The notes beneath the pieces are model-generated. The model ran no database searches and was not told the DNA's origin. It saw only the letters and a list, made by a program, of their open reading frames with translations. A stretch of DNA of 48,611 bases, taken from an uncultured bacterium (lineage in GTDB: Bacteria; Eisenbacteria; RBG-16-71-46; JABDJR01). The translations under genes were made by a program, and so were the position numbers. Location of the stretch: positions 6,261 to 54,871 of the forward strand of contig CAYRIJ010000002.1 of the NCBI GenBank assembly GCA_964424285.1. Reading direction: 5' to 3'. This document shows, one piece after another, positions 1-48,611 of the stretch (its first letter is position 1; each line of letters opens with the position of its first letter).

Positions 1-2
1 CC

Positions 3-410
3 GCCACCACCCTCTCCGGGGGCGAGGCCCAGCGCATGAAGCTCTCCTCGGAACTGGCCAAGGTGGCCACCGGGCGGACCTTCTACATTCTTGACGAGCC
101 CACCACCGGCCTCCACATCCACGACGTGGAGCAGCTGCTGGCGGTCCTGAACCAGCTGGTGGACCGGGGCAACACCGTGGTGGTGATCGAGCACAATCTC
201 GACGTGGTGAAGACCGCGGATCATCTGATCGATCTGGGCCCCGAGGGGGGCGATGAGGGGGGACGCGTGGTGGCCGTCGGGTCGCCGGAGGAGGTGGCGG
301 CCAGCCGCGGTTCCTATACCGGGCAGGCGCTCAAGGAAGTACTGGGGATCAAGGACCGCAAGCCGCCCCGCGACCACGTCGCGGCGAGGGGCCTGGCGAG
401 CGGGAGGTAA
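3..410 (+). CDS. uvrA: Excinuclease ABC subunit A, C-terminal fragment (5' end lies outside the window)
   Basis: The frame is open from base 3. It shows the ABC signature LSGGEAQR, the Walker B-like [12 protein letters not shown] and [10 protein letters not shown], followed by the typical UvrA C-terminal end. Confidence 0.9.
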
Positions 411-419
411 GGAGGAGCC

Positions 420-2081
420 ATGGAAGTCGACGTGAAGCTCAGCGTGAGGCAGGGGGATATCGCCTCGGTCGGGGGACCGGCGGTGGCGGTCAATCTCTTC
501 GACGGGGTGACCACACCGGGCGGGGCCACCAAGGCCGTGGACGAGGCGACGGGCGGAGTCATCACCCGCGCGCTGGAATCCGGGGACTTCAAGGGAAAGC
601 TGGAGGAGGTCCTGGTCCTCTACCCGAAGGACAAGGGGAAGGGCGTGCCCGAGCGGGTGATCCTCCTGGGGCTGGGGGCCAAGGACGCGTTCGACACCGA
701 GGCGGCCCGGCGGGTGGGCGGCGTCCTGGCCGGCGCCCTGCGCCGGCTGAAGGTGGAGCGGGCGGCCACCGTGGTTCACGGCGGCGGGTCCGGGAAGCCG
801 GTTCGCGAGCTGGCCCGGGGTCTGGCCGAGGGATTCCTGCTCGGAGCCTATCGCTACGACAACTGGTTCCGCGACGGACGGGCCGAGCCCCTTGCGCTCA
901 AGGAGCTCACCGTTCTCGAGGGCAGGAAGGGTAGCCTCAAGTCGATTCAGGCGGGAATCGCCCACGGGAGCGCGGTGGCCGGCTCGGCCAACCAGGCCCG
1001 CGAGCTGGCCAACGGTCCGGGCAACTTCTGCACCCCGACCCACCTGGCGGACACCGCCCGCCAGCTCGGGCGGAAGTACGGCTTCAAGGTGAAGGTGCTC
1101 GAGCGGGCGGACTGCGAGAAGATGGGGATGGGGGCGTTCATGGGGGTGGCCCGCGGGGCCAAGGAGCCTCCGAAGTTCATCATCATGGAGTACGAGGGCA
1201 AGAGCCCCCGGGGCACGGTCTGCCTGGTGGGGAAGGGGATCACCTTCGACTCCGGGGGGATCAGCCTGAAGCCCGGGGCGGACATGGAGCTCATGAAGTT
1301 CGACATGGGCGGAGCGGCGGCGGTGATCGGCGCCATGCGGTTCGCCGCCGAGACCCGGGTGCCGCTCAAGGTGGTGGGGCTGGTGGCCTCGACCAACAAC
1401 CTCCCCGACGGCGACGCCTACAAGCCGGGGGACGTGCTGACCTCCCTGGCCGGGGTCACCATCGAGGTGAAGAACACCGACGCCGAGGGGCGGCTGGTCC
1501 TGGCCGACGCCCTGGCCTACGCCGAGCGCTACCAGCCGGACGCGGTGGTCGACCTGGCCACCTTGACCGGGGCCTGCGTGATCGCCCTGGGGAGCCATGC
1601 CGCCGGCCTCATGGGGAACGACGAGTGGCTCCTCGACGCGGTGCACGGCGCCTCGAGTTCCGCCGGCGAGCGCGCCTGGCCGCTCCCCCTGTGGTCCGAG
1701 TACCGCGAGATGGTGAAGAGCGACGTGGCCGACATCAAGAACACCGCCGGCCGCGAAGCGGGGGCGATCACCGCCGGCGCCTTCCTCGGCGCCTTCACCA
1801 ACGCCTACCGGTGGGCTCACATCGACATCGCCGGGGTGGCGTGGAACCCGCCGCCGAAGCCGTACATGACCACCGGGGGAACCGGGGCCGGAGTCCGGAT
1901 TCTGGCCGAGCTTCTGACCAACTGGAAGAAGCCCAAGGGGACCGGTCCGTCGCCGGGGCCGCGGACCTCGCTCCGAAGCCTTCCCAGGGATCTGCCGGGA
2001 GCGTTCCAGGCTCCCGAGCCGAAGGTCGGCGGGGTGAAGCCGCGGGCGCGGAAGAAGGCGGCGAAGAAGAAGCGGGGGTAA
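420..2081 (+). CDS. pepA: Leucyl aminopeptidase, peptidase family M17, with an extra Lys/Pro-rich C-terminal tail
   Basis: M17 signature NTDAEGRLVLADAL and the GKGITFDSGG motif are present. AGGAGG RBS lies 5 nt upstream of the ATG at 420. Confidence 0.9.
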   Translation: MEVDVKLSVRQGDIASVGGPAVAVNLFDGVTTPGGATKAVDEATGGVITRALESGDFKGKLEEVLVLYPKDKGKGVPERVILLGLGAKDAFDTEAARRVGGVLAGALRRLKVERAATVVHGGGSGKPVRELARGLAEGFLLGAYRYDNWFRDGRAEPLALKELTVLEGRKGSLKSIQAGIAHGSAVAGSANQARELANGPGNFCTPTHLADTARQLGRKYGFKVKVLERADCEKMGMGAFMGVARGAKEPPKFIIMEYEGKSPRGTVCLVGKGITFDSGGISLKPGADMELMKFDMGGAAAVIGAMRFAAETRVPLKVVGLVASTNNLPDGDAYKPGDVLTSLAGVTIEVKNTDAEGRLVLADALAYAERYQPDAVVDLATLTGACVIALGSHAAGLMGNDEWLLDAVHGASSSAGERAWPLPLWSEYREMVKSDVADIKNTAGREAGAITAGAFLGAFTNAYRWAHIDIAGVAWNPPPKPYMTTGGTGAGVRILAELLTNWKKPKGTGPSPGPRTSLRSLPRDLPGAFQAPEPKVGGVKPRARKKAAKKKRG

Positions 2082-2322
2082 TCCCGCCCGGCCGGAGTCG
2101 AACCGCCCCGGCGGCGCCGCTCGCGGAGGCGGCCGGGGCGGGTTTCCTCGCGGAAGGACCGCGATCGGGGGCGAAAGCCCTGTGATAGACTTCACGGGCT
2201 TTGGGCCCCCCGAGCGCGCAAGTTGACGCGAGGGGCGCGGTTGCCGGGGTCGGCGGCCGGGAACGCCCCGGTGTTGCGGGCGGCCCGGCCGGCGCGGAGC
2301 CGGGATCGGGAGGAGAAGGATC

Positions 2323-3447
2323 ATGGCAGCCACCGACGGGAAACAGACCGCCCTCTACGCGCGCCACCGGGAGCTGGGGGCCCGGATGGTCCCCTTCGCG
2401 GGGTATCTGATGCCGCTCCAGTACTCGGGTCAGATCGCCGAGCACGAGGCGGTGCGCGGGGGCCTCGGGATCTTCGATCTCTCCCACATGGGGGAGTTCC
2501 GGCTCACCGGACCCGAGGCGCTGGCCGCGGCGGACCGCCTGGTCACCAACCGCGTCGCCGGCACCGCGACCGGCCAGGCGGTGTACTCCCCGATGTGCCG
2601 GGAGGACGGGGGGATCGTGGACGACCTGATCGTCTACCACCTCCCCGATTCGGTGCTCCTGGTGGTGAACGCGGCGAACCTGGCCAAGGACGAGGCCTGG
2701 GTGCGCGAGCGCCTGCCGCGCTCGGTGGCGTTTCGGAACGAATCCGACGAGACCTCGCTCATCGCGGTGCAGGGGCCGGGGACGGAGGCGTTCCTTTCCC
2801 GGCTCACCGCCACCGACCTGCCCGCCATGGACACCTACACCGCGCGGGCGGGGGAGGTGGCCGGGATCGGCGTCCTGATCTCGCGGACCGGGTATACCGG
2901 CGAGGACGGGTTCGAGCTCTACGTGAGCGACTCCCGGGCTCCGGAGCTCTGGGACCGGCTCCTCGACGAGGGCCGAACGGCGGGGATCACCCCGGTGGGG
3001 CTGGCCGCCCGCGACACCCTGCGTTTCGAGATGGGCTACTGCCTCTACGGAAACGACATCGACGACACCACCTCGCCCCTGGAGGCGGGGCTGGGGTGGA
3101 CGGTCAAGACGGCCAAGGACGACTTCATCGGGAAGGGGGCGCTCCTCGCCCAGAAGAGTTCGGGGATCCCGCGCCGCCTGGTGGGCCTCACTCCGGCCGG
3201 CGAGAAGGTGATCCCCCGCAGGGGGTATGCGATCCGCGCGGAAGACCGCCCCGCCGGCGTGGTGACCAGCGGCTCCTTCGCCCCCTCGCTGGGGCGGGGG
3301 CTGGCCATGGGCTACGTCGACGCCGCCCACGCCGCGCCGGGGACCGGCGTGGCCATCGACCTGCGCGGCCGGAGCGAGGTCGCCGCGGTGACCCCCCTGC
3401 CCTTTTATACCCGCGGGAGCCGCAAGGCCCCCCGCAAGACGGCGTGA
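2323..3447 (+). CDS. gcvT: Glycine cleavage system T protein (aminomethyltransferase)
   Basis: The N-terminus (KQTALYARHRELGARMVPFAGYLMPLQY), GIFDLSHMGEF and SRTGYTGEDGFEL are typical of GcvT. It has an RBS (GGAGGAG) and is followed by gcvH and gcvP. Confidence 0.95.
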   Translation: MAATDGKQTALYARHRELGARMVPFAGYLMPLQYSGQIAEHEAVRGGLGIFDLSHMGEFRLTGPEALAAADRLVTNRVAGTATGQAVYSPMCREDGGIVDDLIVYHLPDSVLLVVNAANLAKDEAWVRERLPRSVAFRNESDETSLIAVQGPGTEAFLSRLTATDLPAMDTYTARAGEVAGIGVLISRTGYTGEDGFELYVSDSRAPELWDRLLDEGRTAGITPVGLAARDTLRFEMGYCLYGNDIDDTTSPLEAGLGWTVKTAKDDFIGKGALLAQKSSGIPRRLVGLTPAGEKVIPRRGYAIRAEDRPAGVVTSGSFAPSLGRGLAMGYVDAAHAAPGTGVAIDLRGRSEVAAVTPLPFYTRGSRKAPRKTA

Positions 3448-3478
3448 CCCCAAGGACCGAGAGGAAGAGGAGGACGGC

Positions 3479-3865
3479 ATGGAGACGCCCAAGAATCTGA
3501 AGTACACCGTGGACCACGAGTGGGTGCGGCTGGAGGGGAAGACCGCGGTGATGGGGATCACCGACTACGCCCAGGGCGAGCTGGGGGACATCGTGTTCGT
3601 GGAGCTTCCCGGGGCCGACACCGAGGTCGAGCAGGGCGGGGTGTTCGGCACCATCGAGGCGGTGAAGACGGTGAGCGATCTCATGTCCCCGGTGTCGGGG
3701 AAGGTGATCGAGGTGAACGCCGCCCTGAACGACAGCCCCGAGGACATCAACAAGTCCCCCTACGGGGACGGATGGATGCTCAAGATCGAGGTGGCCGACC
3801 CCTCCGAGCTGGACAAGCTCATGGACGCCGACGCCTACGCCGCCCACGTGGGGGAGGGGCACTGA
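3479..3865 (+). CDS. gcvH: Glycine cleavage system H protein (lipoyl carrier)
   Basis: Y(T)xxHEW beginning, lipoyl-lysine context GTIEAVKTVSDL, size of 128 aa, and position between gcvT and gcvP. Confidence 0.95.
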   Translation: METPKNLKYTVDHEWVRLEGKTAVMGITDYAQGELGDIVFVELPGADTEVEQGGVFGTIEAVKTVSDLMSPVSGKVIEVNAALNDSPEDINKSPYGDGWMLKIEVADPSELDKLMDADAYAAHVGEGH

Positions 3866-3866
3866 G

Positions 3867-5231
3867 TTGAGATTCCCCTACGTTCCCCGCGGCGACGGGG
3901 AAGAGGAGGCGATGCTGGCCGCCATCGGCGTCCCCTCCTTCGAGGCGCTCCTGGCCCCGGTGCCGGAGGCGTTCCGCCTCCGGCAACCCCTGAACCTTCC
4001 CGGTCCCAAGAGCGAGTTCGAAGTGGCCCGCCGCCTCGGCGCCCTGGCCGAGAAGAACGGGCACACCGACCGGCGCCGGGTGTTCCTGGGCGCGGGCATC
4101 TACGACCACATCGTCCCCGCCGCGGTGGATCACCTGTCGTTCCGTTCCGAGTTCTACACCGCCTACACCCCGTACCAGCCCGAGGTGTCCCAGGGGACCC
4201 TCATCGCCACCTTCGAGTTCCAGACCATGATGGCCGAGCTCACCGGGATGGACCTCACCAATGCCTCGCTCTACGACGGGGCCACCGCGCTGGCCGAGGC
4301 CGCCCTCCTCGCGGTCTCGGTGACCAAGCGGAAGCGGCTGGTGGTGGCGGGGCCGCTCCACCCCCACTATCTCCAGGTCCTCACGACCTTCTGCCAGGGG
4401 CAGGACATCGCCATCGCGGTGGATCCCGCCCCCGACGGGGTGGTCGATCGGGGCTGGGTGCGGGACGCCCTGGGGGGAGAGACGGCGGCGGTGATCGCCC
4501 AGGGGCCCAATTTCTTCGGCATCGTGGAGGACCTGACCGATCTCTTCGCCGAGGCCCGCGCCGCCGGGGCCCGGACCATCCAGGTCTTCGAGCCCCATGC
4601 CCTCGCGCTCTATCGGACCCCGGGCTCCATGGGAGCCGACCTCGCGGTGGGGGAGGGGATCTCCCTGGGCACCCCGCCCTCCTTCGGCGGGCCCGCCCTC
4701 GGTCTGTTCACCGCCCGGGAGGAGTTCGTTCGCTACGTCCCCGGCCGGTTGATCGGCGAGACCCTGGACCGGGACGGGAAGCGCGCCTACGTGATGACGC
4801 TCCAGACCCGCGAGCAGCACATCCGCCGGGAGCGGGCGACCTCGAACATCTGCACCAACCAGGGGCTCCTGGCCCTCAGGGCGGTCATCTACCTCTCCCT
4901 GATGGGACCGAAGGGGATGCGGGAAACCGCCGAGCAGTGCCTGGAGCGCGCGCACTACGCGGCGGAGCGGCTGGGCGGTCTCGACGGTTTCCGGATTCGC
5001 CATGCCGCCCCGTTCTTCCACGAGTTCGTGCTGGAGTGCCCGCGCCCGGCCCGGGAGATCGTGCGCGGGTGCCTGTCCCGCGGGGTGATTCCCGGGGTGA
5101 ACCTGGGCCGGTTCGCCGATCTCGGCCCGGAGGGGGCGGACCGGTTGCTCCTGGTCTGCGTCACCGAAAAGCATTCCCGCGAGGACCTGGATGCCCTGGT
5201 GGACGCGGTGAAGGAGGCGGCCCGTGGCTGA
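3867..5231 (+). CDS. gcvPA: Glycine dehydrogenase (decarboxylating) subunit 1
   Basis: Split P-protein N-terminal subunit with SEFYTAYTPYQPEVSQGTL and ATSNICTNQ motifs. TTG start 1 nt after the gcvH stop, with a GGGAGGGG RBS. Confidence 0.93.
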   Translation: MRFPYVPRGDGEEEAMLAAIGVPSFEALLAPVPEAFRLRQPLNLPGPKSEFEVARRLGALAEKNGHTDRRRVFLGAGIYDHIVPAAVDHLSFRSEFYTAYTPYQPEVSQGTLIATFEFQTMMAELTGMDLTNASLYDGATALAEAALLAVSVTKRKRLVVAGPLHPHYLQVLTTFCQGQDIAIAVDPAPDGVVDRGWVRDALGGETAAVIAQGPNFFGIVEDLTDLFAEARAAGARTIQVFEPHALALYRTPGSMGADLAVGEGISLGTPPSFGGPALGLFTAREEFVRYVPGRLIGETLDRDGKRAYVMTLQTREQHIRRERATSNICTNQGLLALRAVIYLSLMGPKGMRETAEQCLERAHYAAERLGGLDGFRIRHAAPFFHEFVLECPRPAREIVRGCLSRGVIPGVNLGRFADLGPEGADRLLLVCVTEKHSREDLDALVDAVKEAARG

Positions 5232-6690
5232 GAAGCTCATCTTCGAACACTCCCGGCCGGGGGTGCGGGGAGCGATCCTCCCCGAGCTGGACGTTCCGGT
5301 GCGGGGAAGCGCCCACTGGGTGCCCGAGGGCCTGGGGCGCGTGAAGCCCCTCGATCTCCCCGAGGTCAGCGAGCCCGAGGTGGTGCGCCACTTCACCAAC
5401 CTCTCGGTGCTGAACCATCACGTGGACAAGGCCATCTATCCCCTGGGGTCGTGCACCATGAAGTACAACCCCAAGATCAACGACCGCCTGGCCGCCCTCC
5501 CCGGCTTCGCCGGCCTTCACCCCATGACTCCGGAAGCGGACTGCCAGGGGGCGCTGGAACTCCTGAAGTCGCTGGAAACCGCCCTGGCCGAGATCACCGG
5601 GCTGCCCGCGGTGTCGCTCCAGCCCGCGGCGGGAGCCGAGGGGGAGCTGACCGCGATGCTGGTGGCCCGGGCCTGGCACGCCGACCGCGGCGAGTTCCGC
5701 GACGAGGTGGTGATTCCCGATTCCGCCCACGGCACCAACCCGGCCTCGGTGCGGATCGCCGGCATGAAGGCGGTGGAAATCAAGTCCAACCCCCAGGGGC
5801 GGGTGGATCTCGCGGCCCTGGAGAAGGCGGTGGGGCCCCGCACCGCGGCCATGATGCTCACCAACCCCAACACCCTCGGCAACTTCGAGACGGAGATCGA
5901 GGCCATCTCCGGGATCGTGCACCGGGCCGGGGGGCTCATGTACCTGGACGGGGCCAACATGAACGCGCTGGTGGGCCTCTGCCGGCCGGGGGAGATGGGC
6001 TTCGACATGATGCACCTGAACCTCCACAAGACCTTTTCCACGCCCCACGGGGGCGGGGGGCCGGGAGCGGGGCCGATCGCGGTGCGGGAGGACCTGAGGC
6101 CGTTCCTGCCCTACCCGGTCCTGACCGAGGACGAGAACGGGTTCCGCTTCGAGTACGTCCGGCCCAAATCGGTGGGCCGCGTCCACGGCTTCTTCGGAAA
6201 CTTCGGGGTCCTGGTGCGGGCCATGGCCTACATCATGAGCCTCGGCGCTCCCGGGCTCTCCGCGGTGAGCCGGGGGGCCATCCTGAACGCCAACTATCTC
6301 CTGGCCCGGCTCCGGGGGGACTACACCCTCCGGTATCCCGGGCCCTGCATGCACGAGTTCGTGCTCTCGGCGGTGAAGCAGAAGAAGCGGGGGGTCCGGG
6401 CGGCCGACATCTCGAAGCGCCTGCTGGATTTCGGGGTGCACGCCCCCACCACCTACTTCCCCCTGATCGTGGAGGAGGCGCTCATGATCGAGCCCACCGA
6501 GAGCGAGTCCAAGGAGTCCCTGGATCGCTTCGTGGAGATCATGCAGACCATCGCCCGGGAAGCGGAGGAGGAGCCGGAGCGGGTGAAGACCGCGCCCCAT
6601 ACCACGCCGGTGGCCCGCCCGGACGAGGCGCGGGCCGCGCGGCAACTCAAGCTCAGGTGGATGCCCGGTGACGGCGAGGGCCACCGATAA
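5224..6690 (+). CDS. gcvPB: Glycine dehydrogenase (decarboxylating) subunit 2
   Basis: PLP-lysine context HLNLHKTFSTPHGGGGPG. GTG start overlaps the gcvPA stop by 8 nt. N-terminus LIFEHSRPG is typical. Confidence 0.95.
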   Translation: MAEKLIFEHSRPGVRGAILPELDVPVRGSAHWVPEGLGRVKPLDLPEVSEPEVVRHFTNLSVLNHHVDKAIYPLGSCTMKYNPKINDRLAALPGFAGLHPMTPEADCQGALELLKSLETALAEITGLPAVSLQPAAGAEGELTAMLVARAWHADRGEFRDEVVIPDSAHGTNPASVRIAGMKAVEIKSNPQGRVDLAALEKAVGPRTAAMMLTNPNTLGNFETEIEAISGIVHRAGGLMYLDGANMNALVGLCRPGEMGFDMMHLNLHKTFSTPHGGGGPGAGPIAVREDLRPFLPYPVLTEDENGFRFEYVRPKSVGRVHGFFGNFGVLVRAMAYIMSLGAPGLSAVSRGAILNANYLLARLRGDYTLRYPGPCMHEFVLSAVKQKKRGVRAADISKRLLDFGVHAPTTYFPLIVEEALMIEPTESESKESLDRFVEIMQTIAREAEEEPERVKTAPHTTPVARPDEARAARQLKLRWMPGDGEGHR

Positions 6691-7099
6691 GGTGGAGCTC
6701 ACGTGGCGGGTGCGCCCGTTCCGCGCGGAACGGGCCAAGGGGATTTCCGCGCTGGCCGTGGTGGCCGGGGCGATCTACGCCAGCTTCGCGCTGGGAGGCT
6801 TGGTGATCGGCCTTTTCGCCGCCCTGATCCTGGTGGGCGGGGTGGGGCCGTTCTTCGTCTCCACCTCCTACCGGCTCACCCCGGAACGGGTGGAGGTGCG
6901 GTCCGCCTTCCAGCGCACGGCCCGGCCGTGGCGGGACTTCCGCCAGGCCTTCGTGGGGGAGAAGGGAGTGAGCCTGAGCCCGTTCCGGGGCCGGCACCCC
7001 CTGGAGCCCTATCGGAGCGTCATGCTTCGCTACGGCGAACACCGGGAGGAGATCCTGGACTGGGTGCGCCGGTTCGGTCCCGGCGGGGACGGGGAGTGA
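6668..7099 (+). CDS. Hypothetical small membrane protein (two adjacent TM helices followed by a soluble domain of about 70 aa)
   Basis: ORF in coding-like GC3 style. Hydrophobic stretch ISALAVVAGAIYASFALGGLVIGLFAALILVGGVGPFF. Either the GTG at 6668 (overlaps gcvPB) or the GTG at 6692 (1 nt after the gcvPB stop) could be the start. I recognise no family. Confidence 0.5.
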   Translation: MTARATDKVELTWRVRPFRAERAKGISALAVVAGAIYASFALGGLVIGLFAALILVGGVGPFFVSTSYRLTPERVEVRSAFQRTARPWRDFRQAFVGEKGVSLSPFRGRHPLEPYRSVMLRYGEHREEILDWVRRFGPGGDGE

Positions 7100-7509
7100 C
7101 GGTGGGGATCTTTGGCCGCCGGCCGCCGGGGGACGGCCCGCCGGAGCCTCGGGAGGACGAGCCGGGGCTCAGCGGGGAAGACGCCGCCCTCCTGGACCGG
7201 ATGGCGGCCTGGCTCGCCGAACGGCGGCTGGCCGTTCCGGCGGTGCTCTTCCTGGAGTCGGTGAAGCCGCTGAACTTCGTGGGGAGCCAGATGATGTTCT
7301 TCTTCGAGCCGGTGGTGCGGGCGGTGATCCAGGGGGGAAGCTACAGCCGGTTCGCCTCCATCATGGAGGAGCGGGAGAACATGGAGGAGTTTCTCCGCCG
7401 CATCGAGGCGGCGGACGAGGCCCGGCGGGAGAAGGATCGCGCGGCCAAGACCGCGAAGCGGGGGGGCGGGGGAAGGAAGACGGACAAGCCCGAGAGGAGA
7501 GAACGTTGA
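7096..7509 (+). CDS. Hypothetical protein (Pro/acidic N-terminus, one hydrophobic segment, basic Lys/Arg C-terminus)
   Basis: This is the C-terminal part of track ORF 6703..7509. GTG at 7096 forms a GTGA overlap with the upstream stop. Hydrophobic core LAVPAVLFLESVKPLNFVGSQMMFFFEPVV. The start is uncertain; GTG at 7102 is also possible. Confidence 0.45.
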   Translation: MTVGIFGRRPPGDGPPEPREDEPGLSGEDAALLDRMAAWLAERRLAVPAVLFLESVKPLNFVGSQMMFFFEPVVRAVIQGGSYSRFASIMEERENMEEFLRRIEAADEARREKDRAAKTAKRGGGGRKTDKPERRER

Positions 7510-9341
7510 GCGAACCGACCTTGCCGAAGGAGGTGCGGTCCGTCCTGGCCACGGACTGCGGCAGCACCACCACCAAGGCCATCCTGATCGAGAAGCGCGG
7601 AGACGAGTACCGCCTCATCGTCCGCGGAGAGGCCCCCACCACGGTGGAAGCGCCCTTCGAGGACGTGACCAAGGGGGTGCTGAACTCCGTCCGCGAGGTG
7701 GAGGAGCTGGCCGGCCGCCAGATCCTCGACGGCGAGACGATCATCACCCCCCAGGTGGGGGACAAGGGAGTGGACATCTACCTCTCCACCTCCTCCGCCG
7801 GCGGCGGGCTCCAGATGATGGTGACCGGGGTGGTGAAGACCATGACCGGGGAATCGGCGGAGCGGGCGGCGCTGGGGGCGGGCGCGATCGTGATGGACGT
7901 GATCGCCTCCAACGACGGGCGGCTCCCCTACCAGAAGATCCAGCGCATCCGCCAGCTTCGCCCCGACATGATCCTCCTCTCCGGAGGCGTGGACGGAGGC
8001 ACGACCAAGCACGTGGTCGAGCTGGGCGAGCTCATCTCCGCCGCCGATCCCAAGGCCCGGCTGGGGCTCAGCTACAAGCTCCCCATCATCTACGCCGGCA
8101 ACACCGACGCCCGCGGGAACATCGAGGAGATCCTGGGGGAGAAGACCGCGCTCAGCGTGGTGGACAACCTCCGTCCCACCATGGAGCGCGAAAACCTCAT
8201 GCCCGCCCGCCACGCCATCCACGATCTGTTCATGGAGCACGTGATGGCCCAGGCTCCGGGCTACAAGAAGCTCATGTCCTGGACCCCGGTTCCCATCATG
8301 CCGACCCCGGCGGCCATGGGGCGGATCATCGAATCGGTGGGGGAGAAGGAAGGGATCGACGTCCTGGGGGTGGACATCGGGGGGGCCACCACCGACGTGT
8401 TCTCGGTGTTCTCCAAGGTCTTCAACCGCACCGTGTCCGCCAACCTCGGCATGTCGTACTCGGTCTCCAACGTCCTGGCCGAGGCGGGGGTGGAGAACGT
8501 CATGCGCTGGGTCCCCTTCGAGCTGGAGGAGGCGGACCTCCGCAACCGGGTCAAGAACAAGATGATTCGCCCCACCACCATTCCCCAGACCCGGCAGGAG
8601 CTCATGGTGGAGCAGGCCCTGGCCCGGGAGGCCCTCCGGCTGGCCTTCGCCCAGCACAAGGCGCTGGCGGTGGGGCTCAAGGGGGTCCAGCAGGAGCGCA
8701 CCATCTCCGACACCTTCGAGCAGACCACCTCGGGGGAGACCCTGGTGAGCCTGGATTCCCTGGCCCTGGTGGTGGGCTCGGGAGGGGTGCTGTCCCACGC
8801 CCCGCGGCGCCAGCAGGCCATGCTGATGATGACCGACGCCTTCCTCCCCGAGGGGGTCACCGAGATGGCGGTGGACTCGATCTTCATGATGCCGCACCTC
8901 GGGGTGCTCTCCACCCGGTACCCGGCGGTGGCCACCGAGGTCTTCGAGAAGGACTGCATGATCCGCCTCGGCACCACCGTGGCCCCCTGGGGAGACGGGA
9001 AGGCGGGCCAGCCCGCCTTCACCGCCCGCATCAAGTTCGCCGACGGGCGGGAGGAGAGCCACTCCCTCGACTACGGCGATCTGCGGCTTCTGCCCCTGGG
9101 GGTGGGGGAAGAGGCCGAGGTCCATCTTGAACCCTCGAAGCACCTCGACTTCGGCGAGGGGAAGGGACGCTCCGCGACCCGGACCTTGAAGGGAGGGGTG
9201 GTGGGGATTCTGCTCGACGCCCGGGGGCGGCGGCCCTTCCGGCTTCCCGCGGACCGCGCGCGGCGGGTGGAAGCGCTCCGCCGCTGGAACCGGGCCGTGG
9301 ACATGTATGCGGACCCCGCGTCCGCGACCGCCGCCGACTAG
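7506..9341 (+). CDS. GlmL/MutL-family actin-fold (ASKHA-like) ATPase, long form
   Basis: N-terminal phosphate-1 motif LATDCGSTTTKAILIE, a second nucleotide motif VLGVDIGGATTDVFSV, and LLSGGVDGGT. TTG start in a TTGA overlap with the upstream stop, with a GAGGAGAG RBS. The family assignment is from memory of glutamate-mutase accessory protein relatives. Confidence 0.7.
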   Translation: MSEPTLPKEVRSVLATDCGSTTTKAILIEKRGDEYRLIVRGEAPTTVEAPFEDVTKGVLNSVREVEELAGRQILDGETIITPQVGDKGVDIYLSTSSAGGGLQMMVTGVVKTMTGESAERAALGAGAIVMDVIASNDGRLPYQKIQRIRQLRPDMILLSGGVDGGTTKHVVELGELISAADPKARLGLSYKLPIIYAGNTDARGNIEEILGEKTALSVVDNLRPTMERENLMPARHAIHDLFMEHVMAQAPGYKKLMSWTPVPIMPTPAAMGRIIESVGEKEGIDVLGVDIGGATTDVFSVFSKVFNRTVSANLGMSYSVSNVLAEAGVENVMRWVPFELEEADLRNRVKNKMIRPTTIPQTRQELMVEQALAREALRLAFAQHKALAVGLKGVQQERTISDTFEQTTSGETLVSLDSLALVVGSGGVLSHAPRRQQAMLMMTDAFLPEGVTEMAVDSIFMMPHLGVLSTRYPAVATEVFEKDCMIRLGTTVAPWGDGKAGQPAFTARIKFADGREESHSLDYGDLRLLPLGVGEEAEVHLEPSKHLDFGEGKGRSATRTLKGGVVGILLDARGRRPFRLPADRARRVEALRRWNRAVDMYADPASATAAD

Positions 9342-9363
9342 GAACCGAGGAAAGGAAGCGCAC

Positions 9364-10485
9364 GTGGCACACGCATACACGCCGGGGCTCCGGGTCACCG
9401 GCCACACCGTGATCGACAAGGTCCGTCGCCTCCCCCTCAAGGGGGAGGTGGTGGCGAAGCAGGGGGACACGGTCCGGGCCGAGGACGTGGTGGCCCGAAC
9501 CGCCCTCCCGGGAAACGTGAAGACGGTCAACGTGGCCAACATCCTCGGCGTTCCCCCCGCGGACATCGCCGGCTGCATGCTCAAGCAGCCGGGGGAGTCG
9601 GTGAAGGAGGGGGAGCCGATCGCCCGGGCCAAGTCCCTGTTCGGCCTCCTCAAGTCCACCGCCCGGGCCAACACCACCGGCACCCTCGAAAACGTCTCGG
9701 AGGTCACCGGCCAGGTCACCCTCCGCGAACCCGCCCTCCCGGTGGAGATGGTGGCCTACGTGGACGGCACGGTGAAGGAGGTCATGCCCGAGGAGGGGGT
9801 GGTGGTCGAGACCCGCGGCGCGCTGATCCAGGGTATCTTCGGGATCGGGGGAGAGGGGGTGGGCCTCCTCCACCTGGCGGTGGACGCCCCGGACCGGCAG
9901 GCCGATCCCGAGTCGCTCAGGGACGTGAAGGGGAAGGTGGTGGTGGTGGGAACCCAGGCCACCTACGCCATCATCCAGGAAGCCCGCAAGCAGGGAGCGG
10001 CGGCGATCGTGGCCGGGGGGATGGCCGACGAGGACCTGAGGAAGCTCCTGGGGTACGACCTCGGGGTGGCCATCACCGGAAGCGAGGACCTGGGCCTCAC
10101 CGTGATCACCACCGAGGGGTTCGGGGCGCTCACCATGGCCGACAAGACCTTCGAGCTCCTGGTCCGTCTGAACGGCAAGAAGGCCTCGGTGAACGGGGCC
10201 ACCCAGATCCGGGCCGGCGTGCTTCGCCCGGAGATCATCGTCCCCCTGGAGGAGAGCCGGGGGAAGGCGGAGTCGCCGGACACCTTCCAGGGCGGTCTCG
10301 ACGTGGGCATGGTCATCCGCGTGATCCGCGAACCCTACTTCGGGCGTCTGGGGCAGGTGACCGCGCTCCCTTCCGAGCTCGTCGCCCTGGAGACCGAGGC
10401 CAAGGTGCGGGTGCTCCGGGTGAAGCTCGCCGGCGGGGACGAGGTCGTCGTGCCTCGCGCGAACGTGGAAATGATCGAGGGCTGA
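9364..10485 (+). CDS. Conserved hypothetical protein, partner of the GlmL-like ATPase; the N-terminus looks like a barrel-sandwich hybrid (lipoyl/biotinyl-like) fold
   Basis: GTG at 9364 is preceded by an AGGAAAGGAAG RBS. The half-motifs KGEVVAKQGDTVRAEDVV and SVKEGEPIARAK resemble hybrid-barrel domains. The rest is unassigned. Confidence 0.6.
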   Translation: MAHAYTPGLRVTGHTVIDKVRRLPLKGEVVAKQGDTVRAEDVVARTALPGNVKTVNVANILGVPPADIAGCMLKQPGESVKEGEPIARAKSLFGLLKSTARANTTGTLENVSEVTGQVTLREPALPVEMVAYVDGTVKEVMPEEGVVVETRGALIQGIFGIGGEGVGLLHLAVDAPDRQADPESLRDVKGKVVVVGTQATYAIIQEARKQGAAAIVAGGMADEDLRKLLGYDLGVAITGSEDLGLTVITTEGFGALTMADKTFELLVRLNGKKASVNGATQIRAGVLRPEIIVPLEESRGKAESPDTFQGGLDVGMVIRVIREPYFGRLGQVTALPSELVALETEAKVRVLRVKLAGGDEVVVPRANVEMIEG

Positions 10486-10488
10486 TCG

Positions 10489-11223
10489 ATGAACGAGCGG
10501 GAGTACCCCGGCGAAAAGACCCGGATCCCCATCCCTTCCTACGAGGAGACCCCGCTCAGCCGGTCCGAGTACATCTCGGCCCTGGTGCATTTCTACCGGG
10601 GGGAGCTGGACCGGGCCACCCAGTGGCGCCTGCGCCTGGACAACACCACCAACTGGGCCATCCTCTCGGTCATGGGGCTCGTCACCTTCAGCCTCGGCGA
10701 GCCCTCCCACTCCCACGTGGGGATCCTGGCCGGCATGATCCTGGTCTTCACCTTCCTGGGCATCGAGGCCCGGCGCTTCCGGTTCTTCGACGTCTGGCGC
10801 GCCCGGGTGCATATGCTGGAAGAGAACTTCTTCGGGCCGATCCTCCGCCGGGATCTTCGAAGCCCGGTGGCCAACTGGGGGAAGCTGGTGGCCGAGGATC
10901 TCCTCCGCCCCCGGTTCAAGATCACCTACCAGCAGGCGGTCCGCGCGAGGCTGCGGCGCAATTACGGGGCGCTCTTCCTGCTTCTCCTGGGGAGCTGGGT
11001 GCTGAAGCTGCTCATGCACCCCGGGGTGATCGAGGGGGAGTACTCGTTCTACCGGAGCATGCGGATCGGCCCGGTGCCTCCCTGGGTGGCCCTCGCCCTG
11101 GTGCTCGCCCTCTACCTGTACCTGGCCGCAGTCCTCCTGGCCGTGCCGTCCATCGGCACCCCCGAGGAGGAGTACTGGGGAAGGCGGACCAACGAGGAAC
11201 GGCTCTCTCCCTTCGACATCTGA
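10489..11223 (+). CDS. DUF2270-like integral membrane protein
   Basis: Starts 3 nt after the upstream stop. Carries the YRGELDRATQWRLRLDNTTNWAI motif followed by several TM helices. The assignment is recalled from the DUF2270 family pattern. Confidence 0.6.
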   Translation: MNEREYPGEKTRIPIPSYEETPLSRSEYISALVHFYRGELDRATQWRLRLDNTTNWAILSVMGLVTFSLGEPSHSHVGILAGMILVFTFLGIEARRFRFFDVWRARVHMLEENFFGPILRRDLRSPVANWGKLVAEDLLRPRFKITYQQAVRARLRRNYGALFLLLLGSWVLKLLMHPGVIEGEYSFYRSMRIGPVPPWVALALVLALYLYLAAVLLAVPSIGTPEEEYWGRRTNEERLSPFDI

Positions 11224-11327
11224 TTCCCTCCGCCTCCGGTCCTTCAAACCGGATCGCCGCCGGCCGATAACCCCCGAAGAGGGCGAGGTCCGCCCTCGAA
11301 GGATTCAACCCGGGAGACGCGGCCTCG

Positions 11328-11744
11328 GTGAGCCCCACCAGCGGACATGACCCGCGCTATCGCCCCCCCCTGACCCGATCGGGGAGGCTGGGGACCGCCA
11401 TGCACGTCCTGGCGGCCCTGGCCGCCTGGGTGGCGTTCGGGGTGTTCTGGTACGAGGTGTTCTGCCGCACCCCTCCGGCGGAGAGCGCGGCCGGGGTCCT
11501 GGTGGTCGCGGTCCTCCTTCTGACGTCGGTGAGCCTCACCGCGGCCTGGATCCGGCACAACCTGGTGCTCTCCCGGCGGTACGCGTTCCGGAGGAAATCG
11601 GTGCCGCAGGCGCAGGCGGACTGGAGCCGGGACGCCCTCGGCCGTCCGGTGGCCGGCCCCGACTGGGAAGCCCTCCAGAACGCCCCGGAAGTGGAGATCG
11701 ATCTCGATCCCGCCTCGGGGCGGAAGATCTACCGGGCGTTTTGA
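11328..11744 (+). CDS. Small two-TM membrane protein, possibly a PgaD-like synthase accessory subunit
   Basis: 138 aa with two TM helices (VLAALAAWVAFGVFWYEVF and VLVVAVLLLTSVSLTAAWI) followed by a basic tail. Its stop overlaps the GT2 start (ATGA-type, 4 nt). An alternative ATG start lies at 11400. PgaD-likeness is inferred from size, topology and coupling only. Confidence 0.5.
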   Translation: MSPTSGHDPRYRPPLTRSGRLGTAMHVLAALAAWVAFGVFWYEVFCRTPPAESAAGVLVVAVLLLTSVSLTAAWIRHNLVLSRRYAFRRKSVPQAQADWSRDALGRPVAGPDWEALQNAPEVEIDLDPASGRKIYRAF

Positions 11745-13015
11745 TGGTGAGCCCGGCCGAGACCGCCGCCGCGGTTCAGGGATCCTGGCTCTACCTGGGG
11801 GCCCTGGTTTTCTTCGCGTTCTATCCGGTGCTCTCCAGCCTGGTCTGGGTTTCCACCTCCCTCCTCTACTACTGGCGATGGGAGCGCCATCTCCTCCCCC
11901 GGTTCTACGACATCGAGGTCTATCCCCTGGTGACCGTGCTGGTGCCCGCCTACGGCGAGGAGAGGGTGATCGCCCGCACGGTGGAGGGGATCCTGGCCCT
12001 GGACTACCCGTTCAAGGAGATCGTGGTGGTGGACGACGCCTCGCCGGACGGGACGGTGGCCGCGTTGGCCCCCTACGTGGAGCGGGGACAGGTGCGCCTG
12101 GTGCGAAAGCGCGTCAACGAGGGGAAGGCCATGGCCCTGAACGACGCCCTTCCCCTGGTGAACGGCGAGATCGTGATGATCATGGACGCCGACGCCTATC
12201 CCGATCCCATGATGTTGCGCTGGATCGTGCCGCACTTCCGCTCCCCGAGAGTGGCGGCGGTGACCGGGAACCCCCGGGTGGCCAACCGGCACAGCTTTCT
12301 GGCCAAGCTCCAGCTCATCGAGTTCGCCTCGATCGTGAGCCTCCTGCGCCGGTCCCAGCGGGTCTGGGGACGGATCCTCACCATGAGCGGGGTGGTGGGG
12401 GCGTTCCGCCGCTCCGCCCTCATCGACGTGGGGCTCATGAGCCCCGAGATGGTCACCGAGGACATCGACATGACCTGGAAGCTCCAGCGCGCCCACTACG
12501 ACGTGCGCTACGAGCCGCGGGCCCTGGTCTGGATGCAGGTGCCGTCGAGCCTGGGGGGCCTCTTCCGCCAGCGCATCCGCTGGGCCAAGGGCCTGGCCCA
12601 GGTGCTCCATCGTAACCGCGACCTCCTCCTGGATCGCCGCCACCGGCGCCACTGGCCGGTCCTGATCGAGGCCGTCCTGTCCATCACCTGGGCCTACGTC
12701 ATGGTGGGGCTCATCGCGCTCTGGATCGCTTTCCGCGCGGCCGGGCTTCCCATTCTGGGCGTCTCCCCGATCCCCACCTGGTGGGGAATGCTGATCGGCA
12801 CCACCTGCCTCCTCCAGCTCCTGGCCGGGGTGCTCCTGGAGCGGCGCTACGACCGCACCCTCTCCCGCTACTTCTACGTGGCGGTGTTCTACCCCATCAT
12901 CTACTGGTTGCTGATGGCGGTGGTGACGGTGATCGCCACCCCCATGGGCCTGGCCGTCCCGCCCCGGCGGGGGACGGTCTCCCGCTGGCGCACCCGGCGC
13001 GAGCCGGCGGCCTGA
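11741..13015 (+). CDS. Processive family-2 glycosyltransferase (PgaC/IcaA/cellulose-synthase-like beta-glycan synthase)
   Basis: D,D,D,QxxRW signature: VVVDDASPDGT, IMDADA, TEDID and QRIRWAKG. TM helices flank the catalytic domain. Confidence 0.85.
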   Translation: MMVSPAETAAAVQGSWLYLGALVFFAFYPVLSSLVWVSTSLLYYWRWERHLLPRFYDIEVYPLVTVLVPAYGEERVIARTVEGILALDYPFKEIVVVDDASPDGTVAALAPYVERGQVRLVRKRVNEGKAMALNDALPLVNGEIVMIMDADAYPDPMMLRWIVPHFRSPRVAAVTGNPRVANRHSFLAKLQLIEFASIVSLLRRSQRVWGRILTMSGVVGAFRRSALIDVGLMSPEMVTEDIDMTWKLQRAHYDVRYEPRALVWMQVPSSLGGLFRQRIRWAKGLAQVLHRNRDLLLDRRHRRHWPVLIEAVLSITWAYVMVGLIALWIAFRAAGLPILGVSPIPTWWGMLIGTTCLLQLLAGVLLERRYDRTLSRYFYVAVFYPIIYWLLMAVVTVIATPMGLAVPPRRGTVSRWRTRREPAA

Positions 13016-13062
13016 CAACCTTTCTCTTCGGTAATACCGACCGCCGTTGTCCGGTTTCCTCG

Positions 13063-13108
13063 TTGACCCCCGGCAAGCCCTCTGTTAGCGTTTCGAAATC
13101 TTTTTCGA
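13063..13108 (+). promoter_or_regulatory. Candidate promoter plus a small inverted repeat in front of the four-gene membrane operon
   Basis: TTGACC (13063-13068), a 17-nt spacer, then TAGCGT (13086-13091). These are followed by the inverted repeat TCGAAA-tctt-TTTCGA (13093-13108) in a locally AT-rich patch. Confidence 0.3.
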
Positions 13109-13133
13109 CACCCTTGAGGAACCGTCTATCCCC

Positions 13134-14207
13134 ATGTGGACCGCTCCGATATCCAAATGCCGTCGGCGCCGCCCGGCAGCGGTAGGCCGCGCCGCGACAG
13201 TGCTGCAAGCCGTCCTCCGGACCACGGTTCTGGGGCTGGCGCTGCTGGTCATGGCCGCCGGAGCGCGGGCGGAACCCGCGCCGGGGGACAGCGCGGGCGC
13301 CCCGGTCGGAACCGCGCCGGCCGCGCTGGGCGCGACCGACACCCTCGCCCTCGGAACCGCGCCCCCCCCGCTCTCCGTTTCGGGGGGGGGAGCCGCCGAG
13401 GCCTCGGAGGACGGACCGAAGACCTTCCGCCAGAAGCTCTTCGACACCACGTTTTTCCCGGTGTTCGTCGGGCTCGCCCTGTTCGGCGCGCTCTTCCTGT
13501 GGGCCATCGCCCGGGCGGAGCGGGGAAAGCAGTTCTTCATCCGCAAGATCGCCGGCCTGGACGCGGTGGAGGAGGCGGTGGGGCGCGCCACCGAGATGGG
13601 GAAGCCGGTCCTCTACGTCCCCGGGATCGACGACGTCAACAACATCCAGACCATCTACTCGATGATCATCCTGGGGAACGTGGCCCGCACCGTGGCCAAG
13701 TACGAGACCCCGTTGATCGTGCCGTTGGCCCGCGCCTTCGTGGTCCCCCTGGCCGAGGAGACGGTGAAGCAGGCCTACATCGACGCCGGGGTCCCCGACG
13801 CCTACAACCCCAACAACATCCGCTACCTCTCCGAGGAGCAGTTCGCCTTCACCGCCGGGGTGGACGGGATCATGCTCCGGGAGAAACCGGCGGCGAACCT
13901 CTTCCTGGGCTCGTTCTTCGCCGAGAGCCTCATCCTGGCCGAGACCGGCTTCCAGACCGGGGCCATCCAGATCGCCGGCACCGCCAACATCCACCAGCTC
14001 CCCTTCTTCGTGGTGGCGTGCGACTACACCCTGATCGGGGAGGAGTTCTACGCGGCCACCGCCTACCTGGCCCGGGAGCCCAAGCTGGTGGGAACGCTCA
14101 AGGGAACCGACTACATGAAGATCGTGATCCTGGCCTACCTGGTCCTGGGGACCCTCCTCGAGACCTTCGGGATCCACGCCCTCACCAACTTCCTCAGGCT
14201 GGACTAA
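13134..14207 (+). CDS. Unknown-function membrane protein A (signal peptide, Ala/Pro/Gly linker, TM helix, domain of about 200 aa, C-terminal TM helix)
   Basis: Signal-like N-terminus VLGLALLVMAAGARA/EP. TM helix FFPVFVGLALFGALFLWAI. Conserved-looking core IRKIAGLDAVEEAVGRATEMGKPVLYVPG. First gene of a tight four-gene operon. No motif recognised. Confidence 0.6.
   Translation: MWTAPISKCRRRRPAAVGRAATVLQAVLRTTVLGLALLVMAAGARAEPAPGDSAGAPVGTAPAALGATDTLALGTAPPPLSVSGGGAAEASEDGPKTFRQKLFDTTFFPVFVGLALFGALFLWAIARAERGKQFFIRKIAGLDAVEEAVGRATEMGKPVLYVPGIDDVNNIQTIYSMIILGNVARTVAKYETPLIVPLARAFVVPLAEETVKQAYIDAGVPDAYNPNNIRYLSEEQFAFTAGVDGIMLREKPAANLFLGSFFAESLILAETGFQTGAIQIAGTANIHQLPFFVVACDYTLIGEEFYAATAYLAREPKLVGTLKGTDYMKIVILAYLVLGTLLETFGIHALTNFLRLD
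13362..13390 (+). repeat. C8-N12-G9 complementary homopolymer pair inside membrane-protein gene A
   Basis: CCCCCCCC (13362-13369), then gctctccgtttc, then GGGGGGGGG (13382-13390). It encodes APPPLSVSGGG in the post-signal-peptide linker. Confidence 0.9.
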
Positions 14208-14210
14208 CCC

Positions 14211-14891
14211 ATGCTGCGTCGTGAAGTGCCGCTCTTCCTCACCATGATCGTGGGCTGGTTCATGGTGGCCGACTTCTTCGTTCCCCTGACCGAGCCGGTG
14301 GGGACGGAGATCCAGAACTGGGCCATCATCATGACCGCGTTCGCCGCGGTGCTGGGGGTGGCCAACGTGGCCCGCATCAACCTGCTCAAGGTGAGCCGGC
14401 GGGACCGGGACTGGCCCTACGCGATGGTGCTGCTGTTCGGTCTGACCGCGATGATGCTCATGGGCACCGCGCTTCCCATCCTGAAGTGGGCGGTGGGGGC
14501 CAAGGGCGAGTGGATGATCGGGAGCCTCCGCCTCACCGGGGTCACCGACGGCACCCTCTTCGACCGGGTCTACAACCGGATGTACGTTCCCCTCCAGGCC
14601 ACCATGTTCGCGCTCCTGGCCTTCTACATCGCGTCGGCCGCGTTCCGGGCCTTCCGGGTGCGGACGGTGGACGCCACCCTCCTCGCGCTGGCCGCGGTGA
14701 TCGTGATGATCGGGCGGGTCCCCCTGGGGGAGAAGATCTGGACCGGCCTCCCCCAGATCACCGACTGGATCATGAACGTCCCCCAGCTCGCGGCCAAGCG
14801 GGCGATCCTGATCGGGGCCGCCCTGGGGGCGATCGCCACCGGGCTCAAGGTGATCCTGGGCATCGAGCGCAACTTCCTGGGGAGCGACTAG
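14211..14891 (+). CDS. Unknown-function polytopic membrane protein B
   Basis: ATG lies 3 nt after the stop of gene A. It has about 5-6 hydrophobic helices and no recognisable transporter or enzyme motif. Confidence 0.6.
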   Translation: MLRREVPLFLTMIVGWFMVADFFVPLTEPVGTEIQNWAIIMTAFAAVLGVANVARINLLKVSRRDRDWPYAMVLLFGLTAMMLMGTALPILKWAVGAKGEWMIGSLRLTGVTDGTLFDRVYNRMYVPLQATMFALLAFYIASAAFRAFRVRTVDATLLALAAVIVMIGRVPLGEKIWTGLPQITDWIMNVPQLAAKRAILIGAALGAIATGLKVILGIERNFLGSD

Positions 14892-14894
14892 CCG

Positions 14895-15770
14895 GTGGCC
14901 GCCGCCGAGCGCACCTTCCTGGAGAAGGTCGAGAAGCTGGACCGCCGCTGGGTGTTCCTGCTCATGCTGATCTCCATCTCCGTCCCCCTCTTCGTCAAGA
15001 TGAACCTCCCCATCCGGGTGAGCGAGCCGGTTCGGGGCTTCTACAAGGCCATCGAGGACCTGAAGCCCGGAGACGTGGTCTACTTCGCCGCCGACTACGA
15101 TCCGGGGTCCAAGCCCGAGCTCGACCCGATGCTGGTGGCCGCCCTGGACCAGCTCTTCCGGAAGAACGTGAAGATCGTGGGGGCCACCCTGTGGCCGGCG
15201 GGGGCGCCGCTCCTGGAGCGGGGGCTCAAGGACGTGGGGGAGGGGACCTACCACCGGGTCTACGGCACCGACTTCGTGAACCTGGGGTTCAAGGAGGGCA
15301 AGGAGAACGTGATGGTCCAGCTCGGGAAGTCCTTCCGGGGGGTCTATCCGAACGACTACTACGGCACCCCGGTGGACCGCCTGCCCCTTCTGGCCGCCAA
15401 GAAGCCCGGGGGCGGCTGGTCGATCGACAACTTCAAGGACGTGAAGCTGATCGTGAACATCTCCGCCGGCTACCCGGGAACCAAGGAGTGGGTGCAGCAG
15501 GTGCGAAGCCGCTACGACATTCCGATCGTGGCCGGAGTCACCGCGGTGAGCGCCCCCGAGTACTACCCCTACGTCCAGTCGGGACAGCTCTCGGGACTCC
15601 TGGGGGGGCTGGCCGGGGCCGCGGAGTACGAGCAGCTGATCGACCGGCCGGCCTGGGCCACCACCGGCATGTCGGCCCAGAGTCTCGGCCACGTCACCAT
15701 CATCGTCCTCATCATCCTGGGGAACCTGGTCTACTACCTGAACCGCCGCCGCCGACCGGAAGCAGAGTAG
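14895..15770 (+). CDS. Unknown-function bitopic membrane protein C (N-terminal TM, soluble domain of about 230 aa, C-terminal TM, then an RRRR tail)
   Basis: GTG lies 3 nt after the stop of gene B. TM helices WVFLLMLISISVPLF and VTIIVLIILGNLVYYL. No motif recognised. Confidence 0.6.
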   Translation: MAAAERTFLEKVEKLDRRWVFLLMLISISVPLFVKMNLPIRVSEPVRGFYKAIEDLKPGDVVYFAADYDPGSKPELDPMLVAALDQLFRKNVKIVGATLWPAGAPLLERGLKDVGEGTYHRVYGTDFVNLGFKEGKENVMVQLGKSFRGVYPNDYYGTPVDRLPLLAAKKPGGGWSIDNFKDVKLIVNISAGYPGTKEWVQQVRSRYDIPIVAGVTAVSAPEYYPYVQSGQLSGLLGGLAGAAEYEQLIDRPAWATTGMSAQSLGHVTIIVLIILGNLVYYLNRRRRPEAE

Positions 15771-15782
15771 GAGCTCGATCCC

Positions 15783-16499
15783 GTGCACGTGAGCAGCGAT
15801 CCGTGGGTCTGGGTGGCCGCCCTCTGTACCCTGGCCATTCTCTCCTACCTCTACAAGGACAACCCGATCTACAAGACCGCGGAGTACCTCTTCGTGGGGG
15901 TGGCCTCGGGCTACTACCTGAGCATCCAGTACGACAACGTGCTGGTTCCGAACCTGTTCCAGCCGATCTCGCGGGGGGTGTCGGGGGTGTTCGGCGGAAC
16001 CCCGGATCCCACCGGGCTGGTCCGGATCGGGGCCCTGGTCCTGGGGGTGTTCATGTTCGCCCGCTTCGTGCCGCGCATCTCCTGGCTCTCCCGCTGGGCC
16101 ATCGGGGTGATGGTCGGGGCGTACTCCGGCCTGGCGGTGATCGGCTTCGCCCAGGGCGACCTCATCGAGCAGATCCGCTCGAACCTGATGCCCCTGGTTC
16201 AACCCGGCTCCTGGGGCACCCTCGCCGCCGCCCACGGGTTCACCGCGGGCTTGATGGCGGGCCTCGGCGTCCTTTCCAACACGGTGCTGATCCTGGGACT
16301 CGTGACCACCCTGTACTACTTCTTCTTCTCCGCCGAGCACCGGGGGGTGGGGGGCGGCGCCGCCCGCCTCGGGATCTACTACCTCATGATCTCCTTCGGG
16401 GCTTCCTACGGTTTCACGGTCATGGCCCGCATCTCCCTGGCCCTGGACCGCCTGCGGTTCCTGTTCTCGGACTGGCTCGGCTTCCGGCTCATCCATTGA
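15783..16499 (+). CDS. Unknown-function polytopic membrane protein D
   Basis: GTG lies 12 nt after the stop of gene C. It has about 6 hydrophobic helices and is the last gene of the four-gene operon. Confidence 0.6.
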   Translation: MHVSSDPWVWVAALCTLAILSYLYKDNPIYKTAEYLFVGVASGYYLSIQYDNVLVPNLFQPISRGVSGVFGGTPDPTGLVRIGALVLGVFMFARFVPRISWLSRWAIGVMVGAYSGLAVIGFAQGDLIEQIRSNLMPLVQPGSWGTLAAAHGFTAGLMAGLGVLSNTVLILGLVTTLYYFFFSAEHRGVGGGAARLGIYYLMISFGASYGFTVMARISLALDRLRFLFSDWLGFRLIH

Positions 16500-16588
16500 G
16501 GCCGGCCCGGGGCGGTTTCCCGGGGGCGGGGCGCCGCCGGAGGTCCCCGGCGCTCGGCTCCGGGGATCCGAGGTCCCGGCGGGCCGCG

Positions 16589-16618
16589 TTGACAGCCCCT
16601 CGAGCCGCTTTCTATACT
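16589..16618 (+). promoter_or_regulatory. Candidate sigma70-type promoter for the opp/dpp operon
   Basis: TTGACA (16589-16594), an 18-nt spacer, then TATACT (16613-16618), about 70 nt upstream of the substrate-binding protein ATG. These are strikingly consensus-like hexamers in GC-rich DNA. Confidence 0.45.
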
Positions 16619-16686
16619 CGACCACCGTCTACCTCCCCTCATTCCATGGATTTAGGGCCAAGAACCCCCGTCCGGAGGACACCTTC

Positions 16687-18552
16687 ATGCGCGTTTCCCG
16701 TCGCTTCACCCTGGCCATGATGCTCTTGCTCGGCGCCGCCGCCCTGGGGGCCGCCGGGTGCGGGAGGGGGGACGAGAAGGCCCATGAACAGGGGACCGGC
16801 GCCCCGGCCGCGGGCGTCGCGCGTCCGGACACCCTTCCCCGGCCGGCGGGGGCCATGGTCAAGGAGAACGCCTCCGGGATCTACGGGGGGCGCTACGTGG
16901 CCAGCGTGCGCTCCGACCCCAAGACGTGGAACGCGATCATCGCCAACGAGACCTCGACCACCGACATCACCAACCTGCTCTTCGAGGGGATCGTCTCCTT
17001 CAACAACCGGACCCAGGAAACCGAGCCCGCCCTGGCCTCCTCCTGGGACCGGAGCGCGGACGGGCTGGTCTGGACCTTCCACCTCCGCCGGGGGGCCCGC
17101 TGGTCCGACGGGGCGCCGATCACCGCCGACGACGTGATGTTCACGTCGCGCATCCTCTACGACCCGAAGATCCACCCTTCGGCCCAGGAGCTGTGCATGG
17201 CGGGGGGGAAACCCTTCCACTTCGAGAAGGTGGACAGCTTCACCGTTCGGGTCACCCTTCCCGAGCCCTACGGCCCGTTCCTCTCGGTGATCGGGAGCGC
17301 GCCGGTCATGCCCCGGCACATGCTCGAAGCGGCCTACGAGTCCGGGAACTTCGAGTCGGCCTACGGGGTGGACACCGCGCCCGCCGACATCGTGACCAGC
17401 GGCCCGTGGCGGCTGGCCGAGCTGGTGCCCCAGCAGAAGGTGATCCTGAAGCCGAATCCCTACTTCTTCGAGTACGACCCCGCCGGCCACCGGCTCCCGT
17501 ACCTGGACGAGCTGGTGTACCTGGTGGTGCCGGACCAGAACGCCGAGGTCCTCAAGTTCCAGGGCGGCGAGTCGGACGAGATCTACTTCCGGGCCGAGGA
17601 TTACGCCCACATGAAGGACGGCGAGCAGGCGGGGAACTACACCGTGTACGACCTGGGAATGGAGATGGGGTCGAACATGGTCTGGTTCAACCTCAACACC
17701 GGGAAGAATCCCAAGACCGGGAAGCCCTACGTGGACCCGGTCAAGGAGGCCTGGTTCCAGAACCTCGACTTCCGGCGGGCGGTGGCCCACGCGGTGGACC
17801 GGAAGTCCATCGCCGAGACGGTGTACTACGGCACCGCCGACCCCCTCTACGGACCCATCCCCCCGGTGAACAAGAAGTGGTACAACCCGAACATCCAGAA
17901 ATTCACCTACGACCTCGACGAGGCCCGCCGCCTCCTGGACCAGGCGGGCATGAAGGACCGGGACGGGGACGGGGTGCGGGAGGATGCCGGGGGACACCCC
18001 ATCTCCTTCGTGATCTACACCAACGCGGACAGCCGCGAGCGGGTGGCCACCGGGAACATCCTGGTGGACGATCTGTCCAAGATCGGCATCAAGGCCACCA
18101 TGGCCCCGAGCGAGTTCAACGCCATCATCACCAAGCTTCGGGATTCCTTCGACTACGACGCCATTCTGCTGGGCCTCACCGGGGGCGTCCCCCCCGATCC
18201 CATCATGTCGTCCAACGTGTTCAAGTCCTCGGGGAAGACCCACTTCTGGTATCCGGAGCAGAAGCATCCGCACACCGCCTGGGAGGCCCAGGTGGACAGC
18301 CTCATGAACGCCCAGGTGACCATGATGGACCCGGCGGCCCGGAAGGCGGTGTTCGACCAGGTCCAGCTCATCATCTCGGAGCAGGTTCCCATGATCTACA
18401 CGGTGAGCCGGCGCGGCTTCATCGCCGTCCGCAACAACTTCACCGGTCTGGAGCCGACCGTGCTCCGGCCCTGGGTGCTCTGGCAGAGCGAGACGGTGAG
18501 CTACGATCCCGCGCGGGCGCACCGGGAACCGGCCCAGCGCGCGGGGAACTGA
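16687..18552 (+). CDS. ABC transporter substrate-binding lipoprotein, family 5 (peptide/nickel, OppA/DppA-like)
   Basis: Lipobox LGAAGC. Size of 621 aa. It is followed by two permeases and two ATPases of the Opp/Dpp type. Family-5 style motifs such as WSDGAPITADDV are present. Confidence 0.88.
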   Translation: MRVSRRFTLAMMLLLGAAALGAAGCGRGDEKAHEQGTGAPAAGVARPDTLPRPAGAMVKENASGIYGGRYVASVRSDPKTWNAIIANETSTTDITNLLFEGIVSFNNRTQETEPALASSWDRSADGLVWTFHLRRGARWSDGAPITADDVMFTSRILYDPKIHPSAQELCMAGGKPFHFEKVDSFTVRVTLPEPYGPFLSVIGSAPVMPRHMLEAAYESGNFESAYGVDTAPADIVTSGPWRLAELVPQQKVILKPNPYFFEYDPAGHRLPYLDELVYLVVPDQNAEVLKFQGGESDEIYFRAEDYAHMKDGEQAGNYTVYDLGMEMGSNMVWFNLNTGKNPKTGKPYVDPVKEAWFQNLDFRRAVAHAVDRKSIAETVYYGTADPLYGPIPPVNKKWYNPNIQKFTYDLDEARRLLDQAGMKDRDGDGVREDAGGHPISFVIYTNADSRERVATGNILVDDLSKIGIKATMAPSEFNAIITKLRDSFDYDAILLGLTGGVPPDPIMSSNVFKSSGKTHFWYPEQKHPHTAWEAQVDSLMNAQVTMMDPAARKAVFDQVQLIISEQVPMIYTVSRRGFIAVRNNFTGLEPTVLRPWVLWQSETVSYDPARAHREPAQRAGN

Positions 18553-18561
18553 CCCAGGGAC

Positions 18562-19527
18562 GTGATCAAGCTCATCCTCAAGCGGCTCCTGCATATGATC
18601 CCCGTGCTCCTGGGGATCTCCTTCCTCACCTTCATGGTGATGCAGCTCGCGCCGGGGGACTTCCTCTCCACCATGGAGCTCAATCCCCAGGTCAGCGAGG
18701 CCACCATCGCCTCCATGCGCGCCCGCTTCGGCCTGGATCAGCCCTGGTACATCCAGTACCTGACCTGGCTCAAGAACATCTTCCTGCACCTGGATTTCGG
18801 CGAATCCTTCTCCCGCCACCAGGCGGTGTTCGGGGTGCTGAGCACCGCGCTCCTGAACACCTTCATCCTGGCCGCGGCCGCCGCGTTGATCACCTGGGCG
18901 TTCGCGGTGCCCCTGGGCATCGTGGCCGCGGTGAAGCAGAACTCCTGGCTCGACAAGCTCTCCTCCACGGTGGCCTTCCTGGGGATCTCCGTTCCCGAGG
19001 TCTTCCTGGCCCTCCTGTTCATCCTCCTCGCGGCCAAGACCGGGTGGTTCCCCACCGGGGGGATGAAGAGCCTCAACTACGAGCAGTTCTCCTGGTGGGG
19101 GAAGGTGGTGGACGTGGGGAGGCACCTGTTCCTCCCCGCGGTGGTGCTGGCCACGGTGCCCCTGGCCGGCCGCATGCGACAGATGCGGGGGAATCTCCTC
19201 GATGTTCTGCGCGCCGACTACGTGACCACGGCCCGGGCCAAGGGTCTCCCCGAGCGGACGGTGATCGTGAAGCATGCGGTGCGGAACGCCATCAACCCCC
19301 TCATCACCCTCTTCGGCTACACCCTGGGGAGCCTCTTGTCCGGGGCGTTCCTGGTGGAGGTGGTGATGTCCTGGCCGGGGCTGGGACGCATCACCATCGA
19401 CGCCCTGGTGGCCCGGGACCTCTATCTCATCATGGGTTCGGTGCTCATGGCCTCGACCCTGCTCATCCTCGGAAACCTGGTGGCGGACATCCTCCTCGCC
19501 CTGGTCGACCCCCGGATCGAGGTCTGA
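18562..19527 (+). CDS. ABC transporter permease (OppB/DppB-like)
   Basis: Typical N-terminus ILKRLLHMIPVLLGISFLTFMVMQLAPGD and EAA-loop region YVTTARAKGL. Confidence 0.9.
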   Translation: MIKLILKRLLHMIPVLLGISFLTFMVMQLAPGDFLSTMELNPQVSEATIASMRARFGLDQPWYIQYLTWLKNIFLHLDFGESFSRHQAVFGVLSTALLNTFILAAAAALITWAFAVPLGIVAAVKQNSWLDKLSSTVAFLGISVPEVFLALLFILLAAKTGWFPTGGMKSLNYEQFSWWGKVVDVGRHLFLPAVVLATVPLAGRMRQMRGNLLDVLRADYVTTARAKGLPERTVIVKHAVRNAINPLITLFGYTLGSLLSGAFLVEVVMSWPGLGRITIDALVARDLYLIMGSVLMASTLLILGNLVADILLALVDPRIEV

Positions 19528-19528
19528 C

Positions 19529-20662
19529 ATGGCCACCCTGGACGAGCGGACCCCGGGAACCCGGACGGAGGCCTTCGCGGACGTCTCGTCCGGGATGAGT
19601 CCCTACCGGGTGTTCTGGCGGCACTTCCGGCGGGCCCAGCTCGCGGTGGCCGGCGGGGTGGTCCTCATCATCTTCTACCTCACCGCGTTGTTCGCTCCGT
19701 TCGTTGCGCCCTACTCCATGGAGACCCAGGATCGGGAGCGCTTCTTCCATCCCCCCACCGCGATTCACCTGCAGGACGCCCAGGGCCGGTGGCACGCCCC
19801 GTTCGTCTACGGCACCCGGCTCACCGACCGCCTCCGGATCGTCTACGAGGACGACACCTCACGGCGCTATCCGGTGAAGCTCTTTCCCCGCGGCGAGCCC
19901 TACAAGCTCCTCTGGCTCATCCCCACCCACATCCACCTCTTCGGGGTGGAGCCCCCGGGGAAGATCTTCCTCTTCGGGGCCGACCAGTTCGGCCGCGACG
20001 TGTTCTCGCGGCTCCTCTTCGGGGGGAGGATCTCCCTCTCGGTGGGGCTCTTCGGCATCGTCATCACCTACACCCTGGGGCTGTTGTTCGGGGGCATCGC
20101 CGGGTATTACCGGGGGTTGGTGGACAACCTCCTCATGCGCCTCTCCGAGATCATGATGTCGATCCCCGCCCTCTACCTGATCCTGGCCCTTCGGGCCGCG
20201 TTCCCCGCCGACATGCGCTCCGACCTTCTCTACCTGATCATCATTCTCATCCTGTCCCTGGTGCTCTGGGCCTCCCTAGCCCGGATCATCCGGGGCATGG
20301 TGCTGAGCCTCCGGGAGAACGAGTACGTGACCGCGGCCGAGGCCCTGGGCATGTCCTCGCTCCGGATCATCGTCCGGCACATCCTCCCCAACACCGCCTC
20401 CTTCGTGATCGTGGCCGCCACCCTGAGCGTGCCCGGGTACATCCTGGGGGAGGTCGCCCTCTCCTTCCTGGGGGCGGGGATCCAGGAGCCGGTGGCCTCC
20501 TGGGGGAACATGCTCCAGCAGGCCCAGAGCATCCGGGTGCTCACCTCGTTCCCCTGGATTCTCACCCCGGGGATCTTCATCTTCCTGACCGTCCTCGCCT
20601 TCAACTTCCTGGGGGACGGGTTGCGCGACGCCCTCGATCCCCGCAAAGTGGAGGGGAAATAG
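19529..20662 (+). CDS. ABC transporter permease (OppC/DppC-like)
   Basis: Motifs [18 protein letters not shown] and [15 protein letters not shown] lies 1 nt after the upstream stop. Confidence 0.9.
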
Positions 20663-20706
20663 TGCCCCCCCGCGACCCGGCCGCCGACCGCGGCCAAGGA
20701 GTTCCC

Positions 20707-21732
20707 GTGACCCCGAATCCGACCCCCGGACCCGCGCCCCTTCTGGAAGTCCGGGACCTGCGCACGGTGTTCGACACCGACGACGGCGAGGTGCAGGCGG
20801 TGAACGGGGTCTCCTTCGACGTGGGGGCGGGGGAGACCCTGGGGGTGGTGGGGGAGTCGGGCTGCGGGAAGAGCGTGACCGCCTTCAGCATCCTCCGGCT
20901 GATCCCGTCGCCCCCCGGGCGGATCGCCGGGGGACAGGTGCTATTCCGCGGTCGCGATCTCCTGTCCCTCGACGACGAGGCCATGAGGCGGATCCGGGGG
21001 AACGAGATCTCGATGGTGTTTCAGGAGCCCATGACCGCCCTCAACCCGGTGTACACCGTCGGGGACCAGATCATGGAGGCGGTGCGCCTCCACCAGAAGG
21101 TGGGGAAGAGGGAGGCCCGGCGGCGCGCGGTGGAGATGCTGACCAAGGTGGGGATTCCCTCCCCGGACCAGCGGGTGGACGAGTATCCCCACCAGCTCTC
21201 GGGGGGGATGCGCCAGCGGGTGATGATCGCCATGGCCCTCTCCTGCAATCCCGCGGTGCTCATCGCCGACGAGCCCACCACCGCCCTCGACGTCACCATC
21301 CAGGCCCAGATCCTCGAGCTCCTGAAGAGCCTTCAGGCCGAGCTGGGCATGGCCATGATCCTCATCACCCACGACCTGGGGGTGATCGCGGAGACCGCGG
21401 ACCGGGTGGCGGTGATGTACGCGGGGAAGGTGGTGGAGTACACCGACATCCGCACCCTGTTCGCCGCTCCGAGCCATCCCTACACCATCGGCCTCCTCGA
21501 GTCGATCCCCCGCATGACCGAGCGGAAGGAGCGGTTGAGCGTGATCCCCGGGACCGTGCCCCCGCCCACCGCCTTCCCGCCGGGCTGCGCGTTCCATCCG
21601 CGTTGCCCCTTCCTGGACGACGTGTGCCGGCGGGAGGAGCCGGCGCTCGAGCCGTGCGGCGAGGGCCACGAGGTGCGCTGCCATCGCTGGCGCGAGATCC
21701 CGGCGCTCCGGGCCGAGGGGGTGAGCTTCTGA
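20707..21732 (+). CDS. ABC transporter ATP-binding protein (OppD/DppD-like)
   Basis: GTG at 20707 is preceded by an AAGGAG RBS. Walker A GESGCGKS, signature LSGGMRQR, Walker [12 protein letters not shown], and a C-terminal Cys-rich oligopeptide-ATPase tail. Confidence 0.9.
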
Positions 21733-23141
21733 TGCTCGGAAACCTCCTGGTGGCCCACGTGGTGTTCATCCTGCTGGCGCTGCCCCTGGGGGCGCGGGCG
21801 GCGCGGGAGGCCCGGGACGCGGGGATGTCCCCGCTTCTCGCCCGAGGCCTCCTGGCGGGGTTCGGGCTCTACGGCTACTACGCGTCCTCGGTCACGCGGG
21901 ACGCGCGGGTCCGGGAGCTGGGGGCGCCGGTGACCTGGGGCGCTCTGGGTCTGGTCGCCGGCCTCGCCGCGGAACTCCTCGTCCTCGCCGGCGTCGCGCC
22001 GCTCGCCGCGATTCTCGCCGGGGGCGGGCTCTGGCTGGGTTTCCACCTGGTCTACCTGGCCCGCCGTCCCGATCTCACCGTGAAGCGGATCCTGGGGCGC
22101 GCCGGGCGGATGGGGCGTCGCATCGACGCCGACGGCGAGTTGCTGGTCCTGGAAGGGCTCACCAAGCACTTTCCGATCCGCAAGGGGTTCCTGGGCCGGA
22201 CGGTGGGGGCGGTGCGCGCGGTGGACGGGGTGAACCTCCAGGTGCGGGAAGGGGAAACCCTGGGCCTGGTGGGGGAGTCCGGCTGCGGCAAGACGACCAC
22301 CGGACGGCTGGTGCTCCGTCTCCTCGAGCCCACCGCCGGATCCATCCGCTATCGCGGGGTGGACCTCGCCCAGCTCACCACCTCCGAGCTTCGGGTCATG
22401 CGGAAAGAGATCCAGATCATCTTCCAGGACCCCTACTCCAGCCTCAACCCGCGCATGACGGTGGAGTCGATGATCAAGGAGGCGCTGGCCATTCACGGCA
22501 TCGCCCGGGGCCGCGACGCCTCGCGCCGGGTGGGGGAACTGCTGGAGACGGTGGGGCTCTCCGCCTATCACGCCCGCCGCTACCCCCACGAGTTCTCGGG
22601 GGGGCAGCGCCAGCGGATCGGCATCGCCCGCGCCCTGGCGGTGGAGCCCCGGCTGCTCATCTGCGACGAACCGGTGAGCGCCCTGGACGTCTCCATCCAG
22701 GCCCAGATCGTGAACCTGCTCAAGGACCTCCAGCGCCGGTTCAACCTGACCTACGTCTTCATCGCCCACGACCTCAACGTGGTCGAGCACATCAGCGATC
22801 GGGTGGCGGTCATGTACCTGGGACGTGTGGTGGAGTTGGCGGAGCGGGACGCCATCTACCGGAATCCTCTCCATCCCTACACGCGGGCGCTTCTCTCCGC
22901 GGTGCCGGTTCCCGATCCGGCCATGGCCAAGGCGCGCATCATCCTGCGCGGCGATGTGCCGAGCCCGGCCCACCCCCCGTCCGGCTGCCGGTTCCACCCC
23001 CGGTGCCCCGAGGCCCGTCCCGCCTGCGCCGAGCGGAACCAGGTCCTGACCGAGGTCGAGCCCGGGCACTGGGTGGCCTGCCACCGGGTTCCCGAGCTTC
23101 CTCCCTGGGGGCTGGACATCCAGGCCCGATCCACGCGTTGA
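21732..23141 (+). CDS. ABC transporter ATP-binding protein (OppF/DppF-like) with an in-frame hydrophobic N-terminal extension of about 125 aa
   Basis: Walker A GESGCGKT, signature FSGGQRQR, Walker [12 protein letters not shown]. The ATG at 21732 overlaps the oppD stop (TGATG). An internal alternative ATG at 22110 would give a conventional-length protein. Confidence 0.8.
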
Positions 23142-23244
23142 CCCGCCCCTCCGGAGGGAGTACCATGAGCGGGACGATCATCCGTTACTCACCGGAGGAT
23201 CCGGCCTATGCCCACGCTTCGGAACAATCGAGTCCGCCCGCCCG

Positions 23245-23266
23245 CCGCGCCCCTGCGCGGTTTTTT
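23245..23266 (+). terminator. Rho-independent terminator downstream of the ABC operon and upstream of csp
   Basis: CCGCGC-ccct-GCGCGG stem-loop followed immediately by TTTTTT. Confidence 0.6.
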
Positions 23267-23360
23267 CATGCCCGGGGCGGGCCCTCGGGGGCGGGGCGCA
23301 TCCCGGGCCGGGGAGGCCGACGGGGGTGACGATCCCCGGGGGTCCAATCAGGAGGCGAAC

Positions 23361-23576
23361 ATGGAGCATACCGGCATCGTGAAGTGGTTCAACGAGCGAC
23401 GGGGCTACGGGTTCATCGAGCAGATCAAGGGTCCCGACGTGTTCGTCCACCATTCCGCGATCCAGATGGACGGCTATCGAACCCTGGCGCCCGGAACCGA
23501 GGTGGAGTTCGAGGTCGAGGACAGCCCCGAGGGTCCTCAGGCCCGCCGGGTTTCCCTGATCGACGTCGGCGTCTGA
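23361..23576 (+). CDS. cspA: Cold-shock protein (CspA family)
   Basis: RNP1 GYGFI and RNP2 VFVHH motifs. Size of 71 aa. AGGAGG RBS about 6 nt upstream. Confidence 0.95.
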   Translation: MEHTGIVKWFNERRGYGFIEQIKGPDVFVHHSAIQMDGYRTLAPGTEVEFEVEDSPEGPQARRVSLIDVGV

Positions 23577-23646
23577 GTCTTTATCCCGACGAAACTGTCT
23601 TGAAAACAGGGTAGTTACCTTACTTGTTTAAAGCAATTTGGAGCTG

Positions 23647-23672
23647 GGCCCCGGTTCCCGTGAACCGGGGCC
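23647..23672 (+). terminator. Stem-loop terminator candidate after csp
   Basis: Perfect 11-bp inverted repeat GGCCCCGGTTC-ccgt-GAACCGGGGCC, about 70 nt after the csp stop. The downstream U-tract is weak. Confidence 0.5.
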
Positions 23673-23793
23673 TCGGCCGTTTCCGGAGGAATCCCGGAAT
23701 CCGGCCGGGCCGCCCTCCCGCCCTCAAGATCGTCCGGACAACTGCCGAAAATAGAGCAGGATAGGGGAGAACGCGCGGCTCCGGGGACCGACC

Positions 23794-25182
23794 ATGCCCA
23801 AACGCATCCAAAACGTACACCTCATGACCCTGCTGGTGGCGGGGCTACTGGGGGGATTGTTCCTGGCCTCGAACCGGTCGCTGGGACCCTTCCCGGTGGT
23901 GCTGGCCACCTGGTTCGCCGCCTGTCTCGCCGCCGAGGCGCTGTGGCACCGTGCGCTCGACCGGATCACCGTCTTGACCATGGCCCCCGCCGCTCATCTG
24001 GCCGCGCTGGCCGTGCTCCCGATCTCCTGGAGCCTTCTCCTGGTTCCCCTATCGTGCCTGGCGGGGGGGCTCCTGTGGCGGCGGGAGAAGCTGCGGGAGG
24101 CGCTCGGGTGGGCGCTCGCCTCCGTCGTCCCCTCGGTGGCGGCGCTGGAGGTGCTGGTGCTCACCGGAACCCACGTTCCGGTCACCGAGCGGGGGTTGAG
24201 CGCGGCGTTCGTGCTTCTCCATCCCCGGCAGATCTTCTGGCTCATCGTGGCCGGGGGGGTGTACCTGGTGGTGAGCCAGGCCGTCCGCGCCCTGGTCACC
24301 GGGAGGGAGCGCGGGGTGGGGCCGCTCCGCGCCTGGCGGGGGGCCTACGGAACCGAGACCGAGCTGGTGACCTCGGCGGCCATGATCACGGTGGGAGTGC
24401 TGGGGGTCTTCTGCTACGAGATTCTGGGGTATCGGGGGCTCCTGCTCTGCGTCATGCCGATCCTCTTCGTGCGGGACGGCTCCCGGCGGTACCTGGAGCT
24501 GGAGGCGGCCCAGGCCAAGCTCATCCAGAACGAGCGGCTGGCCGCCAAGGGGGAAATGGCCGCGGAGATCGGGCACGAGCTGAACAACTACCTCGCCGCG
24601 GTCTCCGGACGGGCCCAGCTCCTGATCCGAAACCTCGGCGACGCTCCCGGCGGCGTGCTCGGCGCCGAAGCGGAACGCATCCGCCAGCTCTCCACCCAGA
24701 TGGCGGAATTGGCCCGGGGGCTCATGGACTTCTCCCACCGCGAGGTGAAGCGGTCCGCGTTCGGGCTCAACGAGCTGGTGGAGAAGACGGTGGACTTCGT
24801 CCGCCCCCAGACCCGATTCCGCGGGGTGAGCTTCGCGTTTCGCCTGGACCCGGATCTTCCCCCGGTGGAGATGGATCCCGGCCAGATCCAGCAGGTTCTC
24901 CTGACCCTCTTCGGGCGGATGGCCGACCGGCCGGGCGCCGGTCCGGCGACGCGGAACCTGGAGATCCGGACCTTCGTCGACGACCGCCGGAAGACGGTGG
25001 GCATCGAGATCCGCACCCCACGCGGAGCCGGGACCGACGCGGCGGGGGAGAGCGACACCGAGTCCGTCGAGGCCACCCTCGGCGTCGTCAACCGCATCCT
25101 CGATCGCCACCAGGGCCGGTTCGAAACGACCCCGATCGAGGACCCCGAGGAGACCTACCGGGTCCTCCTCCCCGCCGCCTGA
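23794..25182 (+). CDS. Membrane-bound sensor histidine kinase with a degenerate ATP-binding domain; no response regulator in the window
   Basis: About 230 aa polytopic N-terminus. Coiled linker and H-box EMAAEIGHELNNYLAAV. The C-terminal HATPase-like region has non-canonical N and G boxes. Confidence 0.8.
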   Translation: MPKRIQNVHLMTLLVAGLLGGLFLASNRSLGPFPVVLATWFAACLAAEALWHRALDRITVLTMAPAAHLAALAVLPISWSLLLVPLSCLAGGLLWRREKLREALGWALASVVPSVAALEVLVLTGTHVPVTERGLSAAFVLLHPRQIFWLIVAGGVYLVVSQAVRALVTGRERGVGPLRAWRGAYGTETELVTSAAMITVGVLGVFCYEILGYRGLLLCVMPILFVRDGSRRYLELEAAQAKLIQNERLAAKGEMAAEIGHELNNYLAAVSGRAQLLIRNLGDAPGGVLGAEAERIRQLSTQMAELARGLMDFSHREVKRSAFGLNELVEKTVDFVRPQTRFRGVSFAFRLDPDLPPVEMDPGQIQQVLLTLFGRMADRPGAGPATRNLEIRTFVDDRRKTVGIEIRTPRGAGTDAAGESDTESVEATLGVVNRILDRHQGRFETTPIEDPEETYRVLLPAA

Positions 25183-25185
25183 GCG

Positions 25186-25202
25186 GGCCCCCGAAAGGGG
25201 CC
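25186..25202. terminator. Short GC hairpin between the convergent histidine kinase and CsgG-like genes
   Basis: GGCCCC-cgaaa-GGGGCC lies in the 39-nt convergent gap. It has no clear U-tract. Confidence 0.3.
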
Positions 25203-25221
25203 GGCGAACCGGGCCCGGGGC

Positions 25222-26325
25222 TCAGTTGGTGTTCATGGCGAAGCCGGTGAGCGCGTTCAGCCGGGCGTCGGCCACGTCGTTGGCCGGGTCCATCTTCTTG
25301 ACCGCCTGCCACTTCTTGACCGCCTCGGAGTACTTTCCCTGGTCTTCCAGCTCCAGGGCCTCGGCGGTGAGGAACTTCGCCTCCACATACCCCTCGCGCT
25401 TCTCGATTCCCTTTTCCAGGGAAGCGAACCGGTTCGCGACCCCCTTGCCGGCGTTCGGGGTGTCCCCGTTCTGGCTCAGCACCTGGTCGATCCCCTGGGC
25501 CAGCGCCTCCACCAGCGAACGCTCGATCTCCAGGAACTTCTCCGGATCCCCCGAGAACTCGCCGGTCACCTGCTTGGTGAGCAGCACCTCGCCGGTCGAG
25601 GTGCGCACCACGCGGGCGTCGATCCGGACCTTCTTGGCCGAGAGCACCATGTACTGGCCGAAGATGAAGGTCTGGGCCCCGAGGAGCTTTCCCGCCTTCA
25701 CCGCCTGCTGGGGGTCGGCGAGGGAGGACTGGGAGAGCTGGATCTCGTCGATGATCTTCTGGGTGCGCTGGCGGTCCACGATCTTGAGATCGGTGGCCTC
25801 GGCCAGATCCGCGGTCACGGTGTGAACGAGCGCGTCCTTGAACAGCGAGAAGTCGTAGTTCTTGAACTTCCCGGTGTAGACCGAGTTGTCCTCGAAGTCC
25901 CCGATGGCCACCGTCTTCGCGTCGATGGGGCCCGCTCCCCCGGCCAGCACGCTGTCCCGGACCACGTTGTAGAGGTCGATCACCGGCGGGGGATAGTTGT
26001 ACTCCGGGGAGAACCGGGCGGTGGGATCGGTCTGGAGCATCCCCGCCACCGAGCCCTTGGCGTCGGTCTGCTTCCGGAGCGCCACGTAGGTGCAGGCCTG
26101 GCACTTGTAGACGTCCACCTTTTCGGGGGCGGCGGGATCGGCGGCCAGCGCCTTGGCCGCCATGGCCAGGGCCTGGTCGTAGTCCTGGTCGTGGTAGGCG
26201 GCGCAGACCGCGTTGGAGTCCGCGCGGGCCGGGGCGGGGGAAGCCGCGAACGCCGCGGCCAGAAGCACGGCGGCGGGGACGGCCAGGACGTGGAGAGGAC
26301 GCTGGAGGGCGGGAAGGGCGTGCAT
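25222..26325 (-). CDS. Secreted CsgG/LpoB-like fold protein flanked by TPR-like helices
   Basis: Signal peptide VLAVPAAVLLAAAFAASPAPARA. The core TVAIGDFEDNS...IVDRQRTQKIIDEIQLSQS...AGKLLGAQTFIFGQY...IDARVVRTSTGEVL matches the CsgG-family pattern as I recall it. Confidence 0.6.
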   Translation of the reverse strand: MHALPALQRPLHVLAVPAAVLLAAAFAASPAPARADSNAVCAAYHDQDYDQALAMAAKALAADPAAPEKVDVYKCQACTYVALRKQTDAKGSVAGMLQTDPTARFSPEYNYPPPVIDLYNVVRDSVLAGGAGPIDAKTVAIGDFEDNSVYTGKFKNYDFSLFKDALVHTVTADLAEATDLKIVDRQRTQKIIDEIQLSQSSLADPQQAVKAGKLLGAQTFIFGQYMVLSAKKVRIDARVVRTSTGEVLLTKQVTGEFSGDPEKFLEIERSLVEALAQGIDQVLSQNGDTPNAGKGVANRFASLEKGIEKREGYVEAKFLTAEALELEDQGKYSEAVKKWQAVKKMDPANDVADARLNALTGFAMNTN

Positions 26326-26373
26326 GGGGTTACCTCCCTGGTTGGGACGCGGCCGACGAGGAACGGGATCGCC

Positions 26374-27543
26374 TCAACGGCCGGCTCGTGAGTCGTTTCG
26401 GGCGGCTACTTTCCGGCTTTCGTAGTTCAGGATGAGAACGTTGTTCGCGTCGCCCGGCTTGACCGAGTAGCGGAGCACCATGTCGATGCCCGCGTTCTCG
26501 TTCTTCAGGCGGAACCGATGGTCCCCCGCGTTGAGCGTGATCTTGAAGTTCCCGGTCTGATTGCGGTTGATGTCCTCGCCGTCCACGTAGACCTCGGTGA
26601 AGCCGGGGGCGGTGCTGACGCTGTAGGTCCGGCGGAAGTTGCTCGGCGGAGGGGGGGGGGTGTCGGCACGGCCCGAGGGCGGCTCGGCGGCGGCGTGGCT
26701 CTCCGACGCGGTCGGCGCCGGAGCGGCCGAGACCAGCAGCCCGGCGTCGGCCACCCCCTTCCGTCCCGGTTCCAGGTCGAGCCGGGTCTCCCAGGCCCGA
26801 TACCCGGACCGGGTCACCCGCACCCGGTAGGTGCCGGCGGGAAGCGATGGAAAAGAGGCCGGGGTGGTCTTTCCCGAGGCCTTTCCGTTCAGGCTGACCG
26901 CGGCTCCGGGAGGATCCGAGAGGACCTGGAGGGAGGCGGTGGTCACCTCCTCCCGGGTGAGTTCGTGGGTATAGCTGTTCTGTCCCGGGGTGAGGTAGAG
27001 GTCCACCCGGTGGGTGTGCCAGCCGTCGAGCTGGAGTTCCAGGGTCACCGGGCCGGGGGCCAGCGAATCGAGGGTGGCGGGGGTGGCGCCGCGGGGGGTG
27101 CCTCCCAGGAGGACCCGCGCCCCCGGCGGGACGGAGAGAACCTCCAGGGTCGCGGTGCTGTCGACCGGGGACGCGGCGCCGCGGTCCAGCCGGAAGAGCT
27201 TGTAGCCCCGTTTCAGGGCGTCCCCGTCGATGGTGTAGGGGTTCTGCAGGAGGAGGCCCTCCGCCGCGGGGGCCCCGGCATCGGCGGCCAGACGCACCTG
27301 GACCGCTTCCCCGCTCACCGCGGGGCTGATGGTGGCCCGGCCGTCGGCGCCGGTGACCCCCAGCCGTTTGTCGTTGCCCACCTGACGGATCTCGATCCCG
27401 GCTATGGGGTGGTTGGCGCCGTCGCGCACGTCCACGGTGAGGTCGGCGGACTTTCCGCAGCCGAGCGCGGAAAGGATCGAAAGGAGCACGAGCCCCGCGG
27501 CCGAGAGCGAACGCAGGCGGATGGAGGAAGCGATCGGGCTCAA
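26374..27543 (-). CDS. PEGA-domain lipoprotein with an N-terminal carboxypeptidase-regulatory-like domain
   Basis: Lipobox LSALGC. Two PEGA-like repeats (VLSVPPGARVLLGG..GATP and VLSDPPGAAVSLNGK..GKTP...GTYRVRVTRSGYRAWE). Confidence 0.75.
   Translation of the reverse strand: MSPIASSIRLRSLSAAGLVLLSILSALGCGKSADLTVDVRDGANHPIAGIEIRQVGNDKRLGVTGADGRATISPAVSGEAVQVRLAADAGAPAAEGLLLQNPYTIDGDALKRGYKLFRLDRGAASPVDSTATLEVLSVPPGARVLLGGTPRGATPATLDSLAPGPVTLELQLDGWHTHRVDLYLTPGQNSYTHELTREEVTTASLQVLSDPPGAAVSLNGKASGKTTPASFPSLPAGTYRVRVTRSGYRAWETRLDLEPGRKGVADAGLLVSAAPAPTASESHAAAEPPSGRADTPPPPPSNFRRTYSVSTAPGFTEVYVDGEDINRNQTGNFKITLNAGDHRFRLKNENAGIDMVLRYSVKPGDANNVLILNYESRKVAARNDSRAGR
26651..26660. repeat. G10 (C10 on the coding strand) homopolymer inside the PEGA lipoprotein gene
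   Basis: A run of ten G on the plus strand encodes the PPPP stretch in ...ADTPPPPPSNF... on the minus strand. Confidence 0.9.
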
Positions 27544-27610
27544 AACGTACTCCGGGTAGAGAGGTGGGCGACGTCCAACCCCCGATTCTCCCGGGGAGGA
27601 GCGATCCGTG

Positions 27611-28627
27611 TCAACGGCGGCTCCCTCCCGAGGCGGGTTGGATCTCGGACCCCGCCGCCGCGCTCAGGGCGGGGAGGAGGGGGGCCGAGCGCGCCGCCTC
27701 GGGGTCGAAGCGGAACTGGAAGTCCCCGCTTCCGGGCACGGTCAGCTCCCCCGACGGCCACTCCGTCAGGGGGAAGGACGTTTCGGCCTCCACCCGGAAG
27801 GCCGCGCCGGGCTCGGGCCGGAGGAGCGCGGTGAGGTCCACCCGGGATCCGCGCTCCAGGGGAAGGGAAATCGTCCCGCCCACCTCGAGCGGAGGACCGG
27901 CCAGCAACGTGCCCCCGTCGGCACCGCTCACCCCCACCACCAGGGCGTGGTCCGGCGGAGCCTGGACCAGGGTGGCCGCCACCTTGGCCGGCACGCTCTT
28001 CGCGGCGTCCCGATAGGGGCGAACCGCCTGCTCGATCTCGGAGTAGACCAGGGTGCCCCGGTGCCAGGGATAGCGCACCGCGGCGAGGGCGGAGTCGAGG
28101 GGCGCCAGGAAACCCGGTCCATCGAGGATCCGGGCGGGGAGTCCGCGCCGGTTGACCGCGTCGCGTTCCGAGCGATACACCGCGGCCAGCCGCTCGAGGT
28201 CCGCCTCGCCCTCCCGGATGCGCTCCGCCGCCCGGTGGAGACGGCCGGGGATCGTGGGGTAGAACATCGCCCACCAGGTCCCGTCCAGGCGATCGGAAAG
28301 GCGGTTCGCGGTGGCGGCGAGCGGGGTCCCGGGGGTGGTATGGACGAACTCGTCCACCGCGGTCCGGGTGGCGTGCCACGCCGTGTAGCCGACGGCGAGG
28401 ACGGCCAGGGCCAGGAGGGTGAAGCCCCCGGCCAGGAGCCGGGGAAGGGTTCCTCGCGTGGCGGGGAGCGGTCGCGCCGGGGCGGTCTCGGCGCCCGGTT
28501 CGGGCACCGGCAGGGTCTCGGGCCGGGCCAGGCCCCAGAGAAGGACCCCCACCCCCCGGGAGATGAGGGCGCCGGGACCGATCCGCGCCACCCGGTCGGT
28601 GGGGGAGGGAGAGGCGGGAAGGCTCAC
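27611..28627 (-). CDS. Hypothetical membrane-anchored protein (single TM helix, extracytoplasmic domain of about 250 aa)
   Basis: I prefer the GTG at 28627 because it forms a GTGA overlap with the stop of the upstream small ORF. The track ORF extends to 28750, but that extra N-terminus is Pro/Arg/Gly-rich. TM helix LLAGGFTLLALAVLAVGY. No family recognised. Confidence 0.5.
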   Translation of the reverse strand: MSLPASPSPTDRVARIGPGALISRGVGVLLWGLARPETLPVPEPGAETAPARPLPATRGTLPRLLAGGFTLLALAVLAVGYTAWHATRTAVDEFVHTTPGTPLAATANRLSDRLDGTWWAMFYPTIPGRLHRAAERIREGEADLERLAAVYRSERDAVNRRGLPARILDGPGFLAPLDSALAAVRYPWHRGTLVYSEIEQAVRPYRDAAKSVPAKVAATLVQAPPDHALVVGVSGADGGTLLAGPPLEVGGTISLPLERGSRVDLTALLRPEPGAAFRVEAETSFPLTEWPSGELTVPGSGDFQFRFDPEAARSAPLLPALSAAAGSEIQPASGGSRR

Positions 28628-28821
28628 CGGGCGCCGCCGGTGTCGGGGGTGAGGACCCGGTCGAGCCGCCCCAGGGGCGCCGAGGGTCCGGCCCAGGCCA
28701 ACCACACCGCGGCCACCAGGAACACCAGGGCGAGGGCGACCGGAAGCCAACCGGCGTTCCCGCCCCCGGTCCGCGGGGCGCGTCGAGGCGTGCTGAGAGA
28801 TGGGAGCGGATCAGTTACCAT
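28624..28821 (-). CDS. Hypothetical 65-aa single-TM protein
   Basis: ATG at 28821. TM helix WLPVALALVFLVAAVWLAW. Its stop is coupled (GTGA) to the downstream gene. It could instead be an artefact, or the 5' part of a frameshifted longer gene. Confidence 0.35.
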   Translation of the reverse strand: MVTDPLPSLSTPRRAPRTGGGNAGWLPVALALVFLVAAVWLAWAGPSAPLGRLDRVLTPDTGGAR

Positions 28822-28913
28822 CGGCGGGTGCGAATAGCCGCGTCCTCGACGGGTTCTTGAGCCCGGAACACGGACTCGGTTGGAGGGAATCGACCATGGA
28901 TCTCACCCCGGCC

Positions 28914-28943
28914 TTGACCACCGGGCAATCTTGCTTTTACATA
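28914..28943 (+). promoter_or_regulatory. Candidate sigma70-type promoter for the T6SS operon, in the divergent control region
   Basis: TTGACC (28914-28919), a 17-18 nt spacer, then TTACAT/TACATA (28937-28943), in the only AT-rich patch between the divergent operons. Confidence 0.3.
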
Positions 28944-28971
28944 GTAGCGGCCTTCGCCGTGGGGGTCAAAC

Positions 28972-29697
28972 ATGGCCGCTCGGCGTCCGTTCAGCGCCGA
29001 TCCCGAGGAAAGGGGGCGCACGATGAACGGTGAAGCGTCGGCACGTCCGGGAGGGACACCGGTGTCACCGGAGGTTCTGGCCGCCCTGCGGCAGGTGCTG
29101 GAGCTCCGGGGCCCGGGAAAGCCCCCGCCGAAGGACGCAGAGGAGCTTGAACGGTTCGCCGGCCGGACGGCCGAGGTGACCCTCATGCTCCTCGGTTTTT
29201 TTCTGGACATGCAGCGCGGGATGGAGCAGTTCCGCAAGGCCTACGGAATCCCCGGACCGGACGCCGGATCCGGTGATCCCTCGGCGGCGGAGATGGCCGG
29301 ACGGCTCCTGGGCGAGGGGGGGGACGAGTTTCGAGGGCGCCTCCAGGAGGCGGTGCAGGAAATCAAGGTGCATCAGGCCGGACTGCTGGAGGGCTACCAG
29401 GAGGCGGCCCACGAGGGCGCGCGGCGGCTCCTCGACGTTCTGGACCCCGAAGCCATTCGCCGGGAGTACGCGGGGACCCGGATCGAGGTGGGGCCGCTCA
29501 AGTTGCCCAGCCGCTGGCGTCCGGTCATGATGCAGGTGGTCTGGGAGGAGTTCCTCCGCCGCTTCGCCGGGCTCCGGTCCCTGGCGCCGGCGGACTACGA
29601 ACGCTTCCATCGGGACGGGTTTCGCCGCGGCTACCGCGGGTTTCGTGAGGCACGATTGGGGCGCCGCGCCGAAGCCGGCGACCCGGAAACCGCATGA
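28972..29697 (+). CDS. TagH (ImpI/VasC) C-terminal-domain homologue lacking the FHA domain
   Basis: The segment LQEAVQEIKVHQAGLLEGYQEAAHEGARRLLDVLDPEAIRREY and the later W..EEF....DYERFHRDGFRRGY follow the conserved C-terminal pattern of T6SS FHA proteins as I recall it. No FHA motif is present. The better start is probably the ATG at 29023 (GGAAAGGGGG RBS). The stop overlaps the tssJ ATG (ATGA). Confidence 0.55.
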   Translation: MAARRPFSADPEERGRTMNGEASARPGGTPVSPEVLAALRQVLELRGPGKPPPKDAEELERFAGRTAEVTLMLLGFFLDMQRGMEQFRKAYGIPGPDAGSGDPSAAEMAGRLLGEGGDEFRGRLQEAVQEIKVHQAGLLEGYQEAAHEGARRLLDVLDPEAIRREYAGTRIEVGPLKLPSRWRPVMMQVVWEEFLRRFAGLRSLAPADYERFHRDGFRRGYRGFREARLGRRAEAGDPETA

Positions 29698-30251
29698 GGT
29701 CGACGGCGGACCCGCTCCGCCTGGACCAGAGGGAGACGAGCATGCAACGACGCGGAGCCGGCCGGTTGCGGCCGGTCCTCGGGGTGATCGGGGGGATCGG
29801 CGCCGCCGCGCTGATCGGGGGATGCGCGATCTTCGGCGGGGGGGGGGACAAGCCCGAGGCTCCGCCCGGGCCGAAGACGGTGACCCTCAACCTCGCCGCC
29901 GCCGACCTGTTGAATTCCTGCGACGAGGGGGTGGGGAACGCGCTCACCCTGCGGGTCTACCAGCTCTCCGGCGACGCCCGGATCTCCATGTCCGCGCTCG
30001 GCACCCTGTGGGGGAACGAGAACGCGGAACTCGGCAAGGAGCTGGTGGACAAGTCGGAGCTGATCCTGGAGCCGGGGGCCAAGGTGCCCTTCGAGGTGCA
30101 TCCCATGTCCGGGGCCCAGTACCTGGCGGTGGTGGGGAACTTCTGCAAGTCGGACGGAACCTGCTGGCGCTGGATTCGCCCCCTGGCCGAGATTCCGTCC
30201 AAGGTCACCCTGAACTGCGACGAACATTGCATCCAGTCGGCGGCGCCATGA
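29694..30251 (+). CDS. tssJ: Type VI secretion outer-membrane lipoprotein TssJ
   Basis: Lipobox LIGGC. The motif LRVYQLS....F....L and a size of about 150 aa (mature) fit TssJ. It sits immediately upstream of tssK, tssL and tssM. Confidence 0.8.
   Translation: MRSTADPLRLDQRETSMQRRGAGRLRPVLGVIGGIGAAALIGGCAIFGGGGDKPEAPPGPKTVTLNLAAADLLNSCDEGVGNALTLRVYQLSGDARISMSALGTLWGNENAELGKELVDKSELILEPGAKVPFEVHPMSGAQYLAVVGNFCKSDGTCWRWIRPLAEIPSKVTLNCDEHCIQSAAP
29838..29847 (+). repeat. G10 homopolymer inside tssJ
   Basis: The codons ggc ggg ggg ggg gac encode GGGG four residues after the lipobox cysteine. Confidence 0.9.
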
Positions 30252-30273
30252 CCGCCGGGAGGACCCGGGCACG

Positions 30274-31626
30274 ATGACCAAACGCACCCGCCTGGTGTGG
30301 AACGAGGGCCTGCTCCTCACCCCCCAGCACCTCCAGCATCTCGACCGGTACCACGAAGAGACCGCGGTGGAGCTGTTCCGCTCCGCCCGTCCCTTCGGGT
30401 GGGGGTTGACCTTCCTCGAACTCGACCGGGAAGCCATCCACAACGGCCAGGTGGTCGTCCATTCGGCCTCGGGGGTGCTTCCCCTGGGCGGCGCCTTCTC
30501 CATCCCCGATCGGGACGAGGCTCCCCCCGGCCTGAACATCGAGGACCGCTTCCCCCTGAGCGAGAGCCGGCTGCCGCTCTACCTGGGGCTTCGTATCCAC
30601 CGGCCGGGGGAGCGTGAGGTGGCCGGAGCCACCGACGGCGACCAGGCCGAGACCCGCTACCGGGAGGCCACCCTGCGGGCGATGGACGAGACCAGCGGGG
30701 AGAACGAGCGGGAGATCGTCGTCTCGCACCGCAACTTCCGGCTTCTCCTCCCGGGGGAGACCCTCGGGAACTACGACCACCTTCCCCTCGCCGAGGTGGT
30801 GCGGAAGCCCGAGGGAGGGTTCGCCTACCGCGAGGACCACGTGCCTCCCTGTCTCAGCATCGGGGCCTCGGACGCGGTTCTGCGCACCTTGCGGAGGCTC
30901 CTGGAGATCCTGGTGGCCAAGTCCCGCGAGCTGTCCGAGCGGCGCCGCCACAGCGGCAAGGGGGTGGCCGAGTTCGGCCGGGACGACGTGGCCGGATTCT
31001 GGCTCCTGGGGGTGGTGAACGCGGCCATCCCCGAGATCTCCCACTACCTGCGCGGGGCGGTGGCCCATCCCGAGCGGGTCTACACCTCCCTGGCCCGGCT
31101 GGCCGGCACGCTGACCACCATGAGCGACCAGGACGTCCGGGACATCGCGGTCTACGAGCACGAGCGCCCCGAGGCCGCCTTCGCCGATCTCGGAGCCCGC
31201 ATTCCCAAGCTCATGGAGACGGTGCTGCCGCGGCACTACACCCGCATCGCGCTGGAGAAGGGGGCCAACGACGTCTTCGCCGGGCGGCTGGAGGACGATC
31301 GCCTGCTCGCCCCCAAGGTCGGGTTCTATCTGGGGGTCTACGCCTCCATGCCCACCGGCGAGATCCAGACCAGCCTGCCTCAGAAGATCAAGATCGCCAC
31401 CCCGGACCGGATCGAGTTCCTGATCTCGAACGCGCTGACCGGAGTGTCCGTGCGTCACGTGCAGACCGCCCCCGCCTCGCTCCCGGTGCAGGCCGGGTAC
31501 GTCTACTTCCAGGTGGAGAAATCGGGGGACGTGTGGGACCTGGTGGCCGGGTCCCACGCCATCGCCCTCTACGCTCCGCCCGAATTCCCCAACATCCAGC
31601 TCGAGCTCATCGCGCTGAACGATTGA
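30274..31626 (+). CDS. tssK: Type VI secretion baseplate protein TssK
   Basis: The N-terminus RLVWNEGLLLTPQHLQHLDRY is the hallmark TssK/ImpJ start. Size of 450 aa. Confidence 0.9.
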   Translation: MTKRTRLVWNEGLLLTPQHLQHLDRYHEETAVELFRSARPFGWGLTFLELDREAIHNGQVVVHSASGVLPLGGAFSIPDRDEAPPGLNIEDRFPLSESRLPLYLGLRIHRPGEREVAGATDGDQAETRYREATLRAMDETSGENEREIVVSHRNFRLLLPGETLGNYDHLPLAEVVRKPEGGFAYREDHVPPCLSIGASDAVLRTLRRLLEILVAKSRELSERRRHSGKGVAEFGRDDVAGFWLLGVVNAAIPEISHYLRGAVAHPERVYTSLARLAGTLTTMSDQDVRDIAVYEHERPEAAFADLGARIPKLMETVLPRHYTRIALEKGANDVFAGRLEDDRLLAPKVGFYLGVYASMPTGEIQTSLPQKIKIATPDRIEFLISNALTGVSVRHVQTAPASLPVQAGYVYFQVEKSGDVWDLVAGSHAIALYAPPEFPNIQLELIALND

Positions 31627-31631
31627 ATACC

Positions 31632-32399
31632 ATGAAACTCCCGTTCTCGAAATCCGCGGACCGAAGTCCCGGCCCGGCCCCCGTCCCATCCCGGGGAACC
31701 CCGCCGCCGGCCCCCGACAAGGCGACCTCCCTCGGCGGAGCCGCCGCCGATCTCTTTTCCCTGGTGCTCTCCTTGCGTTCGGCGGTCGACCTGGGCGATC
31801 CGGCGGAATTCCGCAAACGCGTGGTGAAGATGCTGGAGAAGATGGAGGAGGACGCCCGAAAGGCCGGGGTCTCCTCGGTCGCGGTGGAGGAGGCCCGGTT
31901 CGCCCTGGTCGCCCTCATCGACGAGGCGGTCCTGAACTCCGCCTGGCCGGGGAAGGACGCCTGGCGGGTGACCCCGCTCCAGCTGGAGATCCTCAAGATC
32001 AACGTGGCCGGGGAGGAGTTCTTCAAGCGGCTGGAGCGTCTCCGGCAGAACCTGGACGAGAACCGCGAGGTGCTCGAGATCTACTACGACTGCCTCGCCC
32101 TGGGGTTCGAGGGGCGGTTCAAGCTCTTCGGCCGCGAGAAGCTGGAGGTCCTGATCGGCGAGCTCTCGCGGGAACTGGCCCGGGGCCAGGGATGGAGCGT
32201 GGAGGGGCTCTCCCCCCACGGCAAGCGCCCCGACGACTTCTCCGAGGCGGTGGGGGAAGGGGTGCCGATGTGGGTGACCGCGGCGTTCTTCGTGCCCGGC
32301 GCTCTCCTCTTGATCCTGGTCTTCGCTCTATTCGCCCACGGGGCGGCCGGCAACACCGCCGAGTCCATCCGCCAGTTCATGGCCGGGATGGGCCGGTGA
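31632..32399 (+). CDS. tssL: Type VI secretion membrane protein TssL (DotU family), with no peptidoglycan-binding extension
   Basis: ATG at 31632 within track ORF 31533..32399. DotU-like core FALVALIDEAVLNS...YYDCLALGFEGRF. Single C-terminal TM helix. Confidence 0.85.
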   Translation: MKLPFSKSADRSPGPAPVPSRGTPPPAPDKATSLGGAAADLFSLVLSLRSAVDLGDPAEFRKRVVKMLEKMEEDARKAGVSSVAVEEARFALVALIDEAVLNSAWPGKDAWRVTPLQLEILKINVAGEEFFKRLERLRQNLDENREVLEIYYDCLALGFEGRFKLFGREKLEVLIGELSRELARGQGWSVEGLSPHGKRPDDFSEAVGEGVPMWVTAAFFVPGALLLILVFALFAHGAAGNTAESIRQFMAGMGR

Positions 32400-32415
32400 C
32401 CGGGGAGGCATCGAC

Positions 32416-35400
32416 ATGGTGTTCATGAGCCTCTTGTCCCGCCTCCTCCGTCCGGGATCCCTGGTCACCGGCGGCGCCGCGGGCCTCATCTTCATCCTGG
32501 TCTGGGTCGGCCCCCAGTTCGGCATCCGCGGGCCGTGGCTGGCCCTGGGCGTCCTGGCCGTCCTCTTCCTGTGGCTGATCATCATGTTCCTGCTCCGGCT
32601 CAGGGCCCAGCGGGCGGGGGCGGCCCTGGAGAAATCGCTCGAGGACCAGGCCCAGTCCCAGCTGGTCTCCAGCCGCCCCGGCCGGGAGGAGGAGATCGAC
32701 CACCTCCGGACCCAGCTCCTGGAGGCGGTGCAGGCGCTCAAGGCCTCGCGGGTGGGGAAGTCCAAGGGCGGCGCGGGCGCCCTCTACGTGCTCCCCTGGT
32801 ACATGATCATCGGGCCGCCGGCGTCGGGGAAGACCACCGTGCTGGCCAACTCCGGGCTCAACTTCCCCTACCTCGATCCCGGCCGGAACCGCCCCTCGGT
32901 GCGCGGGGTGGGCGGCACCCGGAACTGCGACTGGTGGTTCGCCGACGAGGCGGTGATCCTCGACACCGCCGGCCGCTACGTGCTCCCGGTGGAGGCGGAC
33001 GACACCCAGGAGTGGCTGGCCTTCCTCGATCTCCTCCGCAAGTACCGGGGGAAGAAGCCGATCAACGGCCTCATCGTGGGAGTCTCCATCCAGGACCTGG
33101 TCATGGGCGGCGAGGAGGACGTCGAGAGCCATGCCCTGAAGATCCGCTCCCGGGTGGACGAGCTCATCCAGCGCCTGGGGATCAGCTTCCCGATCTACGT
33201 GGTGTTCACCAAGTGCGATCTCATCCGCGGGTTCGTGGAGTTCTTCGGGGACCTCTCGAAGACCGAGCGGGCGGCGGTGTGGGGGGCCACCATCGCGCGG
33301 GAGCGGTTCGCGCGGGAGCCGGCCGAGGGCATCTTCCGGGCGGAGATGGAGCAGCTCACCGGGGCGCTCCGCCAGGCGCGGGTGCCGCGCACCGCCGAGG
33401 CGGCCAACCCGGAGAGCCGTCCGGAGATCCTGTTCTTCCCCCTCCAGTTCCATGCCCTGACCGAGCGCCTGGCCTCCTTCGTGGAGATCCTGTTCCGCGA
33501 GAACCCGTACCACGAACGTCCGATCTTCCGGGGGTTCTACTTCACCAGCGGCACCCAGGAAGGGCGCCCCATCGATCAGGTCATCAACGCCATGCTCCGG
33601 GGCTTCGGCATCGCCGCCGCCGAGGAGGGGATGACCGTCGCCCCCAGCCAGACCAAGAGCTACTTCATCGAGAACGCGTTCTCCAAGGTGGTGTTCCCCG
33701 ACCGCTACGTGGCCGGCCCCTCGGCGGAAGGGGAGCGCAAGCGGCGCTCCCGCCGGGCCAAGGTGTTCGCGGCGGGCTGCGTGGGGCTGGCGCTTCTGAC
33801 CGCGGCGCTGGTGGTGCTCTCGGCCAGCAACCGGCGCATGCTCCACCAGGTGCAGTCCCTGAGCGACCGCGCCGCGGCCTCGGCGCAGCGGGGGTCCCTG
33901 GACTTCACCGTGGACGATCTCCACACCCTGGAATCGCTCCGCTCGAAGCTCGAGACCATGGACGACCGGAGCCGGCCGGTGACCAAGGTGGTTCTCCTCG
34001 GCACCTATCAGGGGGAGAAGGCGGCCGAGGCGGCGAGGCGGCTCTACCTGGCCTCGCTCCACGACGCGGTGATGGCGCCGGTCCAGCCCTACCTGGCCCG
34101 GAACCTGGCCCAGCACGCGGACAGCCTCGGGGTGACCTTTCCCCGGTACTACGGCTGGTACCGGACCTGGCGCATCCTCCAGGATCCGGCGGCGCGTCTG
34201 GGGCCCGCCGACGCCGAGCCGGTGGCCGCCCAGCTCTCGAGCTACTGGGCCCCGGTGACCGGGGTGCCCGACGGGAAGGACCGCGAGGACTTCGACAAAC
34301 TCTTCGTCAAGCAGATCGCCTACGCCGCACGCTACCCGGAGATCCTGGCCGATCTGTTTCCCCCCGCGCCCTACCGGGACGAGCACGTGGAGAACGTGGC
34401 CCGCCGGGCCATTCAGCGTTACTGGTCGGCGGACGGGGTCTACTCCGGGGTCGGCGAGGCCGGCGCCGCGGTCCCGTCGATCACCGTGGGGGACATCCTG
34501 GGTGCGGACGTCGGGGTCTACGGGGACGTGGCCGTCCCCGGCGCCTACACCCAGGCCGGGTGGCAGGGGCCGGTCACCGGCTACATGGACTGGCTGGAAA
34601 CCGTGCGCGGGGACTGGGTGCTGCGCGAATGCTGGAACGGCACCCCTCCCGGCATCCGGGAAGCGGTGCTCGCCCGCTACGGCCGGGACTACGGCGCGCA
34701 CTGGCAGGATTTCATGGCCGCGATCCGGGTGGAGCCGGGCACCGACCCCGAGGCCACCCGCTCCTTCCTCGAGCGCGCGGCCGGGGAGAGCGGGCCGGTG
34801 CTCAAGGTGCTCCGGGCGGTCGACCAGAACACCCGGTTCGACCAGGAATCCGATCCGGGGCTCACCGCGGTGGAAACGGAGTTCGGCGCCCTCCACGAGT
34901 TCTTCCGCGCCCCCGGGGGCGGAGGTCCGTTCAAGTTCCTCCACGGCGGCGACTCCGGCGGCCAGGCTCCGTACCTCGATTACATCGACAAGGTGAAGGC
35001 TCTGGCCAACGGGTACGCGGCGGTGGCCGCGGGAGGCGACCCCGCCCAGAGCGAGCCGGTGCTCGGGTTGGTGAGCTGGGTGGATACGCGCATCCCCAAC
35101 ACCGAGACCAGCCCCGCATCCCAGGAGATGGCCCGGGTGCTGAAGCTTCCCGCGCGCCTGGTCACCGGTTCGGTGGGGGCGGAAGCGGGACGCGACGTCC
35201 AGAGCAACTGGAGCCGCGTGCTCCGCGACTACCAGTCCACTCTGGCCGGGCGCTTTCCCCTGGCCTCCGGCGGCGCGGACTGCTCCCTGGCCGACTTCGA
35301 GCAGTTCTTCGGACCCAACGGCACCTTCTGGACCTTCTACCAGGAATCGCTTTCCGGCCTGGTGTCCGAGGACGGTCACGAGCTTCCCAACCCGAGAGTG

Positions 35401-35907
35401 CACCTGAGCCCGGCGTTCCTGGATTGCCTGCGCACCGCCTACCGGATTCGCCGCGGGATGTTCCCCGACGGGGGGAAGAAGGCGGGCTTCGGGTTCTCCA
35501 TCCAACCCGACCAGGTGCAGCGCGAGAGCTCCATCGTGATGCGCGGGGTGCGCCTGGACCTCGGCGGGCAGTCCCTCATCTATCAGATGGGGCAGCGCAC
35601 CTGGACCCCCATGACCTGGCCCGGACCGAACCCCGAGAACGGGGCCGACCTGCGCCTCGACGCCGGGGACACCGCGGTGATCCCGTCCCTGAGCTTCTCC
35701 GGCGCCTGGGGGTTCTTCCACCTCCTCGACCAGGGCCGTATCCACGCCGGCGGATCCAACCAGGTCGCTCTCGCCTGGACCCTGAACGCCCAGCCGTCCC
35801 CGGTGACCGTCACCATGAACGTGAGCGGCCTCTCCTCGATCCACCCGCTCTCCAACGGGTTCTTCCGGTTCAGCCTTCCCTCCCAGATCGTGGCGGCGCG
35901 ACGATGA
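32416..35907 (+). CDS. tssM: Type VI secretion membrane protein TssM (IcmF family)
   Basis: 1163 aa. N-terminal TM helices, the LPWYMIIGPPASGKTT Walker A context, and WWF.DEAVILDTAGRY, all typical of IcmF/ImpL. Confidence 0.92.
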   Translation: MVFMSLLSRLLRPGSLVTGGAAGLIFILVWVGPQFGIRGPWLALGVLAVLFLWLIIMFLLRLRAQRAGAALEKSLEDQAQSQLVSSRPGREEEIDHLRTQLLEAVQALKASRVGKSKGGAGALYVLPWYMIIGPPASGKTTVLANSGLNFPYLDPGRNRPSVRGVGGTRNCDWWFADEAVILDTAGRYVLPVEADDTQEWLAFLDLLRKYRGKKPINGLIVGVSIQDLVMGGEEDVESHALKIRSRVDELIQRLGISFPIYVVFTKCDLIRGFVEFFGDLSKTERAAVWGATIARERFAREPAEGIFRAEMEQLTGALRQARVPRTAEAANPESRPEILFFPLQFHALTERLASFVEILFRENPYHERPIFRGFYFTSGTQEGRPIDQVINAMLRGFGIAAAEEGMTVAPSQTKSYFIENAFSKVVFPDRYVAGPSAEGERKRRSRRAKVFAAGCVGLALLTAALVVLSASNRRMLHQVQSLSDRAAASAQRGSLDFTVDDLHTLESLRSKLETMDDRSRPVTKVVLLGTYQGEKAAEAARRLYLASLHDAVMAPVQPYLARNLAQHADSLGVTFPRYYGWYRTWRILQDPAARLGPADAEPVAAQLSSYWAPVTGVPDGKDREDFDKLFVKQIAYAARYPEILADLFPPAPYRDEHVENVARRAIQRYWSADGVYSGVGEAGAAVPSITVGDILGADVGVYGDVAVPGAYTQAGWQGPVTGYMDWLETVRGDWVLRECWNGTPPGIREAVLARYGRDYGAHWQDFMAAIRVEPGTDPEATRSFLERAAGESGPVLKVLRAVDQNTRFDQESDPGLTAVETEFGALHEFFRAPGGGGPFKFLHGGDSGGQAPYLDYIDKVKALANGYAAVAAGGDPAQSEPVLGLVSWVDTRIPNTETSPASQEMARVLKLPARLVTGSVGAEAGRDVQSNWSRVLRDYQSTLAGRFPLASGGADCSLADFEQFFGPNGTFWTFYQESLSGLVSEDGHELPNPRVHLSPAFLDCLRTAYRIRRGMFPDGGKKAGFGFSIQPDQVQRESSIVMRGVRLDLGGQSLIYQMGQRTWTPMTWPGPNPENGADLRLDAGDTAVIPSLSFSGAWGFFHLLDQGRIHAGGSNQVALAWTLNAQPSPVTVTMNVSGLSSIHPLSNGFFRFSLPSQIVAARR

Positions 35908-35917
35908 CGGGGACGCG

Positions 35918-36889
35918 GTGAGCAGCCCCGCCGCCGATCCCCGCTCCGGCGCCTTCGGCAAACTCCCCCTGGCCGCCGACTTCGTGGCGGTGAACGCGGG
36001 CGGGCCCGGGGTGCGCGGCTTCACCGAGTGGCTCCAGGAGGGGGTGGGCCTGGGCCACGCCCGCCTGGGAAGCGCCTGGGACACGACCTTCCCCCGGATG
36101 CCGGCCTGGCGGTTCCTCCTCACTCCCGGCGCGGAGGGGGAGGGGTTGGCCGGGGTCATGGTGGCGGGCCGCGACCGGAGCGGCCGGAAGTTTCCCTTCG
36201 TGCTCTTCACCGGGGTCCCCTCCGGGGGCGCCCCGGGCGCGGGATCGCGTCTGGACGGGCTGGCCCCGTTTCTGGACCGGGCGGAGAGCGAGGCGCTCCG
36301 GCTGGTCGAATCGAGCGAGGCGTCCGGCCCCGCGCCCCTCAGACCGGTGGCCGACGCGGTGGCCGGGCTTCCCGCCGCCCTCCCGGCGACGGCGGGGGAG
36401 CCGCCCCCCTGGCCCGGGTTGGACAGCTGGTCCGGACCGGACGGTGCCGGACCGGCGCGGGTCCTCTCCCGGGTCGGAGCCAATCTCCTGGAGGTGGCGG
36501 CCCGGGTGGGAGCGGGGGAGGGGCGAACCCCGGCCTACGGGCTTCGCGCGCCGGTTCCCGCCCGCGGCCCCGAGGCCGCGGGGTGGGTGCGGTTCTGGGT
36601 GGAGCTGGTGGGACGCGCGCTGGCCCCGCCGCGGGCGATCTTCTGGTCGGTGGGGGCGGAGAACGCCGCCGGAACCATCGATCTCTACTTCCGTCCGCCG
36701 GGAACCACCGCCTTTCTCCACCTGGTGGATCCGAATCTGGACAGCGACATCTTGTATCCGCTCGACGAGGCGGATCCGTCTCGCGCCGGAGAGGCGGCCC
36801 GGTCCTGGATGACCGCGGTGGGGGAGCTCTCGGGCCGTCCCGGGGCCACCCTCGGCGATGCGCTGGGCCGCATGGGGGCCTCCTCGTGA
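35918..36889 (+). CDS. tagF: Type VI secretion-associated regulator TagF (ImpM/DUF2094)
   Basis: The N-terminal GAFGKLPLAADFV motif is characteristic of TagF. It sits immediately after tssM. GTG start. Confidence 0.72.
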   Translation: MSSPAADPRSGAFGKLPLAADFVAVNAGGPGVRGFTEWLQEGVGLGHARLGSAWDTTFPRMPAWRFLLTPGAEGEGLAGVMVAGRDRSGRKFPFVLFTGVPSGGAPGAGSRLDGLAPFLDRAESEALRLVESSEASGPAPLRPVADAVAGLPAALPATAGEPPPWPGLDSWSGPDGAGPARVLSRVGANLLEVAARVGAGEGRTPAYGLRAPVPARGPEAAGWVRFWVELVGRALAPPRAIFWSVGAENAAGTIDLYFRPPGTTAFLHLVDPNLDSDILYPLDEADPSRAGEAARSWMTAVGELSGRPGATLGDALGRMGASS

Positions 36890-37133
36890 GTCGGGCGGAT
36901 CGATTTCTACGCGACCCCATCGGGTCGACCCCCCTCCGGAGCGGGGTGGCGGCCCGGAGACTCATGCCGGGCTTGAATCCGGGACCCGCCTCCTCTAGAC
37001 TCGCTGAGCCATACCCGACCGGATCAATCCGAAAGCGGATCCGGCCGGGCGACGCCTCTCTTCGCCGGAGCCTCCCGGTTCTCACCTCGGACGGCTCGGT
37101 TCTTCCGGTGCCTGGTAAGGAACAAGAACACTT

Positions 37134-38705
37134 GTGAGCGTGGCCGAGCTGCTGGACCTCGGGTCCAAACCAATTCGAGACGACGCCCCCGCCGGCGAAT
37201 CGGCGCGGGACGATCCCGAATACGAGGCCATTCAGCAGGAAATACGCAAGCTGGAGCTCCCGACCCTGCCCGAGGTGGCGTGGGGGGACGTGGTCCAGGG
37301 CGCGGGGGCGATCCTGGAGACGCGCTCCAAGGACATCCTGGTCGCGGCCTGGCTCTGCGTCGGCCTGTACGAGCGGGACGGCTTCGCCGGCCTGGCCGCC
37401 GGGCTCACCATACTCCGCGATCTGGTGACCAACTTCTGGGAGACCCTGTTCCCGGAGATGAAACGCATGCGCGGCCGCGTGGCGGCGGTCGAGTGGTTGG
37501 GCGAGCGCGGCGCCAAGCAGGTGTCCGCCCCGGGGGCCAAGCGCGGGAGCCCCGAGGACCTGGCCACCTGCCTGGAGCGGGTGAAGGAGATCGGCGCGCT
37601 TCTGGCCGACCGCGCGCCGGACGGGGGGACGCTCCTGTCCGAGCTTCGGCGGGCTCTGGACGAGGCGGCGACGCGGGCGGCTCCTCCGCCCCAACCCGCC
37701 GCCGCACCCGGGGGAGCGCCGGCGCCGTCGGGGGGCGGTTCCTCGGTGGGGGCGGTGAGTTCCCCCGAAGAGGCGCAGAAGGCCCTGACCGAGATCCGCC
37801 GGCTGGCTCTGGCCGCGGCCGCGGTGCTTCGGGAGAGCGAACCGACCAACCCGCTGGCCTATCGGCTTCCGCGGCAGATGGTGTGGGCCCGCGTCACCGA
37901 GGCGCCGCCGAACGCCGGCGGCCAGACCCAGATTCCCGCCCCCGGGGATCTCGGCGCCGAACTCGAGGCCGCGCTCGGCCGCGGAGAGTTCAAGGGCGTG
38001 CTCACCCGCGCCGAGGACAAGCTTCCCACCGGAATCTTCTGGCTGGACCTCCACCGCTTCGCGGTGAGCGCCCTGGAAGGCATGGGCGAAGGGTTCGGCC
38101 CCGCCGCCGAAGCGGTGTGCGAGGAGCTGGCCCTTCTGCTCAAGCGGGTGCCGGAGCTCAAGGACCTTCGCTTCGCCGACGGGACGCCCCTGGCCGACAA
38201 CGCCACCCGAACGTGGATCCAGTCGCGGGTGGCCGGGGCCCTGGGCGGAGGCGGGGGCGCACCCGAGCCCGCGCCGGCCAGCGTTTCCGCCGGGGACGAG
38301 AGCGAGATGGAAGGCTTCGAGGAAGCGCGCCAGGAGGCCCGGAAGCTCGCGGGGAAGAAGCACCTGGCCCAGGCGGTCCGACTGCTGGAGGACGGGGCGG
38401 CCCGCGCCGGGTCCTTCCGGGCGCGCGTCGTCTGGAAGCTCGAGGCGGCCCGGCTCTGTCTGGATCGCGGGCAGCCCGGGGCGGGGGAGGCCCTGCTCGA
38501 CAACCTGGACCGGGAACTGACCCGGACCACCTACGAGGACTGGGCCCCCGAGGTGGGGGCGGAAGTTCTCAAGACCCTGCTCGCCTGTCGCCGCAAGGCG
38601 GGACGGGGAACCGGACCCGAGGCCGTGGAGCGAAACCGCGACCTCCTGAGCCGGCTCTATCGACTCGACGTGCTGGCGGCCCTGGACGCGGACAGCCGGG
38701 GTTGA
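37134..38705 (+). CDS. tssA: Type VI secretion protein TssA (ImpA_N domain, long VasJ-like form)
   Basis: ImpA_N-style N-terminus LGSKPIRDDAPAGESARDDPEYEAIQQEI. Ala/Pro-rich linker. C-terminal helical domain. GTG start after an AAGGAA RBS. Confidence 0.8.
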   Translation: MSVAELLDLGSKPIRDDAPAGESARDDPEYEAIQQEIRKLELPTLPEVAWGDVVQGAGAILETRSKDILVAAWLCVGLYERDGFAGLAAGLTILRDLVTNFWETLFPEMKRMRGRVAAVEWLGERGAKQVSAPGAKRGSPEDLATCLERVKEIGALLADRAPDGGTLLSELRRALDEAATRAAPPPQPAAAPGGAPAPSGGGSSVGAVSSPEEAQKALTEIRRLALAAAAVLRESEPTNPLAYRLPRQMVWARVTEAPPNAGGQTQIPAPGDLGAELEAALGRGEFKGVLTRAEDKLPTGIFWLDLHRFAVSALEGMGEGFGPAAEAVCEELALLLKRVPELKDLRFADGTPLADNATRTWIQSRVAGALGGGGGAPEPAPASVSAGDESEMEGFEEARQEARKLAGKKHLAQAVRLLEDGAARAGSFRARVVWKLEAARLCLDRGQPGAGEALLDNLDRELTRTTYEDWAPEVGAEVLKTLLACRRKAGRGTGPEAVERNRDLLSRLYRLDVLAALDADSRG

Positions 38706-38755
38706 TCCCCGTCCCCGCGCCCGGTTGTTCGGATACGGAGACCCGGCGGGACCGG

Positions 38756-38777
38756 GAGGCCGGAGGGTTCCGGCCTC
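38756..38777 (+). promoter_or_regulatory. Intercistronic stem-loop between tssA and tssB
   Basis: Perfect 9-bp stem GAGGCCGGA-gggt-TCCGGCCTC, 47 nt upstream of the tssB ATG. Confidence 0.4.
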
Positions 38778-38823
38778 GTGAGACGGCGCCGCCCTCGTTG
38801 TCATCAACGCCAAGGAGAGGACC

Positions 38824-39384
38824 ATGGCCAAGGAAGGATCGGTAGCTCCCAAGGAGCGAGTGAACATCGTCTACAAGCCCGCCACCGGTGGGGCCCAGGC
38901 GGAGATCGAGCTTCCGCTCAAGCTCATGGTCCTGGGAGATTTCACCAACCGGGAGGACGAAACGGCGCTGGAAGAACGCAAGGCGCTCTCGGTGGACAAG
39001 GACAATTTCAACGACGTGATGGGGCAGCAGAAGCTGGGGGTGGCCATCAACGTCCCCAACACCCTGACCGGCGGCGAGGGGGAGGAGCTGAGCGCCAAGC
39101 TCCAGTTCAAGACCCTCAAGGACTTCGAGCCCGCGGCGGTGGCCCGGCAGGTCCCGGAGCTGAACAAGCTCCTCGATCTCCGCGAGGCCCTCACCGCGCT
39201 CAAGGGTCCGCTGGCCAACGTTCCCGCGTTCCGGAAGAAGATCGAGGCCCTGCTCCAGGATCCGACCCAGCGGGAGAAGATCATGAAGGAGCTGGGCCTG
39301 GGCGAGGGAGGCGCGCCGGCTCCGGAAGCGGCGGCGCCGCCGGAGGGCGGCGGCGAGCCCCCGAGTCCCGAGAGCGGCGCCTAG
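38824..39384 (+). CDS. tssB: Type VI secretion sheath small subunit TssB (VipA)
   Basis: RVNIVYKP......ELPLKLMVLGDFT is the canonical TssB N-terminus. AAGGAGAGG RBS. It carries an extra Pro/Ala/Glu-rich C-terminal tail. Confidence 0.95.
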   Translation: MAKEGSVAPKERVNIVYKPATGGAQAEIELPLKLMVLGDFTNREDETALEERKALSVDKDNFNDVMGQQKLGVAINVPNTLTGGEGEELSAKLQFKTLKDFEPAAVARQVPELNKLLDLREALTALKGPLANVPAFRKKIEALLQDPTQREKIMKELGLGEGGAPAPEAAAPPEGGGEPPSPESGA

Positions 39385-39471
39385 CCGTCGGAACAGACTG
39401 CCGGAGGATGCAATCCCTGGAACGGGTCGCCGCGGCCGAAGGTCCGGCCGGCGTGACCGGGAGGAACCACA

Positions 39472-40959
39472 ATGTCTGAAATGGAAAACCAAGCGCAGGC
39501 CGCGTCCGGTCAGGCCCAGGAGGCCGGCGGCTCGCTGCTCGACGAAATCGTCCTGACCACGAAGGTGAAGCCCACCGACGAGAGCTACGCGGTGGCGAAG
39601 CGGGGGCTGGAGGCCTTCATCAAGGAGCTGGTCCGCCCCGGCGTGACCACCCCCAAGGTTCACCAGTCGGTGATCAACGGGATCATCTCCGAGCTGGACA
39701 AGAAGATGAGCGCCCAGATCGACGAGGTGCTCCACCATCCCGAGGTCCAGAAGGTGGAGTCCACCTGGCGCGGCCTCAAGATGCTGGTGGACCGGACCGA
39801 CTTCCGGGAGAACACCAAGATCCAGATCCTCAACGTCTCCAAGGACGATCTCCTGAACGACTTCGAGGACTCCCCGGAAGTGGTGAAGTCGGGCCTCTAC
39901 AAGCAGGTGTACACCGCGGAGTACGGACAGTTCGGCGGCGAGCCCATCGGGGCCATGATCGCCAACTACGAGTTCTCGGCGCACCCGCAGGACATGAAGC
40001 TCCTGCAGTACGCGGCCAGCGTGGCCTCGATGGCCCACGCCCCGTTCATCGCCGCGGCCAGCCCCAAGTTCTTCGGGGTGGACGACATCACCCAGCTCCC
40101 CAACCTGAAGGACATGCACTCGATCTTCGAGTCGCCGGCCTACGCGAAATGGAACTCCTTCCGCGAGTCGGAGGACGCCCGGAGCGTCGGCCTGGTCATG
40201 CCGCGCTTCCTGTTGCGGCTCCCCTACGGCGAGGAGACGGTGCCGGTCAAGGAGTTCAACTACGACGAGCAGGTCGCGGGCAACCACGACAAGTACCTGT
40301 GGGGGAACGCGGTCTTCGCCTTCGCCTCCCGGCTGACCGACAGCTTCGCCAAGTACCGGTGGTGCCCCAACATCATCGGTCCCCAGAGCGGGGGCGCGGT
40401 GGAGGACCTTCCGGTGCACACCTACAAGGCGATGGGCACCACCGAGCAGAAGATCCCCACCGAGGTGCTGATCTCCGAACGGCGGGAATTCGAGCTGGCC
40501 GAGGAGGGCTTCATTCCCCTCACCATGCGGAAGGGGAGCGACAACGCCTGCTTCTTCTCCGCGAACTCCTGCCAGAAGCCGAAGTTCTTCGGGAACAGCA
40601 AGGAGGGGAAGGACGCCGAGGCCAACTACAAGCTCGGCACCCAGCTCCCCTACATGTTCATCGTCAACCGGCTGGCCCACTACATCAAGGTGATCCAGCG
40701 GGAGAACATCGGAAGCTGGAAGGAAAAGACCGATCTGAATCGTGAGCTCAACCTGTGGATCCGGCAGTACGTGTCGGAGATGGACAACGCCAGCGCCGCC
40801 ACCAAGGGGCGCCGGCCGTTGCGGGAGGCGGAGGTGGTGGTCGACGACGTGGAAGGGGATCCCGGCTGGTACAAGGTCGGGTTGAAGGTGCGCCCCCACT
40901 TCAAGTACATGGGCGCGTTCTTCACCCTGTCCCTGGTGGGCAAGCTGGACAAGAAGTAG
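39472..40959 (+). CDS. tssC: Type VI secretion sheath large subunit TssC (VipB)
   Basis: 495 aa. Motifs HHPEVQKVESTWRGL, LPYGE, and the C-terminal GWYKVGLKVRPHFKYMGAFFTLSLVGKLD are typical of TssC. Confidence 0.95.
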   Translation: MSEMENQAQAASGQAQEAGGSLLDEIVLTTKVKPTDESYAVAKRGLEAFIKELVRPGVTTPKVHQSVINGIISELDKKMSAQIDEVLHHPEVQKVESTWRGLKMLVDRTDFRENTKIQILNVSKDDLLNDFEDSPEVVKSGLYKQVYTAEYGQFGGEPIGAMIANYEFSAHPQDMKLLQYAASVASMAHAPFIAAASPKFFGVDDITQLPNLKDMHSIFESPAYAKWNSFRESEDARSVGLVMPRFLLRLPYGEETVPVKEFNYDEQVAGNHDKYLWGNAVFAFASRLTDSFAKYRWCPNIIGPQSGGAVEDLPVHTYKAMGTTEQKIPTEVLISERREFELAEEGFIPLTMRKGSDNACFFSANSCQKPKFFGNSKEGKDAEANYKLGTQLPYMFIVNRLAHYIKVIQRENIGSWKEKTDLNRELNLWIRQYVSEMDNASAATKGRRPLREAEVVVDDVEGDPGWYKVGLKVRPHFKYMGAFFTLSLVGKLDKK

Positions 40960-41075
40960 GTCGAGATCCGGCTCTGTCCGCGTTTCCATACGATCCTGGA
41001 GGGGATGCAGAACCGGCGGCACGGTGACCCGCCCGATCCTCTCGCGATTCACCGTCACCCAGGAGGCAAAGGGTA

Positions 41076-41567
41076 ATGGCGCAGAATGTCCACTTGTGGC
41101 TCAAGGCGAACGGCACCGACATCCAGGGCGACAGCTCGATCACGTCCATGGAACGCGAGAACTCGATCGAGTGCGTGTACTTCGAGTCCTCGGTCCGCAC
41201 CGGCCGCGAGGCGGGGAGCGGCATGTCCACCGGACGCCGGTCCTACGAGCCCGTCGTGTTCCGTAAGCGGATCGACAAGGCCACCCCGCTTCTCTACAAG
41301 GCGTTGGTGAACAACGAGGTGATCGAGGGGACCTTCAAGTTCTACCGGCCCAACCCGGACGGGGACGGCACCACCGAGCAGTTCTACACCATCGAGATCA
41401 AGAACGGCCGGATCTCCAGCTTCAAGGCGGTGAGCCCGGACAGCATCGACCCGGCCTCCTCCGCCCATCCTCCGCTGGAGGAGATCTCGGTCATGTTCGA
41501 GACCATCTCCTGGACCTTCGAGCCCAGCGGGTCCATGCACCAGGACAGCTGGCGGGAACAGGCCTAG
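41076..41567 (+). CDS. hcp: Type VI secretion tube protein Hcp (TssD)
   Basis: 163 aa. The pattern G.DIQGDS......E..IE...F.......SG..TGRR.YEP..F.KRIDKATPLLYKAL is Hcp-like. RBS AGGAGG. Confidence 0.93.
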   Translation: MAQNVHLWLKANGTDIQGDSSITSMERENSIECVYFESSVRTGREAGSGMSTGRRSYEPVVFRKRIDKATPLLYKALVNNEVIEGTFKFYRPNPDGDGTTEQFYTIEIKNGRISSFKAVSPDSIDPASSAHPPLEEISVMFETISWTFEPSGSMHQDSWREQA

Positions 41568-41593
41568 GCCTCCGTCGGAAACCGATCGGGCAG

Positions 41594-41626
41594 GGCCGGG
41601 GGGACGCGGATCGCGCCCTCCCGGCC
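41594..41626 (+). promoter_or_regulatory. Long imperfect stem-loop immediately downstream of hcp
   Basis: GGCCGGGGGGACGC / GCGCCCTCCCGGCC pairs over about 14 bp with one mismatch and one G-U pair. It starts 27 nt after the hcp stop, has no U-tract, and precedes tssE. Confidence 0.4.
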
Positions 41627-41662
41627 GTCCTTGCCGTCCCCTGAACCTCGCCGGGAGGGTCC

Positions 41663-42079
41663 GTGCCGCGGGATCGAAGCCTGTTCGAGCGTCTGCGCGA
41701 TCCGGGGGCCGAGGGTCCCCGGACCATCCACGAAAACACCAGCCGCCTGGCGGAGTCGGTGCTGTCCAACCTGCGGAACCTCCTCAATTCCCGCCGCGGG
41801 ATCGCCCCCGCCCAGCCCGGGTACGGCATTCCCGACATGGTGGACCTGACCGCCAGCTTTCCGGAGGGAGTAACGGGGATGCGGCGGGCGATCAAGGAGA
41901 CCATCGAGACCTTTGAGCCGCGGCTCCGCCGGGTCAACGTGAAGTACGTGGAGACCGACGACGACCCCCTGGCGTTGCGCTTCGAGATCACCGCCGAGCT
42001 GGCCACCGCCGATGAGCGGGCGTCGGTCTGGTTCGAGACCCGGATCGACGCCTCCGGCGAAGTCGACGTCAAGGGATAG
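41663..42079 (+). CDS. tssE: Type VI secretion baseplate protein TssE (gp25-like)
   Basis: SLFERLRD...SVLSNLRNLLNSRRG is the hallmark TssE N-terminus. GTG start. Size of 138 aa. Confidence 0.9.
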   Translation: MPRDRSLFERLRDPGAEGPRTIHENTSRLAESVLSNLRNLLNSRRGIAPAQPGYGIPDMVDLTASFPEGVTGMRRAIKETIETFEPRLRRVNVKYVETDDDPLALRFEITAELATADERASVWFETRIDASGEVDVKG

Positions 42080-42081
42080 GG

Positions 42082-43842
42082 ATGTTCAACAAGTACTATC
42101 AGGACGAGCTTCTGTTCCTGCGGCAGCTCGGGGAGGAGTTTTCCCGGGCCCACCCCGCCGCCGCCCATTTCCTGGGCCAGGTGGGGAGCGACCCCGACGT
42201 GGAGCGACTCCTCGAGGGGTTCGCCTTCCTCTCCGGCCGCATCCGCCAGAAGCTGGACGACGAGCTTCCCGAGATCACCCATTCCCTCCTGGGGATGCTC
42301 TGGCCGCACTACCTCCGGCCGGTGCCCGCCATGTCCGTGCTCGAGTTCTCCCCGGTCCTGGCCGCACTCCGCCAGTCCCAGCGGGTCCCCCGCGGGGTGG
42401 AGGTCCAGTCGGTGCCGGTGGAGGGAACGCCGTGCCGCTTTCGCACCTCCACCGAGGTGCTCCTGAACCCGATCTCCCTGGACAAGGTGACCCTGGAGAG
42501 CCGGACCGCGGGACCGTCGCGGCTCTTCCTCGAGTTCCGTCTCTGGAACCAGGCCCGGGTGGACTCCCTGGACCTCCGGCGGATACGACTCTTTCTTCAT
42601 GGCGACCCCACGGTGAGCTTCACGCTCTATCACGCCCTCTGCCGGCAGGTGCGGGAGGCGGTGGCCGGGCCGTCGGCGGCCCCGGCCGGGGAAGCGGCCT
42701 CCGGGGGCCGGGTCCCGGTCACCCTGGAGGCGGCCGGATTCAGCGAGTCGGAAGCCCTGCTTCCGTATCCTCCCCGGGCCTTCCCCGGATACCGGCTGCT
42801 CCAGGAGTATTTCTCCCTCCCGGAGAAGTTCCTCTTCCTGGACCTGGTGGGCCTGGACAAGCTCGCCGCCCTTCCGGTGGAGGACCGGTTCCAGGTGGAG
42901 ATCCGCTTCGACCGGGCGCTGCCGGTGAGCCTCCGTCCCACCAAGGAGGAGATCCGCCTCTACTGCACCCCGATCGCCAACCTCTTCGAGCACCAGGCGG
43001 ATCCGTTCCGGATCGACCGGACCCAGGCGGAGTACCGGCTGCGTCCCTCGGGGTCCGACGCGCTCCACTACGAGATCTTCACCGTGGACCGGGTGACCGG
43101 GGTCCTCCCCGGCACCGCCCGGGAGCGGGTCATCCCCTCCTTCTACTCCTTCCGCCACGGGCGGGAGGCGGGGGAGTCCACCTTCTACCACGACCGCATC
43201 CGCGAGTCGGTGGTGGACGACCGGTCCGAGCACTACCTCTCCTTCATGGACGTCCAGGGGGCGAGCGCCATCCCGCCGGTGGAAACCATCGCGGTGGAGC
43301 TGACCGCCACCAACCGCCGCCTGCCCGAGGCCCTTCGGGTGGGAGACGTGAGCGTGCCCACCGACTCCTCCCCGGAGTTCGTGCGGTTCAAGAACCTCAC
43401 CGTTCCGACCCCGTCGGTGGCCCCGCCCCTGGAGGGAGACCTCCACTGGCGATTGATCTCGCACCTGTCCCTGAACTACGTCTCCCTGACCAGCGTGGAA
43501 GCCCTCCGGGGAATCCTCGATCTCTACAACTTCCAGGCCCTGCGCGACCCGCGGGCGGCGCGGGCCAACGCCATGCGCATCCGCGGCATCGAGCGGGTGC
43601 GAAGCCGTCCAGCCCAGGTCCTGGCCCGGGGAGCGCCGATCCGGGGCTGGGAGGTGGAGCTGGATCTTCTGGAGGACCACTACGCCGGGGACGGAGACCT
43701 CTACCTGTTCGCCACCCTGGTGAACGAGTTCGTGAGCCTCCATGCCTCCATCAATTCCTTCACCCGACTCCGCACGCGGGGGATTCAACGCGGCGAGGAG
43801 ACCACGTGGCCGTCGAAGATCGGTCAGAAAACGCTGATCTGA
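42082..43842 (+). CDS. tssF: Type VI secretion baseplate protein TssF
   Basis: MFNKYYQDELLFLRQLGEEFSRAHP is the canonical TssF/ImpG start. Size of 586 aa. It begins 2 nt after the tssE stop. Confidence 0.92.
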   Translation: MFNKYYQDELLFLRQLGEEFSRAHPAAAHFLGQVGSDPDVERLLEGFAFLSGRIRQKLDDELPEITHSLLGMLWPHYLRPVPAMSVLEFSPVLAALRQSQRVPRGVEVQSVPVEGTPCRFRTSTEVLLNPISLDKVTLESRTAGPSRLFLEFRLWNQARVDSLDLRRIRLFLHGDPTVSFTLYHALCRQVREAVAGPSAAPAGEAASGGRVPVTLEAAGFSESEALLPYPPRAFPGYRLLQEYFSLPEKFLFLDLVGLDKLAALPVEDRFQVEIRFDRALPVSLRPTKEEIRLYCTPIANLFEHQADPFRIDRTQAEYRLRPSGSDALHYEIFTVDRVTGVLPGTARERVIPSFYSFRHGREAGESTFYHDRIRESVVDDRSEHYLSFMDVQGASAIPPVETIAVELTATNRRLPEALRVGDVSVPTDSSPEFVRFKNLTVPTPSVAPPLEGDLHWRLISHLSLNYVSLTSVEALRGILDLYNFQALRDPRAARANAMRIRGIERVRSRPAQVLARGAPIRGWEVELDLLEDHYAGDGDLYLFATLVNEFVSLHASINSFTRLRTRGIQRGEETTWPSKIGQKTLI

Positions 43843-44870
43843 GCCGGTTGCTCTTCGAGGAGCCCTACCGCTTCTCGTTCCCGCAGCTGGTCCGCCTGCT
43901 CCTGGATCGCCGGGAAGGGGCGGCGCTCCCCGGTGAGGGAGGCCCTCCCGGGCGGGAGACCGTGCGGTTCCGGCCCGCCCTGAGCCTGGGCTTCCCCGAT
44001 GCCGACGTGGCGGGGGTGGAGCGGAGCGAGGACGCCTCGGCGGAGATCCCGGTTCGCTACCGGGTCACGGTGAACTTCTTCGGGCTCTACGGGCCCGCCT
44101 CGCCCATGCCCAACCACTTCACCGAGGATCTCCTGTGGGACGGGATCGACGCGCAGGGCCTCCGCGACTTCATCGATCTCTTCAACCACCGGTTCATCTC
44201 CTTCGTTTACCGGAGCTGGGTGAAGTACCGCTACCCGGTGCAGTACGGCGACGGGGGTCACGACGCCTTCACCGACCGTATGCTGTGCCTGGTCGGTCTG
44301 GGCACGCCGGGGATGAAGGAGTCCCTGGGGATTCCGTTTCCCCTGCTGCTCCGGGGAGCCGGGCTCCTGGGCGGCCACGCCCGTTCCGCCGCCGGCCTCC
44401 GGGGCTTTCTGGGCGACCAGTTCGAGGGGACCCCGGTGGAGGTGGAGTCCTTCCGCGACCGGACGGTGCCCATCCCCCCCGAGCAGATCCTCCGCCTGGG
44501 GTCGGCGAGCGCGCGGCTGGGCGACACCGCCTGCCTGGGGGAGAGGATCCACGACCGCACCGGTTCGTTTCGGGTGGTGCTGGGGCCGCTCGACGCCGCC
44601 GAGGCCTCGCGATTTCTTCCCGGCGGCGAGGAGTTCCGGCGACTCGTGCGCCTGGCCCGGTACTTCGTGAGCGACCCCCTGGATTTCGACGTGGCGCTCC
44701 GGGTGAAGCCGGAGGCCGTTCCTCCCCTCCGCCTGGGCGGGGATGAGAGCCGACCGCTGGGTGAAATGAGTTGGATCGTGCCCCGGGGGGATGAAGAGGG
44801 CCTGGTGGTCCTCTCCACACGGAGCGCCGACCCGGTGGCCGGGACGGCGGGCCCACTCCCGGCGCGCTGA
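43806..44870 (+). CDS. tssG: Type VI secretion baseplate protein TssG
   Basis: This is the C-terminal 354 aa of track ORF 42012..44870. The motif LLFEEPYRFSFPQLVRLL is typical of TssG/ImpH. GTG at 43806 has a GAGGAG RBS 5 nt upstream and overlaps the tssF end. TTG at 43848 is an alternative start. Confidence 0.85.
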   Translation: MAVEDRSENADLSRLLFEEPYRFSFPQLVRLLLDRREGAALPGEGGPPGRETVRFRPALSLGFPDADVAGVERSEDASAEIPVRYRVTVNFFGLYGPASPMPNHFTEDLLWDGIDAQGLRDFIDLFNHRFISFVYRSWVKYRYPVQYGDGGHDAFTDRMLCLVGLGTPGMKESLGIPFPLLLRGAGLLGGHARSAAGLRGFLGDQFEGTPVEVESFRDRTVPIPPEQILRLGSASARLGDTACLGERIHDRTGSFRVVLGPLDAAEASRFLPGGEEFRRLVRLARYFVSDPLDFDVALRVKPEAVPPLRLGGDESRPLGEMSWIVPRGDEEGLVVLSTRSADPVAGTAGPLPAR

Positions 44871-44935
44871 CGCAGCCTCCGCTCCCGGTTCGGCCGCGGC
44901 CGGACCCGGGGCGGTTTCCTGAAGGAGACGTTTCG

Positions 44936-47650
44936 ATGGACGTGGACATCAAAGGCCTTATCAACAAGCTGAACGGTCCCACCCGGCGGGCCCTGGAGGC
45001 CGCGGCGGGAAACTGCGTTTCCCGCGGCCACTACGAGGTCACCGCGGAGCACCTGCTCATGCAGTTCCTGGAGGATCCCTCCGGGGACGTGCAGGCGATC
45101 CTCCGGCACTTCGAGATCAACCCGGCGGGGATCCTGAAGACGGTGCAGCACGTGCTGGACCGGGTGCGGGCGGGGAACACCGGCCGCCCGGTCTTCTCGC
45201 CCCTCCTCCTGGGCTGGATCCAGGACGCCTGGCTCACGACCTCGGTGGACTACGGCGAGGACCGGGTCCGCTCCGGCGCGCTCTTCCTGGTCCTGGTGCA
45301 GAAGCCCGACCGCTTCACCGACGAGGACCTCTCCGGCTACCTGGACCCGATCCGGAAGGACGAGCTCAAGCGCGATCTCTACCGCATCACCGCCTCGAGC
45401 AGCGAACACGAGGCCCCGGGCGAGGGCGCGCCCCGGGCGCAGGGTCCGAGCCGTCCCGCCGACGAGACGGCCATCGGGCGGTTCATGATCGACTTCACCG
45501 AGCGGGCGCGGAAGGGGGAGATCGACCCGGTGTTCGGACGGGACCGGGAGATCCGGCAGATGATCGACATCCTGGCCCGGCGGCGGAAGAACAACCCCAT
45601 CGTGGTGGGGGAGCCGGGGGTGGGGAAGACCGCCGTTGTGGAGGGGCTGGCGCTCCGCATCGTGGAGGGGGACGTCCCCGACCTGCTCAAGAACGTGCGG
45701 CTCCTGACCCTGGACCTGGGGCTCCTCCAGGCGGGCGCGGGGGTGAAGGGTGAGTTCGAGAACCGCCTGAAGGCGGTGATCAGCGAGGTCAAGGGATCGC
45801 CGACCCCGGTGGTGACCTTCATCGACGAGGCCCATACGCTGATCGGGGCCGGCGGCTCGGCGGGCGGGGGCGACGCGGCCAATCTGCTGAAGCCCGCCCT
45901 GGCCCGGGGAGAGCTTCGCACCATCGCCGCCACCACCTGGTCCGAGTACAAGAAGTACTTCGAGAAGGATCCCGCCCTGGCCCGCCGCTTCCAGCTGGTG
46001 AAGCTGGACGAGCCGACGGAGGAGGACGCCATCCTCATCATGCGCGGGCTCCGCTCCAAGTACGAGGAGGCCCACGGGGTCCGGATCACCGACGAGGGAG
46101 TGGAGGCGGCGGCCCGCCTCTCCAGCCGCTACATCTCGGGGCGGCAGCTCCCGGACAAGGCGGTGGACCTCCTGGACACCGCGGCGGCGCGGGTGAAGAT
46201 CGCCCAGGCCACCAAGCCCGAGGCCCTGGACGCGGTGGAGCGGCGGATCCAGACCCTGGAGCGGGAGCGGAAGGCCCTAGCCGAGGATGAGGAGCTGGGA
46301 CGGGGGTCGAAGAAGGACCGGGCCGAGGCGCTTCAACACGAGCTGGCGGCCCTCGCCACCAGCCGGACCGAGCTCACCGCCCGCTGGGAGAAGGAGCGGG
46401 AGGCGGTGAACCACCTCCTGGAGCTTCGCAAGGCCTATCTGGGCCGGGACGCCGCGGCCGGGGCCGGGGGCGAAAAGGCCGCCAGCGCGAAGCCGGGGGC
46501 GGAAAAGCCCGGGGAGGGCGAGGCCGCTGCCGCCCCTCCGCCCAGGGTGACCCGGGAGGACTTGGACCGGGCCCTGGCCGGGCTCAGCGAGCTCCAGGGG
46601 AAGAACCCCCTCATCCCGGTGGAGGTCGACGCCGCGCTCGTCGCCGCGGTGATCAGCGACTGGACCGGGATCCCGGCCGGGAAGATGGTGCGGGACCAGG
46701 CCGCGCTGGTGCTCGATTTCCAGCGCCGCATGGCGGAGCGGATCAAGGGGCAGGACCACGCCATCGAGGCGGTGGACCGGGGGCTCCGGGCGTCCCACGC
46801 CGGGCTCAAGAACCCCAGCACGCCGATCGGGGTGTTCCTGTTCGTGGGGCCGAGCGGGGTGGGAAAGACCGAGGCCGCGCTCTCGGTGGCCGACCTCATG
46901 TTCGGGGGCGAGCGCTTCCTCACCACCATCAACATGTCCGAGTTCCAGGAGAAGCACACGGTGAGCCGGCTCATCGGGTCGCCCCCCGGCTACGTGGGCT
47001 ACGGGGAGGGGGGAGTGCTCACCGAGGCGGTCCGCCAACGCCCCTACTCGGTGGTGCTCCTGGACGAGGTGGAAAAGGCGGACCCCGAGGTGCTGAACCT
47101 CTTCTACCAGGTCTTCGACAAGGGGATGCTGGCCGACGGGGAAGGCCGGGTCATCGACTTCAAGAACACGGTGGTCTTCCTGACCAGCAACCTGGCCTCG
47201 GACGTGATCATGCAGATGTGCGGGGGGCCGGTGCCTCCCACCCTGGAGGAGGTCACCGGGGCCATCCGGCCCGTGCTCTCCCAGCACTTCAAGCCCGCGC
47301 TCCTGGCCCGGATGGAGATCGTTCCCTTCTACCCCCTGGCCGGCGAGTTCCTGAAGGAGATCATCCGGCTCAAGATGGGGAAGGTGGTGAACCGGCTCTG
47401 GGACAGCCATCGCATGATCCTGGAGACCGATCCCCGGGTGGAGGAGGTCATCGCCGCCCGGTGCACCGAAGTGGAGACCGGAGCCCGGAACATCGATCAC
47501 ATCATCCAGCAGACCCTGCTTCCCATGCTCTCCACCGCGCTCCTGGAGCGGATGTCGGAAGGCCCGCTTCCCGACCGGGTCCGGGTCACGGTGGGTGACG
47601 ACGAAGGCTTTGCCCTGGAGTTCGGGGGAGCGGCGAAGAAGGAGGCGTAG
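44936..47650 (+). CDS. clpV: Type VI secretion AAA+ ATPase ClpV (TssH)
   Basis: Clp N-domain. Two AAA modules with Walker A motifs GEPGVGKTA and GPSGVGKTE. The FIDEAHTLIGAG motif is present. AAGGAG RBS. Confidence 0.95.
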   Translation: MDVDIKGLINKLNGPTRRALEAAAGNCVSRGHYEVTAEHLLMQFLEDPSGDVQAILRHFEINPAGILKTVQHVLDRVRAGNTGRPVFSPLLLGWIQDAWLTTSVDYGEDRVRSGALFLVLVQKPDRFTDEDLSGYLDPIRKDELKRDLYRITASSSEHEAPGEGAPRAQGPSRPADETAIGRFMIDFTERARKGEIDPVFGRDREIRQMIDILARRRKNNPIVVGEPGVGKTAVVEGLALRIVEGDVPDLLKNVRLLTLDLGLLQAGAGVKGEFENRLKAVISEVKGSPTPVVTFIDEAHTLIGAGGSAGGGDAANLLKPALARGELRTIAATTWSEYKKYFEKDPALARRFQLVKLDEPTEEDAILIMRGLRSKYEEAHGVRITDEGVEAAARLSSRYISGRQLPDKAVDLLDTAAARVKIAQATKPEALDAVERRIQTLERERKALAEDEELGRGSKKDRAEALQHELAALATSRTELTARWEKEREAVNHLLELRKAYLGRDAAAGAGGEKAASAKPGAEKPGEGEAAAAPPPRVTREDLDRALAGLSELQGKNPLIPVEVDAALVAAVISDWTGIPAGKMVRDQAALVLDFQRRMAERIKGQDHAIEAVDRGLRASHAGLKNPSTPIGVFLFVGPSGVGKTEAALSVADLMFGGERFLTTINMSEFQEKHTVSRLIGSPPGYVGYGEGGVLTEAVRQRPYSVVLLDEVEKADPEVLNLFYQVFDKGMLADGEGRVIDFKNTVVFLTSNLASDVIMQMCGGPVPPTLEEVTGAIRPVLSQHFKPALLARMEIVPFYPLAGEFLKEIIRLKMGKVVNRLWDSHRMILETDPRVEEVIAARCTEVETGARNIDHIIQQTLLPMLSTALLERMSEGPLPDRVRVTVGDDEGFALEFGGAAKKEA

Positions 47651-47652
47651 TC

Positions 47653-48611
47653 ATGGCGATCATCCGTTCCACCCGGCAGGCCGATTTCTCCCTCGAGGTG
47701 GACGGCCTCCCCGCCGACGAGTTCCTGATCACCCGGTTCAGCGGTTACGAGGGGATCTCGACCCTCTATCGGTTCGAGATGGACCTCGCCTCCCGCGATC
47801 CCGGGATGGACTTCGACGAGGTGGTGGGGAAGGACGCGCTGCTCTCCCTCCAGAGCCAGTTCGGGGAGCGGCTGGTGCACGGCATGATCGCGCGGTTCGA
47901 GCAGCTCGGCCGGGGCCGGATGTACACCTACTACCGGGCCCGCCTGGTGCCGCGGCTGTGGCTGCTCCGCCTGCGCCGGCAGAGCCGCATCTTCCAGGAC
48001 ATGAGCGTTCCGCAGATCGTGGAGGAGGTGCTGACCCAGGCCGGGATCCCCTCGGACCTCTACGACGCGCAGCTCACCGGGAACTACGCCACCCGGGAGT
48101 ACTGCGTGCAGTACCGGGAGAGCGATTTCGACTTCCTGTGCCGGCTCCTGGAGGAAGAGGGCATCCACTACTTCTTCCGCCACGCCGAGGATTCCCACGT
48201 GCTGGTGACCGGCGACGCCCCGGAGTGCCACCCCGATCTGGCCGGCGATCCCGCCCTGGTGTACCGGGAGACCGAGTTCGGCACCATCCCCGGGAAAGAG
48301 GTGTCCCGGCTGCGGGTCCGGCGCGAGGCCCGGACCGGGAAGACCATGGTGCGGGACTACGACTTCAAGAAACCCACCCTGGATCTCTCGGCCACCGGCG
48401 AACTGTCCGACCCCGGCGACGAGGGGAGCTACGAGGACTACGACTATCCCGGGCGCTTCGCGGAGGTGTCGGCGGCCAAGGAGCGGGCCAAGGTGCGCCT
48501 GGCCGAGCACCGCACCGAGCGCGACCGCGGCCAGGGCCAGAGCAACTGCCGCCGGTTCGTCCCCGGCTCCCGCTTCACCCTGGAGGATCATCCCCGGATG
48601 GACTTCAACCG
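47653..48611 (+). CDS. vgrG: Type VI secretion spike protein VgrG (TssI), N-terminal 319 codons; the ORF is open at the window end
   Basis: This gene is not in the ORF track because no stop codon occurs before the window ends. My own translation from the ATG at 47653 gives MAIIRSTRQADFSLEVDGLP...STLYRFEMDL...YCVQYRESDFDFLCRLLEEEGIHYFF, the classic VgrG gp27-like N-terminus. Confidence 0.9.
   Translation, partial: MAIIRSTRQADFSLEVDGLPADEFLITRFSGYEGISTLYRFEMDLASRDPGMDFDEVVGKDALLSLQSQFGERLVHGMIARFEQLGRGRMYTYYRARLVPRLWLLRLRRQSRIFQDMSVPQIVEEVLTQAGIPSDLYDAQLTGNYATREYCVQYRESDFDFLCRLLEEEGIHYFFRHAEDSHVLVTGDAPECHPDLAGDPALVYRETEFGTIPGKEVSRLRVRREARTGKTMVRDYDFKKPTLDLSATGELSDPGDEGSYEDYDYPGRFAEVSAAKERAKVRLAEHRTERDRGQGQSNCRRFVPGSRFTLEDHPRMDFN

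Follow-up and report, generated by a model that had tools for sequence, protein, structure and literature searches.

In B12-dependent glutamate mutase systems and in ornithine degradation, the GlmL/MutL proteins (Pfam PF13941; NCBIfam NF040745 and NF040744) act as accessory proteins. To our knowledge, such accessory proteins of B12-dependent mutases, whose own function is unclear, are the only studied relatives of the ATPase described below. In ECF transporters, one energising module serves several S components. In Na+-NQR, NqrC is a bitopic protein with a periplasmic domain, and NqrD and NqrE, which are related to each other, have about 200 aa and six transmembrane (TM) helices each.

We analyzed a 48,611-nt stretch of DNA from an uncultured bacterium of the Eisenbacteria (the window) together with 82 related loci (numbered with the prefix L) that represent at least 12 named phyla. 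The window carries four adjacent genes, A to D (ABCD), and, upstream of them, the gene of a MutL-type ATPase. The ATPase belongs to the same Pfam family as GlmL and MutL (PF13941) over the whole core of the ASKHA (actin/sugar-kinase/Hsp70) fold, but it falls well short of the equivalog cut-offs, is extended at its C-terminus by about 125 aa and is linked to membrane proteins, not to mutase subunits; no mutase genes were found among its checked neighbours. Like ECF and ABC transporters, the locus combines a conserved cytoplasmic ATPase module with less conserved membrane modules, one pair being followed by one to three paralogous sets. However, it shows no homology to them and has no Walker A motif or ABC_tran domain, the ATPase has an actin/kinase fold, and each membrane module consists of four different subunits. 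A literature search returned no mention of the ABCD system, and no cultured host was seen.

Four membrane proteins are encoded by one gene block

The forward-strand genes A (13134-14207, 357 aa), B (14211-14891, 226 aa), C (14895-15770, 291 aa) and D (15783-16499, 238 aa) are separated by 3, 3 and 12 nt, exactly as an earlier, sequence-only reading of this DNA had stated. GC3 is 0.94-0.97 in each of them, and all four are genuine genes. The 1242-aa ORF on the opposite strand (12897-16625) is a shadow ORF, as its GC content peaks at codon position 1. The 118-nt gap before A (13016-13133) has a GC content of 54%, against about 69% for the window. The promoter-like patch that had been proposed there amounts to a weak TTGACC-17-TAGCGT, common to the sister genome L003; a search of the gap for the sigma-70 consensus gave no match, and an internal promoter may be present. 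The GC-rich non-coding spacer described downstream of D does exist (16500-16686, 72% GC) and ends the cluster, but it carries a strong TTGACA-18-TATACT promoter (16589-16618), which is that of the next operon, an opp-like ABC operon 3' of ABCD.

Hydrophobic segments and TM helices bore out the claim that all four products are membrane proteins, as well as the architecture ascribed to each. Protein A begins with a signal-peptide-like N-terminus that contains no Cys, so that a lipobox is absent, as had been noted. A variable, extracytoplasmic Ala/Pro/Gly linker follows, and two TM helices (residues ~107-125 and, C-terminal, ~330-348) enclose a Rossmann-like domain of about 200 aa that is cytoplasmic and highly conserved. 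Six hydrophobic segments in B correspond to six TM helices, and the conserved helices of the B family are rich in Ala, Gly and Ser. C contains a six-stranded alpha/beta domain of about 210 aa, probably periplasmic, that is clamped between TM helices (17-33 and 254-286), and it has an invariant DRR motif on the cytoplasmic side. D is polytopic, with the conserved motifs LYKDNPxYKxAE and FFFSxEHxG...FGASYGYTVMxR. These topologies are supported by the positive-inside charge distribution of A, by FN3 or PQQ/BamB-like propeller domains found at the extracytoplasmic N-terminus of some A homologues, and by a CARDB domain in the C loop of one homologue; CARDB or HEAT insertions occur in C homologues. 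No Walker A motif was found in any of the four proteins, again in agreement with the earlier reading, and no conserved charged residue was found in mid-helix of B or D.

The statement that the proteins contain no recognisable motif does not hold for A, which matches Pfam DUF6754 (PF20539) over the full model (E = 2.4e-112; 374.7 bits, cut-off 27) and is a clear member of that family, with at least 8000 clusters of homologues. DUF6754 is a sequence definition only, with no assigned function, structure or literature. For B, C and D, Pfam, NCBIfam and the PDB gave zero matches. A Pfam search of 70 members of the B family and of members of the D family gave no consistent match, and B and D each belong to a new family. 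The C family comprises 5177 clusters at 50% identity. The AlphaFold2 model of C (pLDDT 93.9) gave only generic Rossmann-type matches in the PDB with Foldseek (TM-score ≤ 0.33), and no substrate-binding fold was recognised among them. No specific structural relative was found in the PDB for the model of A (pLDDT 77, pTM 0.72) or for that of C. The four families are mutually unrelated, and sequence searches found no known homologue of ABCD. The description of the system as undescribed thus agrees with the sequence searches for all four proteins and with the structural searches for A and C.

The polysaccharide synthase next to A is an insertion

A PgaC-like GT2 gene (11741-13015) lies directly 5' of ABCD on the same strand, and it had been proposed that ABCD exports or modifies the polysaccharide made by this enzyme, replacing PgaA and PgaB. 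With 398 bits, the GT2 falls just short of the PgaC equivalog threshold of 422 bits and, together with a small 2-TM protein, P138 (11328-11744), which is possibly PgaD-like, recalls the PgaABCD system. With a DUF2270 gene (10489-11223; GT2 and DUF2270 were assigned by Pfam/NCBIfam), these forward-strand genes make up a lineage-specific insert (10489-13015) outside the conserved system, between A and the upstream gene P392. The same block occupies this junction only in the nearest relatives, L003, L004 and L005. A distant GT2 (29% identity) is also found upstream of A in L006 and L008, but all other loci have ABCD with no GT2 nearby. The junction is a general insertion site, occupied by VapBC in L085 and by other sequence, about 6 kb long, in L006. 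Moreover, A to D contain no PgaA-like or PgaB-like domain, and no deacetylase, porin, TPR or polysaccharide-export domain. Because the GT2 block is an insertion in the closest relatives only, the polysaccharide-export idea is unsupported; it is largely refuted by synteny, and we consider it very improbable.

A MutL-type ATPase and P392 are recurrent neighbours of ABCD

The genes upstream of the insert are also on the forward strand. X (6668-7099; 143 aa as listed, start uncertain) encodes a small protein with about two TM helices, directly 3' of gcvP2; it is frequently the first gene of the extended cluster, and its homologues precede Y and MutL in about 35 loci. Y (7102-7509) encodes a small conserved protein. 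Its start in the window is uncertain; homologues have about 90-118 aa, and the conserved part corresponds to the last 90-120 codons of the window ORF. No Pfam family was found for X or Y. Y lies directly before MutL in 42 loci, including those of Planctomycetota, Zixibacteria and Coatesbacteria, and in the window the two genes overlap by 4 nt, at the Y stop and the MutL start.

The MutL-type ATPase (7506-9341, 611 aa) matches PF13941 with 428.6 bits, against NCBIfam equivalog scores of 232 (cut-off 475) for GlmL and 225 (cut-off 600) for the other model of the NF040745/NF040744 pair. Its nucleotide-binding motifs, DCGSTTTKA, DIGGATTD and GSGGVLSHAP, are invariant, and the gene adjoins ABCD in about 52 loci. 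The reported absence of a nucleotide-binding partner was therefore an effect of the chosen coordinates.

P392 (9364-10485), which has about 375 aa in the related loci, probably encodes 373 aa here, from a GTG start at 9364; the consensus N-terminus MAHAYTPGL fits this start, and GGAAAGGAAG lies upstream of that GTG. The cytoplasmic protein has an N-terminal barrel-sandwich hybrid, a central alpha/beta domain and a KOW/SH3-like C-terminus. Among 30 family members, weak matches were obtained to Biotin_lipoyl (24), RnfC_N (21), NQRA_N (8) and KOW (8).

The barrel-sandwich N-domain of P392, of the kind carried by RnfC and NqrA, raises the question of whether the locus encodes an ATP-driven ion pump or energy-converting complex, a distant Nqr/Rnf analogue with an ATPase in place of the redox input. 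The sizes and topologies of the ABCD subunits loosely recall NqrC, NqrD and NqrE, with P392 in the place of NqrA. However, the membrane subunits have no sequence relationship to those of Nqr/Rnf: none of 70-71 B and D family members matched the Rnf/Nqr membrane-subunit models, and whereas NqrD and NqrE are related, B and D are not. Conserved Cys, cofactor (flavin-attachment) motifs and conserved intramembrane carboxylates are all absent. We regard this explanation as improbable.

The gene order is conserved across phyla

The order and strand of A-B-C-D did not vary in any of the 82 loci with room for four genes, with median gaps of 12, 3 and 10.5 nt, an arrangement far beyond chance. MutL and P392 are same-strand neighbours of ABCD in 55 loci, titled Eisenbacteria, Zixibacteria, Ignavibacteria, Planctomycetota, Acidobacteriota and Coatesbacteria, among others, and the median MutL-P392 gap is 3 nt. 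In most of the other genomes MutL, P392 and Y adjoin ABCD directly; in the window they lie at about 7102-10485. Accordingly, the earlier idea of a four-gene complex gains support, but that of a self-contained four-gene system has to be amended by these recurrent upstream neighbours.

Whole ABCD sets, and always whole sets, are duplicated. Three sets follow one MutL-P392 pair in L010, L011 and L021, and two sets do so in L002, L023, L028, L029, L031, L037, L039 and L043. For each of A, B, C and D of the window, the matching paralogue class is set 3 of L010. Natural C-D fusion proteins (P0325, P0356) were found inside a genuine A-B-(CD) cluster. Taken together, the invariant order, the short gaps, the fusions of unrelated families, the duplication of whole sets and the common paralogue class support the earlier suggestion of a membrane complex: the four proteins look like parts of a single, undescribed assembly in the membrane.

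It could be argued that this complex is autonomous, a secondary transporter or membrane enzyme, and that its adjacency to MutL-P392 reflects shared regulation or metabolism. The P392-A gap is the loosest joint in all loci (median 251 nt), with frequent insertions, and in the window 2.6 kb of foreign genes and the possible promoter separate the two halves. ABCD occurs with neither MutL nor P392 nearby in about 10 loci for which 5 kb or more of upstream sequence is available; their titles are WOR-3, Stahlbacteria, Cloacimonadota, Celaenobacter, Calditrichaeota and 'Bacillota'. Yet the same-strand adjacency in 55 of 82 loci is kept across distant phyla, conservation within ABCD is highest in the cytoplasmic domain of A, and C has its invariant cytoplasmic DRR motif. 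The most conserved stretch of A, residues 259-304, was left unplaced by AlphaFold2 when A was modelled alone, which suggests a missing partner. Autonomy is, in our judgment, unlikely.

ABCD may be the membrane module of an ATP-coupled machine

Sequence identity falls from the cytoplasm outward, from MutL (60-74% across phyla) to A (54-80%) and to B, C and D (about 35-55%), as one would expect of a conserved motor whose parts on the substrate side are more variable. With the 55 of 82 adjacencies, the 3-nt MutL-P392 median and the invariant ASKHA motifs, this gradient argues for coupling of ABCD to the ATPase. We tentatively propose that ABCD serves as the membrane module in a translocation machine of a new kind, coupled to ATP, a reading that we hold to be quite possible, if short of probable. 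A to D would form a single inner-membrane complex with a total of about 16 TM helices, in which A would supply a cytoplasmic Rossmann-like domain and C a periplasmic alpha/beta domain. The MutL-type ATPase, P392 and Y would form the cytoplasmic module, in which MutL would be the energising subunit, through ATP binding and hydrolysis or through phosphoryl transfer. P392 and the cytoplasmic part of A would relay this action to the helix bundle of B and D, and from there it would reach the periplasmic domain of C, so that a substrate would be translocated across the inner membrane. The contact between MutL-P392 and ABCD, and with it the physical coupling and the direction and nature of the work, is inferred. 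Since the only studied relatives of MutL are mutase accessory proteins, the motor role is an assumption, and MutL could instead be a kinase or a chaperone. Points against this reading are the loci with ABCD and no MutL or P392, the mid-helices of B and D with no conserved charge, and C, in which no substrate-binding fold was recognised.

Alternatively, ABCD and the ASKHA protein could be a scaffold or force-transmitting complex of the envelope or surface, acting, by analogy, on periplasmic or surface macromolecules such as the cell wall or outer-membrane components, or in adhesion or gliding. An actin-fold cytoplasmic protein combined with bitopic and small polytopic inner-membrane proteins recalls MreB-MreC-MreD/RodZ and PilM-PilN-PilO, and the lack of conserved charged residues in mid-membrane in B and D would agree with such a role. 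The protein-interaction modules gained by the extracytoplasmic parts of A and C (FN3, BamB-like propeller, CARDB, HEAT) are more usual in machines of the envelope or surface than in importers of small solutes, and in WOR-3 a DUF4388 (PATAN-like) gene and ExbB-ExbD-TonB come after the ABCD block. However, no sequence or structural match to the MreB-MreC-MreD or PilM-PilN-PilO proteins exists, and MutL is from another branch of the ASKHA fold, that of hydantoinase A, which is no known filament-forming branch. Two or three tandem paralogous ABCD sets per ATPase are more typical of specificity modules, and peptidoglycan, outer-membrane and motility genes do not recur beside the cluster across phyla. 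We rate this alternative as somewhat unlikely.

For the translocation machine, a possible role is hinted at by the genomic context. The order gcvT-H-P1-P2-X-Y-MutL-P392-ABCD is found in about 28 loci and lplA lies 3' of D in 36, so that the cluster is placed between gcvTHP and lplA in Eisenbacteria-type genomes. A search for known riboswitches, which could have pointed to a ligand, was negative for the window and for 14 loci of other lineages. The gcvTHP, lplA and opp-like ABC surroundings point weakly to amino-acid or peptide nutrition; the gcv/lplA neighbourhood, limited to Eisenbacteria-type genomes, may be inherited gene order only. The loci in which one MutL-P392 pair precedes two or three ABCD sets indicate modularity: one ATPase pair would serve several paralogous membrane modules, as an ECF energising module serves several S components, and ABCD is probably a new kind of system.

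Organization of the four-gene block

Four plus-strand ORFs make up the block: A (13134-14207, 357 aa), B (14211-14891, 226 aa), C (14895-15770, 291 aa) and D (15783-16499, 238 aa), separated in the window by spacers of 3, 3 and 12 nt. The ORF listing bore out the sizes and tight spacing reported in the sequence-only reading, and the GC3 of the four ORFs, 0.94-0.97 in a window of ~69% GC, agreed with it. An antisense ORF of 1242 aa (12897-16625, minus strand) was rejected as a shadow ORF because its GC content peaks at codon position 1 (0.92/0.47/0.64 by codon position); similar high-GC shadow ORFs blanket most of the window. All four genes lie in one reading frame (starts 0 mod 3), and a single translation reads A-stop-xB-stop-xC-stop-xxxxD. 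Natural C-D fusions of 598 aa (P0325 and P0356) indicate that the stops between these genes can be lost; one of them sits within a P392-...-A-B-(CD) cluster, P392 being the upstream protein described below.

The gap before A is 118 nt long and has a GC content of 54%. A promoter-like patch had been proposed here; the gap contained no match to the sigma-70 consensus, and what stood of the proposal was a weak TTGACC-17-TAGCGT common to the window and its sister genome. The non-coding gap after D is GC-rich as described, except that it carries the strong promoter of the following operon: a near-perfect sigma-70 sequence, TTGACA-18-TATACT, at 16589-16618 serves the next, opp-like ABC operon.

Family membership of A, B, C and D

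A matched Pfam DUF6754 (PF20539) with 374.7 bits against a gathering threshold of 27 (E = 2.4e-112), covering model positions 3-256 of 257. The statement that the four products have no recognisable motif therefore fails for A, whereas it stands for B, C and D, none of which as a single protein matched anything in Pfam or NCBIfam. We also scanned 30-71 members per family for known domains, accepting E values up to 5. Among 70-71 diverse members each of the B, C and D families, no known family recurred in a meaningful fraction. In phmmer and profile searches, the PDB yielded no significant match to A, B, C or D, or to the upstream proteins P392 and MutL, and a Foldseek search of the PDB with the A and C models returned generic Rossmann-type matches only (best E for A, 0.14; all TM-scores for C at or below 0.33). 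Thus, these searches of Pfam, NCBIfam and the PDB matched none of the four proteins to a characterised transporter or complex. An internal duplication (A with C, B with D) was rejected by hhalign, with probabilities below 3%, and by BLASTP; the four families are mutually unrelated, so the block did not arise in that way.

The searchable literature held nothing relevant on these proteins or their cluster. Judged from sequence, the ABCD system appears to be new, since apart from a Pfam DUF for A there is nothing on it in Pfam, NCBIfam, the PDB or the literature searched. A homologue search with A of a locus titled Ignavibacteria found MAGs only, with no cultured host among the matches listed, and none of the listed named matches to A or the cluster came from a cultured organism, which is the probable reason for the silence of the literature.

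Predicted architecture and topology

Hydropathy analysis, together with AlphaFold2 models of A and C, confirmed the architectures first described for the four proteins. A begins with a signal-peptide-like stretch (RRRR, a hydrophobic core, then ARA followed by EP) and an Ala/Pro/Gly linker, followed by two TM helices, the second of them C-terminal, with an alpha/beta domain of ~200 aa between them (pLDDT 77, pTM 0.72). B has six hydrophobic segments and D is polytopic. In C, TM helices at residues 17-33 and 254-286 flank a six-stranded alpha/beta domain (pLDDT 93.9, pTM 0.88). Some A homologues carry FN3 or a 550-aa PQQ/BamB-like propeller at the N-terminus (L063:8306-10765 and P0081), and in two C homologues (P0277 and P0337) CARDB or HEAT repeats interrupt the chain after about residues 105-125.

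For A, the positive-inside pattern and the extracytoplasmic nature of the FN3 or propeller domains in those homologues predict a cytoplasmic DUF6754 domain and a variable N-terminus outside the cell. In C, an invariant cytoplasmic DRR before the first TM helix and RRRR after the second suggest that the alpha/beta domain is periplasmic, with which the CARDB insertion in one C homologue agrees. The most conserved stretch of A, residues 259-304 (GSFFAESLILAETGF..AGTANIHQLPFFVVACDYTLIGEE), is moderately hydrophobic and is the sole part that AlphaFold2 could not place (pLDDT below 50). We read it as a putative interface or re-entrant element that would need its partner subunits. The conserved helices of B and D are rich in Ala, Gly and Ser, and no conserved mid-membrane charges were found in these two proteins.

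The accessory domains of the homologues (FN3, propeller, CARDB and HEAT) favor a machine of the envelope or surface, in which the block would act as a scaffold or force transducer. We consider this rather unlikely as an account of the system.

Conservation of the block and of an upstream ATPase

In two distant A homologues, the A-B-C-D genes are directly preceded by genes for a Pfam 'MutL' protein and a protein of ~375 aa. By tblastn, these correspond in the window to MutL at 7506-9341 (66-70% identity) and P392 at ~9364-10485 (52-54%), suggesting that the conserved unit is larger than four genes. We then scanned one genome per GTDB species with the DUF6754 alignment. At least 551 species-level genomes, nearly all of them uncultured, carry the domain, and 80 loci were returned. 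Their titles name Candidatus Eisenbacteria, the largest group, as well as Zixibacteria, Ignavibacteria, Calditrichaeota, WOR-3, Stahlbacteria, Latescibacterota, Cloacimonadota, Coatesbacteria, Planctomycetota, Acidobacteriota and others; the locus nearest to ours (L003) is 91-98% identical to the window. The order and strand of A-B-C-D were identical in every locus with room for them (median spacers of 12, 3 and 10.5 nt), demonstrating that the four genes travel as a block, with or without the neighboring glycosyltransferase gene (GT2). Searches with single subunits gave at least 8000 homologue clusters at 90% identity for A, and 5177 clusters at 50% identity for the C family (E up to 1e-3).

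In 55 of 82 loci, MutL and P392 adjoin ABCD and share its strand. The gene for a small protein, Y (7102-7509 in the window), precedes MutL in 42 loci, often with that of a 2-TM protein, X (6668-7099), before it. Single genes were seen between MutL and P392, one of the 8xMP (octameric membrane protein) family (L002:2872-3282) and one of DUF6134 in Zixibacteria (L069:15526-16233). A single MutL-P392 pair is followed by two tandem ABCD sets in eight loci (L002, L023, L028, L029, L031, L037, L039 and L043) and by three in L010, L011 and L021. Paralogous sets within one genome show ~47-51% local-alignment identity for all four subunits alike. When paralogue classes were compared across subunits, 24 sets were '3333' and many were mixed, probably owing to the use of a single reference genome. 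Taken together, the synteny, the fusions and the duplication as whole sets argue that ABCD is very probably one hetero-oligomeric inner-membrane complex.

MutL scored 428.6 bits against Pfam MutL (PF13941) and 232.3 bits against the NCBIfam GlmL equivalog, below its cut-off of 475. It differs from GlmL, the glutamate mutase accessory protein, in this score and in its surroundings: the neighbors checked include no glmS or glmE mutase subunit genes and consist of gcv genes, X, Y, P392 and genes for membrane proteins. The C-terminus is extended by ~125 aa, and 43 sequences show no variation in the ASKHA phosphate-1, phosphate-2 and adenosine motifs (DCGSTTTKA, DIGGATTD and GSGGVLSHAP). By these motifs, the protein is predicted to be an ATPase of the ASKHA superfamily. 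MutL is 60-74% identical across phyla, and identity to the window drops from the cytoplasm outward, with 60-74% for MutL, 54-80% for A and ~35-55% for B, C and D.

P392 probably starts at the GTG at 9364; this start agrees with the family's consensus N-terminus, MAHAYTPGL, and is preceded by GGAAAGGAAG. Thirty P392 homologues gave weak matches to Biotin_lipoyl (24/30), RnfC_N (21/30), NQRA_N (8/30) and KOW (8/30), those to RnfC_N and NQRA_N all below the gathering score. These weak matches point to a barrel-sandwich hybrid as the putative N-terminal domain, an alpha/beta region in the middle and a C-terminus resembling KOW/SH3. The RnfC_N and NQRA_N matches bring to mind an ATP-driven ion pump resembling Nqr or Rnf. 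However, even with E values up to 5 accepted, Rnf-Nqr (RnfA/E, NqrD/E), RnfD/NqrB and FMN_bind were absent from the matches of the 70-71 members scanned for each of B, C and D. In these searches, the membrane and FMN_bind subunit families of Rnf and Na+-NQR thus had no counterpart among B, C and D, and we regard such a pump as improbable.

The GT2 insert and the P392-A junction

In the window, three plus-strand genes lie between P392 and A: DUF2270 (10489-11223), a 138-aa 2-TM protein (P138, 11328-11744) whose stop overlaps the start of the next gene, and, adjoining A, the PgaC-like GT2 (11741-13015). GT2 scored 398.1 bits against the PgaC equivalog TIGR03937 (cut-off 422.3), and P138 could be its PgaD-like partner. 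As had been noted, GT2 lacks its usual export partners; a scan of the flanking genes (window 36-18549) showed neither PgaA nor PgaB. From this arrangement, it had been proposed that ABCD exports or modifies the polysaccharide made by GT2. A GT2 ortholog adjoins ABCD only in L003, L004 and L005 of 82 loci, the closest relatives, so synteny led us to reject the GT2/PNAG linkage. Moreover, Pfam and NCBIfam found no PgaB-type deacetylase, PgaA-type porin/TPR or polysaccharide-export domain in A-D. The proposal is not supported by these results, and a role in polysaccharide export seems very improbable.

Of all joints in the cluster, that between P392 and A is the loosest (median 251 nt). It is also a recurrent insertion site (window 10486-13133; L085:1277-1902; L006:2260-10120), occupied by the GT2 block in the window, by the toxin-antitoxin pair VapBC in L085 and by other genes over ~6 kb in L006. 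This loose junction, together with ~10 loci that have no ATPase genes near ABCD, speaks for an ABCD that works on its own and merely lies beside MutL-P392, which we judge unlikely, the pair adjoining the block in so many of the loci.

Genomic neighborhood

Upstream on the same strand, at 420-6690, the window encodes an M17 leucyl aminopeptidase, gcvT, gcvH, gcvP1 and gcvP2. The gcvT-gcvH-gcvP1-gcvP2 genes stand directly before the X-Y-MutL-P392 block in the window and in ~28 Eisenbacteria-type loci; no glycine riboswitch was detected. In 36 loci (for example, L084:11515-12315), the gene immediately after D encodes a lipoate-protein ligase (LplA/B), which places the block between gcvTHP and lplA. 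The ligase gene is absent from this position in the window, L001, L003, L004, L007 and L016, and no lplA was found anywhere in the window. An opp-like ABC operon follows the block in 11-16 loci and in the window (16687-21732), where an SBP_bac_5 protein (Pfam) comes first and the ORFs after it look like those of two permeases and ATPases; the Pfam architecture of these permeases and ATPases was seen in the related locus L084. In WOR-3 chromosomes (L074:12853-17974), the genes after ABCD are one for DUF4388 (PATAN-like), two unknown ones and ExbB-ExbD-TonB, and there is no MutL or P392 within 10 kb of the block. The context weakly hints at amino-acid or peptide nutrition in the lineage of the window; this is not conserved across phyla. 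Rfam revealed no known riboswitch or other RNA as a clue to a ligand, either in the window or around the cluster in 14 loci of other lineages.

A candidate ATP-coupled membrane machine

Motif checks upheld the statement that A-D contain neither a Walker A motif nor a lipobox; Walker A was also absent from MutL and P392, and Pfam gave no ABC_tran, BPD_transp or ECF matches. We tentatively favor the reading that ABCD may be the membrane module of an ATP-coupled machine that translocates a substrate, with MutL-P392(-Y) as its cytoplasmic module. Several ABCD modules would then share one MutL-P392 ATPase pair. The module logic is similar to that of ECF/ABC systems, but the ABCD machine has no homology to them. 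With somewhat less assurance, we suggest that Y-MutL-P392-ABCD could represent an unrecognised class of primary active membrane machine, powered by an ASKHA ATPase and not of the P-loop (ABC), P-type or rotary kind. Its four-subunit modules would be interchangeable, one to three per genome, and would give different specificities, and the class would be widespread in uncultured lineages of the FCB group, Planctomycetota and Acidobacteriota.

The coupling, if real, would mean a new energising principle for membrane transport or mechanotransduction, in which a hetero-tetrameric membrane module is driven by an ASKHA-fold ATPase. It would also provide the first functional context for a Pfam DUF that comprises at least 8000 clusters (90% identity), for three non-Pfam families (~5200 clusters at 50% identity in the C family by itself) and for the enigmatic GlmL/MutL branch. 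Even without the ATPase link, ABCD would be a large, conserved and uncharacterised membrane complex whose structure is worthwhile. The high conservation of the system, MutL included, and its presence in at least 551 species-level genomes suggest that it is likely to have physiological weight in abundant sediment and soil lineages such as Eisenbacteria, Zixibacteria, Latescibacteria and WOR-3.
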